From: Hadesarchaea archaeon
Lineage (GTDB): Archaea; Hadarchaeota; Hadarchaeia; Hadarchaeales; Hadarchaeaceae
Length of the DNA: 34,430 nucleotides
Direction of reading: 5' to 3'
NCBI GenBank assembly: GCA_030616305.1
Contig: JAUWXQ010000002.1
Location: 1-34,430, forward strand
In this document: piece after piece, positions 1 to 34,430 of the stretch
Layout of the letters: each line of letters opens with the position of its first letter
Numbering within the stretch: the first letter of the stretch is position 1
Made by a program: the position numbers and the translations under genes
The notes under the pieces: generated by a model
What the model was told of the DNA's origin: nothing
Databases searched by the model: none
Seen by the model: the letters and a program-made list of their open reading frames with translations, nothing else

Positions 1-1
1 A

Positions 2-451
2 CGTGTGCAGGTGCGGGGGACGGTGGTACAAGTCTTTCACCGCCGCCCGATATTTGACACGTGCCCAAACTGTGGCAGAAGCCTAGGAAGTGTGGATACG
101 AGTTTGCTTTGCGAGGAGTGTGGGAAGGTTGTGACGCCAGAGCACCGAGTGATACTTAGTTTTCTATTGGATGACGGCACCGATAACATTCGGGTCGTAT
201 TGTTCGGTAAGGTCGCGGAGCGCCTACTCGGCATGAACGTGCAACAGGTATTTGACTTGTTCAAGAGCACACCTGACCTAGCTGAGTTTTACGATAAGTT
301 GAATTTGGTCGGCAAGGAGCTGGTGATGACTGGCACGACGAGGCAGGACAAATATTTCAACCAGCTTGAACTCAGGGGCTCTGAGGTGCAGGTTCCAGAC
401 CCAAAGCAGGAAGCGAGATTCATGCTTGAAAGGTTAAAAGAGAGGGCGTGA
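2..451 (+). CDS. Replication protein A (RPA/RFA)-like ssDNA-binding protein, C-terminal part; the 5' end lies outside the window
   Basis: The frame is open to the window edge. A Cys4 zinc ribbon (CPNCGRS...CEECGK) sits inside an OB-fold-like segment, as in euryarchaeal-type RPA. The gene lies directly upstream of radA. Confidence 0.6.
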   Translation, partial: RVQVRGTVVQVFHRRPIFDTCPNCGRSLGSVDTSLLCEECGKVVTPEHRVILSFLLDDGTDNIRVVLFGKVAERLLGMNVQQVFDLFKSTPDLAEFYDKLNLVGKELVMTGTTRQDKYFNQLELRGSEVQVPDPKQEARFMLERLKERA

Positions 452-472
452 AAATTATAATGGAGGCATAAT

Positions 473-1423
473 TTGGCCGGGGAGACCAAGCAGACACTCG
501 AGTCCCTGCCGGGGGTTGGTGAAGTTATAGCCCAGAAACTTCGCGAAGCTGGTTATCGTATGATTGAATCGCTCGCAGTGGCTACCGTGGCCGAGCTTCG
601 CGAGGCCGCCGAGATTGGTGAAGGGCAGGCCAAAAAAATAATCTCTGCTGCTAGGGAAGCCGCCGAGGTCGGTCTTTTCGTAACTGCTGACAAGGTTCTT
701 GAGCGTCGAGAGAAGATAGGGCTGATAACCACCGGCAGCGCACAGCTCGACGACTTGCTTGGTGGAGGTGTTGAAACCCAAGCCATAACTGAAGTATTTG
801 GTGAGTTCGGGTCAGGAAAAACCCAGATCGCCCACCAGCTCTGCGTGAATGTTCAGTTACCCCCCGAACAGAAAGGGCTGGGAGCGAAGGCGATTTACAT
901 CGATACCGAGAACACTTTCAGACCCGAGCGAATCCGTGACATGGCGATAGGCATGGCATTGGATCCAGTAAAGGTCCTCCATAACATTTACTACATAAGG
1001 TCGTACAACACAGACCAGCAACTCCTGATACCTGAGAAAGCGGAAAAAATAGTTGAGGAGGAGGATGTGCGACTCATAGTGGTAGACTCCCTTACTTCTC
1101 ATTTCAGGGCAGAGTTCACGGGGAGAGGGATGTTGGCCGACCGACAGCAGAAACTGAACCGCCATCTCATGACCTTGCACCGCATAGCAGACCTACACGA
1201 TTTAGCGGTTTTTGTGACGAACCAAGTGCTGGCTAGGCCAGATATCTTCTTCGGGGACCCAACTCGACCCATTGGAGGGCACGTGGTCGCACACTCGGCC
1301 ACGACACGCGTCTACCTACGTAAGTCCAAGTCACCAAAAAGGATCGCGCGGATTTTTGACAGTCCGAACCTCCCCGAGAGAGAAGCTGTGTTCACCATCA
1401 CTGAGCAAGGGATAAGGGACTGA
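473..1423 (+). CDS. radA: DNA repair and recombination protein RadA
   Basis: 316 aa with an N-terminal HhH ([17 protein letters not shown]), Walker [10 protein letters not shown] and Walker [12 protein letters not shown]. The start is TTG, with GGAGG 7 nt upstream. Confidence 0.95.
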
Positions 1424-1427
1424 CCGG

Positions 1428-2126
1428 GTGAAAATTTTGATTCGGCTTGTCGCCGTCGATATTGATGGCACTCTGACGTTCAAGGATCGGAAGCTAGATC
1501 TGGCAGCAGTCGAGGCCATCAGAAAGGCCGAAAGCGCGGGCCTCCCCGTGGTACTCGCGACAGGTAACGTGCTGACGTTTGCAGAGGCTGCTGCGACCAT
1601 GCTGGGGACCTCGGGACCATTAATAGCGGAGGATGGAGGAATCGTGTTTGACCAAGCGATTAAACAAGAACATGTGTTGGGCGGTCGGGTGGAGGCTGAC
1701 CGCGGGCTGGCTGCTCTTGAACGAGCCTTCGGCTCGTTAAAGCAGACCCGGAGCTCTGCTGTGCGCCTAACAGGTTTGACACTTGAGCGCACGATTCCTG
1801 TCGAGGACGCCAGCAAAGTCTTCCAGCATGAGGGGTTGTCCCTTGTCGCGGTGGATTCTGGGTTTGCGATTCATATCCGGAGCCCAGAGGTCAATAAAGG
1901 AAATGCTCTCCGCAAGGTTTCGTCGATAAGCCGGGTGCCGCTGGTCGAAATAGCTGCAATTGGTGATGGTCCAAATGATATCGAGATGTTGCGGGTGGCT
2001 GGGATTAGTTTTGCTGTGGCAAACTCAGCGGATGAAGTGAAGCGCGCGTGCACCCATGTGACAACTTCACCTTATGGGAAAGGCGCCGCGGAAGCCATAG
2101 AAAGTATCCTTAGCGTGCGGCGCTGA
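1428..2126 (+). CDS. HAD-superfamily IIB hydrolase (phosphoglycolate/sugar phosphatase-like)
   Basis: HAD motif I is VAVDIDGTLT and motif IV is GDGPNDIEML. At 232 aa, the size and layout match archaeal PGP/Cof-type phosphatases. Confidence 0.8.
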   Translation: MKILIRLVAVDIDGTLTFKDRKLDLAAVEAIRKAESAGLPVVLATGNVLTFAEAAATMLGTSGPLIAEDGGIVFDQAIKQEHVLGGRVEADRGLAALERAFGSLKQTRSSAVRLTGLTLERTIPVEDASKVFQHEGLSLVAVDSGFAIHIRSPEVNKGNALRKVSSISRVPLVEIAAIGDGPNDIEMLRVAGISFAVANSADEVKRACTHVTTSPYGKGAAEAIESILSVRR

Positions 2127-2829
2127 TTTTCACGAGTGTCGCGGCTAGCTTCTTAAACTCCTTCGCGGACGGAGACTTTGGACTATGGGTGACGACTGGT
2201 TCCCCTAACGCCGCGGAGCGTCTTAACTCCGGGTCTTCGGGAATGGTCGCCAACACCGGCAGTTCCAGCGTTGACTTAATTCCCTCGTGTGAGATGTCAA
2301 CGTTCCTGCCGGTAGCTCGTGTAATAACCGTTCCGATTGGTTTCACATTCAACCGCTCCGCGATAAGCTTCGTTTTGAAAGCATTTGATAGGGCGACGAT
2401 ATCAGGTGTGGCTACGAGGACTATCTTCTCCGCCATTGTGAGGGCCGTAATTGCGTCACGGTCTAAACCTGAGGGAGCGTCGATCAGCAGAAATTTGAAC
2501 TTTTTAGCCAACTCGCTCACCACCTTTTTGAGGCGATCAAGCTTCGCCCGCTGGATGCCTTCCAGCGATATCCCCGAAGGCACAACCTTTACTCCTTCTG
2601 GGCCGCTGGAGATCGCCCCTGAGAGCTTGGCACCCCCCGCCAACACATCATGTAAAGTTACCTTTTGTTCTTCTAGGCCCAGCAGGAGTCCAAGATTTGC
2701 CATCATTATATCGGCGTCCAAAAGTACCACGTTCTGTCCGAGTTGGGCCATCGCTACCCCGAGGTTCGCCACCACAGTGGTCTTGCCCGCGCCACCCTTA
2801 CTCGACGCGAAGATGATTATATGCGCCAT
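2110..2829 (-). CDS. minD: MinD/ParA-family P-loop ATPase (archaeal MinD type)
   Basis: It has the deviant Walker A SSKGGAGKTT, LLDAD and LLIDAPSG. The 3' end overlaps the convergent HAD gene by 17 nt. Confidence 0.85.
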   Translation of the reverse strand: MAHIIIFASSKGGAGKTTVVANLGVAMAQLGQNVVLLDADIMMANLGLLLGLEEQKVTLHDVLAGGAKLSGAISSGPEGVKVVPSGISLEGIQRAKLDRLKKVVSELAKKFKFLLIDAPSGLDRDAITALTMAEKIVLVATPDIVALSNAFKTKLIAERLNVKPIGTVITRATGRNVDISHEGIKSTLELPVLATIPEDPELRRSAALGEPVVTHSPKSPSAKEFKKLAATLVKISAAR

Positions 2830-2867
2830 TTGGGTCTAGAATGATTTAGTTTTATAGCCAAATAATT

Positions 2868-3572
2868 ATGTTTGCCTTGGTGAGACGGATGAAAATTGGT
2901 TTGGTCGCTGATCCCCACTCAAATCTCGCTGCTTTTAAAGCGGTGCTTGACGACATGCCTCGTGTTGATCAAATTATTTGCGTCGGCGACCTTGTGGGTT
3001 ACGCAGCCGAACCAAACGAGGTGGTCACCCTTGCGAGGTCGAAGCGCATAAAGGTGGTGATGGGAAACCATGATTATGCGGCGGTGACGCGTGACGTACG
3101 GGGCTTCAATCCGATTGCGGCTCAAGCAGCGCTCTGGACCGCCGATAACTTGAGCGAGGAGAATCTAAAATTCTTGTCGAACCTCCCCACCCATCTCAAG
3201 CTCACCCTGAAACAGAAGCTCTATGTGGTCCATGGGAGTCCCCGTGACCCGATTAACGAATACGTTTTTCCAGACTACCCGAACCAAGAGCTCGCCAAAA
3301 TTGTGGAGGGTGTAGATGCGGAGGTCGTGGTGCTAGGTCATACCCATGTGCCCATGAAGCGTATGATAATGGGGAAGCTCATCGTCAATCCTGGGAGTGT
3401 GGGGCAGCCCCGAGATCGCGACCCCCGAGCCAGCTATGGGGTCCTGAAATTGGGCGAGGAAATCGAGGTTAGTTACAGGCGGGTGGGGTACGATATCGAG
3501 GACACAGCCAAAAAAATAAAGGCAGCGGGTTTGCCTGAGGAGCTGGCGGCAAGGCTATTTTTCGGATGGTAG
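2868..3572 (+). CDS. Metallophosphoesterase, YfcE/MJ0936-like
   Basis: Motifs seen are DPHSN, GDLVGY, GNHD and GHTH. An alternative start at ATG 2889 (MKIGLVADPH) has a GGTGA-like SD. Confidence 0.8.
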   Translation: MFALVRRMKIGLVADPHSNLAAFKAVLDDMPRVDQIICVGDLVGYAAEPNEVVTLARSKRIKVVMGNHDYAAVTRDVRGFNPIAAQAALWTADNLSEENLKFLSNLPTHLKLTLKQKLYVVHGSPRDPINEYVFPDYPNQELAKIVEGVDAEVVVLGHTHVPMKRMIMGKLIVNPGSVGQPRDRDPRASYGVLKLGEEIEVSYRRVGYDIEDTAKKIKAAGLPEELAARLFFGW

Positions 3573-3596
3573 AGTAGACGGCAGAGTTTAGGTTGG

Positions 3597-3881
3597 CTAT
3601 ATGGATTGGGGTGGTGCCTTCATCTGCTGGATTGCCAAAACACGTTCGTTAACCACGATGAAGTCTCGGATTGACATCACTGCGCTGAAGGGGATCAGTG
3701 CATTCCCGCTCGAATCACGGGGTACGCCTTCAAAGGTTTCCTTTGAAAACGGCCTGACCACGAGCGAATGGATTTTGCCGTCCTTCTCGTCAAACAGTAT
3801 GTCGTTTAGCCTGCCTAGCTGGAGGCCCCGGTCGGAAATGATTCCTATCGACCGAAGCTTGCTTGAGCGAACCTGCGCCAA
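3597..3881 (-). CDS. PRC-barrel domain protein
   Basis: The 94-aa protein has a pattern (GRLNDILFDEKDGKIHSLVV...IPFSAV) typical of archaeal PRC-barrel proteins. It lies 42 nt downstream of cdc48 on the same strand. Confidence 0.6.
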   Translation of the reverse strand: MAQVRSSKLRSIGIISDRGLQLGRLNDILFDEKDGKIHSLVVRPFSKETFEGVPRDSSGNALIPFSAVMSIRDFIVVNERVLAIQQMKAPPQSI

Positions 3882-3923
3882 GTCATGACCTCCACCTTAA
3901 ATTGGAGCTTGAACTTAAAAAGC

Positions 3924-6191
3924 TTAGTAGTGCATCCTCGTCGCTTCTTCCGTTATGCGCTTGCTTTTTCTCTCGGTAAAAGTTTCATATGTTTTGACAA
4001 TCTCCGGTGTCAGAGAGGGTTTGATCCCCTCCATCGCATCGCGAAAGTGCTGCATCCCGACCTCTTTACCCTTTATGTCCTTGCGTAGCACAAGCATCGC
4101 GGCTTCCCGGCACAGGGCGGCGATGTCTGAGCCCGAGTATTCATCGGTTTCCTTCGCGAGTAGCTTGAGGTTAACATCCTTCGCGAGCGGCATTTTTTTG
4201 GTGTGGATTTTCAGTATTTCCAAGCGAGCTTTCTCATCGGGAGCTGGGACCAATACCAGTCTGTCGAAGCGTCCTGGGCGGAGTAACGCGGGGTCTATCA
4301 AGTCAGGACGGTTTGTAGCGCCGATAACAACAACATTTTCAAGTTTTTCCAGTCCATCGAGTTCGGTCAGTAATTGACTTATTACGCGCTCTGTTACGTG
4401 GGTGTCTCCGAACCCTGAGCCACGTCGGGGCACAAGCGCATCAATCTCGTCGAAGAAAATTATCGTTGGGGCTGCCATCTTGGCTTTGCGGAACGTTTCT
4501 CTCACCCCCTTCTCAGACTCCCCTACCCATTTGCTCAGGAGCTGGGGCCCTTTGATTGAGATGAAGTTCGCCTCGCTCTCCGTCGCTACCGCTCGTGCAA
4601 GCAGGGTTTTACCTGTACCTGGCGGGCCGTACAGAAGAATACCATGTGGGGGCTCTATGCCAACGCGTTTGAAAGCATCCGGATGTGTCAACGGCCATTC
4701 GACAGCCTCGATTAGTTCCTGTTTTGCCCGCGCTAGTCCACCAACGTCGTCCCAGTGCACATTGGGAACCTCGATCAAAACCTCACGCAGCGCAGAGGGT
4801 TCGGCCAGTCTCATCGCGTTGTCAAAGTCTTCCTTTGTTACTTGTAGTTTCTCGAGCACCTCGGGCGGGATAATTTTTTCCTCGAGTTTTATCTCAGGGA
4901 GAATGCCTCGCAGAGCGCTCATTGCAGCCTCCTTTGCCAAGGCCTCGAGATCCGCGCCGACGAAGCCGTGCGTGATGTCCGCGTAATGGTCGAGGTCAAT
5001 ATCCTTCGCGAGTGGCATTCCTCGGGTGTGAATCTGCAGGATTTCCTTCCGCCCATCACGGTCAGGTACCCCTATCTCTATCTCGCGGTCAAATCTACCC
5101 GGGCGACGGATTGCTGGGTCCAAGGCATTTGGACGGTTGGTGGCTCCGATGACTATGACCTTCCCACGGGCCTTTAAACCATCGAGCGCTGTGCAAAGTG
5201 TTGCCACCACGCGCCGCTCGACCTCGCCAGTGACCTCCTCTCGCTTTGGAGCTACTGTGTCGAGTTCATCGATGAAGACTATTGAGGGAGCGTTCTTCTC
5301 CGCCTGTTCAAATATTTCCCTGAGCCGTGCCTCCGACTCGCCGTACCATTTACTCATAATCTCAGGTCCAGCAATCGAGACGAAATTTGCCCCCGACTCG
5401 TTTGCAACCGCCTTGGCGATGAGGGTTTTGCCTGTTCCCGGGGCCCCGTGAAGCAGCACTCCTTTAGGCGGCTCGATACCTAAACGATCGAAAATCTCAG
5501 GATGCTTTAGCGGTAGCTCTATCATTTCACGCACGCGCTGGAGCTCATCCTTAAGTCCTCCAATGTCTTCATAGGTAACCGCTGGCACCTTTAGTTCTTT
5601 AACCTCAACAGCTTGTGGAAGGACCTCGACCTCTGTCATGTCTGTCACGAGCACGATACCAGCAGGATTCGTGTTGACGACTGAAAATTTCATCTCACCG
5701 AATCCGAACGGCAATGCCATCCCGCCGAAGACGCCGCCGAAGAACTGTTCAAATAGGTCCCCTCCCATGCGCACGGGTTCCTCGGGAGGCGTCGGGGCAA
5801 TCAGGTCTCCTTTAGCCATGGGTCTCCCAAGCAAATTGCGTTTGATGATCTCCCCGGATGCCATGAACCTGACCCGGGGGTCGGTGGGAGCGATAGTAAC
5901 ATGTTTAGCCTCTTTCATTGAGGCTTTCCGCACCGTGGCCTTTTCTCCTATCGATGTGCCAGCGTTGTGACGGATGAGCCCATCGACTCGGATAATTTCC
6001 AGTCCTGTGTCCTCTGGGAATCCCTTTATCGCAATCGCACCGGTCGAGCGAGAACCAGTTATCTCGACGTAATCGCCCTGTTTGATGCCAATCCGCTTCA
6101 TTACCCCCTCATCGATTAAAGCAAAACCGCGGTTGACGTAGGATTGGTGGCGATTTTCCGCGACAACTAGCTTTAACTCTTTTTCAGGCAT
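3924..6191 (-). CDS. cdc48: Cdc48/VCP/p97-type AAA+ ATPase (two AAA domains)
   Basis: It has an N-domain followed by two Walker A motifs (GAPGTGKTL and GPPGTGKTL), two Walker B motifs (IVFIDELD and IIFFDEID) and SRH regions. I prefer ATG 6191 ([17 protein letters not shown] upstream) over the TTG at 6218 in the ORF track. Confidence 0.95.
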
Positions 6192-6401
6192 TCCATTACC
6201 TCTCACTCTCAACTTCAAACCTGTACCAATCTAAGTGCTCGTTGAACTCTTTAAAGATTTTTCCCACCATTTTGGCGTATTCCTCCTCGGTTAGGAGAGT
6301 GCTTTGGTTCACGAACTTACAGACATCCCTCGGCAGCTTAGGAGTTCAGGGGAGTGGTCTCCCTGTCTTTGAGGTGGGGGACGAGAGCGGATATTTTTTC
6401 C

Positions 6402-6410
6402 TTTATAAAA
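6402..6410 (+). promoter_or_regulatory. TATA-box-like element (TTTATAAAA) upstream of the LAGLIDADG ORF
   Basis: An AT box preceded by a T-rich stretch lies about 53 nt upstream of ATG 6463. A G-rich SD-like AAGGGG lies about 10 nt upstream of the start. Confidence 0.35.
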
Positions 6411-6462
6411 TACCTTCGCCCAATTAAAAAACAGCGAGCAAGAATGAAGGGGAATTTAAACC

Positions 6463-6807
6463 ATGCAGAAGTCGTCTAAAAGCTGGGTAATAGGCTTTGT
6501 GGAGGGCGAAGGGTGCTTTACTTACACCACCGTGGGAGGCAAAAAATACCCTCGCTTTTATATCACTCAAAAAGGAGAGAAGGGAAAGAATGTTCTTGAA
6601 ATGATACGAGAGACTATGAGTATAGAGGGCATTGAACTAGTACGTGATGGTAAGCGGGATGTGTGGTATCTATACTCCTCCACAGCTATAGATGTGAACA
6701 AGAGGATAGTTGACTACTTTAATGGACGCCTAATGGCAAAGAAGCCATCTTTTAAGCGCTATAAACGATTGGTAATGAAAAAGTACTGCTTAAGGCGGGG
6801 AGGCTGA
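6463..6807 (+). mobile_element. Free-standing single-motif LAGLIDADG homing-endonuclease-like gene (114 aa)
   Basis: The N-terminal motif SWVIGFVEGEGCF is LAGLIDADG helix 1. The C-terminal pattern VNKRIVDYFNGRLMAKKPSFKRYKRLV resembles the conserved tail of LAGLIDADG_1 domains. The gene is not embedded in an intron, intein or rRNA. Confidence 0.7.
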
Positions 6808-7044
6808 TAAGTGGGCAATATGGTTTTGATTTGGAGATGAAGTTCTCTGGTCACCGGATTACTTCGAACCCCTTTTCCTACAGTTTCTTCGGGTACTCCG
6901 TAGTGTTTCCTCCTAAAGATAACAATACAATCCTCGCTGCGATGAAACTCGTAACGATTATAGGTGTAGGGGGAAAAATCACATGGCGGAAATTTCATGT
7001 ACGAAAATTTGAAGCCGATTTACGAACCAAAAAAGGATAAAAAA

Positions 7045-7710
7045 ATGAAGATTGTCGTGCTGTTTTCGGGAGGTGCCAGCGCCGTTCCTTTCATGGTCGG
7101 AGGCGAGGAGCATGAAGTGGTCGGCGCTATTTCTACCAACAAAAATGCTTCGGGAATAAAGAAGCTCGAGAAGCTAGGAATATCGGTCGAAGTAGCGGAT
7201 ATCCGCGATTTCTACGGAGACAAACCGATCACGGACATGAAGATGAGGGAGGCACATGATGAAAAACTTATGTCGATTATAGACGAAAAGAAATGGGAGC
7301 CTGATATAATCGCATGTTCGGGCTACATGTACATTTTGACTAAGAAGTTTTTGGAAAAGTTTCAAGTTCTGAATGTGCATCCTGCGGATTTATCTATAAA
7401 GGAAAATGGGAAAAGAGAATACACAGGGGCAAATGCGGTCAAGGACCAGATGGAAGCCGGCGAAAAAGTCACAAGATCCACCATACATATAATGGACGAA
7501 AAGCCAGATCATGGTCCCATCTTGTTTGTGTCGGAGGACCTGCCAGTGGAGAACAGAGGTCCAAAGGAACAACAGGAGCTCATGAAGGAGAAATGTGATG
7601 GCCCTGCCTACAGGGAAACTCTAGATATGCTGTCAAAAGGTATGTTTGCCATGGATTCAAACAAAAATGTTTACGTCAAGCACGGGGACAGATGGGTGAA
7701 AAAGTTCTGA
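7045..7710 (+). CDS. purN: Phosphoribosylglycinamide formyltransferase-like (PurN family)
   Basis: The N-terminus is MKIVVLFSGGAS. The catalytic N-x-H lies in VLNVHPADLS and the Asp in IHIMDEKPDHGPIL. The protein has an atypical insertion (SIKENGKREYTG) and a long C-terminal tail. ATG 7045 is preferred over 6997. Confidence 0.75.
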   Translation: MKIVVLFSGGASAVPFMVGGEEHEVVGAISTNKNASGIKKLEKLGISVEVADIRDFYGDKPITDMKMREAHDEKLMSIIDEKKWEPDIIACSGYMYILTKKFLEKFQVLNVHPADLSIKENGKREYTGANAVKDQMEAGEKVTRSTIHIMDEKPDHGPILFVSEDLPVENRGPKEQQELMKEKCDGPAYRETLDMLSKGMFAMDSNKNVYVKHGDRWVKKF

Positions 7711-7719
7711 GGTGTTGAA

Positions 7720-9105
7720 TTGGCTATTGGAATTCTAGGGATAAGCTATGGAAGCAGGTTCGCTTGCATGGCAGATTCTCTTTCCAGAAGTGGTCACAAT
7801 GTAAAACTCTTCATAGCGGACAAGCAGGGAAATCCTTACAATATAAAAAAGGCGGGGGAGACGGGAGGCAAACACATCGTAATTCCAGATTTGAGTGTAG
7901 ATGATATTACCAAATTTGCGAAGAGACATGAGAAGGAGATAGACTTCGGGGTAGTAGGTCCTGAAACCCCGGGTATGAACGGAATTAGGGACATGATTGA
8001 AAAAGAAACAAAAATAAAAATGATTTGCCCGACCGCCGAGTATTTTGTCGAGCGCAGCAAGGCCGAGCAGAGGAGGTTGATAGAGAAGATAGTCCCCTCG
8101 GCAAATCCAAAGTTCAAGGTCTTCGATTCCAGTGCCCATGGCTCAAAAAATGAAGTTAAAAAGGATGTCTACAAGTGGCTAGACGAGATCGGAGACGAAG
8201 TAGCCGTAAAACCAGATGCGCCAGCAACGGGGAAGGGAGTAGGCGTCTGGGGGGATCATTTCACATCCAGAGAAAATATGTTCGAAAATTATTTCCTACC
8301 AAATTTCGAGAAGGGCCCGGTGATAGTCGAGGAAAAGTTAGAGGGAGAAGAGTTTTCACTGCAGTTCGTTTCCGACGGAGAGCATTTGGTTCCCACCCCC
8401 GCTGTCAGAGATTACAAGAGGGCTTTCGACTGGGACTTGGGACCCAATACGGGGGGGATGGGCTCTTACAAGGATAGAGGAGATTTGCTCCCATTCATGA
8501 AGGAAAAAGACTGGAGAGAATCGCTGGAGATAGGAGAGAAGATTCATGAGGGATTGAAGAAGGTCGGAAAAAACCCAAGAGTTAGAGGAAATCTGTACAT
8601 GGCGTACATAATCACAAAAAATGGTGTGAAAGTCCTTGAGATAAACAGTAGGTGGGGTGACCCAGAAGTAATGAATATTCTGCCAATTTTGAAAAACGAT
8701 TTCGTCGACGTTTGCTTCAAAAGTTTAGAGGGTAATTTAAGAAAACTCGCTTTTGAAGATAAGGCCACAGTTGTAACTTACGCCGTTCCTCTAGGGTATG
8801 GAGGATATGCAAGTTACTCAGGCCATAAAAAAGTGGATCTAAGCAAGGCTGAAAAATTAAAGGAAAAGTACGGAGATAATCTGAGAATTTATCCAGGCGC
8901 CATGGAGCTAAGGGACGGGGAAACTCATGCTTTGAGGTCCAGAGCTGTTGCTATAGTAGGGATATCCAACACATTAGATGAGGCCAGGGAAATCTCCATG
9001 GAAGGAATTAGGAAAATTGATGGCTCCTTAAGGCATAGAGAAGACATAGCCCTCCCGGAGTACATCAACAGAAGCAAAAAACACATGGAAGAACTCTTGG
9101 TATGA
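7720..9105 (+). CDS. purD: Phosphoribosylamine-glycine ligase (GAR synthetase), divergent N-terminus
   Basis: ATP-grasp motifs are present: VKPDAPATGKGVGV, EEKLEGEEFSLQFVSDGEH, RDYKRAFDWDLGPNTGGMGSY and VLEINSRWGDPE. The start is TTG. Confidence 0.85.
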   Translation: MAIGILGISYGSRFACMADSLSRSGHNVKLFIADKQGNPYNIKKAGETGGKHIVIPDLSVDDITKFAKRHEKEIDFGVVGPETPGMNGIRDMIEKETKIKMICPTAEYFVERSKAEQRRLIEKIVPSANPKFKVFDSSAHGSKNEVKKDVYKWLDEIGDEVAVKPDAPATGKGVGVWGDHFTSRENMFENYFLPNFEKGPVIVEEKLEGEEFSLQFVSDGEHLVPTPAVRDYKRAFDWDLGPNTGGMGSYKDRGDLLPFMKEKDWRESLEIGEKIHEGLKKVGKNPRVRGNLYMAYIITKNGVKVLEINSRWGDPEVMNILPILKNDFVDVCFKSLEGNLRKLAFEDKATVVTYAVPLGYGGYASYSGHKKVDLSKAEKLKEKYGDNLRIYPGAMELRDGETHALRSRAVAIVGISNTLDEAREISMEGIRKIDGSLRHREDIALPEYINRSKKHMEELLV

Positions 9106-9181
9106 AAATGGCGCCCCGCGTAAGAAAATTTCATAATAATCTTCTTAAGGCAATTCACGATAGTTAAAGCGAGATGATTAA

Positions 9182-10591
9182 ATGAGTGGAATTTTCGGTA
9201 TAGTGTCCCGAAAGGATTGTTCGGAAGAGCTATTTTACGGCACGGATTATCTCTCCCACTTGGGCACGGAATATGGCGGCCTGGTAGTTTTTGGGGAAAA
9301 AATTGTAAGAAAAATCCACACTTTGAGACAGAGTCAGTTCAAATCAAAGTTTTATGATGATCACAAGGACATGCGTGGCAATAGTGGGTTGGGCGTGGTC
9401 AGCGCTAAAGAAGTACAGCCGGTCTGTTTAGATTCAAAATTTGGCCCGTTCTGCATATGTATGACTGGCTTAATACAAAATGCCGAAGAGCTGGCCGACG
9501 AATTACACAAAAAAGGCATATCGTTCAGCGAGATAACAGAAACAGGCGTGAACTCGACTGAACTTGTTGCTAAGCTCATTGCAGAGGGAGAGACAATTAT
9601 AGAAGGCATTAATCATATGTTCGGCAAAATTAGGGGTTCTTGTTCGCTTATCTTGGTTAATAACGAGGGCATCTATGCTATTCGGGATAAGTTTGGTTAT
9701 AGTCCACTTGTGGTCGGGCGAAAGGAGGACTCGTGGGCAGTAACTTCCGAGACTTCAGCTTTTTATAATCTAGGTTTTGAAATCAAAAAATATCTTTTGC
9801 CTGGAGAAATAGTTTTGCTCAACCCTTCTGGGATGTCCCAAAAGCAAAAAGGTACAACCATAGGTCAAATAAACGGCTTTTTATGGATTTATACGGGTTT
9901 CCCGGCTTCTTCCTATGAGGGAGTAAATGTAGAAATTGTCAGAGAGAGATGTGGAAGATATTTGGCAAGGAATGATAACGTCAAAGCAGATATGGTCGCT
10001 GGCGTTCCGGATTCAGGAACTACTCACGCAATTGGTTATGCTTTAGAATCAAAAATCCCTTTTAGAAGACCACTAATCAAATACACTCCGGGATATGACA
10101 GAAGTTATACACCACCTTCTCAGGAGACCAGAGATTTAATCGCGAAAATGAAGTTAATTCCGGTCAAAGATTTAATTGAGGGCCAAAGAATTATCCTTTG
10201 TGATGATTCTATAGTAAGGGGTACTCAATTAAAAAATTATACTGTGCAAAAATTGTGGGATAACGGAGCAAAGGAGATTCACTTGCGTATTGCCTGTCCC
10301 CCCTTAATGTTCCCGAGCGTATTTGATTATTCGACAAGGACGATAGAAGAATTGGCCGCTCGCCGCGCTATAAGGGCCATTGAAGGAAAAGATATCGAGG
10401 ATGTGAGTGAATACATCAACCCAGATTCAGAGAAGTATAAGAAAATGGTAGATCACATTGCCAAAGAGTTGGGCGTTACCTCGTTAAAATATCAAAGGTT
10501 GGATGATATGATAAAGGCTATTGGGCTTCCTAGGGATCGTCTCTGTCTATATGTATGGACCGGTGAGTCCATAGCCGACCAAAGGGCTTAG
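9182..10591 (+). CDS. purF: Amidophosphoribosyltransferase homologue with a degenerate glutaminase domain
   Basis: The architecture is Ntn fold plus PRTase. The PRPP loop RIILCDDSIVRGTQ and VAGVPDSGT are intact. The N-terminus reads MSGIFGIV (AGT Ser codon at 9185-9187) where the catalytic Cys is expected. Confidence 0.8.
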   Translation: MSGIFGIVSRKDCSEELFYGTDYLSHLGTEYGGLVVFGEKIVRKIHTLRQSQFKSKFYDDHKDMRGNSGLGVVSAKEVQPVCLDSKFGPFCICMTGLIQNAEELADELHKKGISFSEITETGVNSTELVAKLIAEGETIIEGINHMFGKIRGSCSLILVNNEGIYAIRDKFGYSPLVVGRKEDSWAVTSETSAFYNLGFEIKKYLLPGEIVLLNPSGMSQKQKGTTIGQINGFLWIYTGFPASSYEGVNVEIVRERCGRYLARNDNVKADMVAGVPDSGTTHAIGYALESKIPFRRPLIKYTPGYDRSYTPPSQETRDLIAKMKLIPVKDLIEGQRIILCDDSIVRGTQLKNYTVQKLWDNGAKEIHLRIACPPLMFPSVFDYSTRTIEELAARRAIRAIEGKDIEDVSEYINPDSEKYKKMVDHIAKELGVTSLKYQRLDDMIKAIGLPRDRLCLYVWTGESIADQRA

Positions 10592-10641
10592 TTTTATCGA
10601 AGGCTCGGTCACAGAGCGAAATAATTTGTTTTTTCCGCCGA

Positions 10642-11481
10642 CTAAAATTTCCGTTTGGTTAATCTTTCATAACACTCGACGTATCTCTTTGAGGTTTGGG
10701 AGATCACTTCTTCTGGCAGCGTTGGAGCTGGAGGCCGCTTATCCCACTTTATACTAAGGAGATAATCTCGCACGTATTGTTTATCGAAACTGTACTGATT
10801 CTTCCCCACCTCATAGCTGTCGAGCGGCCAAAATCTGGAAGAATCTGGCGTGAAGATTTCATCTATTAGCATAAGTTCTCCGTCATGAAAACCAAACTCG
10901 AATTTTGTATCTGCGACGATAATGCCATTAGTTTCTGCTTTTTTTGAAACTTGCTCGTAGAGTTTAATGCAGGTTTTTTCGATTTGGTAGGTGATATCTC
11001 CACCGAGCTTTTCTACGACATCTCTTTTGGTCATCTCGATGTCATGCCCGGTTTCCGCTTTGGTAGTAGGGGTAAGAATCGGCTCAGATAATTTGGAAGC
11101 TTTGTTCAAATCCTTTGGTAGTTTTATCCCAGATATCGCCTTGCCTGAACGATAGTTTTCCCAAGCCGAACCATAGAGGTAACCGCGGACGACGAACTCG
11201 ATTTTTATCGGCTTGGCTTTCCTCACGAGCATCGTTCGCTGGTCAATGACATCTATCAAGTGGTTTGGGATTATTTCCTTAAGCTCATTGAACCAGTAAG
11301 CTGATAACCTGTTCAAAGCTTCCCCCTTGCGGGGTATTCCGTTGGGCAAAATGACATCGAAAGCCGAGATTCTATCGGTGGAGACGACAAGCAATTTGTC
11401 GGCCAAGTCGTAGATGTCCCTTACCTTCCCGCGCTTGAGCAGCTTGAGGGGGAGGCAAGACTCCGTCAGGACCTCTTCCAT
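10642..11481 (-). CDS. purC: SAICAR synthetase
   Basis: Motifs LLKRGKVRDIYDL and IIVADTKFEFGF are present, and the 279-aa length is typical. Confidence 0.9.
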   Translation of the reverse strand: MEEVLTESCLPLKLLKRGKVRDIYDLADKLLVVSTDRISAFDVILPNGIPRKGEALNRLSAYWFNELKEIIPNHLIDVIDQRTMLVRKAKPIKIEFVVRGYLYGSAWENYRSGKAISGIKLPKDLNKASKLSEPILTPTTKAETGHDIEMTKRDVVEKLGGDITYQIEKTCIKLYEQVSKKAETNGIIVADTKFEFGFHDGELMLIDEIFTPDSSRFWPLDSYEVGKNQYSFDKQYVRDYLLSIKWDKRPPAPTLPEEVISQTSKRYVECYERLTKRKF

Positions 11482-11485
11482 CGGA

Positions 11486-11968
11486 TCACTTTCGGCGAAG
11501 TGCTCGGTCTCCCGCTTCCACTTTTTCTTTCTTCTTGTGCTGGTACTCTGTGACCTTCTTAGAGAGTCCTTCGTCGCCTAGTGCTAGGATCTTCGCGGCC
11601 GCCAGAGCAGCAGCCTCGGGCTCCAGCACGACAAGTGGAGCGACGCCACTAGGCATGCGGAGTGATGAATAAATGTCGATGCCTGCAAATTTTTCTGAGT
11701 AAGGAGGGCATGCTATCACAGGATATTTGGTATTCGCATCGACCAACCCTGAAAGAGCATTTGACCTACCCGCAATCGTTATGTAGACCAATTCACCCCT
11801 GCGTTTTTCGTATTCTTTCAATATTTCAAGTAGCTTCTTGGGTGTCTTGTGCGCTGAAGCGATCCGTTGGTCGAAGTCTATCCCAAACTCTTTCAACGTA
11901 CGCCTAAGCGGTTCGGCAAAATCGACATCCACCTTGGAGCCGAGCAGGATAACGACTCTTCGCGACAT
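11486..11968 (-). CDS. purE: PurE-family (N5-)CAIR mutase / AIR carboxylase
   Basis: It has VVILLGSKVD, SAHKTP and SSLRMPSGVAP. The 70s-loop is atypical (IAGRSNALSG instead of AGGAAHLPG). The gene sits 4 nt upstream of purC. Confidence 0.75.
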   Translation of the reverse strand: MSRRVVILLGSKVDVDFAEPLRRTLKEFGIDFDQRIASAHKTPKKLLEILKEYEKRRGELVYITIAGRSNALSGLVDANTKYPVIACPPYSEKFAGIDIYSSLRMPSGVAPLVVLEPEAAALAAAKILALGDEGLSKKVTEYQHKKKEKVEAGDRALRRK

Positions 11969-12071
11969 TCATTGACACTCTTCAGGGCGAGATTTATAGA
12001 TTTCTCAGGGGGTGCTCCGCTAAGGTTAAAGAGGTTAGGGGAGTAGAATTTTTGGTCGGGGTGACAATAGG

Positions 12072-13526
12072 ATGACAGAAAAATTTGATTATGGTACTTT
12101 CCTCTCTCCTTTCACTTGGCGTTATGGAAGCCCCGAGATGAGGAAGATTTTCTCTGAAATCAATTACAGAGTGGCATGGAGAAAAATTTGGGTGGCTCTC
12201 GCCGAAGCTCAGTCGAAGTATGGTATTGTTACTCGGGAGGAGCTAGCCGACCTGAAATCGAAAATGGATCCTGAGCACATAGATCTCAAGAGGGCGCACG
12301 AGATCGAACGAGAGATACGGCACGACTTGATGGCCGAGATCAAATCGTATGCCGAGCAGTGTCCAACCGGTGGAGGAAAAATCCACCTCGGTGCGACGTC
12401 TATGGATATCGAGGACAACGCCGAAGTGTTGCGGATTAAAGCTGCAATTGACATCGTGCTCACCAGACTTGTCAACTGTTTGAACTCCCTTTCCAGACAA
12501 ATCCTCAAATTTAAAGATTTGCCGTGCATTGGCTGGACCCACCTCCAGCCAGCCGAGCCGACGACACTTGGTTACAGGTTGGCTGGCTATGCACAGGATC
12601 TAGCCCTCGACATTTGTAGTGTGGAGAACCTTCTTCGAGATTTCGTGAAGGGTAAGGGGATAAAAGGCGCCGTGGGCACCTCCGCTAGTTTTCAAGCGTT
12701 GCTGAAAGGAAAAGGCAGAGCGAGCGTGATTGAAGACCAGGTGATGAAAAAGCTTGGTCTTGAAGCATTTCCAATTTCAACTCAGACTTACCCGAGGAAG
12801 CTCGATTATTTGGTCCTAACCGTCTTGGCGAGCATAGCCCAGAGCTTGCATAAATTTGGAGTTGACCTGAGGCATTTGCAGTCACCCGCATACGGGGAGT
12901 TATCAGAGCCCATCGGGAAAGCACGGGTGGGCTCCTCGGCCATGCCTTTTAAGAAAAACCCTATATCGGCCGAGCGAATGTGTTCCCTAACCAGATACAT
13001 TTCGACTTTGCCGGAAGTAATGTGGGAGAACGCGGCTCAGACGATACTCGAACGTACCCTCGATGACTCAGCTAATCGAAGAGTGGTGCTCGCCGAGTCT
13101 TTCTTGGCCTTGGACGAGTGCTTGATGATATATGACCAATTGGCACGCGGTCTTGTTGTCTACCCTGTGATGATAAAACGAAACTTGGAACGCTATGCAC
13201 CTTTCGCGGCCACCGAAGCCGTATTGATGAAGCTCGTTGAGCGAGGCGGGAACAGGCAACGTATGCACGAGAAGCTCCGGGAGCTCTCATTCAAAGCATG
13301 GGAAAAAGTGATGGCAGGAGAGCAAAATCCGCTGCCCAATCTGTTGAAAAAAGATCGGACGATAGGCTCCAAGTTGAGCAATAAGGAAATAGATGAGCTG
13401 CTCGATCCGAATAAACACTTGGGTGACGCCAGTGAGCGCGGTGAGAAATTCGTGAAAACCACCATTAAACCGCTTCTATCGAAGTACAGAGACAGGGTAG
13501 GAAAGAAAAAGGACGCCGAGTTTTAG
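12072..13526 (+). CDS. purB: Adenylosuccinate lyase
   Basis: It carries the fumarate-lyase signature GSSAMPFKKNP, plus GATSMDIEDNA and WTHLQPAEPTT. Confidence 0.92.
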   Translation: MTEKFDYGTFLSPFTWRYGSPEMRKIFSEINYRVAWRKIWVALAEAQSKYGIVTREELADLKSKMDPEHIDLKRAHEIEREIRHDLMAEIKSYAEQCPTGGGKIHLGATSMDIEDNAEVLRIKAAIDIVLTRLVNCLNSLSRQILKFKDLPCIGWTHLQPAEPTTLGYRLAGYAQDLALDICSVENLLRDFVKGKGIKGAVGTSASFQALLKGKGRASVIEDQVMKKLGLEAFPISTQTYPRKLDYLVLTVLASIAQSLHKFGVDLRHLQSPAYGELSEPIGKARVGSSAMPFKKNPISAERMCSLTRYISTLPEVMWENAAQTILERTLDDSANRRVVLAESFLALDECLMIYDQLARGLVVYPVMIKRNLERYAPFAATEAVLMKLVERGGNRQRMHEKLRELSFKAWEKVMAGEQNPLPNLLKKDRTIGSKLSNKEIDELLDPNKHLGDASERGEKFVKTTIKPLLSKYRDRVGKKKDAEF

Positions 13527-13553
13527 GCGCCGGTGGTTCTCTTGGCGGTGATT

Positions 13554-14408
13554 ATGGATGGAAAAACTCTTGCTGAAGAACTCAAACGGGAGATCGCCGC
13601 ACGCGTAAAAACTATTAAAGAACGAGGATTAACACCGACTCTTGCTACGGTCTTGGTCGGAGACGACACCTCATCGAGAACTTACGTGAGCGGAAAGCGC
13701 AGGGATTGTGAGGAGGTTGGCATCGACTTCAAGCTACATAAACTCTCTTCGAGCGTTACCGAACGTGAGTTGCTAGGACTCATCGAAAAGTTGAACGGCG
13801 ACTATAAGGTCCATGGCATATTTGTGCAGTTGCCGCTTCCCAAACACATAAACAGAAAAAAAGTGACAGCTAGCATAAGTCCTAGAAAAGACGTCGATGG
13901 GTTGCACCCCTACAACGTTGGAAAGCTCTGGCTCGGTATGTACGAGTCCGAGAACGACCTCTTGCCTTGTACACCTAAGGGAATCGTGAAACTTTTGGAT
14001 CGTTACAATATCGAGCTTGAGGGTAAACTGGCTGTGATAATAAACCGGAGCGACCTCGTCGGTAAACCGCTCGCAAAGCTATTTTTAGATAGAAACGCGA
14101 CGGTTGTCGTCTGTCATTCCAAGACGCCAGAGCTAGAAAAACAAACTAGAACCGCGGATGTTCTAGTCAGTGCAGTTGGAAGACGTCCAAGTTTTGTTGT
14201 TAGCGAGAAAATGGTCAAAAAAGGTGCGGTCGTCGTCGATGTCGGCATGAACTACGTTGGGGGCAAGTTGCAGGGTGATGTTGATTTCGAGCGGGTGAAA
14301 GAAAAAGCATCCTACATCGCACCTGTTCCTGGCGGTGTTGGCCCCATGACTCGCGTGATGTTGTTGCATAACGTTTTGATAGCCACAAAGCTTGCGGAAG
14401 GAGCATAG
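13554..14408 (+). CDS. folD: Bifunctional 5,10-methylene-THF dehydrogenase/cyclohydrolase
   Basis: Motifs VQLPLPKHI, INRSDLVGKPLAKLFLDRNATVVVCHSKT and PVPGGVGPMT are present. ATG 13554 (MDGKTLA) is preferred over GTG 13533. Confidence 0.9.
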   Translation: MDGKTLAEELKREIAARVKTIKERGLTPTLATVLVGDDTSSRTYVSGKRRDCEEVGIDFKLHKLSSSVTERELLGLIEKLNGDYKVHGIFVQLPLPKHINRKKVTASISPRKDVDGLHPYNVGKLWLGMYESENDLLPCTPKGIVKLLDRYNIELEGKLAVIINRSDLVGKPLAKLFLDRNATVVVCHSKTPELEKQTRTADVLVSAVGRRPSFVVSEKMVKKGAVVVDVGMNYVGGKLQGDVDFERVKEKASYIAPVPGGVGPMTRVMLLHNVLIATKLAEGA

Positions 14409-15004
14409 TGTCAAACGAGAAAAAAGTCATCAGACAAAAATTCAAGTCGTTGAGGATGCGCCTCTCTAAGGAAGAGGTGGTAATAAAAAGTGCACAGATA
14501 AAAAAGTCGCTCTTCGAACTGCCCGAATTTGCGAGGTCGAAAACCATCGTGTTTTACGTTGCTAAGCAAGTCAGCCGTGAGGTCGAAACTGAAGAGATGA
14601 TCAAGGAAAGCTTGAAGATGGGCAAACGCGTGCTGGTGCCTGTCGTTGACAATGCAGCGAGAAAAATACTCTTCTCTGAATTGCGAGATTACGATTCGGA
14701 GCTAGCTCCTGGCGCATTTGATATCCTTGAGCCCAAACCTTCGTGTAGACGACTTGTTCCCGCGTCTGAGAGCGACCTCATCATCGTGCCCGGAGTGGCG
14801 TTTGATATGGGGGGACATAGGCTTGGTTATGGTGGGGCCTACTACGATAGGCTTCTGAGAGAGTTAGCTTCGGTCAAACCCTCGCTACCGTTAGTCGGTT
14901 TGGCGTACGAACCGCAGGTCGTAGAGAAATTGCCGAATACCTCGCGTGACGTGCCGATAAACATCTTAGTGACTGAAAAAAGAGTGCTCCGTTTTAAGCT
15001 GTAA
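14408..15004 (+). CDS. 5-formyltetrahydrofolate cyclo-ligase (MTHFS)
   Basis: The characteristic VPGVAFDMGGHRLGYGGAYYDRLL is present. The GTG start overlaps the folD stop (TAGTG). Confidence 0.85.
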   Translation: MSNEKKVIRQKFKSLRMRLSKEEVVIKSAQIKKSLFELPEFARSKTIVFYVAKQVSREVETEEMIKESLKMGKRVLVPVVDNAARKILFSELRDYDSELAPGAFDILEPKPSCRRLVPASESDLIIVPGVAFDMGGHRLGYGGAYYDRLLRELASVKPSLPLVGLAYEPQVVEKLPNTSRDVPINILVTEKRVLRFKL

Positions 15005-15029
15005 AGACTATTCAAAAAGTGGCGGGACT

Positions 15030-16181
15030 ATGAGTTCCAAGTATGCTGAAGTGGGCATTGACGTGAGGAAGAAGGGCATAGAGGTGTTCAAGCCTTCCTT
15101 GGAGAGTCTTTTTCCCAAAGCCTTCTGTCCTGTGATTCGTGATTCAAAATTTAGAAAATATGGTATGGTGCTTCACACCGACGGCGCTGGGAGCAAGCCC
15201 CTCCAGAACTACCTGCACTGGCGTGAAACAGGCGAGAGCAGATGGTTCTGCGGCATTGCCCATGATGTCCTTGCGATGAATATCGATGATGTAATGTGTG
15301 TGGGCGCAGCGCCATTGGGTTTTGTCGATTATATTGCGGTAAATCAATCGAGGGTTCCTAAAAAAGAATTGCTGTCTGCTCTTAATACTGGCTTCAAGGA
15401 ATGCTTTGGCATGTTGAAGAAGTATGGGATAAAGATTTCATTCCTCGGTGGCGAAACCGCCGATTTGCCAGACCAGCTTCGAACGCTAGATGTCTCTGGC
15501 ACGGTAAGCGCTCGTGTGGAGTTGTCCAAAGTTATAAGCGGCGAGAGAATCAAGCCAGGCGACGTGATCATAGGTTTGAGGGGTGGCGCACGCACGAAAT
15601 ATGAGCGGCAGGAGAACAGCGGGATAATGTGCAATGGAATAACGCTCGCGAGACATTGCCTGATGAAAAGCGAATATGAGCGCAAGTACCCCGAGCTCAA
15701 AGACCCTAATGCGAAGGGCTACTATGGCAGGTTTGCGTTTGATGATTACCTCGACGAACTCGAAATGACGGTCGGCGAAGCCATTTCATCGCCAACTAGG
15801 ATTTTCGCCCCAGTGATCGCAAAGATTCTTGAGAAGCATGGCAAGCAAGTGACCGGTTTGGTTCACAATACCGGCGGTGGGCAGACGAAGTGCTTGAGAT
15901 TGGGGGAGAACGTCCACTACCTTAAGGACGACCTTATCAAGCCTGACCCGATATTTCGGTTGATTCAGCGAGAAGCGAAAGTAAGCTGGCGAGAGATGTT
16001 TGAGGATTTCAACATTGGTGTTGGTTTTGAAATAATAGCTAGAAAAAAAGGCGTGGAGGAAATTTTAGACGTTGCAGAGAGATTTGGTTTAGGGGCAAAA
16101 GTGATCGGAAGATGTGATAAAAGCGATGGCAGAAACAAACTGACCATTCGGAGTGAATTTGGAAGATTTGAGTACAGCTGA
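15030..16181 (+). CDS. purM: AIR synthetase (PurM family), divergent form
   Basis: PurM-superfamily motifs are present: HTDGAGSKP, DVLAMNIDDVMCVGAAPLGFVDYIA, GGETADLP, HNTGGGQTK and FNIGVGFEII. Confidence 0.8.
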   Translation: MSSKYAEVGIDVRKKGIEVFKPSLESLFPKAFCPVIRDSKFRKYGMVLHTDGAGSKPLQNYLHWRETGESRWFCGIAHDVLAMNIDDVMCVGAAPLGFVDYIAVNQSRVPKKELLSALNTGFKECFGMLKKYGIKISFLGGETADLPDQLRTLDVSGTVSARVELSKVISGERIKPGDVIIGLRGGARTKYERQENSGIMCNGITLARHCLMKSEYERKYPELKDPNAKGYYGRFAFDDYLDELEMTVGEAISSPTRIFAPVIAKILEKHGKQVTGLVHNTGGGQTKCLRLGENVHYLKDDLIKPDPIFRLIQREAKVSWREMFEDFNIGVGFEIIARKKGVEEILDVAERFGLGAKVIGRCDKSDGRNKLTIRSEFGRFEYS

Positions 16182-16183
16182 AA

Positions 16184-18601
16184 ATGGACCATAGAAAAGG
16201 ATTAAAAACCCTTTGTATACATCAACCGTGTGAGACCGTGACTTCACAAGTCTATGTAAAAAAAGATTTCCCGTTTGACTTCTTTGAAATTGATTTGCTG
16301 CGCGCGAGCGATGAGCAACTCTCACAAATAAGTCGAGAGCTTGGTATTGGGTTAGATCTCGAAGAAATGAAAAAATGCAAACGACATTTCTCAAAATTGG
16401 GAAGAAACCCAACCGATGTAGAGCTTCAGAGTATCGGCCAGACATGGTCGGAGCACTGTTATCATAAGACATTCAAGGGCGACGTGCGGATCGGAAGCCG
16501 AAAGGTGAGGCTTTTCAAGGACTTCATTGCAAAAGCTACAAAGGAGCTTTCACATTCTTGGTGCGTTTCGGTTTTTGAGGACAATGCAGGCATCGTAGAT
16601 TTCGAGCGTGGTTATGGGATAGCTGCCAAGGTTGAAACCCATAATCATCCCTCGGCGATTCATCCATTTGGAGGCGCAGCCACTGGTCTAGGTGGCCTGA
16701 TAAGAGATATTATGGGGGTTTGGGCCCAGCCGATCGCGAGCATCGGGGTATTTGGATTTGGCCCTCAGGACTACTCACAAAAGCTCCCCCCTGGCATGAA
16801 GCATCCAAAAACCATCTTCGAAGGAGTTGTAGAGGGTGTCAGGCAGTACGGCAGTCATATGAAGATCCCAAACATCGGCGGTGCGATTTACTTCGACGAA
16901 AGCTACGTTGGAAACCCAATAGTGTATTGTGGTTGCGTCGGCCTCCTCCCCCTTGACAAATACTTCAGAAGGACTAAAGTTGGCGATGTGGCATTACTCG
17001 CGGGCGGAAAGACTGGTAAAGAGGGTATTCACGGCGTTACTTTTGCCTCGGCGGAAATCGGAAAGATGGAAGGAGGGGAAAAAGCGGCTGAGTTGACATT
17101 CGATCCTGCAGTACAGGAGAGACTGGCGAGGGCGATCTTCAGAATCAGAGACGAGAACCTAGCTTCGGGCATAACTGATTTAGGTGGCGGTGGGATTTCT
17201 TGTGCGACTGGCGAAACCGCTTTTAGGTCAGGGTGTGGCATCGTCGTGGATCTCGAGAAAGCCCCGTTAAAACTCTCGAGCATGGTGCTTTGGGAAATTT
17301 GGGTTTCAGAATCACAGGATAGAATGTTTTTAACCATTCCCGAAAAGAACCTCGAGAAAGTGTTAAAGATATTTGAAGAAGAAAATGTTGAAGCGACACC
17401 TATTGGGAAATTCGTCAGAGGTAATTCTTTAGTGGTCAGATATCGGGGTCAAGAGGTCGCGAACTTAGATTTACAGTTCCTTTTCTCCCCACCGGAGGCT
17501 AAGAGGATAGCCAAGTGGAAGGCACCGAAGTTAGTTGAACCCAAATTTGCACAACCCCGTGATTTAACGAAAATTTTGCTTAGATTGCTGGCTGCAGCGA
17601 ATATCGGAAGTAGAGGTGGATTGATAAAGACTGATGAATCCTGGAAAAACGTAGTTCTGAGACCGTTCCATGGAAAACACGGTGGGCCAAACGATGCCGC
17701 GATTGTAAAACCTTTGCAGGATTCTCAACGCGGAGTGGTTATTTCTTGCGGTATAAACCCCAATTACGGACGAATCGATCCTTATTGGATGGCAGCTTCA
17801 AACGTTGAAGAAGCGATTAGAAACAACATTGCGGTAGGCGGTCAGCGAATCGCGTTGCTTGACAACTTCGTGTGGGGTAGTCCGGAGAAGGCCGAGCAAT
17901 TAGGTACGCTCGTACGTGCTTGCGAGGCTTGTTACGATTTCGCAAAGGCTTTTGATGCCCCTTATATTTCGGGCAAAGATAGCCTCTACAATGAGTCGGT
18001 GTTGGGGCCAGTGGCACCCACACTGCTGATAACAGCCATAGGTATCATCTCAGATGTCAGAAAAGCTGTTTCGGTAGACCTCAAAGGACCCGGTGGCGCG
18101 ATTTACATTGTTGGCCGAACTTATCCTGAGCTGGGCGGTTCGGAGTATTACAAGTTGTTTGGGAAAGTTGGTAGAAGTGTCCCCAAGGTCAAGGCGGCCA
18201 AAGCGAAAAAAGTGTTAAGTTCAATAACAAAAGCGATCGACTCAGGTTACGTTCGAGCTTGTCATGATTTTTCAGAGGGCGGGCTAGCCGTTGCTGCAGC
18301 AGAGATGGTACTCAGCAGCGATTATGGTGCTGAATTAGACTTGAAAAATGTTCCAGTTTCGATGAGCGGCAAGGCGAGAAATGATTTCATCTTGTTCTCT
18401 GAGTCGAACAGCAGATTTCTTGTTGAAGTTAAACAAGGAAAAGAGGAAAAGTTTGAAAAGTTAATAGAAGGGGATTTCGCGCTGGTCGGCCGGGTAAGTG
18501 GGGAAGATGGGTTTTCTGTAAACGGATTGAAAGGCAAAAAAATAATCGACATCAGTTCCGAAAAATTGCGAAAAGCTTGGAAAGAAGCTTTGTCGAAGTA
18601 A
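16184..18601 (+). CDS. purL: FGAM synthase II (large subunit)
   Basis: Motifs WSEHCYHKTF and VETHNHPSAIHPFGGAATGLGGLIRDI are present, with a duplicated PurM-like fold. The start is 3 nt after the purM stop. No purQ or purS lies adjacent. Confidence 0.92.
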   Translation: MDHRKGLKTLCIHQPCETVTSQVYVKKDFPFDFFEIDLLRASDEQLSQISRELGIGLDLEEMKKCKRHFSKLGRNPTDVELQSIGQTWSEHCYHKTFKGDVRIGSRKVRLFKDFIAKATKELSHSWCVSVFEDNAGIVDFERGYGIAAKVETHNHPSAIHPFGGAATGLGGLIRDIMGVWAQPIASIGVFGFGPQDYSQKLPPGMKHPKTIFEGVVEGVRQYGSHMKIPNIGGAIYFDESYVGNPIVYCGCVGLLPLDKYFRRTKVGDVALLAGGKTGKEGIHGVTFASAEIGKMEGGEKAAELTFDPAVQERLARAIFRIRDENLASGITDLGGGGISCATGETAFRSGCGIVVDLEKAPLKLSSMVLWEIWVSESQDRMFLTIPEKNLEKVLKIFEEENVEATPIGKFVRGNSLVVRYRGQEVANLDLQFLFSPPEAKRIAKWKAPKLVEPKFAQPRDLTKILLRLLAAANIGSRGGLIKTDESWKNVVLRPFHGKHGGPNDAAIVKPLQDSQRGVVISCGINPNYGRIDPYWMAASNVEEAIRNNIAVGGQRIALLDNFVWGSPEKAEQLGTLVRACEACYDFAKAFDAPYISGKDSLYNESVLGPVAPTLLITAIGIISDVRKAVSVDLKGPGGAIYIVGRTYPELGGSEYYKLFGKVGRSVPKVKAAKAKKVLSSITKAIDSGYVRACHDFSEGGLAVAAAEMVLSSDYGAELDLKNVPVSMSGKARNDFILFSESNSRFLVEVKQGKEEKFEKLIEGDFALVGRVSGEDGFSVNGLKGKKIIDISSEKLRKAWKEALSK

Positions 18602-18613
18602 TTCGTCCGCGAG

Positions 18614-19552
18614 TCATTCAAATTCAATTGTGGCTGGAGGCTTGCCTGACAGATCAAAAAGCACATGGGTGACGGTTGGAAGTTTTTCTGTTATCCTTTT
18701 CTCGATTCTACGCAGGGTTTCCCACGGCAGAGCAGTTGGCTCAGCCGTCATAGCGTCTTTAGATTGAACCACTCTTACGACAACTATCTCGCCGTATTTT
18801 CTCTTCCTGGTTTTTGTCACGCCTGTCGCCCTATCCCGCATGAGTACCGCGAAAGCCTGAAAACACGGCACATCCTTGGTCGCGTCTTCTACTATTGCAG
18901 TTGCTTCTCTGATGAGTTCTACCCGTTCAGATGTCACCTCGCCTAAAACCCTTATCGATAAACCTGGGCCTGGGAACGGTTTTCTTTCAACGACTTCGCG
19001 TGGAAGGCCAAGTGCTCGTGCCACCCCCCTGACCTGCGGCTTGTAGAGATCCTTCAGCGGCTCGAGAACTTTGTATCCATACCTCTCGAGCGGGCTGATG
19101 CCTATCTGTTCGAGCACGTTATGTTGAGTCTTTACTCCACCTTTTGTCTCGACCACATCCGCTGCGATTGTTCCTTGCAGCAAACAGTCCACCTCGAGCT
19201 CGCGCGCGAGACGGGCGAATGTCAGATAGAAAGCCTCCCTGAACGCTCTCCTTTTCTCTTCGGGATCCACCCTGCCCTTGAGAGCTTCGAAGAAATAGTC
19301 CTTCACATCATAAATTCTCGCCTTCATGCCTAATCGTCTGAGTATCTTCACAACCTCTTGGGGTTCGCCTTTTCGCATCAACCCGTCATCCAGGAAAATG
19401 ACCTTTGACCTCTCGCCTACCGCTTTGTGCCCGAGCGCGGCCGTGGTCATGCTGTCCACGCCCCCGGAAGTTGCGGCCAGCGCGTCACCATTACCGATGG
19501 TTTGCCTTAGCCACGCGATTTTTTCATCCATAAATTTTTCGGGTTTGAACAT
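18614..19552 (-). CDS. guaA: GMP synthase subunit B (ATP pyrophosphatase domain)
   Basis: It has the PP-loop ATSGGVDS and the C-terminus GKPPATIEFE. ATG 19552 (MFKPEKF) is preferred over TTG 19600. No glutaminase subunit lies adjacent. Confidence 0.88.
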   Translation of the reverse strand: MFKPEKFMDEKIAWLRQTIGNGDALAATSGGVDSMTTAALGHKAVGERSKVIFLDDGLMRKGEPQEVVKILRRLGMKARIYDVKDYFFEALKGRVDPEEKRRAFREAFYLTFARLARELEVDCLLQGTIAADVVETKGGVKTQHNVLEQIGISPLERYGYKVLEPLKDLYKPQVRGVARALGLPREVVERKPFPGPGLSIRVLGEVTSERVELIREATAIVEDATKDVPCFQAFAVLMRDRATGVTKTRKRKYGEIVVVRVVQSKDAMTAEPTALPWETLRRIEKRITEKLPTVTHVLFDLSGKPPATIEFE

Positions 19553-19717
19553 TGACGGAACTATTTTTCCGTGTCTTAAATAGATTCCTCCATGCTTCAA
19601 GGAGTTTTAATTTCAATTTGGGTTTTGGATAATTTGGCTATTGTACGGATTCCGACGAACTCCTTCATTAAGTTGATATCGGTCTCACCAATTTAGCGTT
19701 TCACATGTTTTTGCTAA

Positions 19718-20896
19718 TTAAGGCTTAATACCTTTTTTATACTTTTCAACCTTATCAAGTAACTTCACAATTTCTTTTTTGGTGATCTTTGGGCTCAGCA
19801 ATATTTGAAGCCTCTGTCCCCCCTCAAAATTTGTGACATCTGGTGGGAGAAAAACTCCGAAGTCAGGTACTTTTTTACTTTTTAAGAGATCACTTTTCAG
19901 CCTTCTGAGTATTTTGTTATACATTTCCGAAGGCACGTCCTTTCGGGACAGAATGCCCATACCTTCCTTGGCCAGGAGTTCGTGGGTTTCTCTTGAGCCA
20001 GCATATTTCAAAAATTTCATCGCTTTATCGTGGCCTGGAGCTCCTTTGAAGGCGATCCATGCGTTGCCTCCCACCACCATGGTGCGCTTAACTCGCGGGT
20101 TTATAGGTGGGAGAATAAAATAGTCGTAATCATCTCCAGGTGAGTAGTTATATGTTCGTTGCCACATTCCATCTACCCATTCCCCTTGGAGCTGCATCGC
20201 TGCTTCACGCCTGTTCAGCTTCATCCATGCCATAGGGAAGTTGTAAACATAGGGGTCTGGGTAGAAATATTCGTTAACCAATCTTTTCAGCCATTGATAT
20301 GCTTCTACTATTACAGAATCCGTCCAGCTTTCTTTTCCTTCCATCAGCCGAAGGTAAAAATCAGGGCCAGCCAGTCCTTTCAGAATGTGTTCGAACCAAA
20401 GAGAGGTTCCCCACCCACTAGTGATAATTGGGTACATTCCTTCTTCTTTCAGGGCCTCGCAGAGTTTTAAAAATTTGTCCCAGGTTTTAGGCGGGCGAAG
20501 CCCCTTCTCCCTAAAAACATCTGTCAGATACCAAACTGCAAAAGTGAACTCTTTTGAGGGTACCCCATAAATTTTGTTGCCTACTCTGCAACCTTTTTTC
20601 ATTTCACTGGGGAAGACTTTAGAATACCCCTCTTCTTGCCAAAGGTCCGTGAGTTCAATGAGGTGACCACCCTCTGCAAATTTTATCAGCCTTTGCCCTA
20701 TTTCAGTGGTGGATACGTTAGGTGGGTTCTCCTCTGCAATTTTGGCCCATAAAGTTGGGAAGTAGACTCCCCACGTTAAAGCTTGGGTTTGGACGTTAAT
20801 TGAGGGGAACTTCTTTCTAAACTTACGCATGAAAGAATTCACAGGCAATTTCTCAGGGCCAGCCCAGAAATGATATATTTGTAGCTTTTTCCCCAT
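19718..20896 (-). CDS. Family-1 extracellular solute-binding-protein homologue (sugar ABC SBP fold) lacking any signal peptide or anchor
   Basis: The N-terminus KKLQIYHFWAGPE...FRKKFPSINV matches the start of mature SBP_bac_1 proteins. There is an in-frame TAA 8 codons upstream of the ATG. I see no TM segment, lipobox, class III signal or C-terminal anchor, and no ABC permease or ATPase nearby. Confidence 0.7.
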   Translation of the reverse strand: MGKKLQIYHFWAGPEKLPVNSFMRKFRKKFPSINVQTQALTWGVYFPTLWAKIAEENPPNVSTTEIGQRLIKFAEGGHLIELTDLWQEEGYSKVFPSEMKKGCRVGNKIYGVPSKEFTFAVWYLTDVFREKGLRPPKTWDKFLKLCEALKEEGMYPIITSGWGTSLWFEHILKGLAGPDFYLRLMEGKESWTDSVIVEAYQWLKRLVNEYFYPDPYVYNFPMAWMKLNRREAAMQLQGEWVDGMWQRTYNYSPGDDYDYFILPPINPRVKRTMVVGGNAWIAFKGAPGHDKAMKFLKYAGSRETHELLAKEGMGILSRKDVPSEMYNKILRRLKSDLLKSKKVPDFGVFLPPDVTNFEGGQRLQILLSPKITKKEIVKLLDKVEKYKKGIKP

Positions 20897-20940
20897 ATAA
20901 TCAACTTTTGTTAGTTCTTATCTTAAAAATCATCCTTAAT

Positions 20941-21810
20941 TCACCTCAATCTCTGAAGCATTGCCACTCGGGAGATCACGAGCCCGGCCCGATTAGTAAT
21001 TTCGATGTTAAACGAGGCGAGCCTTTCCTCGATGTGGGGCAAAAGCCCTCGAAATTTTTCGAAGTACATCAACCGCTGTCTTTTAACAGTACCAGCCTGC
21101 ATCCATTCAAATTTTAATATACCATCGAAACAGGATTTTATTTCAGTTTCTATTTTACTGTCCAAGGCGCCCGGTGTAAAAATAGCGTAAATCAGCCCGT
21201 CCCATATTTTTGCCATGCGCTGAAGTCCAAGCAAAAAAGATATGAGCCATTTCTGGTCATCCCCATAGAGCCTAGCCAAATCGTTTAAAGAGTGGAGGAT
21301 TACCACGCTGTTTTTGGCATTTTTGTTCAGGGCATCAACCACGCTTGTTCTTATTTCTCCTTTCCTGGTTTTTTTTGTTGCTCCCATTTTATGGGTCCAT
21401 TCGGGTGGAACCTGCAGATTCGCGAAATACTCAGATGAAAGGTCTTTGAAATTTACATTTTCTTCAAACAGCTCACGAAATTCTGAACTGAAACTTCGGG
21501 CAATTTCGTCGATTATGTCAGACCTTGACCTTGAGAAGGAAATGTAGCAAATTTGTTCCGGTAAACCTACTCCCTCACGTAACCCGGGGGCGAGACGGCT
21601 TTTCTTTATAGCGGCAAACGTGGTGGCAGAGGTATACGCGAACTCCACATTCCCGCTCCCTTCCTCCCCGGAAAGAAGAACCAATGAACCTGAGGGGAAG
21701 CCTCCCCCTACGATGGCATCTAAAGAAGAAACTCCACTTGGGATCCGCTTTAAAATTTTTGCCACCAATACTAACCCCTCGCGTTTACTTCTCCTTTTTC
21801 GGTTCCACAA
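20941..21810 (-). CDS. KaiC/RecA-superfamily (ArlH/FlaH-like) protein with degenerate Walker A and B
   Basis: The RecA-like N-terminus reads IPSGVSSLDAIVGGGFPSGSLVLLSGEEGSGNVEF, so Asn-Val replaces the P-loop Lys-Ser/Thr. The Walker B position reads VVILHSLNDL, with His replacing Asp. The start overlaps the upstream MinD-like gene by 26 nt. Confidence 0.7.
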   Translation of the reverse strand: MWNRKRRSKREGLVLVAKILKRIPSGVSSLDAIVGGGFPSGSLVLLSGEEGSGNVEFAYTSATTFAAIKKSRLAPGLREGVGLPEQICYISFSRSRSDIIDEIARSFSSEFRELFEENVNFKDLSSEYFANLQVPPEWTHKMGATKKTRKGEIRTSVVDALNKNAKNSVVILHSLNDLARLYGDDQKWLISFLLGLQRMAKIWDGLIYAIFTPGALDSKIETEIKSCFDGILKFEWMQAGTVKRQRLMYFEKFRGLLPHIEERLASFNIEITNRAGLVISRVAMLQRLR

Positions 21811-22540
21811 CGGCAGGGGGGGCCGCTTCTTTTATCAAATTTTTAGCAAGAATTCGCAGGGCCTTGGAAGCATTGCTATTAGGCTTACGCACCATCAGGG
21901 GTTTGTGCAATGCCAAGGATTTGATGATTTCCTCGTCCTCCGGGATAGTGCCGATGACGTTACTCCCCAACCTCATTTCAACTTCGGTCTTCCTCAATTG
22001 GGGCATCTTCCCAATCCATTTTTTTCTTATCCTGTTCAAGACCACACCTCTTGTCCTGATGTCGAGCACTTCAAGGGCAGTTTTTAACTTGAGCGCATCG
22101 GCGACAGAGAGTTCGTCAGGAGTTACTACCAAGAAAATTTCTTCTACAGCTTTCAGCGCGCCGAGGACATAGTTGTTCAATCCAGATGGCGTGTCTACTA
22201 GGATAAATTCATACTGGTCCTTAATCGACATAATGATTTTTTTAAGCAGGCGGATGTCCGCTTGAAGAAAACTATCAAGTGAAGAACTAGATGGGATGAC
22301 AGCTAAATTTGCGGGGCCCTTATAAATTGCGTGTTGAATTTTTTTAGATTTGGCGAGAACTTCACACAAAGTTATGGGGGGTTCTGAGATCCCTAGAAGG
22401 CTACCAAGGTTTGGCATGGGGATATCAGCATCCACAACCAGAGTTTTTTGTTTATATCTCGCTAGGGCGATACCTAAATTCGCAACTATTGTACTTTTAC
22501 CAACACCGCCTTTTCCTGAAGCAAAACCGTAAATTTTCAT
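21785..22540 (-). CDS. MinD/ParA-family ATPase, pilus-locus paralogue
   Basis: It has the deviant Walker A ASGKGGVGKST, VVDAD and ILVDTPSG, and a C-terminal Pro/Lys tail. It is the first gene of the minus-strand operon. Confidence 0.85.
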   Translation of the reverse strand: MKIYGFASGKGGVGKSTIVANLGIALARYKQKTLVVDADIPMPNLGSLLGISEPPITLCEVLAKSKKIQHAIYKGPANLAVIPSSSSLDSFLQADIRLLKKIIMSIKDQYEFILVDTPSGLNNYVLGALKAVEEIFLVVTPDELSVADALKLKTALEVLDIRTRGVVLNRIRKKWIGKMPQLRKTEVEMRLGSNVIGTIPEDEEIIKSLALHKPLMVRKPNSNASKALRILAKNLIKEAAPPAVVEPKKEK

Positions 22541-22570
22541 CTCGCTCCCTTGCGAGGTTGGTCCCCCGCA

Positions 22571-22580
22571 TATAAAAATA
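22571..22580 (-). promoter_or_regulatory. TATA-like box for the MinD/KaiC-like/SBP-like operon
   Basis: TATAAAAATA (TATTTTTATA on the minus strand) lies 31-40 nt upstream of start codon 22540, which implies a very short leader. Confidence 0.35.
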
Positions 22581-22602
22581 GTGTGGTGAAATTTTGGGGT
22601 GA

Positions 22603-22610
22603 TTTTATAA
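22603..22610 (+). promoter_or_regulatory. TATA-like box for the pilus ATPase/platform operon
   Basis: TTTTATAA lies 26-33 nt upstream of ATG 22636, which suggests a leaderless or near-leaderless transcript. Confidence 0.35.
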
Positions 22611-22635
22611 AGTTCAAAAACAGTTTTTATATTGG

Positions 22636-24438
22636 ATGAAAATGGCTAGAAAAAAGAAGAGGGTTATAAGAAAAAAGAAGCGCAAGGTGCCTTCTATCCT
22701 CAAAAAACCAACAATTAGTTCTAAGCCCAGGTTAAAAAGGAAAAAGGCCCTGCATAAAAAACTTGAGGAAAAATTAGTCCTTAAGGGTAGACGAAAAAAA
22801 TCAAGATTGGATGTCCTAGACGAACATACTGCCGTTGAGGAGATTACCAAGGGTTTCGCTAAGCTTAAACCGGCCCCAACGAAGCGCTCAGTGGTTTCGA
22901 TTGAGGGCCTCCCCACCTATAACACGATAATTCATGGCCCCATGGCCGTCTTCCCAGGAGTTCCAGGATACAATGAGCTAGAAAGGTACTGGGTTGACGA
23001 GCCATTTGCCTTTGCAGTGATTTTAGAAAATCCCGAGACCAACTCTCGCCTCTACTACTTGGTGGAACCCATCCCAACTGAATCGGAGCAGGAGTTGCTC
23101 AGCACAATAGTAGAACGGATGAGGGGGAGCATCCCGTACGTAGGAACGCCTGCCGATAAGGAAAAATTTCTGGCAAAAAAGGTCGTGGAATTCCTAGGTG
23201 GCATTGGCATACTTTTCGACCCGAAATTGGTCCATAAGATAGCTTATTTCGTCAGCAGAAGCTGCTTGGGCCTCGGGGAGATAGACCCACTTACCAAGGA
23301 TCCGAACATTGAGGACATCGGTTGCAACGGGTTGAATGCCCCTTTGTTTCTCTACCACCGAAAATATTACAACATCCCAACCAATCTCACCTTCACCGAC
23401 GCCCAACGTTTGAACTCCTTTGTGATAAGCTTGGTCGAGCGGACTGGAAAGATGATATCATTTGGGCGCCCTACCGTAGACGGGACGCTTCCAGACGGTT
23501 CTAGGCTACAGGCCACTCTTGGGGACGAGGTGACTACTAGGGGAAGTACTTTCACCATCCGCAAATTCGCGAAGGAGCCTTTTACTCCCATCCACCTCAT
23601 TAAATACAACACTTACTCTCCCGAGATGCTGGCATACCTCTGGTTGATGGTAGAAAATAAGAAGAACCTCATGTTTATCGGGGAGACGGCGTGTGGAAAG
23701 ACCTCCAGCCTAAACGCTATCTCCCTCTTCATCGCCCCAGATGCCAAGATAGTATCCTTGGAGGAAACCCGAGAACTCACCTTTTATCAGGAGAACTGGA
23801 TTCCAAATGTCACTAGGGAAGTCATAGGGGGAGAAGTCCCGATAACACTCTACGACCTCCTCCGCCAAGCCCTGAGACAGAGGCCGGAGGTTCTAGTGGT
23901 TGGAGAGGTCCGAGGCCAAGAGGGATTAACTCTGTTCCAGGCGATGTCGACGGGACACACGTGCTATTCCACCCTTCACGCCAGCGCCGTGGAAGAAGCG
24001 GTGAACCGATTGGAGGGGGCCCCCATAAATGTTCCCCACAACATGCTAGCGTCCTTGGATGTCGCTTGCTTCCAGTCAATCGCCTATTTAGGCAAGCGAA
24101 GGGTGAGGAGGACCAATACCATCGTGGAGTTCACGGGGCTGGATCCGGCTACAGGTGGCCTCAGAATAAACGAGGTCTTCAAGTGGGATCCAAGCAGAGA
24201 TCGGTATGAGCAGGTTGGGGAGTTTATGATTGTTCGGGAGATAATGGAGGCGAGGGGATGGACCCACACGGAGCTCGAGCGTGAACTTAAAGATAGAGTC
24301 GAGCTTCTCAAGTACCTTGCGGATAACGATATCGTGAGGTACGATGAAGTGGCCCCCGTCATGCGTAACTTTTACGCCAACCCGGAGAAGCTACTAAAAC
24401 AAATAAAAGGAAAGGGAAGAAAATCCAAGGGGGGTTAG
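22636..24438 (+). CDS. Type IV pilus/archaellum-type secretion ATPase (ArlI/FlaI/PilB-GspE family) with a polybasic N-terminal extension
   Basis: It has Walker A GETACGKTS, the Asp box/Walker B PEVLVVGEVRGQE and the His box TGHTCYSTLHAS. An N-terminal YWVDEPFAFAVI...YYLVEP motif is typical of FlaI-like proteins. Roughly the first 57 aa are very rich in Lys/Arg. Confidence 0.9.
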   Translation: MKMARKKKRVIRKKKRKVPSILKKPTISSKPRLKRKKALHKKLEEKLVLKGRRKKSRLDVLDEHTAVEEITKGFAKLKPAPTKRSVVSIEGLPTYNTIIHGPMAVFPGVPGYNELERYWVDEPFAFAVILENPETNSRLYYLVEPIPTESEQELLSTIVERMRGSIPYVGTPADKEKFLAKKVVEFLGGIGILFDPKLVHKIAYFVSRSCLGLGEIDPLTKDPNIEDIGCNGLNAPLFLYHRKYYNIPTNLTFTDAQRLNSFVISLVERTGKMISFGRPTVDGTLPDGSRLQATLGDEVTTRGSTFTIRKFAKEPFTPIHLIKYNTYSPEMLAYLWLMVENKKNLMFIGETACGKTSSLNAISLFIAPDAKIVSLEETRELTFYQENWIPNVTREVIGGEVPITLYDLLRQALRQRPEVLVVGEVRGQEGLTLFQAMSTGHTCYSTLHASAVEEAVNRLEGAPINVPHNMLASLDVACFQSIAYLGKRRVRRTNTIVEFTGLDPATGGLRINEVFKWDPSRDRYEQVGEFMIVREIMEARGWTHTELERELKDRVELLKYLADNDIVRYDEVAPVMRNFYANPEKLLKQIKGKGRKSKGG

Positions 24439-24491
24439 TTCTCCGGATTCCTCATGTGGATTAACATGTTCATTTCCTCGAGGCGGTCTCC

Positions 24492-26261
24492 ATGAACATC
24501 TTTTCAAAAGTGGGTTTGAAACTATTCGGTAAGTGGTTGAAGAAAAGGCGCTATGTTGCCCACCGGCGAACACTCACAAGGGCACGTATACCTACCCCTG
24601 TTTTGGAATATGTGGCGATGACCTGGGCTGTCTTCATCGTTGCAGGGGCCGTAGGGGCAGTTATGGGTTTTCTCCTCGGTTATCTACTTGGAGTTTCAGG
24701 TATCTCCTTGGTTTTGCTGATGGTTTTTCTCACCGCCATCCTCGGGCTCGGAACATATGAGGTGTTGATGGTTTATCCTTCTATGAGAGCAGGGGGACTC
24801 AGGGAAAAAATAGACTTGATGATGCCCGAAGTAGCATCCTACCTTTATGCAATGACCAGCGGAGGCGTCGGGCTGAGAGAGTCATTTAAATCTTTGAGCG
24901 AGCTGGGGGATGAATACGGTGAGGCAGCGAAAGAGTGCGGCATGGTGGTAAGGGAGGTGGAGTATTTTGGCCGCGATATTCCAACTGCTCTTGCCAATGC
25001 TGCCGAGGCAAGTCCATCTGATAAGTTCAGGGATTTTTTGTCGTCTCTCCTAACGGTGGTTCAAACGGGTGGGAACATTCCGAATTACTTCGCTGATAAG
25101 AGCAAGCAGTATCGGACCGAGTTCGCGCAGCAGCAAAAAACTACCTTGGAATCTCTTGGGATCCTAGCGGAAAGTTATGTGATTGCACTCGGGTTGGGTC
25201 CACTGTTAATACTTCTAATACTCATGACACTCGGCACCATGGGCATGTTTTATGGTCCAGCCATCTATATTGTGACGTATGTAGTCATCCCTATGGGATC
25301 TATCGGTTTTTTGGTGGTTTTGGGATCTTTTATCAAGGGGCGCGGTAAGCGGGTGAAGGTTATTCCCGAAGGGGCGCCCTCCCGTCGTCGAGCAAAAAGA
25401 AAACAGACATTTGGCGTCATGCTGAGAAATCTCAAGACGTTAATGTCTGCAGAGCCTGTCTATACAATGATGGTCTCCATTCCGGTAGCGATGGTTTTCC
25501 TAATGCTCACCTTCTTATTGGTGGGTATCAGTGAGGGCGTTGTAATATTCGCGATCGCGATAGTCCTTCTTCCCCTCATATTAGTTTACGAGACACAGAC
25601 AAGAAGGACAAGGGAGGTTGAGAGGTGGATGCCAGATTTCCTCAGAGGACTTTCGAGCGCCATCAGGTCAGGCCTGCCCCTATCCCGTGCGATTTCCACT
25701 CTCTCGACAACTCGTCTGGGGGCCCTAACACCTTATCTGAAAAAGATGCAAGCCACTCTCCATTGGGGAGGAACCAGCGAAGACGCGTTGACGAGATTTG
25801 CTGAATCCACTAGGAGCGTATCTGTTTCGAGGGTTGTTACCCTGATGAAGGGCTCAACCATTGCCGGGGGAAAGAGTGATGTGGTGTTGGACATAGCTTC
25901 AGAGGATTTTTTAGCTGCGCAGACCTTGGAAAGGGAAAGAAGCGGGGCGATGGCAAGCTACATGCTCATCGTTTACGTCACTTTCGCGACTTTCGTGTTC
26001 ACAGCATTTGCACTGTGTTCTTTCATGTTCACCCTCTCACCCCAGACGCCCACAGGTGTAGCTGGCGGTATTCCGCTGTTATCGGGGGGCATGAATCCGG
26101 CGCTTGTCAAGCAGATATTTTTCCACGCGGTCCTTATTCAGGGTTTTTGTTCAGGGTTGATAGCGGGGAAAATGAGCGGCGGAAATGTTTTGGCAGGGCT
26201 GAAGCACTCACTGATAATGCTTGTAGCCGGCTATGTGATATTTATCCTTTTCATCCTCTAG
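24492..26261 (+). CDS. Type IV pilus platform membrane protein (ArlJ/FlaJ/TadC, T2SS-F family)
   Basis: The 589-aa polytopic membrane protein has two cytoplasmic T2SSF-like repeats separated by TM bundles. It immediately follows the ATPase. Confidence 0.85.
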   Translation: MNIFSKVGLKLFGKWLKKRRYVAHRRTLTRARIPTPVLEYVAMTWAVFIVAGAVGAVMGFLLGYLLGVSGISLVLLMVFLTAILGLGTYEVLMVYPSMRAGGLREKIDLMMPEVASYLYAMTSGGVGLRESFKSLSELGDEYGEAAKECGMVVREVEYFGRDIPTALANAAEASPSDKFRDFLSSLLTVVQTGGNIPNYFADKSKQYRTEFAQQQKTTLESLGILAESYVIALGLGPLLILLILMTLGTMGMFYGPAIYIVTYVVIPMGSIGFLVVLGSFIKGRGKRVKVIPEGAPSRRRAKRKQTFGVMLRNLKTLMSAEPVYTMMVSIPVAMVFLMLTFLLVGISEGVVIFAIAIVLLPLILVYETQTRRTREVERWMPDFLRGLSSAIRSGLPLSRAISTLSTTRLGALTPYLKKMQATLHWGGTSEDALTRFAESTRSVSVSRVVTLMKGSTIAGGKSDVVLDIASEDFLAAQTLERERSGAMASYMLIVYVTFATFVFTAFALCSFMFTLSPQTPTGVAGGIPLLSGGMNPALVKQIFFHAVLIQGFCSGLIAGKMSGGNVLAGLKHSLIMLVAGYVIFILFIL

Positions 26262-26349
26262 AGATAGGCTCGTCTGGAAACTAATAGGGCAAGGGGACGT
26301 TTTTCCATCACCTTTTTAAGTCCCGGTTTGTCAGTTTAATAAGAGAAAA

Positions 26350-26751
26350 ATGAGATTCTGGCCCATATCTGCGCTGGGTATTTGCCTATTTTTTATTGTA
26401 GCGATAGTATGCGGGCTCTCCACCACTACCGAGGTTGAAGTAGATACCCCAAGTTACATGCGCGGGAGTTTCACTACCGCTCCCTCAAAGGTGGAGATTT
26501 TACCGAATGAAGGCCTTTTGTTGATGTTAGCAGGGAGTTTATCTTTAATCATCCTCCCGGTAGTTTACGAATTGAGCGGAGGCGTTCAATTTAAACTCAG
26601 AAGAGAGAGGTCAAACTTTGGGTTTTCCCTGGCCCGAGTTAAGACGGTTGAGCTTGGCGTGTCTGAGAGCGATCTAGCAGTAATTGGAGAGAGAACTAAA
26701 GAGGCTGTGCGGCAATTAAGACGGGTTAGCAGAGAAGAAGCGGCAGAATAG
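26350..26751 (+). CDS. Hypothetical membrane protein (2 predicted TM segments, charged C-terminal helix)
   Basis: The hydrophobic segments are ISALGICLFFIVAIVCGL and LLLMLAGSLSLIILPVV. It lies in the operon position after the platform gene. I recognise no family. Confidence 0.5.
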   Translation: MRFWPISALGICLFFIVAIVCGLSTTTEVEVDTPSYMRGSFTTAPSKVEILPNEGLLLMLAGSLSLIILPVVYELSGGVQFKLRRERSNFGFSLARVKTVELGVSESDLAVIGERTKEAVRQLRRVSREEAAE

Positions 26752-26997
26752 CGGAACTTCCACCGAGATGACGAGAAACTAGAGTTGGGAGATTGCCCCC
26801 GTAAATTTGTCAAAGGGGTAACCGAATGTCTCAAGCGTCGAGATGCAACTAACAATATCTTGAAGGAAATCGTTCCACCGATATTTTAGTCTCGAAATCA
26901 GGATCAACAGGCTTCCTTGTGACGTTACGCAGTTTGATGCCGAAACCTAGCGAGGGCACGTTTTTAATTGCCCCCACAAATAAGTAAAAATGAGATC

Positions 26998-28713
26998 ATG
27001 AGAAGTCTTTATACAGACGAGAGAGGCGTTTCACCGGTTGTCGCAACGCTTTTACTCATAAGCCTTTTCATAGGAGTTTACGCTATTTACATGAACGTAA
27101 CTATTCCCAGCGAGTTCGCCACGAAGGAAAAGGAGCACATGTCGGAAGTGCGAGATAGCTTCCTCAGACTCCAAAGTGCTGTGCAGGAGATGTCGGCCGG
27201 CGAGAGCAGAAGTATTTCGGTGCCGATGTCCGCAAACTTGGTCTCTGGGACTGTTCGGGGCCCGGGCATTGGAGGCAGGCTTGTAGTCATTGAGAACGAG
27301 AGTTTGTACTATGAAATTCAAAACGCTTACTACTCGCCGCAAACTTACATATACGAAAACGGGGCCGTAATCCTGTACCAACCCCGTGAAAACAAGAGCA
27401 TTATGGTATCCCCGCCGACGATGGTTAGTGTTGTCCCTTACGGTGACAACGTTAAAGTTACCATTCGAAGTGTTCGACTCATGAGCTCTGGCGAGGTCAC
27501 GGGTACTGGCACGGAAACACTTGCGGTGTCAATAATCACGAGCGAGACGAGTGGGGGGAACCCCAACGGTGTCTCAGGGATGCCGGGGGATTCAACCTAT
27601 ACTCACGTTGACCTCTCAAGTTCTGGACTTAACCTGCTTAATTTTGATGGCACCAGCACAGAAGGTGTCTGGACGGATACGGAGAATTTCAATGGTGGAT
27701 GGGGTCATAGTTTTCCAACAGAAGAGATGCCATCTGCTGGCGAATTTATCTGCGAAGACGCAAGCTGTAGTGTAACATTCTTGGCCCCAGACCCCACCGG
27801 AACAGCTAAAAACTTTATTAAATGTAGTGCGGAAACCGTAGATTTTACGGACGGAGAATATGACAAAATCCACATCATAGCCGCCTCAAACTATGGCGAT
27901 ATCACCAAGGACTTCACGGTGAATTATACCGACGAGACATCTACAGACTTTTCTAGAACGGTTGAGGCATGGGAGGAGGCTGTGGCAGGCGGCGATTATC
28001 ATCATACCGCTAAAACATTTACCCACAGACATCATTATACAACTGGAAATGATTCCGCAACGGTTCGTTTATTCCATATTTGGCTTGATACCGATGAAAC
28101 CAAGACCGCAACTTCTATGGATTTGCCAACTGATGTCAATATCAAGGTAATGGCAGTTACTTTAGAGGAGGCTGCAGCCGCCCAGCCCCCCGACAAACCG
28201 ACGCTTTCCTCCCCCTCGGATGGAACGACCACCAATGATAACACCCCGGCCTTCACGTGGACGGCCGGTTCTGGCGCGACCTCTCACCGCCTGGTAATCG
28301 ATAATGACCCGGACTTCGCGGACGAGGAGAACATCTATGATAATGCTAACTTGGGCGGCTCCGCAACCTCGTGCACGATCGAGAACGAGCTCCCATACGA
28401 CAACTACTATTGGAAGGTAATCGCGGTCAACGCGCAGGGCGAGAACGAGTCGGATGTCTGGACCTTTGAAGTTGTTGAAGAACTCGTTGAAGAGCTACTG
28501 GAAAAGGTCACAATAGTCATACAATCGAATTACCCTGACGCGTGGAGGGATTACTTGGTGGGCCTTGTTGAGCAGTTGCGTGATGACGGTATCTATGCGA
28601 CGATAGACCTTCAAAACTTGCAGCTCACCGTTCACGGCGAGAGCACAGACCCCGGTGTAAAGGACATTTATGTCGTCAGGGAATCCAAAGACGTCTCTAT
28701 CGCAATCTCCTGA
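26998..28713 (+). CDS. Large class III signal-peptide (archaeal type IV pilin-like) protein with inserted domains including an FN3-like module
   Basis: The N-terminus MRSLYTDERG|VSPVVATLLLISLFIGVYAIY is an archaeal prepilin motif of the Pilin_N/DUF1628 type. ATG 26998 is preferred over TTG 26968. The FN3-like segment runs PTLSSPSDG...TPAFTWT...YYWKVIAVNAQGENES...WTFEV. Confidence 0.8.
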   Translation: MRSLYTDERGVSPVVATLLLISLFIGVYAIYMNVTIPSEFATKEKEHMSEVRDSFLRLQSAVQEMSAGESRSISVPMSANLVSGTVRGPGIGGRLVVIENESLYYEIQNAYYSPQTYIYENGAVILYQPRENKSIMVSPPTMVSVVPYGDNVKVTIRSVRLMSSGEVTGTGTETLAVSIITSETSGGNPNGVSGMPGDSTYTHVDLSSSGLNLLNFDGTSTEGVWTDTENFNGGWGHSFPTEEMPSAGEFICEDASCSVTFLAPDPTGTAKNFIKCSAETVDFTDGEYDKIHIIAASNYGDITKDFTVNYTDETSTDFSRTVEAWEEAVAGGDYHHTAKTFTHRHHYTTGNDSATVRLFHIWLDTDETKTATSMDLPTDVNIKVMAVTLEEAAAAQPPDKPTLSSPSDGTTTNDNTPAFTWTAGSGATSHRLVIDNDPDFADEENIYDNANLGGSATSCTIENELPYDNYYWKVIAVNAQGENESDVWTFEVVEELVEELLEKVTIVIQSNYPDAWRDYLVGLVEQLRDDGIYATIDLQNLQLTVHGESTDPGVKDIYVVRESKDVSIAIS

Positions 28714-28749
28714 TTCTCAGATAAATGGCTAATACCTATTCACGTCTTT

Positions 28750-29697
28750 CTAAACCCATCTTACTTGATCCACATAGAAGGTATTATCTCCCCCAACAAC
28801 TGTGGTTTTGAACGGACAGTAGACTTGGTTTAAGTTACTGAAATCACTTGCAGGGATAATTATCTCCTGCCAAGTGTTCGTACCATCCCAACCATAGGCG
28901 CTGATCCATTTGGTTTGCGTGTCCCCCTCTGGCGCTTCTATCTCTACCTTCAAATTCTCGGTAGTCTTGACCCAGAACTTCAACTGGTCGTAACCTGAAA
29001 GGTCTATGGTGTGATCAGCAGGATAAACCAACAACACACCCCAGCCCGCGTAGTTACCTACCTCAGACCCGCTCGTGGTCTTGAAGCACTTTATGCCTTC
29101 TGGAGGGATTTCACCAGTATAATCACCGTCAAATGTTCCGGCTGGCAATTCCCACTCGCTGCCGTCCCAAGTCTGAATCTCAGAGTCAGGGGGAATCCCA
29201 GAATCATCATAAACCAAATAGAAGGGCCCGCCTACTTGTGTAGTAACATTTGCAAGAACCACGCCCGATGGATCGTGAACTACGAATATCTCAACTTCTG
29301 TGCCATTTTCATAATAGGTCTCGCCTCGTGGTGTTGAAAAGTTATGCCAGTTCAAGAGCACACACGCGGTATCGTCGCCAAAATTGATTAGGTTGTCAGA
29401 AGTGATCTTCATCGAGGTCGAGCTCTCGTTGCCTAGATTGTTCACCCCATTAATGGTCACCCTGAGTTCACTTACCTTAAGGGATTCTCCTCCTTTATGA
29501 GTGAATGAAACCCTCGTCACCAAATTATCGGCATCCGCTTGAATCAACTCAGCCCTTATATCACCGAGCTCTACTTCTGGTGCCCTCCCTCCGGGCTGCA
29601 TTTGACCCACGGCGACCGCCACCACGCTAACAGCCGCTATCGTCAGCCCTATGAGCAAGATTGTCGCGATTACGGGCGTTACCCCTCTTTCACTCAT
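28750..29697 (-). CDS. Class III signal-peptide pilin-like protein with a C-terminal lectin/CBM-like beta-sandwich domain
   Basis: The N-terminus is MSERG|VTPVIATILLIGLTIAAV, and ATG 29697 is preceded by a G-rich SD. The C-terminal pattern is DLSGYDQLKFWVK...TNTWQEIIIP...TFYVDQVRWV, and it is shared with the 31844-33025 protein. Confidence 0.8.
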   Translation of the reverse strand: MSERGVTPVIATILLIGLTIAAVSVVAVAVGQMQPGGRAPEVELGDIRAELIQADADNLVTRVSFTHKGGESLKVSELRVTINGVNNLGNESSTSMKITSDNLINFGDDTACVLLNWHNFSTPRGETYYENGTEVEIFVVHDPSGVVLANVTTQVGGPFYLVYDDSGIPPDSEIQTWDGSEWELPAGTFDGDYTGEIPPEGIKCFKTTSGSEVGNYAGWGVLLVYPADHTIDLSGYDQLKFWVKTTENLKVEIEAPEGDTQTKWISAYGWDGTNTWQEIIIPASDFSNLNQVYCPFKTTVVGGDNTFYVDQVRWV

Positions 29698-29790
29698 CCC
29701 CCATCCCCTACACAATATATCCACCACCAGTTAATTTATTAGATTAAACTTTAAATTTATCCCCGAGTACCCAACTCTAAGGGGGTTGAA

Positions 29791-30000
29791 ATGGTGCTTG
29801 AGCCCGAGCTGAGAAGGGAGTTCGAGAGGTTTATAATCGAGAAACAGCTCACCCACCCTGAAGTGGCTGCCGCTCATTTTATCGGTGATGTGAAGTATGG
29901 GGTCGCGTTCTCTTACAGCCACGGGACATTTGCGGACTTGGTAGACGCGGCAAGAAATATTATAAGAAATGCCTTAGCCGAGCGGAAAATACAGCCATAG
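29791..30000 (+). CDS. Hypothetical small soluble protein (69 aa)
   Basis: AAGGGGGT SD-like sequence lies 5-6 nt upstream of the ATG. The composition is helical and charged. I recognise no family. Confidence 0.45.
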   Translation: MVLEPELRREFERFIIEKQLTHPEVAAAHFIGDVKYGVAFSYSHGTFADLVDAARNIIRNALAERKIQP

Positions 30001-30127
30001 CGAATAGCTGAGAAACGCGAACCCACTTTGGGTCGGAGCTGCCCCGCTTCCAGAGAAAATAATCCTCTAGAAACTTTTAAACTATCTCATACAGTTAGAT
30101 TAGACAAAGACTGGGGGAAAACACGAA

Positions 30128-30433
30128 ATGATAATTGGCGGATACACCGCTGTAGCTGTGGGTTGGCTCATCGCGTTGGCGTTGCTCTATTACACAAGGC
30201 TCGCTCAGTGCTCAGTGATAGGGACTAAATTCTTGGCATCAGGAGCCCTCTTCGCCATATTTACTTCTGCGTTTCAAATTTTCTCGGACACCCTCACTTC
30301 TGTCGGGCAAGCAGATGCGGGTACTTACCTCTCAAAGGCCGGTCTGTGGGTAGGCGGCACCATAAGTTGGATCTTCTGCTTGGTTGGCACAATGTTTCTG
30401 GTAGTTGGTATCATAAGCTACAAGTGGAAATGA
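30128..30433 (+). CDS. Hypothetical small membrane protein (about 3 TM segments, 101 aa)
   Basis: A GGGGG tract lies upstream of the ATG and three hydrophobic segments are visible. I recognise no family. Confidence 0.45.
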   Translation: MIIGGYTAVAVGWLIALALLYYTRLAQCSVIGTKFLASGALFAIFTSAFQIFSDTLTSVGQADAGTYLSKAGLWVGGTISWIFCLVGTMFLVVGIISYKWK

Positions 30434-30554
30434 AGTTCTTAGATTAACATCAACTTAGTACTAACCCACCATCGACAAAACTAGGAAGATTGATGTTAGC
30501 GTTTTCTGGAACTTCGATGGCAATGAGAGCCTAATTGTTTGGTCTTCGCTTTCT

Positions 30555-31034
30555 TCAGAGGGTGGCAGGCCGAGGTGCCTTGCGGAGTATCGTGAAATCT
30601 TCCTTCACTTTTTTCAGGACGGGCAGGGCCATGCTTCGCTCCACTGAGCTGATTTCCAAAATGTCCACCAGAAACTCATTTAGGTGTTTTATATCCCTAA
30701 ACCTGCAGAACAAGAGGGTATTGTAGTCGCCCGAGATATAGTACACACAACGGACCTCCTCTCGTGCTGCAAGTTCATCCATCGTCCTCCTGAGATCGGG
30801 CCCCGAAATTTTGAGCTGAATCAAGACAGTCAGTTCGATTCCAATCTTTTCAGGATTTGTAACGATGGAGAACCTTTCAATTATTCCGTCTTCCTTCATT
30901 CGCTCGATGCGGTGATGAACCATACCTTCGGAGGATTTTAGCAGCTTGGCAATCACCCTTAATGGGGCTCTTGAGTTCTCTTCCAAGAGTTCTAAGATTT
31001 TTTCCCCATCGTTGTCAATTTTTAAAGATTTCAT
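30555..31034 (-). CDS. Lrp/AsnC-family transcriptional regulator
   Basis: It has an N-terminal wHTH (DGEKILELLEENSRAPLRVIAKLLKSSEGMVHHRIERMKEDGII) and a C-terminal RAM/AsnC_trans_reg domain. The start is ATG 31034. Confidence 0.88.
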   Translation of the reverse strand: MKSLKIDNDGEKILELLEENSRAPLRVIAKLLKSSEGMVHHRIERMKEDGIIERFSIVTNPEKIGIELTVLIQLKISGPDLRRTMDELAAREEVRCVYYISGDYNTLLFCRFRDIKHLNEFLVDILEISSVERSMALPVLKKVKEDFTILRKAPRPATL

Positions 31035-31043
31035 CAATATTAC

Positions 31044-31054
31044 TTAAAATTTTG
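31044..31054. promoter_or_regulatory. Palindrome-containing 11-mer TTAAAATTTTG, copy 1 (candidate Lrp operator)
   Basis: This is an exact repeat of the 11-mer at 31096-31106. The core AAAATTTT is a perfect palindrome. It lies in the divergent Lrp/pilin intergenic region. Confidence 0.35.
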
Positions 31055-31095
31055 AACTTTTAAGCTTTTACTTATTAAGTGCGTGAAAAAATATT

Positions 31096-31106
31096 TTAAA
31101 ATTTTG
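31096..31106. promoter_or_regulatory. Palindrome-containing 11-mer TTAAAATTTTG, copy 2 (candidate Lrp operator)
   Basis: This exact second copy is 52 bp (about 5 helical turns) from copy 1. It lies just upstream of the pilin TATA-like box TTTAAATA (31122-31129). Confidence 0.35.
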
Positions 31107-31121
31107 GGAGAGGAAAAAGGG

Positions 31122-31129
31122 TTTAAATA
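31122..31129 (+). promoter_or_regulatory. TATA-like box for the small pilin gene
   Basis: TTTAAATA lies about 47 nt upstream of ATG 31176. A strong GGAGG SD (31165-31169) lies 6 nt before the start. Confidence 0.4.
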
Positions 31130-31175
31130 GGCCCCAACATAAATAAACTTACATAAAAACAAAAGGAGGGAAAAA

Positions 31176-31703
31176 ATGAAAGGACTTGACATGAAGGGTG
31201 TTTCTCCAGTGATTGCTACAATCTTGCTAATCGCATTGACCGTGGCGGCAGTCGGAATAGTCGCCGTGGTACTGGGTACGATCACCCCCACCGGTGCGGG
31301 GATAAACGCGATGCTGGCGACCAAAAACGTGGAAAATGATAACGTCGACAACAAAATGACGATAAATCTGACGAACTGGGGTCCGGACGCTATCATTTGT
31401 GGCTCGATAAGCATAGAGATCGAGGGGACATATAACGGTGTATTTGCCCGCGGCTCCGCGGAGCGCCTTCCTGATGCTGGCGCGACAACGGGGGATAATG
31501 CAACCATATCATGGGTGACGGTTAACCCGCCGACCAACCTGAAGGCAGCCCAGTGGCCGTGGAAAGCCAGCTCTGGCACGACGCTCGCGATAATCTTGGT
31601 GGGTACCGATGCGACATCTTTCAAGCCCACTGGCCTGACGATAACAGATGCAACCACAGGCACAGTGATCTTCCAGGACACGAGCCTGCCAGACCCAGCT
31701 TAG
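31176..31703 (+). CDS. Small archaeal type IV pilin (candidate major pilin), class III signal peptide
   Basis: The N-terminus is MKGLDMKG|VSPVIATILLIALTVAAVGIVAVVLG. The 175-aa protein is Thr/Asn-rich with N-x-S/T sequons (NLT, NAT). It has a strong SD, its own TATA-like box and a hairpin terminator. Confidence 0.85.
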   Translation: MKGLDMKGVSPVIATILLIALTVAAVGIVAVVLGTITPTGAGINAMLATKNVENDNVDNKMTINLTNWGPDAIICGSISIEIEGTYNGVFARGSAERLPDAGATTGDNATISWVTVNPPTNLKAAQWPWKASSGTTLAIILVGTDATSFKPTGLTITDATTGTVIFQDTSLPDPA

Positions 31704-31717
31704 TAAACTAAAATGAT

Positions 31718-31766
31718 CCTCCACGGACATGCACCGAGACCGTGGAGGTTTATTTTTTATTTTTTG
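31718..31766 (+). terminator. Hairpin plus T-tract terminator after the pilin gene
   Basis: A perfect 9-bp stem forms between CCTCCACGG (31718-31726) and CCGTGGAGG (31740-31748), with a 13-nt loop. It is followed by TTTATTTTTTATTTTTT. Confidence 0.6.
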
Positions 31767-31843
31767 TTGGTATATGTGCTAAGGTTATCGAAGCGAAGTA
31801 TACATTCATAACAGTTCCTGTATGGTTCAGCGTTTCCGTAGAT

Positions 31844-33025
31844 CTAAGCCTCAAAGACGATATTATCTAAATAAATGGTGCATCCACCCGGGTTGCTGGC
31901 TATATTGGTAACCCAGACGAACCCCCCGATAATATTGCTCATATCTCTCCCAGTCAGGTCTATAGTGTACTGTTGCCACGTGTTGGTGAGGACGAGAACA
32001 CCGGTCGTCACGGCGGGGTAAATCGAGTCCTCGTACGGCTTGCCGGTTTCTCTTATCCCTCCAACTTTGAACTCTGCCTTCTCCCCCCCGGCCTCCCCTC
32101 TGGCCCAGAAAGTCAATTTTGTCGCCCCGCTCAGATCGTGTCCTGGATAATCTCCCCAATTTTGATCTTGGGACTGCCAGTAAATGCCAGCCCATCCGTT
32201 GGCCCCAGCTGGTGAGTAAACAATTTTGATGCAGGTCGGCCCCGAGTAGGGGTTGGTTGTGGAAGCAGGGTCGATCTCAATATCGTCTGTGTCGCCCATC
32301 CAACCCGAGGGGATGAAATACGCCTCGACAGCATAAGGCGGCGCGGGTGATTCAAGGACGGTCACCTCTACCGAAGCGTTATCGGTTAGTCCTGAGTTAT
32401 CCTCCACAGCTAGAGATACGACATATCTTCCGGGCCCGGCGTAGGTGTGGGTCACCTCACTCCCAGATCCAGTAGTTCCATCCCCGAAGTCCCACGTGTA
32501 GCTGATTATGTTGCCGTCAGGGTCAGTAGAACCGGCACCACTGAATATCACCTCTACTCCTGCTTTGATGGTATCGGGAGGAGAGATTTCGGCCTGCGGA
32601 GGGACTTGGGTGGTGCTAACGATGATTCGCATGGTATAACTCCAAGGCTCGTTAACCCCATCGCTGATCGTAACCTCTATGTAATAAGTTCCTGGCGTTG
32701 GGGGTATCCACTCAAACACGTTCTCAGTGCGGGAATTGATAAAGGAATCCTCCTCGCAGGTCCATGTATAACTCAAAACATCGCCATCAGGGTCTTCGGC
32801 TACTATTCCTAAAGTGATGGGGGTGCCAACGTATGCTGCTCCTCCAGAAGGCATTATTATAGAATGGATATCGGGAGGTTCGTTCATGGACCTTCGGTAG
32901 CTCCAAATAGCCAACCCCGCACCGACGACTATCAGGGCAACTAAGACGATGCCCACGACTAGCGGCCAGAGGTTTCTTTCCTCGTACCGCAATTCCCATT
33001 CTTCCTCAGTCATAAGGACAGACAC
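31844..33025 (-). CDS. Membrane-anchored surface protein: N-terminal TM anchor, two PKD domains, C-terminal lectin/CBM-like domain
   Basis: The TM segment is LWPLVVGIVLVALIVVGAGLAIW. PKD signatures are AEDPDGDVLSYTW and STDPDGNIISYTWDFGDGTTG...HTYAGPGRYVVSLAVEDNSG. The C-terminus is DLSGATKLTFWARG...TNTWQQYTIDL...TIYLDNIVF. The start is GTG 33025 or ATG 33013. Confidence 0.85.
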   Translation of the reverse strand: MSVLMTEEEWELRYEERNLWPLVVGIVLVALIVVGAGLAIWSYRRSMNEPPDIHSIIMPSGGAAYVGTPITLGIVAEDPDGDVLSYTWTCEEDSFINSRTENVFEWIPPTPGTYYIEVTISDGVNEPWSYTMRIIVSTTQVPPQAEISPPDTIKAGVEVIFSGAGSTDPDGNIISYTWDFGDGTTGSGSEVTHTYAGPGRYVVSLAVEDNSGLTDNASVEVTVLESPAPPYAVEAYFIPSGWMGDTDDIEIDPASTTNPYSGPTCIKIVYSPAGANGWAGIYWQSQDQNWGDYPGHDLSGATKLTFWARGEAGGEKAEFKVGGIRETGKPYEDSIYPAVTTGVLVLTNTWQQYTIDLTGRDMSNIIGGFVWVTNIASNPGGCTIYLDNIVFEA

Positions 33026-33184
33026 CTATCACAATAACAATCGTTCTTTTGCCTGAAATATTCTACTTTATGGGGCTCCGCCCTTAAATCCTGCACCATC
33101 TTGTACTGCGGGGATTTTTTCGTGCTTCCACCACTTTCCTTTTTTCGGTGAGCAGAGCGAGGTTTTCTTCTGAAATCGTGAGGT

Positions 33185-33190
33185 AAAAAA
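33185..33190 (-). terminator. Oligo-T tract after the second ATPase gene
   Basis: A T6 run on the minus strand begins 10 nt past the TAA stop, as in archaeal oligo-T termination signals. Confidence 0.25.
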
Positions 33191-33199
33191 GATACAAAG

Positions 33200-34430
33200 T
33201 TAATGGCAAATTTCCTTTAAAACCACGTCTGGCTCCGAGTAGTACTCCTGCACCTTTTTGTATATTTCTTCGGTGCTCAGGGATTTTCCCACCATCCACT
33301 TCAGGATTTTCTCCCTTTGCTTCAATTCCTGGTTGACCCTATTGCGGCTCATCCCACTCAACTTAGAGATCTGCTTGATCGTGAGGCTTGGAGTATCAAC
33401 CACTTGGAGTTCATCTTTGGCGGGATCCCAGCGATGGGTTCGGTTCAATTTCACCCTGTTCTCCTCCATTCCAGCTATCTCTGCTATTTCAGTGATCCTC
33501 CGGATGTGCTTCTGACCGGGGAGGTAGAGACGGTGCTCCATGATTATCGCGTCGAGGGCCGAAAGCAATAGTTCGGGGACTTTTACAGGCTGTTTGGTGA
33601 GGCGAGCGAGTGTTTCCTCTGCTGTAGTGTTCGTGTGGATTGTGCTCATGCATCCGACATGGCCTGAAAATGCGGCGAAGACATCAGGGATTTCGGCCCC
33701 CCTCGCTTCCCCTATCACGAGTCTGTCTGGCCTCATCCTCAGGGCGTTTTTCATGAGCTGGGTTAAAGTTACCTCTTCCAAACCCTCGGTTGGCAGGCGC
33801 GTTTCAAGCCTTATCCAATGCTGGTGGGGAAGATGAAGTTCAGCCGGATCCTCTATTGAAACCACGCGCTCTCGTTCCGGGACGAAAATCGATATAGCAC
33901 CCAGGGTAGTTGTCTTGCCACAACCAGCCCCACCTGCTATTAGAAGGTTCGACGGCCTTACGCCCATCCCCTCCACTAGGAGCCAGAGGAAAGCCCCGGC
34001 GTTGACAGAGAGGGTCCCGAGTTTTATCAGATCCACGATGTCAAGGGTTTGTTTCCTGAATCTCCTTATGGATATCACAGGCCCCGTGAGTGAAATGGGA
34101 GGTATGATGAGGTTTAACCTACTTCCATCTGGCATGCGGGTATCGAGCAGCGGGGAGCGAATGTCTATGCGCCTTCGCCCCGCGTCAAGCGAAGCTTTCT
34201 CCATTAACCCCCGGAGGACTATTTCGTCGTGGAAAAACACGTTTGAGGAGCACATCCCGTATTTCTGGTGGAAAACATAAACCGGCATTCCCACCCCTAT
34301 TATCATAATATCCTCAAGGTTCTCATCCGCCAACATGGGCTCAATCGGACCATACCCAACACATTCGTCGGTCAAGAGCGCTGCTAATAATTTCTTCCGA
34401 TTGGGCGGTATTTTCTTCCACAGTTTCTCC
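33200..34430 (-). CDS. Second type IV pilus/secretion ATPase (ArlI/VirB11/TadA-like); the 5' end lies outside the window
   Basis: It has Walker A GGAGCGKTT, Walker B/Asp box PDRLVIGEARGAE and His box GHVGCMSTIHTN. The frame stays open upstream of the TTG at 34375 to the window end (...EKLWKKIPPNRKKLLAALL-TDEC). Confidence 0.88.
   Translation of the reverse strand, partial: EKLWKKIPPNRKKLLAALLTDECVGYGPIEPMLADENLEDIMIIGVGMPVYVFHQKYGMCSSNVFFHDEIVLRGLMEKASLDAGRRRIDIRSPLLDTRMPDGSRLNLIIPPISLTGPVISIRRFRKQTLDIVDLIKLGTLSVNAGAFLWLLVEGMGVRPSNLLIAGGAGCGKTTTLGAISIFVPERERVVSIEDPAELHLPHQHWIRLETRLPTEGLEEVTLTQLMKNALRMRPDRLVIGEARGAEIPDVFAAFSGHVGCMSTIHTNTTAEETLARLTKQPVKVPELLLSALDAIIMEHRLYLPGQKHIRRITEIAEIAGMEENRVKLNRTHRWDPAKDELQVVDTPSLTIKQISKLSGMSRNRVNQELKQREKILKWMVGKSLSTEEIYKKVQEYYSEPDVVLKEICH

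Follow-up and report, generated by a model that had tools for sequence, protein, structure and literature searches.

The stretch of DNA analysed here (34,430 bp, hereafter the window) carries a pur cluster that contains a gene for a PurF homologue without the N-terminal cysteine (Table 1). We call this protein PurF', the name given to Cys-less PurF paralogues in Crenarchaeota (Brown, Hoopes, White & Sarisky 2011, Biol Direct 6:63, PMC3261824). Neither purS nor purQ was found in the window's pur cluster.

Table 1. Features of the pur cluster and of the PurF' gene (positions in the window)
Feature	Position	Strand	Basis
purN-like formyltransferase	6997-7710	+	NCBIfam, Pfam
purD	7720-9105	+	NCBIfam, Pfam
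Cassette differing from relatives with canonical purF	9089-10641		blastn, slot occupancy
TAA-ATG-AGT: in-frame stop, start, Ser codon replacing Cys1	9179-9187	+	sequence
PurF' gene, 469-residue Cys-less PurF homologue	9182-10591 (including stop codon)	+	ORF list
N-terminal Ntn-fold domain, residues 1-228; S2, L27, T95, without Asp127 equivalent	9182-9865	+	phmmer, MAFFT, hhalign
G71-V-V-S74, deletion of glutamine loop (E. coli Arg73-Tyr74-Pro-Thr76...)	9392-9403	+	hhalign, phmmer, family loop lengths
Type I PRTase domain and C-terminal region, catalytic apparatus conserved	9866-10588	+	family alignment, hhalign
Flexible-loop equivalent, K300...P327, KYTPGYDRSYTPPSQETRDLIAKMKLIP	10079-10162	+	alignments, hhalign
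PRPP-binding loop, C340-DDSIVRGTQ-349	10199-10228	+	family alignment, hhalign
purC	10642-11481	-	
purE	11486-11968	-	
purB, folD, 5-formyl-THF cyclo-ligase, purM, purL (small type)	12072-18601	+	

Reading frame and start codon

A sequence-only reading of this DNA had noted a serine codon at position 2, a stop codon directly upstream and hence no propeptide, and the sequence agrees: the ATG (9182-9184) is followed by AGT (9185-9187) and preceded by an in-frame TAA (9179-9181). Because the TAA directly precedes the ATG, a propeptide or an upstream Cys is ruled out. Replacing A by T at 9185 would suffice to give Cys, and an in-frame stop occurs in one relative (L005/L009); even so, there is next to no chance that AGT is a misread TGT, that the start is mis-called or that the gene is a decaying pseudogene. 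Among 117 full-length family members, the residue at codon 2 is Ser in 109, Gly in six, Asp in one, Asn in one and Cys in none, and independent relatives use AGT, AGC (Ser) or GGC (Gly) but never TGY. This family-wide usage, together with the upstream TAA, rules out a sequencing error or a wrong start, and the error at base 9185 that the sequence-only reading had named as a possible refutation has thus not materialised. Furthermore, the other four catalytic positions are likewise changed or deleted, and dN/dS is 0.08-0.32 in both domains, which argues that PurF' is a working gene.

Residues of the former glutaminase site

Residues were mapped in three ways, by phmmer against B. subtilis PurF (1gph/1ao0), by MAFFT with E. 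coli PurF, and by hhalign, in which a profile of 39 family sequences was aligned to one of 20 canonical PurF sequences (probability 100%, E 1.7e-84). All three alignments indicate that Cys1 is replaced by Ser, that HRG has become HLG (Arg26 to Leu), that GHVRYPTAGSSS has become GVV through an 8-residue deletion in which Arg73, Tyr74 and Thr76 are gone, and that HNGN has become MTGL, with Thr for Asn101 and Gly102 kept as G96. Residue 1 lies at the same distance from H25-x-G27 as in E. coli PurF. Only Asp127 is ambiguous, being paired with Ser125 by phmmer and with Glu120 by hhalign because of a 5-residue insertion at that spot; since the family is variable at either position, Asp127 is absent whichever alignment is taken. 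Arg26, Arg73, Tyr74, Asn101/Gly102 and Asp127 are invariant in the alignment of 20 diverse canonical PurFs. The earlier hand-made mapping, in which Cys1, Arg26, Arg73, Asn101 and Asp127 were all replaced, was therefore upheld by the profile alignment that had been proposed to check it, which did not restore the catalytic residues. As judged by these alignments, the glutamine-hydrolysing site of the window's PurF' is dismantled.

The Ser at position 1 is not a substitute nucleophile either. Gly stands in its place in P0002, which is 93% identical, as well as in P0008/L002 and L092, and such a swap at this level of identity rules out a role of Ser1 as an alternative Ntn nucleophile. Across the wider PurF' clade position 1 holds S, G, T, A, N or D, and no conserved N-terminal nucleophile of the Ntn hydrolase kind was found there.

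Phosphoribosyltransferase half, fold and Fe-S ligands

The phosphoribosyltransferase half was said to keep VAGVPDSGT and the PRPP loop, and both VAGVPDSGT and IILCDDSIVRGTQ are indeed present in the protein. The PRPP-binding loop is invariant in the PurF' family alignment and aligns by hhalign to E. coli DDSIVRGTT. Equivalents of Y258, K326, R332, D366, D367 and S368 are conserved in all 117 family members (D or E at D366), and the channel residues Phe334 and Ile335 are replaced by invariant Tyr and Thr in PurF'. An AF2 model (pLDDT 77.5), in which pLDDT is low at 303-312 in keeping with a mobile loop, matches 1ao0 with Foldseek TM of 0.78/0.80, and the protein is accordingly predicted to have the two-domain fold of an Ntn domain and a type I PRTase domain.

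The best PDB sequence matches are to B. subtilis PurF (~1e-52), and Pfam reports GATase_7 only. Compared with canonical PurF, the window's protein lacks the Cys nucleophile and the glutamine-site residues, and its TIGR01134 score (214.7 bits) falls below the cut-off of 350. Nor does it have the four Cys ligands of a B. subtilis-type [4Fe-4S] PurF: the corresponding residues are N231, S379, C455 and V458, so that C455 alone is left of the Fe-S cysteines, which the sequence-only reading had called not evident. All four are kept in 102 of the 117 family members, and the reduced pattern is confined to 15 full-length proteins, the closest relatives of the window's protein, all of which lack at least three ligands.

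Conservation of the N-terminal domain

The sequence-only reading had suggested a fossil glutaminase domain, and this does not hold. Archaeal and bacterial PurF' members share 63% identity in the N-domain, few parts of the protein are as conserved as its first 30 residues, and the dN/dS values given above place the domain under purifying selection. New invariant polar residues surround the old glutamine site (D22, Y23, H26, T29, R43, K54, E117, N124, E127 and K131). Such conservation is too strong for a mere scaffold and could mean a function beyond that of an ammonia-dependent PurF.

Occupancy of the purF slot

Hadarchaeota-type clusters have the order purN-purD-[slot]-purC/E-purB-folD-purM-purS-purL-purQ. 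The slot is occupied by PurF' on the plus strand in 10 metagenome loci as well as in the window, L002, L005 and L006, and by canonical PurF (CGVFG...HRG...GHVRY) on the minus strand in 10 loci, whereas none of these loci contains both. The exchange is best seen in L092 (PurF') and L093 (canonical PurF), which share 84% identity over purN-purD and 89% from purC onward and differ by blastn only in a cassette of ~1.5 kb. Likewise, homology between the window and L093 covers 6945-9088 and 10642-16181 of the window and is missing across the cassette. Thus, occupancy of the slot by PurF' or canonical PurF is either/or in Hadarchaeota-type clusters.

Canonical PurF was found neither in the 34-kb window nor within +/-10 kb in Hadarchaeota relatives, and PurF'-carrying contigs of 1,030,738, 67,190, 141,440, 36,844 and 34,430 bp lack a canonical PurF cluster of the Hadarchaeota type. 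Apart from step 1, the whole route from PRPP to IMP is encoded in the Hadarchaeota clusters, and they contain no further candidate for that step.

Distribution of the family

The window's protein does not stand by itself: its family is very large and can be seen in databases, with matches in at least 600 stretches of species genomes, and Cys-less PurF paralogues had received the name PurF' in 2011 (PMC3261824). The best 80 of these at least 600 loci come from many archaeal and bacterial phyla, including Hadarchaeota, Omnitrophota, Planctomycetota, Desulfobacterota, Asgard archaea and Bacteroidales. Members of the sequence cluster are mostly named just 'amidophosphoribosyltransferase'. The PurF' gene of one Hadarchaeota MAG (L009) has an in-frame TAG at codon 50, a point against the function proposed below. 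A group with Ala or Val at position 1 ('MAGxxGLS') was considered as the crenarchaeal PurF' and rejected, as it consists of Patescibacteria, Acidobacteria and Aminicenantes.

In the same best 80 of at least 600 loci, nucleotide-synthesis genes are the most frequent neighbours and canonical PurF is the second most frequent, neighbours being called by tblastn with queries from archaea, so that distant pur genes of bacteria may have been missed. In 11 of these 80 loci, canonical purF is found no more than 10 kb from PurF', and often adjacent to it; they come from Planctomycetota, Omnitrophota, Anaerolineae, a Methanosarcinales MAG and Asgard archaea, and one bacterial operon (L027) has the order purL-purQ-purF-purF'-purM. 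In both archaea and bacteria, PurF' is found in the purF slot of pur clusters that are otherwise complete: four other bacterial loci (L007, L008, L012 and L026) have purL-(purQ)-purF'-purM-purD-purE, with PurF' at the usual place of purF and no canonical purF in the locus, and many bacterial copies among the best 80 lie outside pur operons.

Proposed function of PurF'

On balance, we consider it probable that PurF' is an ammonia-dependent phosphoribosylamine (PRA) synthase that displaced the glutamine-dependent PurF. Because it sits exactly in the slot that holds canonical PurF in relatives, synthesis of the same product from free ammonia is the most likely activity, and we infer PRA as the product and free ammonia as the nitrogen source. 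PurF' would convert PRPP and NH3 to 5-phosphoribosylamine and PPi, taking ammonia from solution instead of from glutamine, and the unstable product would be handed to PurD, encoded immediately upstream. The conserved N-domain may now act as a lid or an ammonia entry rather than as a catalyst. E. coli PurF in which Cys1 was replaced lost the use of glutamine and kept that of ammonia (Mei & Zalkin 1989, as summarised in PMC3261824). The gene would have been gained horizontally in this Hadarchaeota lineage, where it would have taken the place of an ancestral glutamine-dependent, Fe-S-type purF in the pur cluster; the window's PurF' shares 65-67% identity with proteins of Omnitrophota and Planctomycetota. 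Canonical purF is presumably absent elsewhere in this genome, judging from the 34 kb examined and from relatives read to +/-10 kb.

Alternatively, PurF' could be a partner or regulatory subunit without glutaminase activity, found in mixed oligomers with a canonical PurF encoded elsewhere in the genome. The 11 of the best 80 loci with a nearby canonical purF, together with the presence of both PurF and Cys-less PurF' in every Crenarchaeon examined (PMC3261824), imply that PurF' may normally work alongside PurF, and the rank of canonical PurF as second commonest neighbour in those 80 of at least 600 loci points the same way. A non-catalytic N-domain would also be strongly conserved if it were an interface, and the arrangement would have parallels in other paralogues of reduced catalytic capacity that modulate an active enzyme. 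We nevertheless regard this reading as unlikely, since the slot is either/or in Hadarchaeota clusters with a clean cassette swap, PurF' stands alone in several bacterial pur operons, and the 1.03-Mb PurF' contig has no Hadarchaeota-type canonical PurF. Moreover, all PRTase catalytic residues are kept, although a subunit with a regulatory role alone would have no use for them.

The sequence-only reading had offered, besides an ammonia-dependent PRA synthase, a paralogue recruited to a different PRPP-dependent reaction. Such a PurF' would use another phosphoribosyl acceptor, or another nitrogen donor bound at the remodelled pocket of the N-domain, as might be suggested by the new invariant polar residues around the former glutamine site (D22 to K131), by the Tyr/Thr replacement of the channel residues, by the retention of Asn101-Gly102 in most close bacterial members and by the many bacterial copies outside pur operons. 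However, Asn101 is variable in the wider clade, the varied residues at position 1 leave no Ntn nucleophile, the Hadarchaeota clusters cover PRPP to IMP with no other candidate for step 1, and PurF' substitutes positionally for canonical purF; a different reaction is thus quite unlikely. The purF slot, the swap and the conserved PRTase residues give better support to the first of the two earlier readings, the ammonia-dependent PRA synthase, though not to the fossil domain that came with it.

A further, rather doubtful idea is that the disarmed domain is a repurposed module, for example for ammonium capture or gating, and that PurF' constitutes a distinct and widespread class of first-step enzyme, glutamine-free in anaerobes. 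PurQ and PurS are the glutaminase and coupling subunits of FGAM synthase, and with neither gene in the window's cluster both of its amidotransfer steps would be ammonia-dependent. The sub-lineage of the window may be the furthest along toward glutamine-free purine synthesis.

The committed step of purine synthesis is glutamine-dependent in textbooks. Should PurF' be a stand-alone ammonia-dependent enzyme, a large proportion of uncultured anaerobes would begin purine synthesis differently. The annotation of both forms as 'amidophosphoribosyltransferase' masks this difference, and metabolic models would need to separate them. The cassette swap between close relatives provides a clean, testable natural case, which bears on a question posed since 2011, the role of Cys-less PurF paralogues. 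While Cys-less PurF' and the ammonia hypothesis were already known in 2011, the either/or slot swap in Hadarchaeota-type clusters is new and is the main result of this work.

Comparison with known systems

PurF' shares with canonical PurF (EC 2.4.2.14; TIGR01134; 1ao0, 1gph, 1ecf) the fold, the PRPP loop, the flexible-loop Lys/Arg and the operon position, but is only 23-33% identical to canonical PurFs and lacks Cys1, Arg26, the Arg73/Tyr74 loop, Asn101 and Asp127. As the four Cys ligands in most of its members show, the wider family descends from the Fe-S (B. subtilis) type of PurF.

In searching the literature on ammonia-dependent PRA synthesis and PurF-like proteins, we found nothing beyond Brown et al. 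2011 (PMC3261824), where a role as ammonia-dependent PRPP aminotransferase was proposed, as a hypothesis only, for crenarchaeal PurF'. Going by the published description, crenarchaeal PurF' and the window's protein both lack the N-terminal Cys and are encoded among purine genes. Crenarchaeal PurF' always occurs alongside a true PurF, and its residue 1 is usually Ala or Val (PMC3261824), whereas the window's protein is alone in its cluster, in the slot where relatives hold canonical PurF. It also differs from Mlab_0150 of Methanocorpusculum labreanum, described as a copy that arose recently from the PurF of the same organism (PMC3261824), in that it comes from an old and widespread clade with a deleted glutamine loop.

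The nearest Cys-bearing relatives of PurF' are short-loop homologues such as P0162, P0183, P0207 and P0213 (40% identity, 311 bits), as also placed by an NJ tree which has no support values and is indicative only. They share with PurF' a loop of 10 residues where the glutamine loop would have 18-22, and they keep Cys1 and Arg26; since the nucleophile and HRG are retained, they may still be amidotransferases.

Ammonia- and glutamine-dependent forms of one step are familiar from AsnA and AsnB and from NH3-dependent NAD synthetase. In such pairs the two forms have unrelated folds, or the glutaminase domain is missing altogether. PurF', in contrast, keeps its glutaminase domain, conserved but disarmed.

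Identity and residue mapping of PurF'

The gene of the Cys-less PurF homologue, PurF', starts as the sequence-only reading had described: a TAA (9179-9181) lies in frame directly 5' of the ATG and AGT is codon 2. There is thus no propeptide, and a Cys from an upstream extension is impossible. GATase_7 (class-II amidotransferase) was the sole Pfam match, and the NCBIfam purF equivalog TIGR01134 matched residues 3-399 at 214.7 bits, below its cut-off of 350. Among solved structures, B. subtilis PurF 1gph and 1ao0 were closest in sequence (E ~1e-52), followed by plant and E. coli PurF, and an AlphaFold2 model (39-sequence alignment; mean pLDDT 77.5) fits 1ao0 with a TM of 0.78.

Coordinates of features in the window and in related loci (L-numbers)
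Location	Feature	Coordinates	Strand	Remarks
Window	PurF' gene	9182-10591	+	ORF, 469 residues, N-terminus MSGIFGIV
Window	purN-like formyltransferase	6997-7710		NCBIfam equivalog 81 bits vs cut-off 150
Window	PurD	7720-9105		NCBIfam equivalog 238 bits vs cut-off 288
Window	LAGLIDADG homing-endonuclease domain ORF	6463-6807	+	free-standing, 114 aa, Pfam E 2.5e-9
L005 / L009	PurF' gene with one in-frame stop	9812-11224 / 10001-11413		codon 50, CAG to TAG
L005	538-aa protein, faint Glu_synthase match	5844-7460	-	between guaA and purN in Hadarchaeota nucleotide-synthesis supercluster
L007 / L008	LOG/lysine-decarboxylase-like gene (PF03641, PF18306)	9295-9951 / 8512-9183		between purL and purQ/purF', bacterial pur operons

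Three alignments were compared: phmmer to B. subtilis PurF, MAFFT with E. coli MG1655 PurF, and hhalign of the PurF' family profile against 20 diverse canonical PurFs. All three place Ser at Cys1 (E. coli numbering), at exactly the E. coli distance from the H25-x-G27 motif, and show HRG as HLG, HNGN as MTGL, and GHVRYPTAGSSS reduced to GVV by an 8-residue deletion that removes Arg73, Tyr74 and Thr76. The position of Asp127 is ambiguous owing to a nearby 5-residue insertion, its counterpart being Ser125 or Glu120, each variable across the family. The loss of Cys1, Arg26, Arg73, Asn101 and Asp127 claimed from a hand alignment is therefore confirmed, and none of the methods restored the catalytic residues. 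Of 14 residues invariant among the canonical PurFs in the compared part of the N-domain, the family retains six (His25, Gly27, Gln86, Pro87, Gly102 and Asn106); the eight altered or deleted include all those named in the sequence-only reading. The roles of these residues are those described in structural work on PurF. Retention of Asn101 is partial: most of the close bacterial members have Asn there, and the window protein has Thr.

The phosphoribosyltransferase (PRTase) half is intact: the equivalents of Tyr258, Lys326, Arg332 and Asp366/Asp367/Ser368 (Asp366 as D or E) and the DDSIVRGT loop are kept in all 117 full-length members, in which Phe334/Ile335 are replaced by an invariant Tyr and a near-invariant Thr. 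Of these members, 102, the bacterial ones, have the full set of four Fe-S cysteines typical of B. subtilis PurF, while the 15 proteins nearest the window have each lost at least three, in line with the sequence-only reading, in which these cysteines were not evident.

Position 1 is Ser in 109 full-length members, Gly in six, Asp in one, Asn in one and Cys in none, which disposes of a sequencing error at this codon. Since the start is MGGIFG in a 93%-identical relative, in P0008 (a homologous protein from locus L002) and in L092, position 1 cannot be a nucleophile.

The N-domain is not the fossil that one of the two earlier readings had made it. Identity of the window copy to the other aligned members is 63% (C-domain, 76%), residues 1-30 rank among the most conserved stretches, and dN/dS among Hadarchaeota copies (Nei-Gojobori) is 0.08-0.32, against 0.08-0.28 for the C-domain. 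Apart from its stop, the PurF' gene of L005/L009, from a Hadarchaeota MAG (1.03-Mb contig), is undamaged, and its product shares 82% identity with the window protein; the codon-50 TAG, identical in two assemblies, may reflect a sequencing error, a recent loss of function or read-through.

Distribution of the family

A search of 5.8 billion proteins gave at least 8000 matches, of which the best 120 are 65-93% identical to PurF', the closest named Hadesarchaea and the remainder Omnitrophota and allies. Among 1.84 billion cluster representatives we found a wider clade with M[SGTA]G[ILF]FG and the motif FYGTDYHSHLGT, including Bacteroidales sequences that form an MGGFFG group. In GTDB genomes, one per species, at least 600 stretches matched. 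The best 80 loci include archaea (Hadarchaeota, and MAGs labelled Methanosarcinales, Methanobacteriota, Altiarchaeota, Thermoplasmatota, Promethearchaeota and Hermodarchaeota) and bacteria (Omnitrophota, Planctomycetota, Desulfobacterota, Elusimicrobiota, Gemmatimonadota, Acidobacteriota, Aminicenantes, Bacteroidales, Kiritimatiellia, Verrucomicrobiota, Spirochaetes, Anaerolineae and Clostridia). In these 80, CarB (carbamoyl-phosphate synthase large subunit) is the commonest neighbour (within 4 kb in 11, L011 included), followed by canonical PurF.

In a neighbour-joining tree without support values, the family is nested in a "short-loop" PurF clade whose basal members keep Cys1 and Arg26. A separate group of homologues (P0162, P0183, P0196, P0207, P0213, P0235 and P0239) keeps Cys1 and HRG but shares with PurF' the short 10-residue loop where canonical PurF has the Arg73/Tyr74 glutamine loop; at the position of Asn101 it carries Ser, Asp, Thr or Asn. 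No other Cys-bearing proteins are closer to PurF', and the group may represent a variant amidotransferase that has yet to be studied.

The pur cluster and probable replacement of purF

The window DNA is archaeal, with genes for RadA, CDC48, an archaeal pilin and FlaI/FlaJ-like proteins. Its pur cluster reads purN-like, purD, purF', purC(-), purE(-), purB, folD, 5-formyl-THF cyclo-ligase, purM (end 16181) and purL (start 16184), followed by the GMP synthase ATP-pyrophosphatase subunit gene (guaA-C, minus strand). Hadarchaeota relatives share this order, with purS, purQ, purH and pyrimidine genes in addition. The purN-like protein and PurD both score under their equivalog cut-offs, indicating divergence across the cluster, beyond PurF'. 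The LAGLIDADG ORF sits between CDC48 and the cluster start, where GC falls from ~0.53 to ~0.44.

The cluster (region 15030-19600) has no purS and no purQ, tblastn with PurS and PurQ of a relative found neither anywhere in the window, and both are missing from the clusters of the closest relatives, L089, L109 and L111; purS-purL-purQ is present in L092, L002, L005 and L006. The window cluster, with PurF' and without purS and purQ, thus lacks both glutamine-handling parts of the pathway.

We retrieved 29 related loci from JGI metagenomes with the window PurD and annotated them by tblastn. Among clusters of the same gene order, 10 loci have + strand PurF' in the slot after purD, as do the window, L002, L005 and L006, and 10 others have canonical PurF there on the - strand (short propeptide, CGVFG, HRG, GHVRY); none holds both. 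L092 (PurF') and L093 (canonical) are 84% identical in DNA across purN-purD and 89% from purC on, and non-homologous only in the ~1.5-kb slot. The window is homologous to L093 at 6945-9088 and 10642-16181, the intervening gap being exactly the PurF' gene. The canonical form is found in the more distantly related Hadarchaeota clusters, whose PurD is 62-68% identical, and PurF' shares 65-67% identity with bacterial proteins. Most simply, therefore, PurF' was probably acquired horizontally, displacing the resident purF. The low GC of the gene (0.420, the cluster minimum; neighbours 0.44-0.51) is consistent with a foreign origin.

Discussion

The best-supported reading of these sequence comparisons is that PurF' is an ammonia-dependent phosphoribosylamine synthase, in which PRPP and NH3 would react at the conserved PRTase site, with ammonia drawn from solution. 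Such a reaction is chemically straightforward, given that E. coli PurF without Cys1 reportedly keeps ammonia-dependent activity (Mei and Zalkin 1989, as cited in PMC3261824). A partner role alongside a canonical PurF encoded elsewhere in the genome is the chief alternative for PurF'. Of the 80 best loci, 11 do have a canonical PurF no more than 10 kb from PurF' (Planctomycetota, Omnitrophota, Anaerolineae, a Methanosarcinales MAG and Asgard archaea), often adjacent or with purM alone between; there, the two might be glutamine- and ammonia-dependent isozymes. However, PurF' retains its own catalytic residues, and in Hadarchaeota it takes the place of canonical purF, both of which make a partner role less likely. 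Omnitrophota-like bacteria have purB-purL-(purQ)-purF'-purM-purD-purE, with PurF' at the classical purF position. We argue from the either/or slot occupancy and such PurF'-only operons that PurF' can do the job alone. No second PurF-like sequence was found in the 34-kb window, and in an indirect check with L093 PurF as query, none of the best 120 clusters (at least 56% identity) lay on a contig equal in length to a PurF'-bearing one, the 1.03-Mb Hadarchaeota contig included.

The conservation of the remodelled N-domain would also suit use of a new nitrogen donor there, or some other reaction, which we consider less likely than ammonia-dependent synthesis. One may speculate that the domain serves as a lid, an ammonia entry or an interface.

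Cys-less paralogues of PurF encoded in pur clusters, for which ammonia dependence was proposed, have been known since 2011. Brown et al. (2011, PMC3261824) gave the name PurF' to those of Crenarchaeota, whose genomes each carry PurF and PurF' near one another amid pur genes, and suggested an ammonia-dependent enzyme as a hypothesis only; we found no later characterisation in the searchable literature. Databases already contain thousands of such sequences, labelled simply as PurF. Three aspects appear to be new: how widely the family is spread, that Ser/Gly interchange and deletion of the glutamine loop characterise it, and that in Hadarchaeota canonical purF has been replaced at its own site. 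The crenarchaeal arrangement resembles the 11 loci with both forms, and the cassette swap gives a tractable handle on a question of long standing and is not in itself a new kind of system.

Follow-up and report, generated by a model that had tools for sequence, protein, structure and literature searches.

A candidate cytoplasmic control module with a signal-less SBP-fold protein beside a type IV pilus motor in an uncultured hadarchaeote

A 34,430-nucleotide stretch of DNA from an uncultured hadarchaeote, hereafter the window, carries a locus that can be read, with evenly balanced confidence, as a cytoplasmic control module for an adjacent type IV adhesion pilus of the PilB3/PilC3 type, in which an SBP-fold protein would serve as sugar sensor. 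Genes for a MinD-like ATPase, a KaiC-like pseudo-ATPase and this SBP are tightly packed on the minus strand and lie divergent to a PilB3/PilC3-type ATPase and platform pair (Table 1). The element that looks new is a cytoplasmic SBP partnering MinD-type ATPases. A sequence-only reading of the window had proposed that a ligand-binding input, MinD and a pseudo-KaiC adaptor together gate or localise the pilus, an interpretation that is partly supported by the analysis described here.

That reading had placed three minus-strand genes at 19718-20896, 20941-21810 (a maximal ORF) and 21785-22540; all three are present, and their assignment to the SBP, KaiC and MinD families is borne out by HMM searches, in which SBP_bac_1, PF06745 and the archaeal MinD model TIGR01969 each score above cutoff. 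The 26-nt overlap that it described between the MinD and KaiC-like genes requires a TTG start at 21810, the furthest reach of the KaiC-like ORF. Because homologues begin at the equivalent of TTG 21768 or GTG 21765, after a Shine-Dalgarno-like GAGGGG motif, the start is placed at 21768/21765, and the overlap gives way to a spacer of 16-19 nt. The 44-nt gap before the SBP gene is exact. It contains an A/T-rich element, ATTTTTAAGATA, which precedes the SBP ATG by approximately 27 nt, has no Shine-Dalgarno motif ahead of the SBP gene and may act as a putative internal promoter from which a leaderless SBP transcript would start; only the ATTTTTAA core of this element is identical in the related locus L081 (ATTTTTAATACA), and the version in L082 is more diverged (GGATTTTAGGGTA). 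The 95-bp divergent intergenic region is likewise of the length first given and is AT-rich (61% A+T compared to 51.6% in the window). The two opposed TATA-like boxes noted within it (TTTATAAAA and TTTTTATAT) are present and invariant in the window, L081 and L082; on the plus strand TTTTATAAA precedes the ATPase ATG by approximately 28 nt, and on the minus strand TTTTTATAT precedes the MinD ATG by approximately 33 nt. Across the region these three loci share 89% identity, against dS values of 0.3-1.3 in the flanking genes, and we infer that it is a conserved putative divergent promoter region.

Table 1. Features of the locus, in window coordinates
Feature	Position	Strand	Basis
SBP-fold protein, family-1 (CUT1, carbohydrate-type), 392 aa	19718..20896	-	SBP_bac_1 (Pfam), E = 4.8e-27, 96 bits vs cutoff 26
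Spacer between KaiC-like and SBP genes, 44 nt	20897..20940	-	Sequence
KaiC-fold pseudo-ATPase, ~275 aa	20941..21768	-	PF06745, 34.8 bits vs cutoff 26.6
Archaeal MinD-subfamily ATPase, 251 aa	21785..22540	-	TIGR01969, 231 bits vs cutoff 201.75
Divergent control region (putative), 95 bp, two opposed TATA-like boxes	22541..22635	.	Sequence, conservation
PilB3-like type IV pilus assembly ATPase, ArlI/FlaI superfamily, 600 aa	22636..24438	+	T2SSE 108 bits, PilB3_N, PilB3_C
TadC/PilC/ArlJ-family membrane platform protein, 589 aa	24492..26261	+	T2SSF 107 bits, two stretches
Membrane protein of pilus operon, 133 aa	26350..26751	+	Same position in L081 and L082; no Pfam or NCBIfam match
Pilin-like protein, 581 aa	26968..28713	+	Positional homologue in L081 with Laminin_G_3
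Archaeal type IV pilin (Pilin_N), 325 aa	28750..29727	-	PF07790, 52 bits; class III signal ERG|VTPVIATILLIGL

The plus-strand operon had been assigned to the ArlI/ArlJ families, and it does encode a pilus motor of that superfamily, but not one of the archaellum type, since the ATPase scores 391 bits against the FlaI equivalog and the platform protein 117 bits against the ArlJ equivalog, each with a cutoff of 550. These scores, together with the PilB3_N and PilB3_C matches, point to a non-archaellum adhesion-pilus motor, and an archaellum operon is absent (archaellins and ArlF, G, C, D, E and X are all missing). The ATPase bears a hyper-basic N-terminal extension of approximately 60 residues, with 29 Lys or Arg in the first 60; L081-L083 share this extension, and L007 and L101 lack it. 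The pilus had further been described as lectin-bearing; Pfam detects no lectin domain in the 581-aa pilin-like protein of the window, although its positional homologue in L081 carries a ConA-like Laminin_G_3 domain (108 bits), and this protein is probably an adhesive pilus subunit.

The KaiC-like protein was correctly called dead. Its Walker A motif reads GEEGSGNV in place of the canonical GTYGTGKT, and its Walker B motif VVILHS where relatives have ILDS, such that, in the alignment, the Walker A Lys is replaced by Asn and the Walker B Asp by His. Judged from these motifs, canonical ATP binding or hydrolysis is impossible for this protein. Its description as ArlH-like holds for the KaiC fold, with an AF2 model (pLDDT 85.6, pTM 0.87) that in structure comes closest to SSO2452, PH0186 and the KaiC CI domain, but not for orthology: an ArlH orthologue is rejected by a score of 36.6 bits against an equivalog cutoff of 215 and by the lack of ArlH among the best 50 structural matches. 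The protein belongs instead to a widespread archaeal family of KaiC proteins with a dead Walker A motif, marked by a family-specific insertion with the motif F[KR]DLS...VP..W and, outside Hadarchaeota, paired with an active KaiC. Among 69 genomic loci with enough flanking sequence, a PilB3-like ATPase is divergent to the dead-KaiC gene in 65, MinD lies upstream in three (Hadarchaeota) and a pilin downstream in two; the same layout is found in a Halobacteriota MAG. The MinD-like protein of the window, which shares 34% identity with the MinD encoded ahead of the KaiC-like gene in Hadarchaeota locus L055, has motifs that read as intact (the deviant Walker A GKGGVGKS, the DADI switch and the Walker B ILVDTP) and is apparently an active ATPase.

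The SBP-fold protein begins directly at the first β-strand of its fold (MGKKLQIYHFW). Its description as signal-less is confirmed by a stop codon lying in frame 8 codons ahead of the ATG, which leaves the ORF maximal, and by the lack of any hydrophobic segment (the maximum Kyte-Doolittle 19-residue mean is 0.58), and it is predicted to be cytoplasmic. The protein matches the profile of PDB 2B3B (E = 8.5e-42), and its AF2 model (pLDDT 76.8, with two low-confidence segments at residues 120-125 and 238-261) aligns with that structure over its full length at a Foldseek TM-score of 0.85; the two-lobe fold is complete. It is a member of a clade of 16 proteins sharing 44-87% identity, beyond which relatives drop to 30%. 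All 16 are signal-less, and most have short basic N-termini (e.g. MGKK..., MRKTK..., ...KKEKKRPKKKK...), comprising two lysines only in the window protein; among the 149 nearest outgroup proteins, 130 possess hydrophobic signals. A neighbour-joining tree, which carries no support values, parts the clade from the exported SBPs by a long stem. Only two representatives of the family occur among 1.84 billion sequences (654 and 381 bits, compared to 290 for the next match), and all but one of the genomic matches are from Hadarchaeota, with two to three paralogues per MAG. Ten tryptophans are invariant across the family, which also conserves many aromatic residues. A carbohydrate is a plausible ligand, since glucose/galactose, chitin oligosaccharides or xylo-oligosaccharides are what the closest relatives of solved structure bind, and since GH94, GH35, GH2, GH26 and GH3 enzymes are encoded near SBP genes.

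The trio was sought in relatives and is kept beside the pilus motor, as a whole module, in L081 and L082 (76-88% identity). Its recurrence in relatives and the purifying selection on all four genes place the arrangement beyond chance. Locus L083 (66% identity) retains MinD, the KaiC-like protein and the pilus motor and has no SBP, which makes the SBP dispensable for the core module, and the link between SBP and pilus is lineage-restricted. A MinD/ParA-type ATPase gene adjoins the SBP gene in approximately 16 of 26 distinct loci, drawn partly from related MAGs and hence not independent samples, and does so in three gene orders: MinD, KaiC-like and SBP (the window, L081, L082 and L090); SBP followed by MinD, divergent to pilin, ArlI and ArlJ genes (L114, SBP 43% identical), with a KaiC and a dead KaiC on the far side; and SBP followed by a ParA-like gene (11 loci). 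Two of the gene orders thus combine the SBP with MinD, dead KaiC and a pilus motor, and in L103 (approximately 51% identity) the SBP gene sits next to the KaiC-like gene, their order being swapped relative to the window. Most family members reside away from pilus genes, either in sugar-import or glycosidase loci with a ParA-like ATPase or alone, as in one paralogue group beside PolB; it is therefore the MinD/ParA ATPase, and not the pilus, that appears to be the primary partner of the SBP. The sugar-locus layouts include GH94 divergent to SBP-ParA, a perm-perm-MalK-SBP-ParA series and MalK divergent to an SBP with GH2, and a weakly matched winged-helix protein of approximately 210 aa is conserved beside SBP-ParA pairs. 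In L112, a membrane-anchored SBP, two permeases and MalK precede the signal-less SBP and ParA-like genes, and since this transporter has its own anchored SBP, the signal-less copy would be an extra cytoplasmic component.

Under the reading of the locus as a control module, the SBP would stay in the cytoplasm and bind an imported sugar or oligosaccharide and, like known ParA/MinD-activating proteins, would use its short basic N-terminus, grafted onto the binding domain, to tune MinD, altering its ATP cycle or dimer state according to ligand. MinD would work with the pseudo-KaiC, an ArlH-like adaptor docked on the hexameric pilus ATPase, whose basic extension may be a further MinD contact, and together they would set when or where the adhesive pilus assembles. 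If true, adhesion would be coupled to carbohydrate supply, and ligand-gated activation of MinD/ParA by an SBP domain would be new.

It is somewhat unlikely, although worth serious weight, that two modules merely abut at this locus, with MinD and dead KaiC regulating the pilus and an SBP of no relevance to it sensing or regulating carbohydrate import and catabolism through targets such as MalK-type ABC ATPases, GH94 phosphorylase pathways or a transcription factor. The location of most SBP paralogues in sugar loci agrees with such an arrangement, as do the winged-helix neighbour, the GH35 gene directly downstream of the SBP gene in L082, the absence of the SBP from L083 and the possible promoter of its own for the SBP gene. 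L114, however, repeats the combination of SBP, pilus genes, MinD and dead KaiC in rearranged form at 43% SBP identity, the SBP gene of L103 adjoins the KaiC-like gene in swapped order, and even in sugar loci the SBP is accompanied by a MinD/ParA-type ATPase, a kind of protein for which we know of no role as a sugar-pathway component. A further possibility is that the SBP fold no longer senses sugar and now serves MinD/ParA ATPases as a scaffold or cargo adaptor independent of any ligand, a structural partner in the manner of McdB or PomX. This is a decidedly unlikely outcome given the complete two-lobe architecture, with a TM-score of 0.85 to a liganded SBP, the tryptophans and other aromatics, which would be typical of sugar-stacking pockets, and the recurrence of the family beside glycosidases and sugar ABC importers, even though the clade sits on a long stem, shares 22% identity with ligand-bound structures and includes a solitary paralogue group beside housekeeping genes, and basic N-termini typify ParA/MinD activators whatever the attached domain does.

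Two further explanations concern export. Display of the SBP outside the cell by the pilus machinery or a non-classical route, as a bindosome-like receptor for an ABC importer encoded elsewhere, would be consistent with the reliance of Sulfolobales bindosome SBPs on a type IV pilus-like assembly system, with a 2026 preprint that proposes SBP display by pilus machineries and with a weak match of the pilus ATPase to BasE. It is nevertheless highly improbable: the class III signals of bindosome proteins have a hydrophobic helix and the SBP clade has no hydrophobic N-terminal segment, the BasE and BasF scores are 190 and 41 against cutoffs of 1000 and 1300, and the L112 transporter already has a normal membrane-anchored SBP. 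That the SBP gene is a 5'-truncated pseudogene or an annotation artefact of an ordinary exported SBP, an outcome that the sequence-only reading had named in advance as fatal to its proposal, is effectively refuted. Signal-less SBP_bac_1 proteins are rare, and in the L090 MAG the KaiC-like and SBP genes are each broken into two ORFs, but the gene of the window has an unbroken, full-length reading frame, its signal-less start is kept across 16 proteins down to 44% identity, the modelled fold is complete, and the dN/dS of the SBP gene (0.08-0.24) falls in the same range as that of MinD and the pilus ATPase, with all four genes under purifying selection.

The control-module reading builds on known systems. 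ATPases of the FleN/MinD and KaiC families encoded at type IV pilus loci of archaea have been predicted to be regulators, and KaiC genes are co-located with an ATPase/TadC operon in Methanomicrobia (Makarova, Koonin and Albers 2016, PMC4858521). In agreement with the passages of that work on such loci, the MinD and KaiC-family genes of the window adjoin a euryarchaeal-type (PilB3-like, 'clade 2') ATPase/TadC locus, and the co-location pattern recurs in the 65 of 69 loci reported above. Hadarchaeota lie outside the coverage of those passages, relative to which the loss of the Walker A Lys, the pairing of MinD with dead KaiC in Hadarchaeota and the SBP-fold component are found here only. The claim that no regulator of such composition had been described thus stands for the SBP, which is unreported, and falls for MinD with a KaiC-like protein at pilus loci.

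ArlH binds ArlI and is required for motor assembly (PMC5019145). Like ArlH (FlaH), the KaiC-like protein of the window is a single-domain KaiC/RecA-fold protein beside an ArlI-superfamily hexameric ATPase, which makes an adaptor role plausible; unlike the ATP-binding ArlH, it has no Lys in Walker A and no Asp in Walker B, and its family carries an insertion of its own. CirA of Haloferax volcanii is a motility regulator encoded, as is the window protein, by a KaiC-like gene divergent to arlI/arlJ-type motor genes, but its Walker A motif is functional, the G33E replacement within it being disruptive (PMC10983859). CirA also differs in acting at least partly via archaellum-gene transcription and in having no MinD or SBP pairing. 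The Sulfolobales bindosome (BasEF) resembles the window in that a sugar-binding-type SBP is genetically tied to the ATPase and platform pair of a type IV pilus-like system. Bindosome SBPs are exported with class III signals and processed by the prepilin peptidase, whereas the window clade has no signal of any kind. The whole-length fold is shared with the Thermus thermophilus glucose/galactose-binding protein (2B3B) and other CUT1 SBPs (NagB1/2, AcbH and BxlE), which are exported receptors of ABC importers; the window clade, approximately 22% identical to them, is predicted to be cytoplasmic and, from L112, is not required as a transporter receptor.

MinD4 positions the archaella of H. volcanii (bioRxiv 10.1101/2020.04.03.021790), and with bacterial FlhG/FleN it represents MinD-family proteins, like that of the window, that position or count motility machineries. 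MinD4 is encoded away from the pilus locus, unlike the window MinD, and has no SBP or pseudo-KaiC partner, and a positioning role for the window MinD is putative. To our knowledge, an SBP (Venus-flytrap) domain occurs in no ParA/MinD activator. An activator of this class results when a basic N-terminal peptide is joined to an interaction domain (PMC7993993), and it is such activators (MinE, ParB, PomX and McdB) that the signal-less SBPs resemble in their basic N-termini and in their location beside MinD/ParA genes.

The three minus-strand open reading frames of the module, encoding a MinD-type ATPase, a KaiC-like protein and a solute-binding-protein (SBP) fold, lie where the sequence-only reading of this DNA had placed them, divergent to the ATPase and platform genes of a type IV pilus motor. 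The motor ATPase bears a PilB3_C domain (33.3 bits; cutoff 27) and a PilB3_N match just under its cutoff (22.8 bits; cutoff 27), and the platform protein matches T2SSF in two stretches. Both score well below the archaellum equivalogs, with 391 bits for the ATPase against FlaI (NF058587; cutoff 550) and 117 bits for the platform against ArlJ (NF004704; cutoff 550), and these scores, together with the PilB3 domains, rule out an archaellum identity. The former assignment to the ArlI and ArlJ families is retained for a T2SSE/T2SSF pair of a type IV pilus and abandoned for the archaellum proteins themselves; by domain content, the motor is a PilB3/PilC3-type (euryarchaeal 'clade 2') type IV adhesion pilus. 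Class III signals are borne by three window proteins. The pilus had also been described as lectin-bearing. Pfam detects no lectin domain in the 581-aa pilin-like protein of the window, whereas its positional homologue in L081, one of two close relatives with the whole module (L081 and L082; 76-88% identity), contains a ConA-like Laminin_G_3 domain.

Coordinates of the module, the divergent pilus motor and a second pilus-related gene cluster in the window
Feature	Position	Strand	Size or remark
SBP-like gene	19718-20896	-	392 aa
KaiC-like gene, maximal ORF	20941-21810	-	start at TTG 21810
MinD-like gene	21785-22540	-	251 aa
Divergent intergenic region	22541-22635		95 bp
T2SSE-family ATPase	22636-24438	+	600 aa
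T2SSF-family platform protein	24492-26261	+	589 aa
Membrane protein, then two pilin-like proteins with class III signals	after platform gene		membrane protein 133 aa
Lrp/AsnC regulator	30555-31037	-	
Pilin_N pilin with class III signal	31176-31703	+	
PKD-domain protein	31844-33025	-	
Second, shorter T2SSE ATPase	33200-34375	-	ORF may continue past window

The N-terminus of the motor ATPase (22636-22815) is a hyper-basic extension of approximately 60 residues, with 29 Lys or Arg in the first 60, that could serve as a contact for MinD, membrane or nucleic acid. It is kept in L081, L082 and a 66% identical relative (L083), is shorter in L114, a more distant relative, and is absent from the homologues of Methanoculleus chikugoensis (L007) and a member of the Halobacteriota (L101), at whose loci there is no MinD. 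The second type IV pilus-related cluster of the window spans 30555-34375. On the left of the module, a purine-biosynthesis cluster (6997-19600; PurN-like, PurD, PurF-like, PurC, PurB, FolD, PurM-like, PurL and GuaA subunit B) makes the gene after the SBP a housekeeping one; what follows the SBP varies among relatives, L082 for instance encoding a GH35 enzyme there. The PurL of this cluster has 75-81% identity to that of Hadarchaeota (Hadesarchaea) MAGs and approximately 60% or lower to that of Bathyarchaeia, which assigns the window to a Hadarchaeote.

The overlap of 26 nt formerly described between the MinD and KaiC-like genes requires translation to begin at the first in-frame TTG (21810); the starts of the KaiC-like homologues correspond to TTG 21768 or the GVG-equivalent GTG 21765, preceded by GAGGGG, and leave a spacer of 16-19 nt instead. 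Under either start the two genes are closely packed. The divergent region is AT-rich, as had been noted, with 61% A+T compared to 51.6% for the window. By a comparison of only three close sequences, it has the character of a phylogenetic footprint of promoter type, since the window and two relatives share 89% identity across it, with both TATA-like boxes (judged from position and conservation only) invariant, while the flanking genes have diverged at their synonymous sites (dS of 0.3-1.3). The 44-nt spacer ahead of the SBP gene bears no Shine-Dalgarno motif; it contains an A/T-rich element, ATTTTTAAGATA, approximately 27 nt upstream of the ATG and only partially conserved in L081 and L082, as a candidate that could drive a leaderless transcript.

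The KaiC-like protein matches PF06745 with 34.8 bits (gathering score 26.6), a domain that all 25 members of its family also match. In an alignment of 15 relatives with one canonical KaiC, the Walker A Lys is replaced by Asn, His, Gln, Ala or Ser in every family member, typified by GEEGSGNV in the window compared to GTYGTGKT in the canonical KaiC of M. chikugoensis; the corresponding region in L114 reads GDFQAGQEEF. The Walker B Asp (ILDS) is retained in members from Methanomicrobiales and Thermoplasmata and is replaced by His, Asn or Tyr (LHS, LNS, LYT) in the clade of the window and in L055, a hadarchaeal locus. The description of this KaiC as dead is therefore borne out, with both catalytic Walker motifs failing in the window protein. 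An insertion peculiar to the family contains the conserved motif F[KR]DLS...VP..W. An AF2 model (pLDDT 85.6; pTM 0.87) finds its best Foldseek matches in SSO2452, PH0186 and the KaiC CI domain (E approximately 1e-14), with no ArlH/FlaH structure among the top 50. Orthology to ArlH is ruled out by this absence and by a score of 36.6 bits to the ArlH equivalog NF052589 (cutoff 215); scores to PRK06067 and PRK08533 are also far under their cutoffs. No archaellum accessory genes are found nearby, the neighbours being the PilB3-like ATPase, the TadC-like platform, and DUF7289 and Pilin_N pilins. Because its Walker motifs are lost, its ArlH score is low and ArlH is absent from the top 50 folds, the protein is, as judged from motifs and model, a KaiC-superfamily pseudo-ATPase and no orthologue of ArlH.

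A scan with one genome per species recovered 80 loci encoding KaiC-like proteins of 32-42% identity, from which all ORFs were extracted and searched with the window proteins. The PilB3-like ATPase and TadC-like platform are divergent to the KaiC-like gene in 65 of the 69 loci whose upstream flank is 2 kb or longer, and MinD lies directly upstream on the same strand in three of these 69, all Hadarchaeota. Downstream, among the 76 loci with room, a canonical KaiC follows in 72 and a type IV pilin in two. Pfam verified the layouts of M. chikugoensis and of L055, the latter ordered MinD, dead KaiC, Pilin_N pilin. In a MAG of the Halobacteriota, a series of dead KaiC, KaiC, DUF7504 and KaiC genes is divergent to TadC and PilB3, and one further locus holds a dead KaiC/KaiC pair without pilus genes. 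The 65 divergent loci and the recurrence of such layouts across lineages make the tie of the pseudo-KaiC family to pilus motors, as gene order has it, ancient and strong. None of the 80 loci (0/80) encodes the SBP, so that the SBP linkage is not general to the KaiC-like family. Outside Hadarchaeota, dead KaiC is almost always followed by canonical KaiC (L001-L080, for example, M. chikugoensis 9980-11508; L101 and L102), which suggests that Methanomicrobiales and further lineages have a pseudo-ATPase/active-ATPase heteromer at their pilus loci. At the hadarchaeal loci, the position held by an active KaiC in other lineages is occupied by an active MinD; no canonical KaiC partner was found in the window, where RadA (473-1423, plus strand) is the sole weak match.

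The MinD itself scores 231.3 bits to TIGR01969 (minD_arch; cutoff 201.75), and its translation displays an intact deviant Walker A (GKGGVGKS), switch (VVDADI) and Walker B (ILVDTP), which together uphold its designation as an archaeal MinD/ParA. Inspected by eye, its C-terminus (...EAAPPAVVEPKKEK) features no obvious amphipathic membrane-targeting helix. A second MinD/ParA paralogue of 239 aa, with 164 bits to the module MinD, is encoded at 2110-2829 on the minus strand, near the RadA gene; its neighbours are genes for a HAD hydrolase and a metallophosphoesterase, one on each side, and it has no pilus link.

The third member of the module is the SBP. It matches PF01547 (SBP_bac_1) with 96 bits (cutoff 26; E = 4.8e-27) and, by profile and over nearly its full length, the Thermus glucose/galactose-binding protein 2B3B (E = 8.5e-42), followed by binders of chitin oligosaccharides, galactose/acarbose and xylo-oligosaccharides; its AF2 model (pLDDT 76.8) superposes on 2B3B with a TM-score of 0.85. 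Profile and model agree on a complete family-1, carbohydrate-type SBP fold, and the nearest structures and glycosidase neighbours suggest that its inter-lobe cleft may bind a carbohydrate. The ORF is maximal, with an in-frame stop 8 codons upstream, and the protein starts at the first β-strand. No export signal of the Sec/Tat, lipobox, transmembrane-anchor or class III kind is found in the window SBP, nor any hydrophobic stretch (Kyte-Doolittle 19-residue maximum of 0.58), in keeping with its earlier description as signal-less; a cytoplasmic location is predicted. A word-indexed search returned 16 clade proteins at 44-87% identity before a drop to 30%, and the signal is absent from all 16, several of which have short, strongly basic N-termini; more distant matches bear classic signal peptides or lipoboxes. 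The N-terminal 12-residue hydrophobicity maximum is 0.3-1.3 across the clade, whereas 130 of 149 outgroup proteins reach 2 or more, the remaining 19 being mostly fragments or proteins with Tat-type or weaker signals. An exhaustive profile search of 1.84 billion representatives retrieved only two family members (654 and 381 bits), with the next match at 290 bits. Signal loss is, across these sequences, a property of the clade and no accident. Two further SBP_bac_1 proteins outside the family, P0170 (406 aa) and P0183 (393 aa), also appear to start at the first β-strand without a signal and are possibly independent cytoplasmic SBPs, or products of mis-called starts.

Genome matches to the SBP family are all from Hadarchaeota, with 2-3 paralogues per MAG, except for one member on a 2.8-kb contig (L100; DTYX01000555.1) binned as Candidatus Poribacteria, probably a binning error because the family is otherwise exclusive to Hadarchaeota. 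With duplicate contigs collapsed, approximately 26 loci are informative. The full arrangement of MinD, dead KaiC and SBP divergent to the pilus motor (group A) is present in the window, L081, L082 and L090, so that conservation of the trio beside a pilus motor is confirmed in L081 and L082, the L090 contig being cut. In L090 (2-1941; MAG binchicken_co349_82), the genes for the KaiC-like protein and the SBP, with 70% identity to their window counterparts, are each broken into two ORFs, either through frameshift by assembly error or through real decay in the lineage. L103 (group A'; approximately 51% identity) is a short contig with the order swapped to SBP then dead KaiC across a 33-nt gap, followed by an uninformative cut-off gene of 21 codons. 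L114 (group A'') is a 49.5-kb contig with an SBP of 43% identity, where three pilin-like genes precede KaiC and then dead KaiC, and where ArlJ, ArlI and a pilin on the opposite strand are divergent to the SBP and then a MinD with an intact DxD motif. The SBP is thus found with dead KaiC and a pilus motor in two rearranged layouts, and in a third, that of L103, with dead KaiC only.

The 11 loci of group B encode the SBP directly followed by a ParA-like ATPase, 27% identical to the window MinD, and most adjoin a GH94 phosphorylase and ABC permeases. One of these loci, L112, runs GH35, GH3, a membrane-anchored exported SBP, two permeases, MalK, the signal-less SBP, a ParA-like ATPase and a weak winged-helix protein. 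Five SBP loci (group C) stand alone near PolB, MetAP, fibrillarin and Nop5, and group D includes L088, whose sugar ABC/GH26/GH2 locus lacks a ParA-like gene, and three loci in other contexts. In approximately 16 of the 26 loci, and in three gene orders, the SBP adjoins a MinD/ParA-type ATPase, its commonest neighbour. Neighbour joining (no support values) recovers the signal-less SBPs as monophyletic and places those linked to pilus, KaiC-like or MinD genes in three separate clades, as would be expected if the family had acquired its MinD-type partner early.

Several further features accompany these pairs. The ParA-like ATPases of group B at L084 (4200-4940), L086 (3412-4155), L093 (11176-12000) and L099 (11149-11931) keep KGG[VT]GKT and have MEVGG or VETNV in place of the MinD switch (VVDADI), suggesting that hydrolysis is altered or lost. 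A conserved protein of approximately 210-230 aa with a weak winged-helix match lies beside SBP/ParA-like pairs at approximately 10 loci (for example, L084 4944-5576, minus strand; L112 12536-13201, plus strand) and, with an HTH_24 score of 20.7 bits, just under cutoff, is a candidate transcription factor of the SBP/ParA-like module. On L116, a Hadarchaeota-like metagenome contig, a cellulosome-like protein with CBM11, cohesin and dockerin (1801-2985, plus strand) is encoded approximately 200 bp downstream of such a pair. Upstream of the SBP paralogue of L098 (2-5434) are a 1477-aa protein with Ig-like and HerA/DUF87-type ATPase regions and a 321-aa coiled-coil protein (DUF7310).

The clustering of the module genes is conserved and tolerant of rearrangement, and the genes are under purifying selection. 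In the mechanism proposed here, the SBP would act in the cytoplasm as a sensor of imported sugar or oligosaccharide, a role suggested by its nearest structures and by its GH94, GH35, GH2, GH26 and GH3 neighbours, and its basic N-terminus would tune the ATP cycle of MinD in a ligand-dependent manner. The pseudo-KaiC would be an adaptor on the PilB3-like hexamer and, with MinD, would set when or where the adhesive pilus forms. This pathway from SBP sensor through MinD and pseudo-KaiC to pilus assembly we regard as evenly poised between right and wrong. A broader proposal, offered tentatively as one that may well fail, is that Hadarchaeota possess a ligand-gated MinD/ParA switch in which an ABC sugar receptor, deprived of its signal and furnished with a basic MinD-activating N-terminus, would report cytoplasmic sugar to MinD/ParA, with one paralogue steering the pilus together with pseudo-KaiC and others steering sugar import.

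The main rival holds that the SBP and a MinD-type ATPase form a sugar-pathway regulator whose proximity to the pilus is incidental, and we consider it unlikely, if worth serious attention. L083, which keeps MinD, dead KaiC and motor and lacks the SBP, counts on its gene content against a pilus-specific role of the SBP, and the sugar-gene surroundings of group B speak for this rival, the recurrent company of dead KaiC and pilus motor against it. The second rival, in which the fold now serves as a ligand-independent scaffold, appears improbable. Service to a transporter is a separate matter: no ABC genes flank the window SBP, and loci that do have them next to it (L112, L099/L105) encode an exported SBP as well; because L112 encodes its own, the signal-less SBP is, from this gene content, extra to the transporter's receptor. 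Export by a bindosome-like route, for an SBP beside a type IV pilus motor, is very hard to credit, and such a system is ruled out by scores of 190 bits to BasE (cutoff 1000) and 41 bits to BasF (cutoff 1300) and by the lack of a class III signal on the SBP. Least probable is a pseudogene: the signal-less start is clade-wide, the fold is complete, and dN/dS against two relatives is 0.08-0.24, a range shared by MinD, the KaiC-like protein and the pilus ATPase. The truncated-pseudogene reading raised with the original proposal is rejected on these grounds. For the preferred reading, of a sugar-sensing SBP acting through MinD, all the proteins are small and soluble, which makes the hypothesis directly testable in vitro.

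To our knowledge, little has been established about how archaea control the timing and site of type IV pilus assembly, and we know MinD- and KaiC-family proteins in this role, until now, only as genomic predictions or from studies of the archaellum. Makarova et al. 2016 (PMC4858521) name FleN/MinD (arCOG00589) and KaiC-family ATPases as likely archaeal type IV pilus regulators, and report that in Methanomicrobia KaiC genes lie together with the ATPase/TadC operon. The Haloferax KaiC-like protein CirA, encoded divergent to arlI/arlJ, regulates motility (PMC10983859); ArlH is reported to bind ArlI (PMC5019145), and MinD4 to position archaella (bioRxiv 10.1101/2020.04.03.021790). The suggestion that no pilus regulator of this composition had been described accordingly requires division, with MinD and KaiC-like components already predicted (PMC4858521) and the SBP not found in the literature; a search that reached only a minority of subscription-journal papers turned up neither cytoplasmic SBP-MinD pairs nor an account of how pili are regulated in Hadarchaeota.

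As a pair next to a type IV pilus motor, MinD and a KaiC-like protein form a system of a known kind, hitherto predicted only. What appears new, from these comparisons, is a KaiC subfamily uniformly dead at Walker A and, in Hadarchaeota, paired with MinD rather than with an active KaiC, and a clade of cytoplasmic carbohydrate-type SBP folds, almost exclusive to Hadarchaeota, partnering MinD/ParA ATPases and, in some lineages, pilus loci. The locus defines the former as a widespread subfamily lacking the Walker A Lys and linked to pilus motors, and hence as a candidate ArlH-like adaptor for pili, and reveals the latter as a lineage-specific family. The partners otherwise thought to govern positioning systems of the ParA/MinD type are proteins, DNA or membranes. 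Were the SBP a ligand-dependent MinD activator, such systems would gain a small-molecule input, and carbohydrate supply would be tied to adhesion in a not-yet-culturable deep-subsurface archaeal lineage; no ParA/MinD activator before it would have had a Venus-flytrap sensor domain, and no archaeal pilus motor a small-molecule input.
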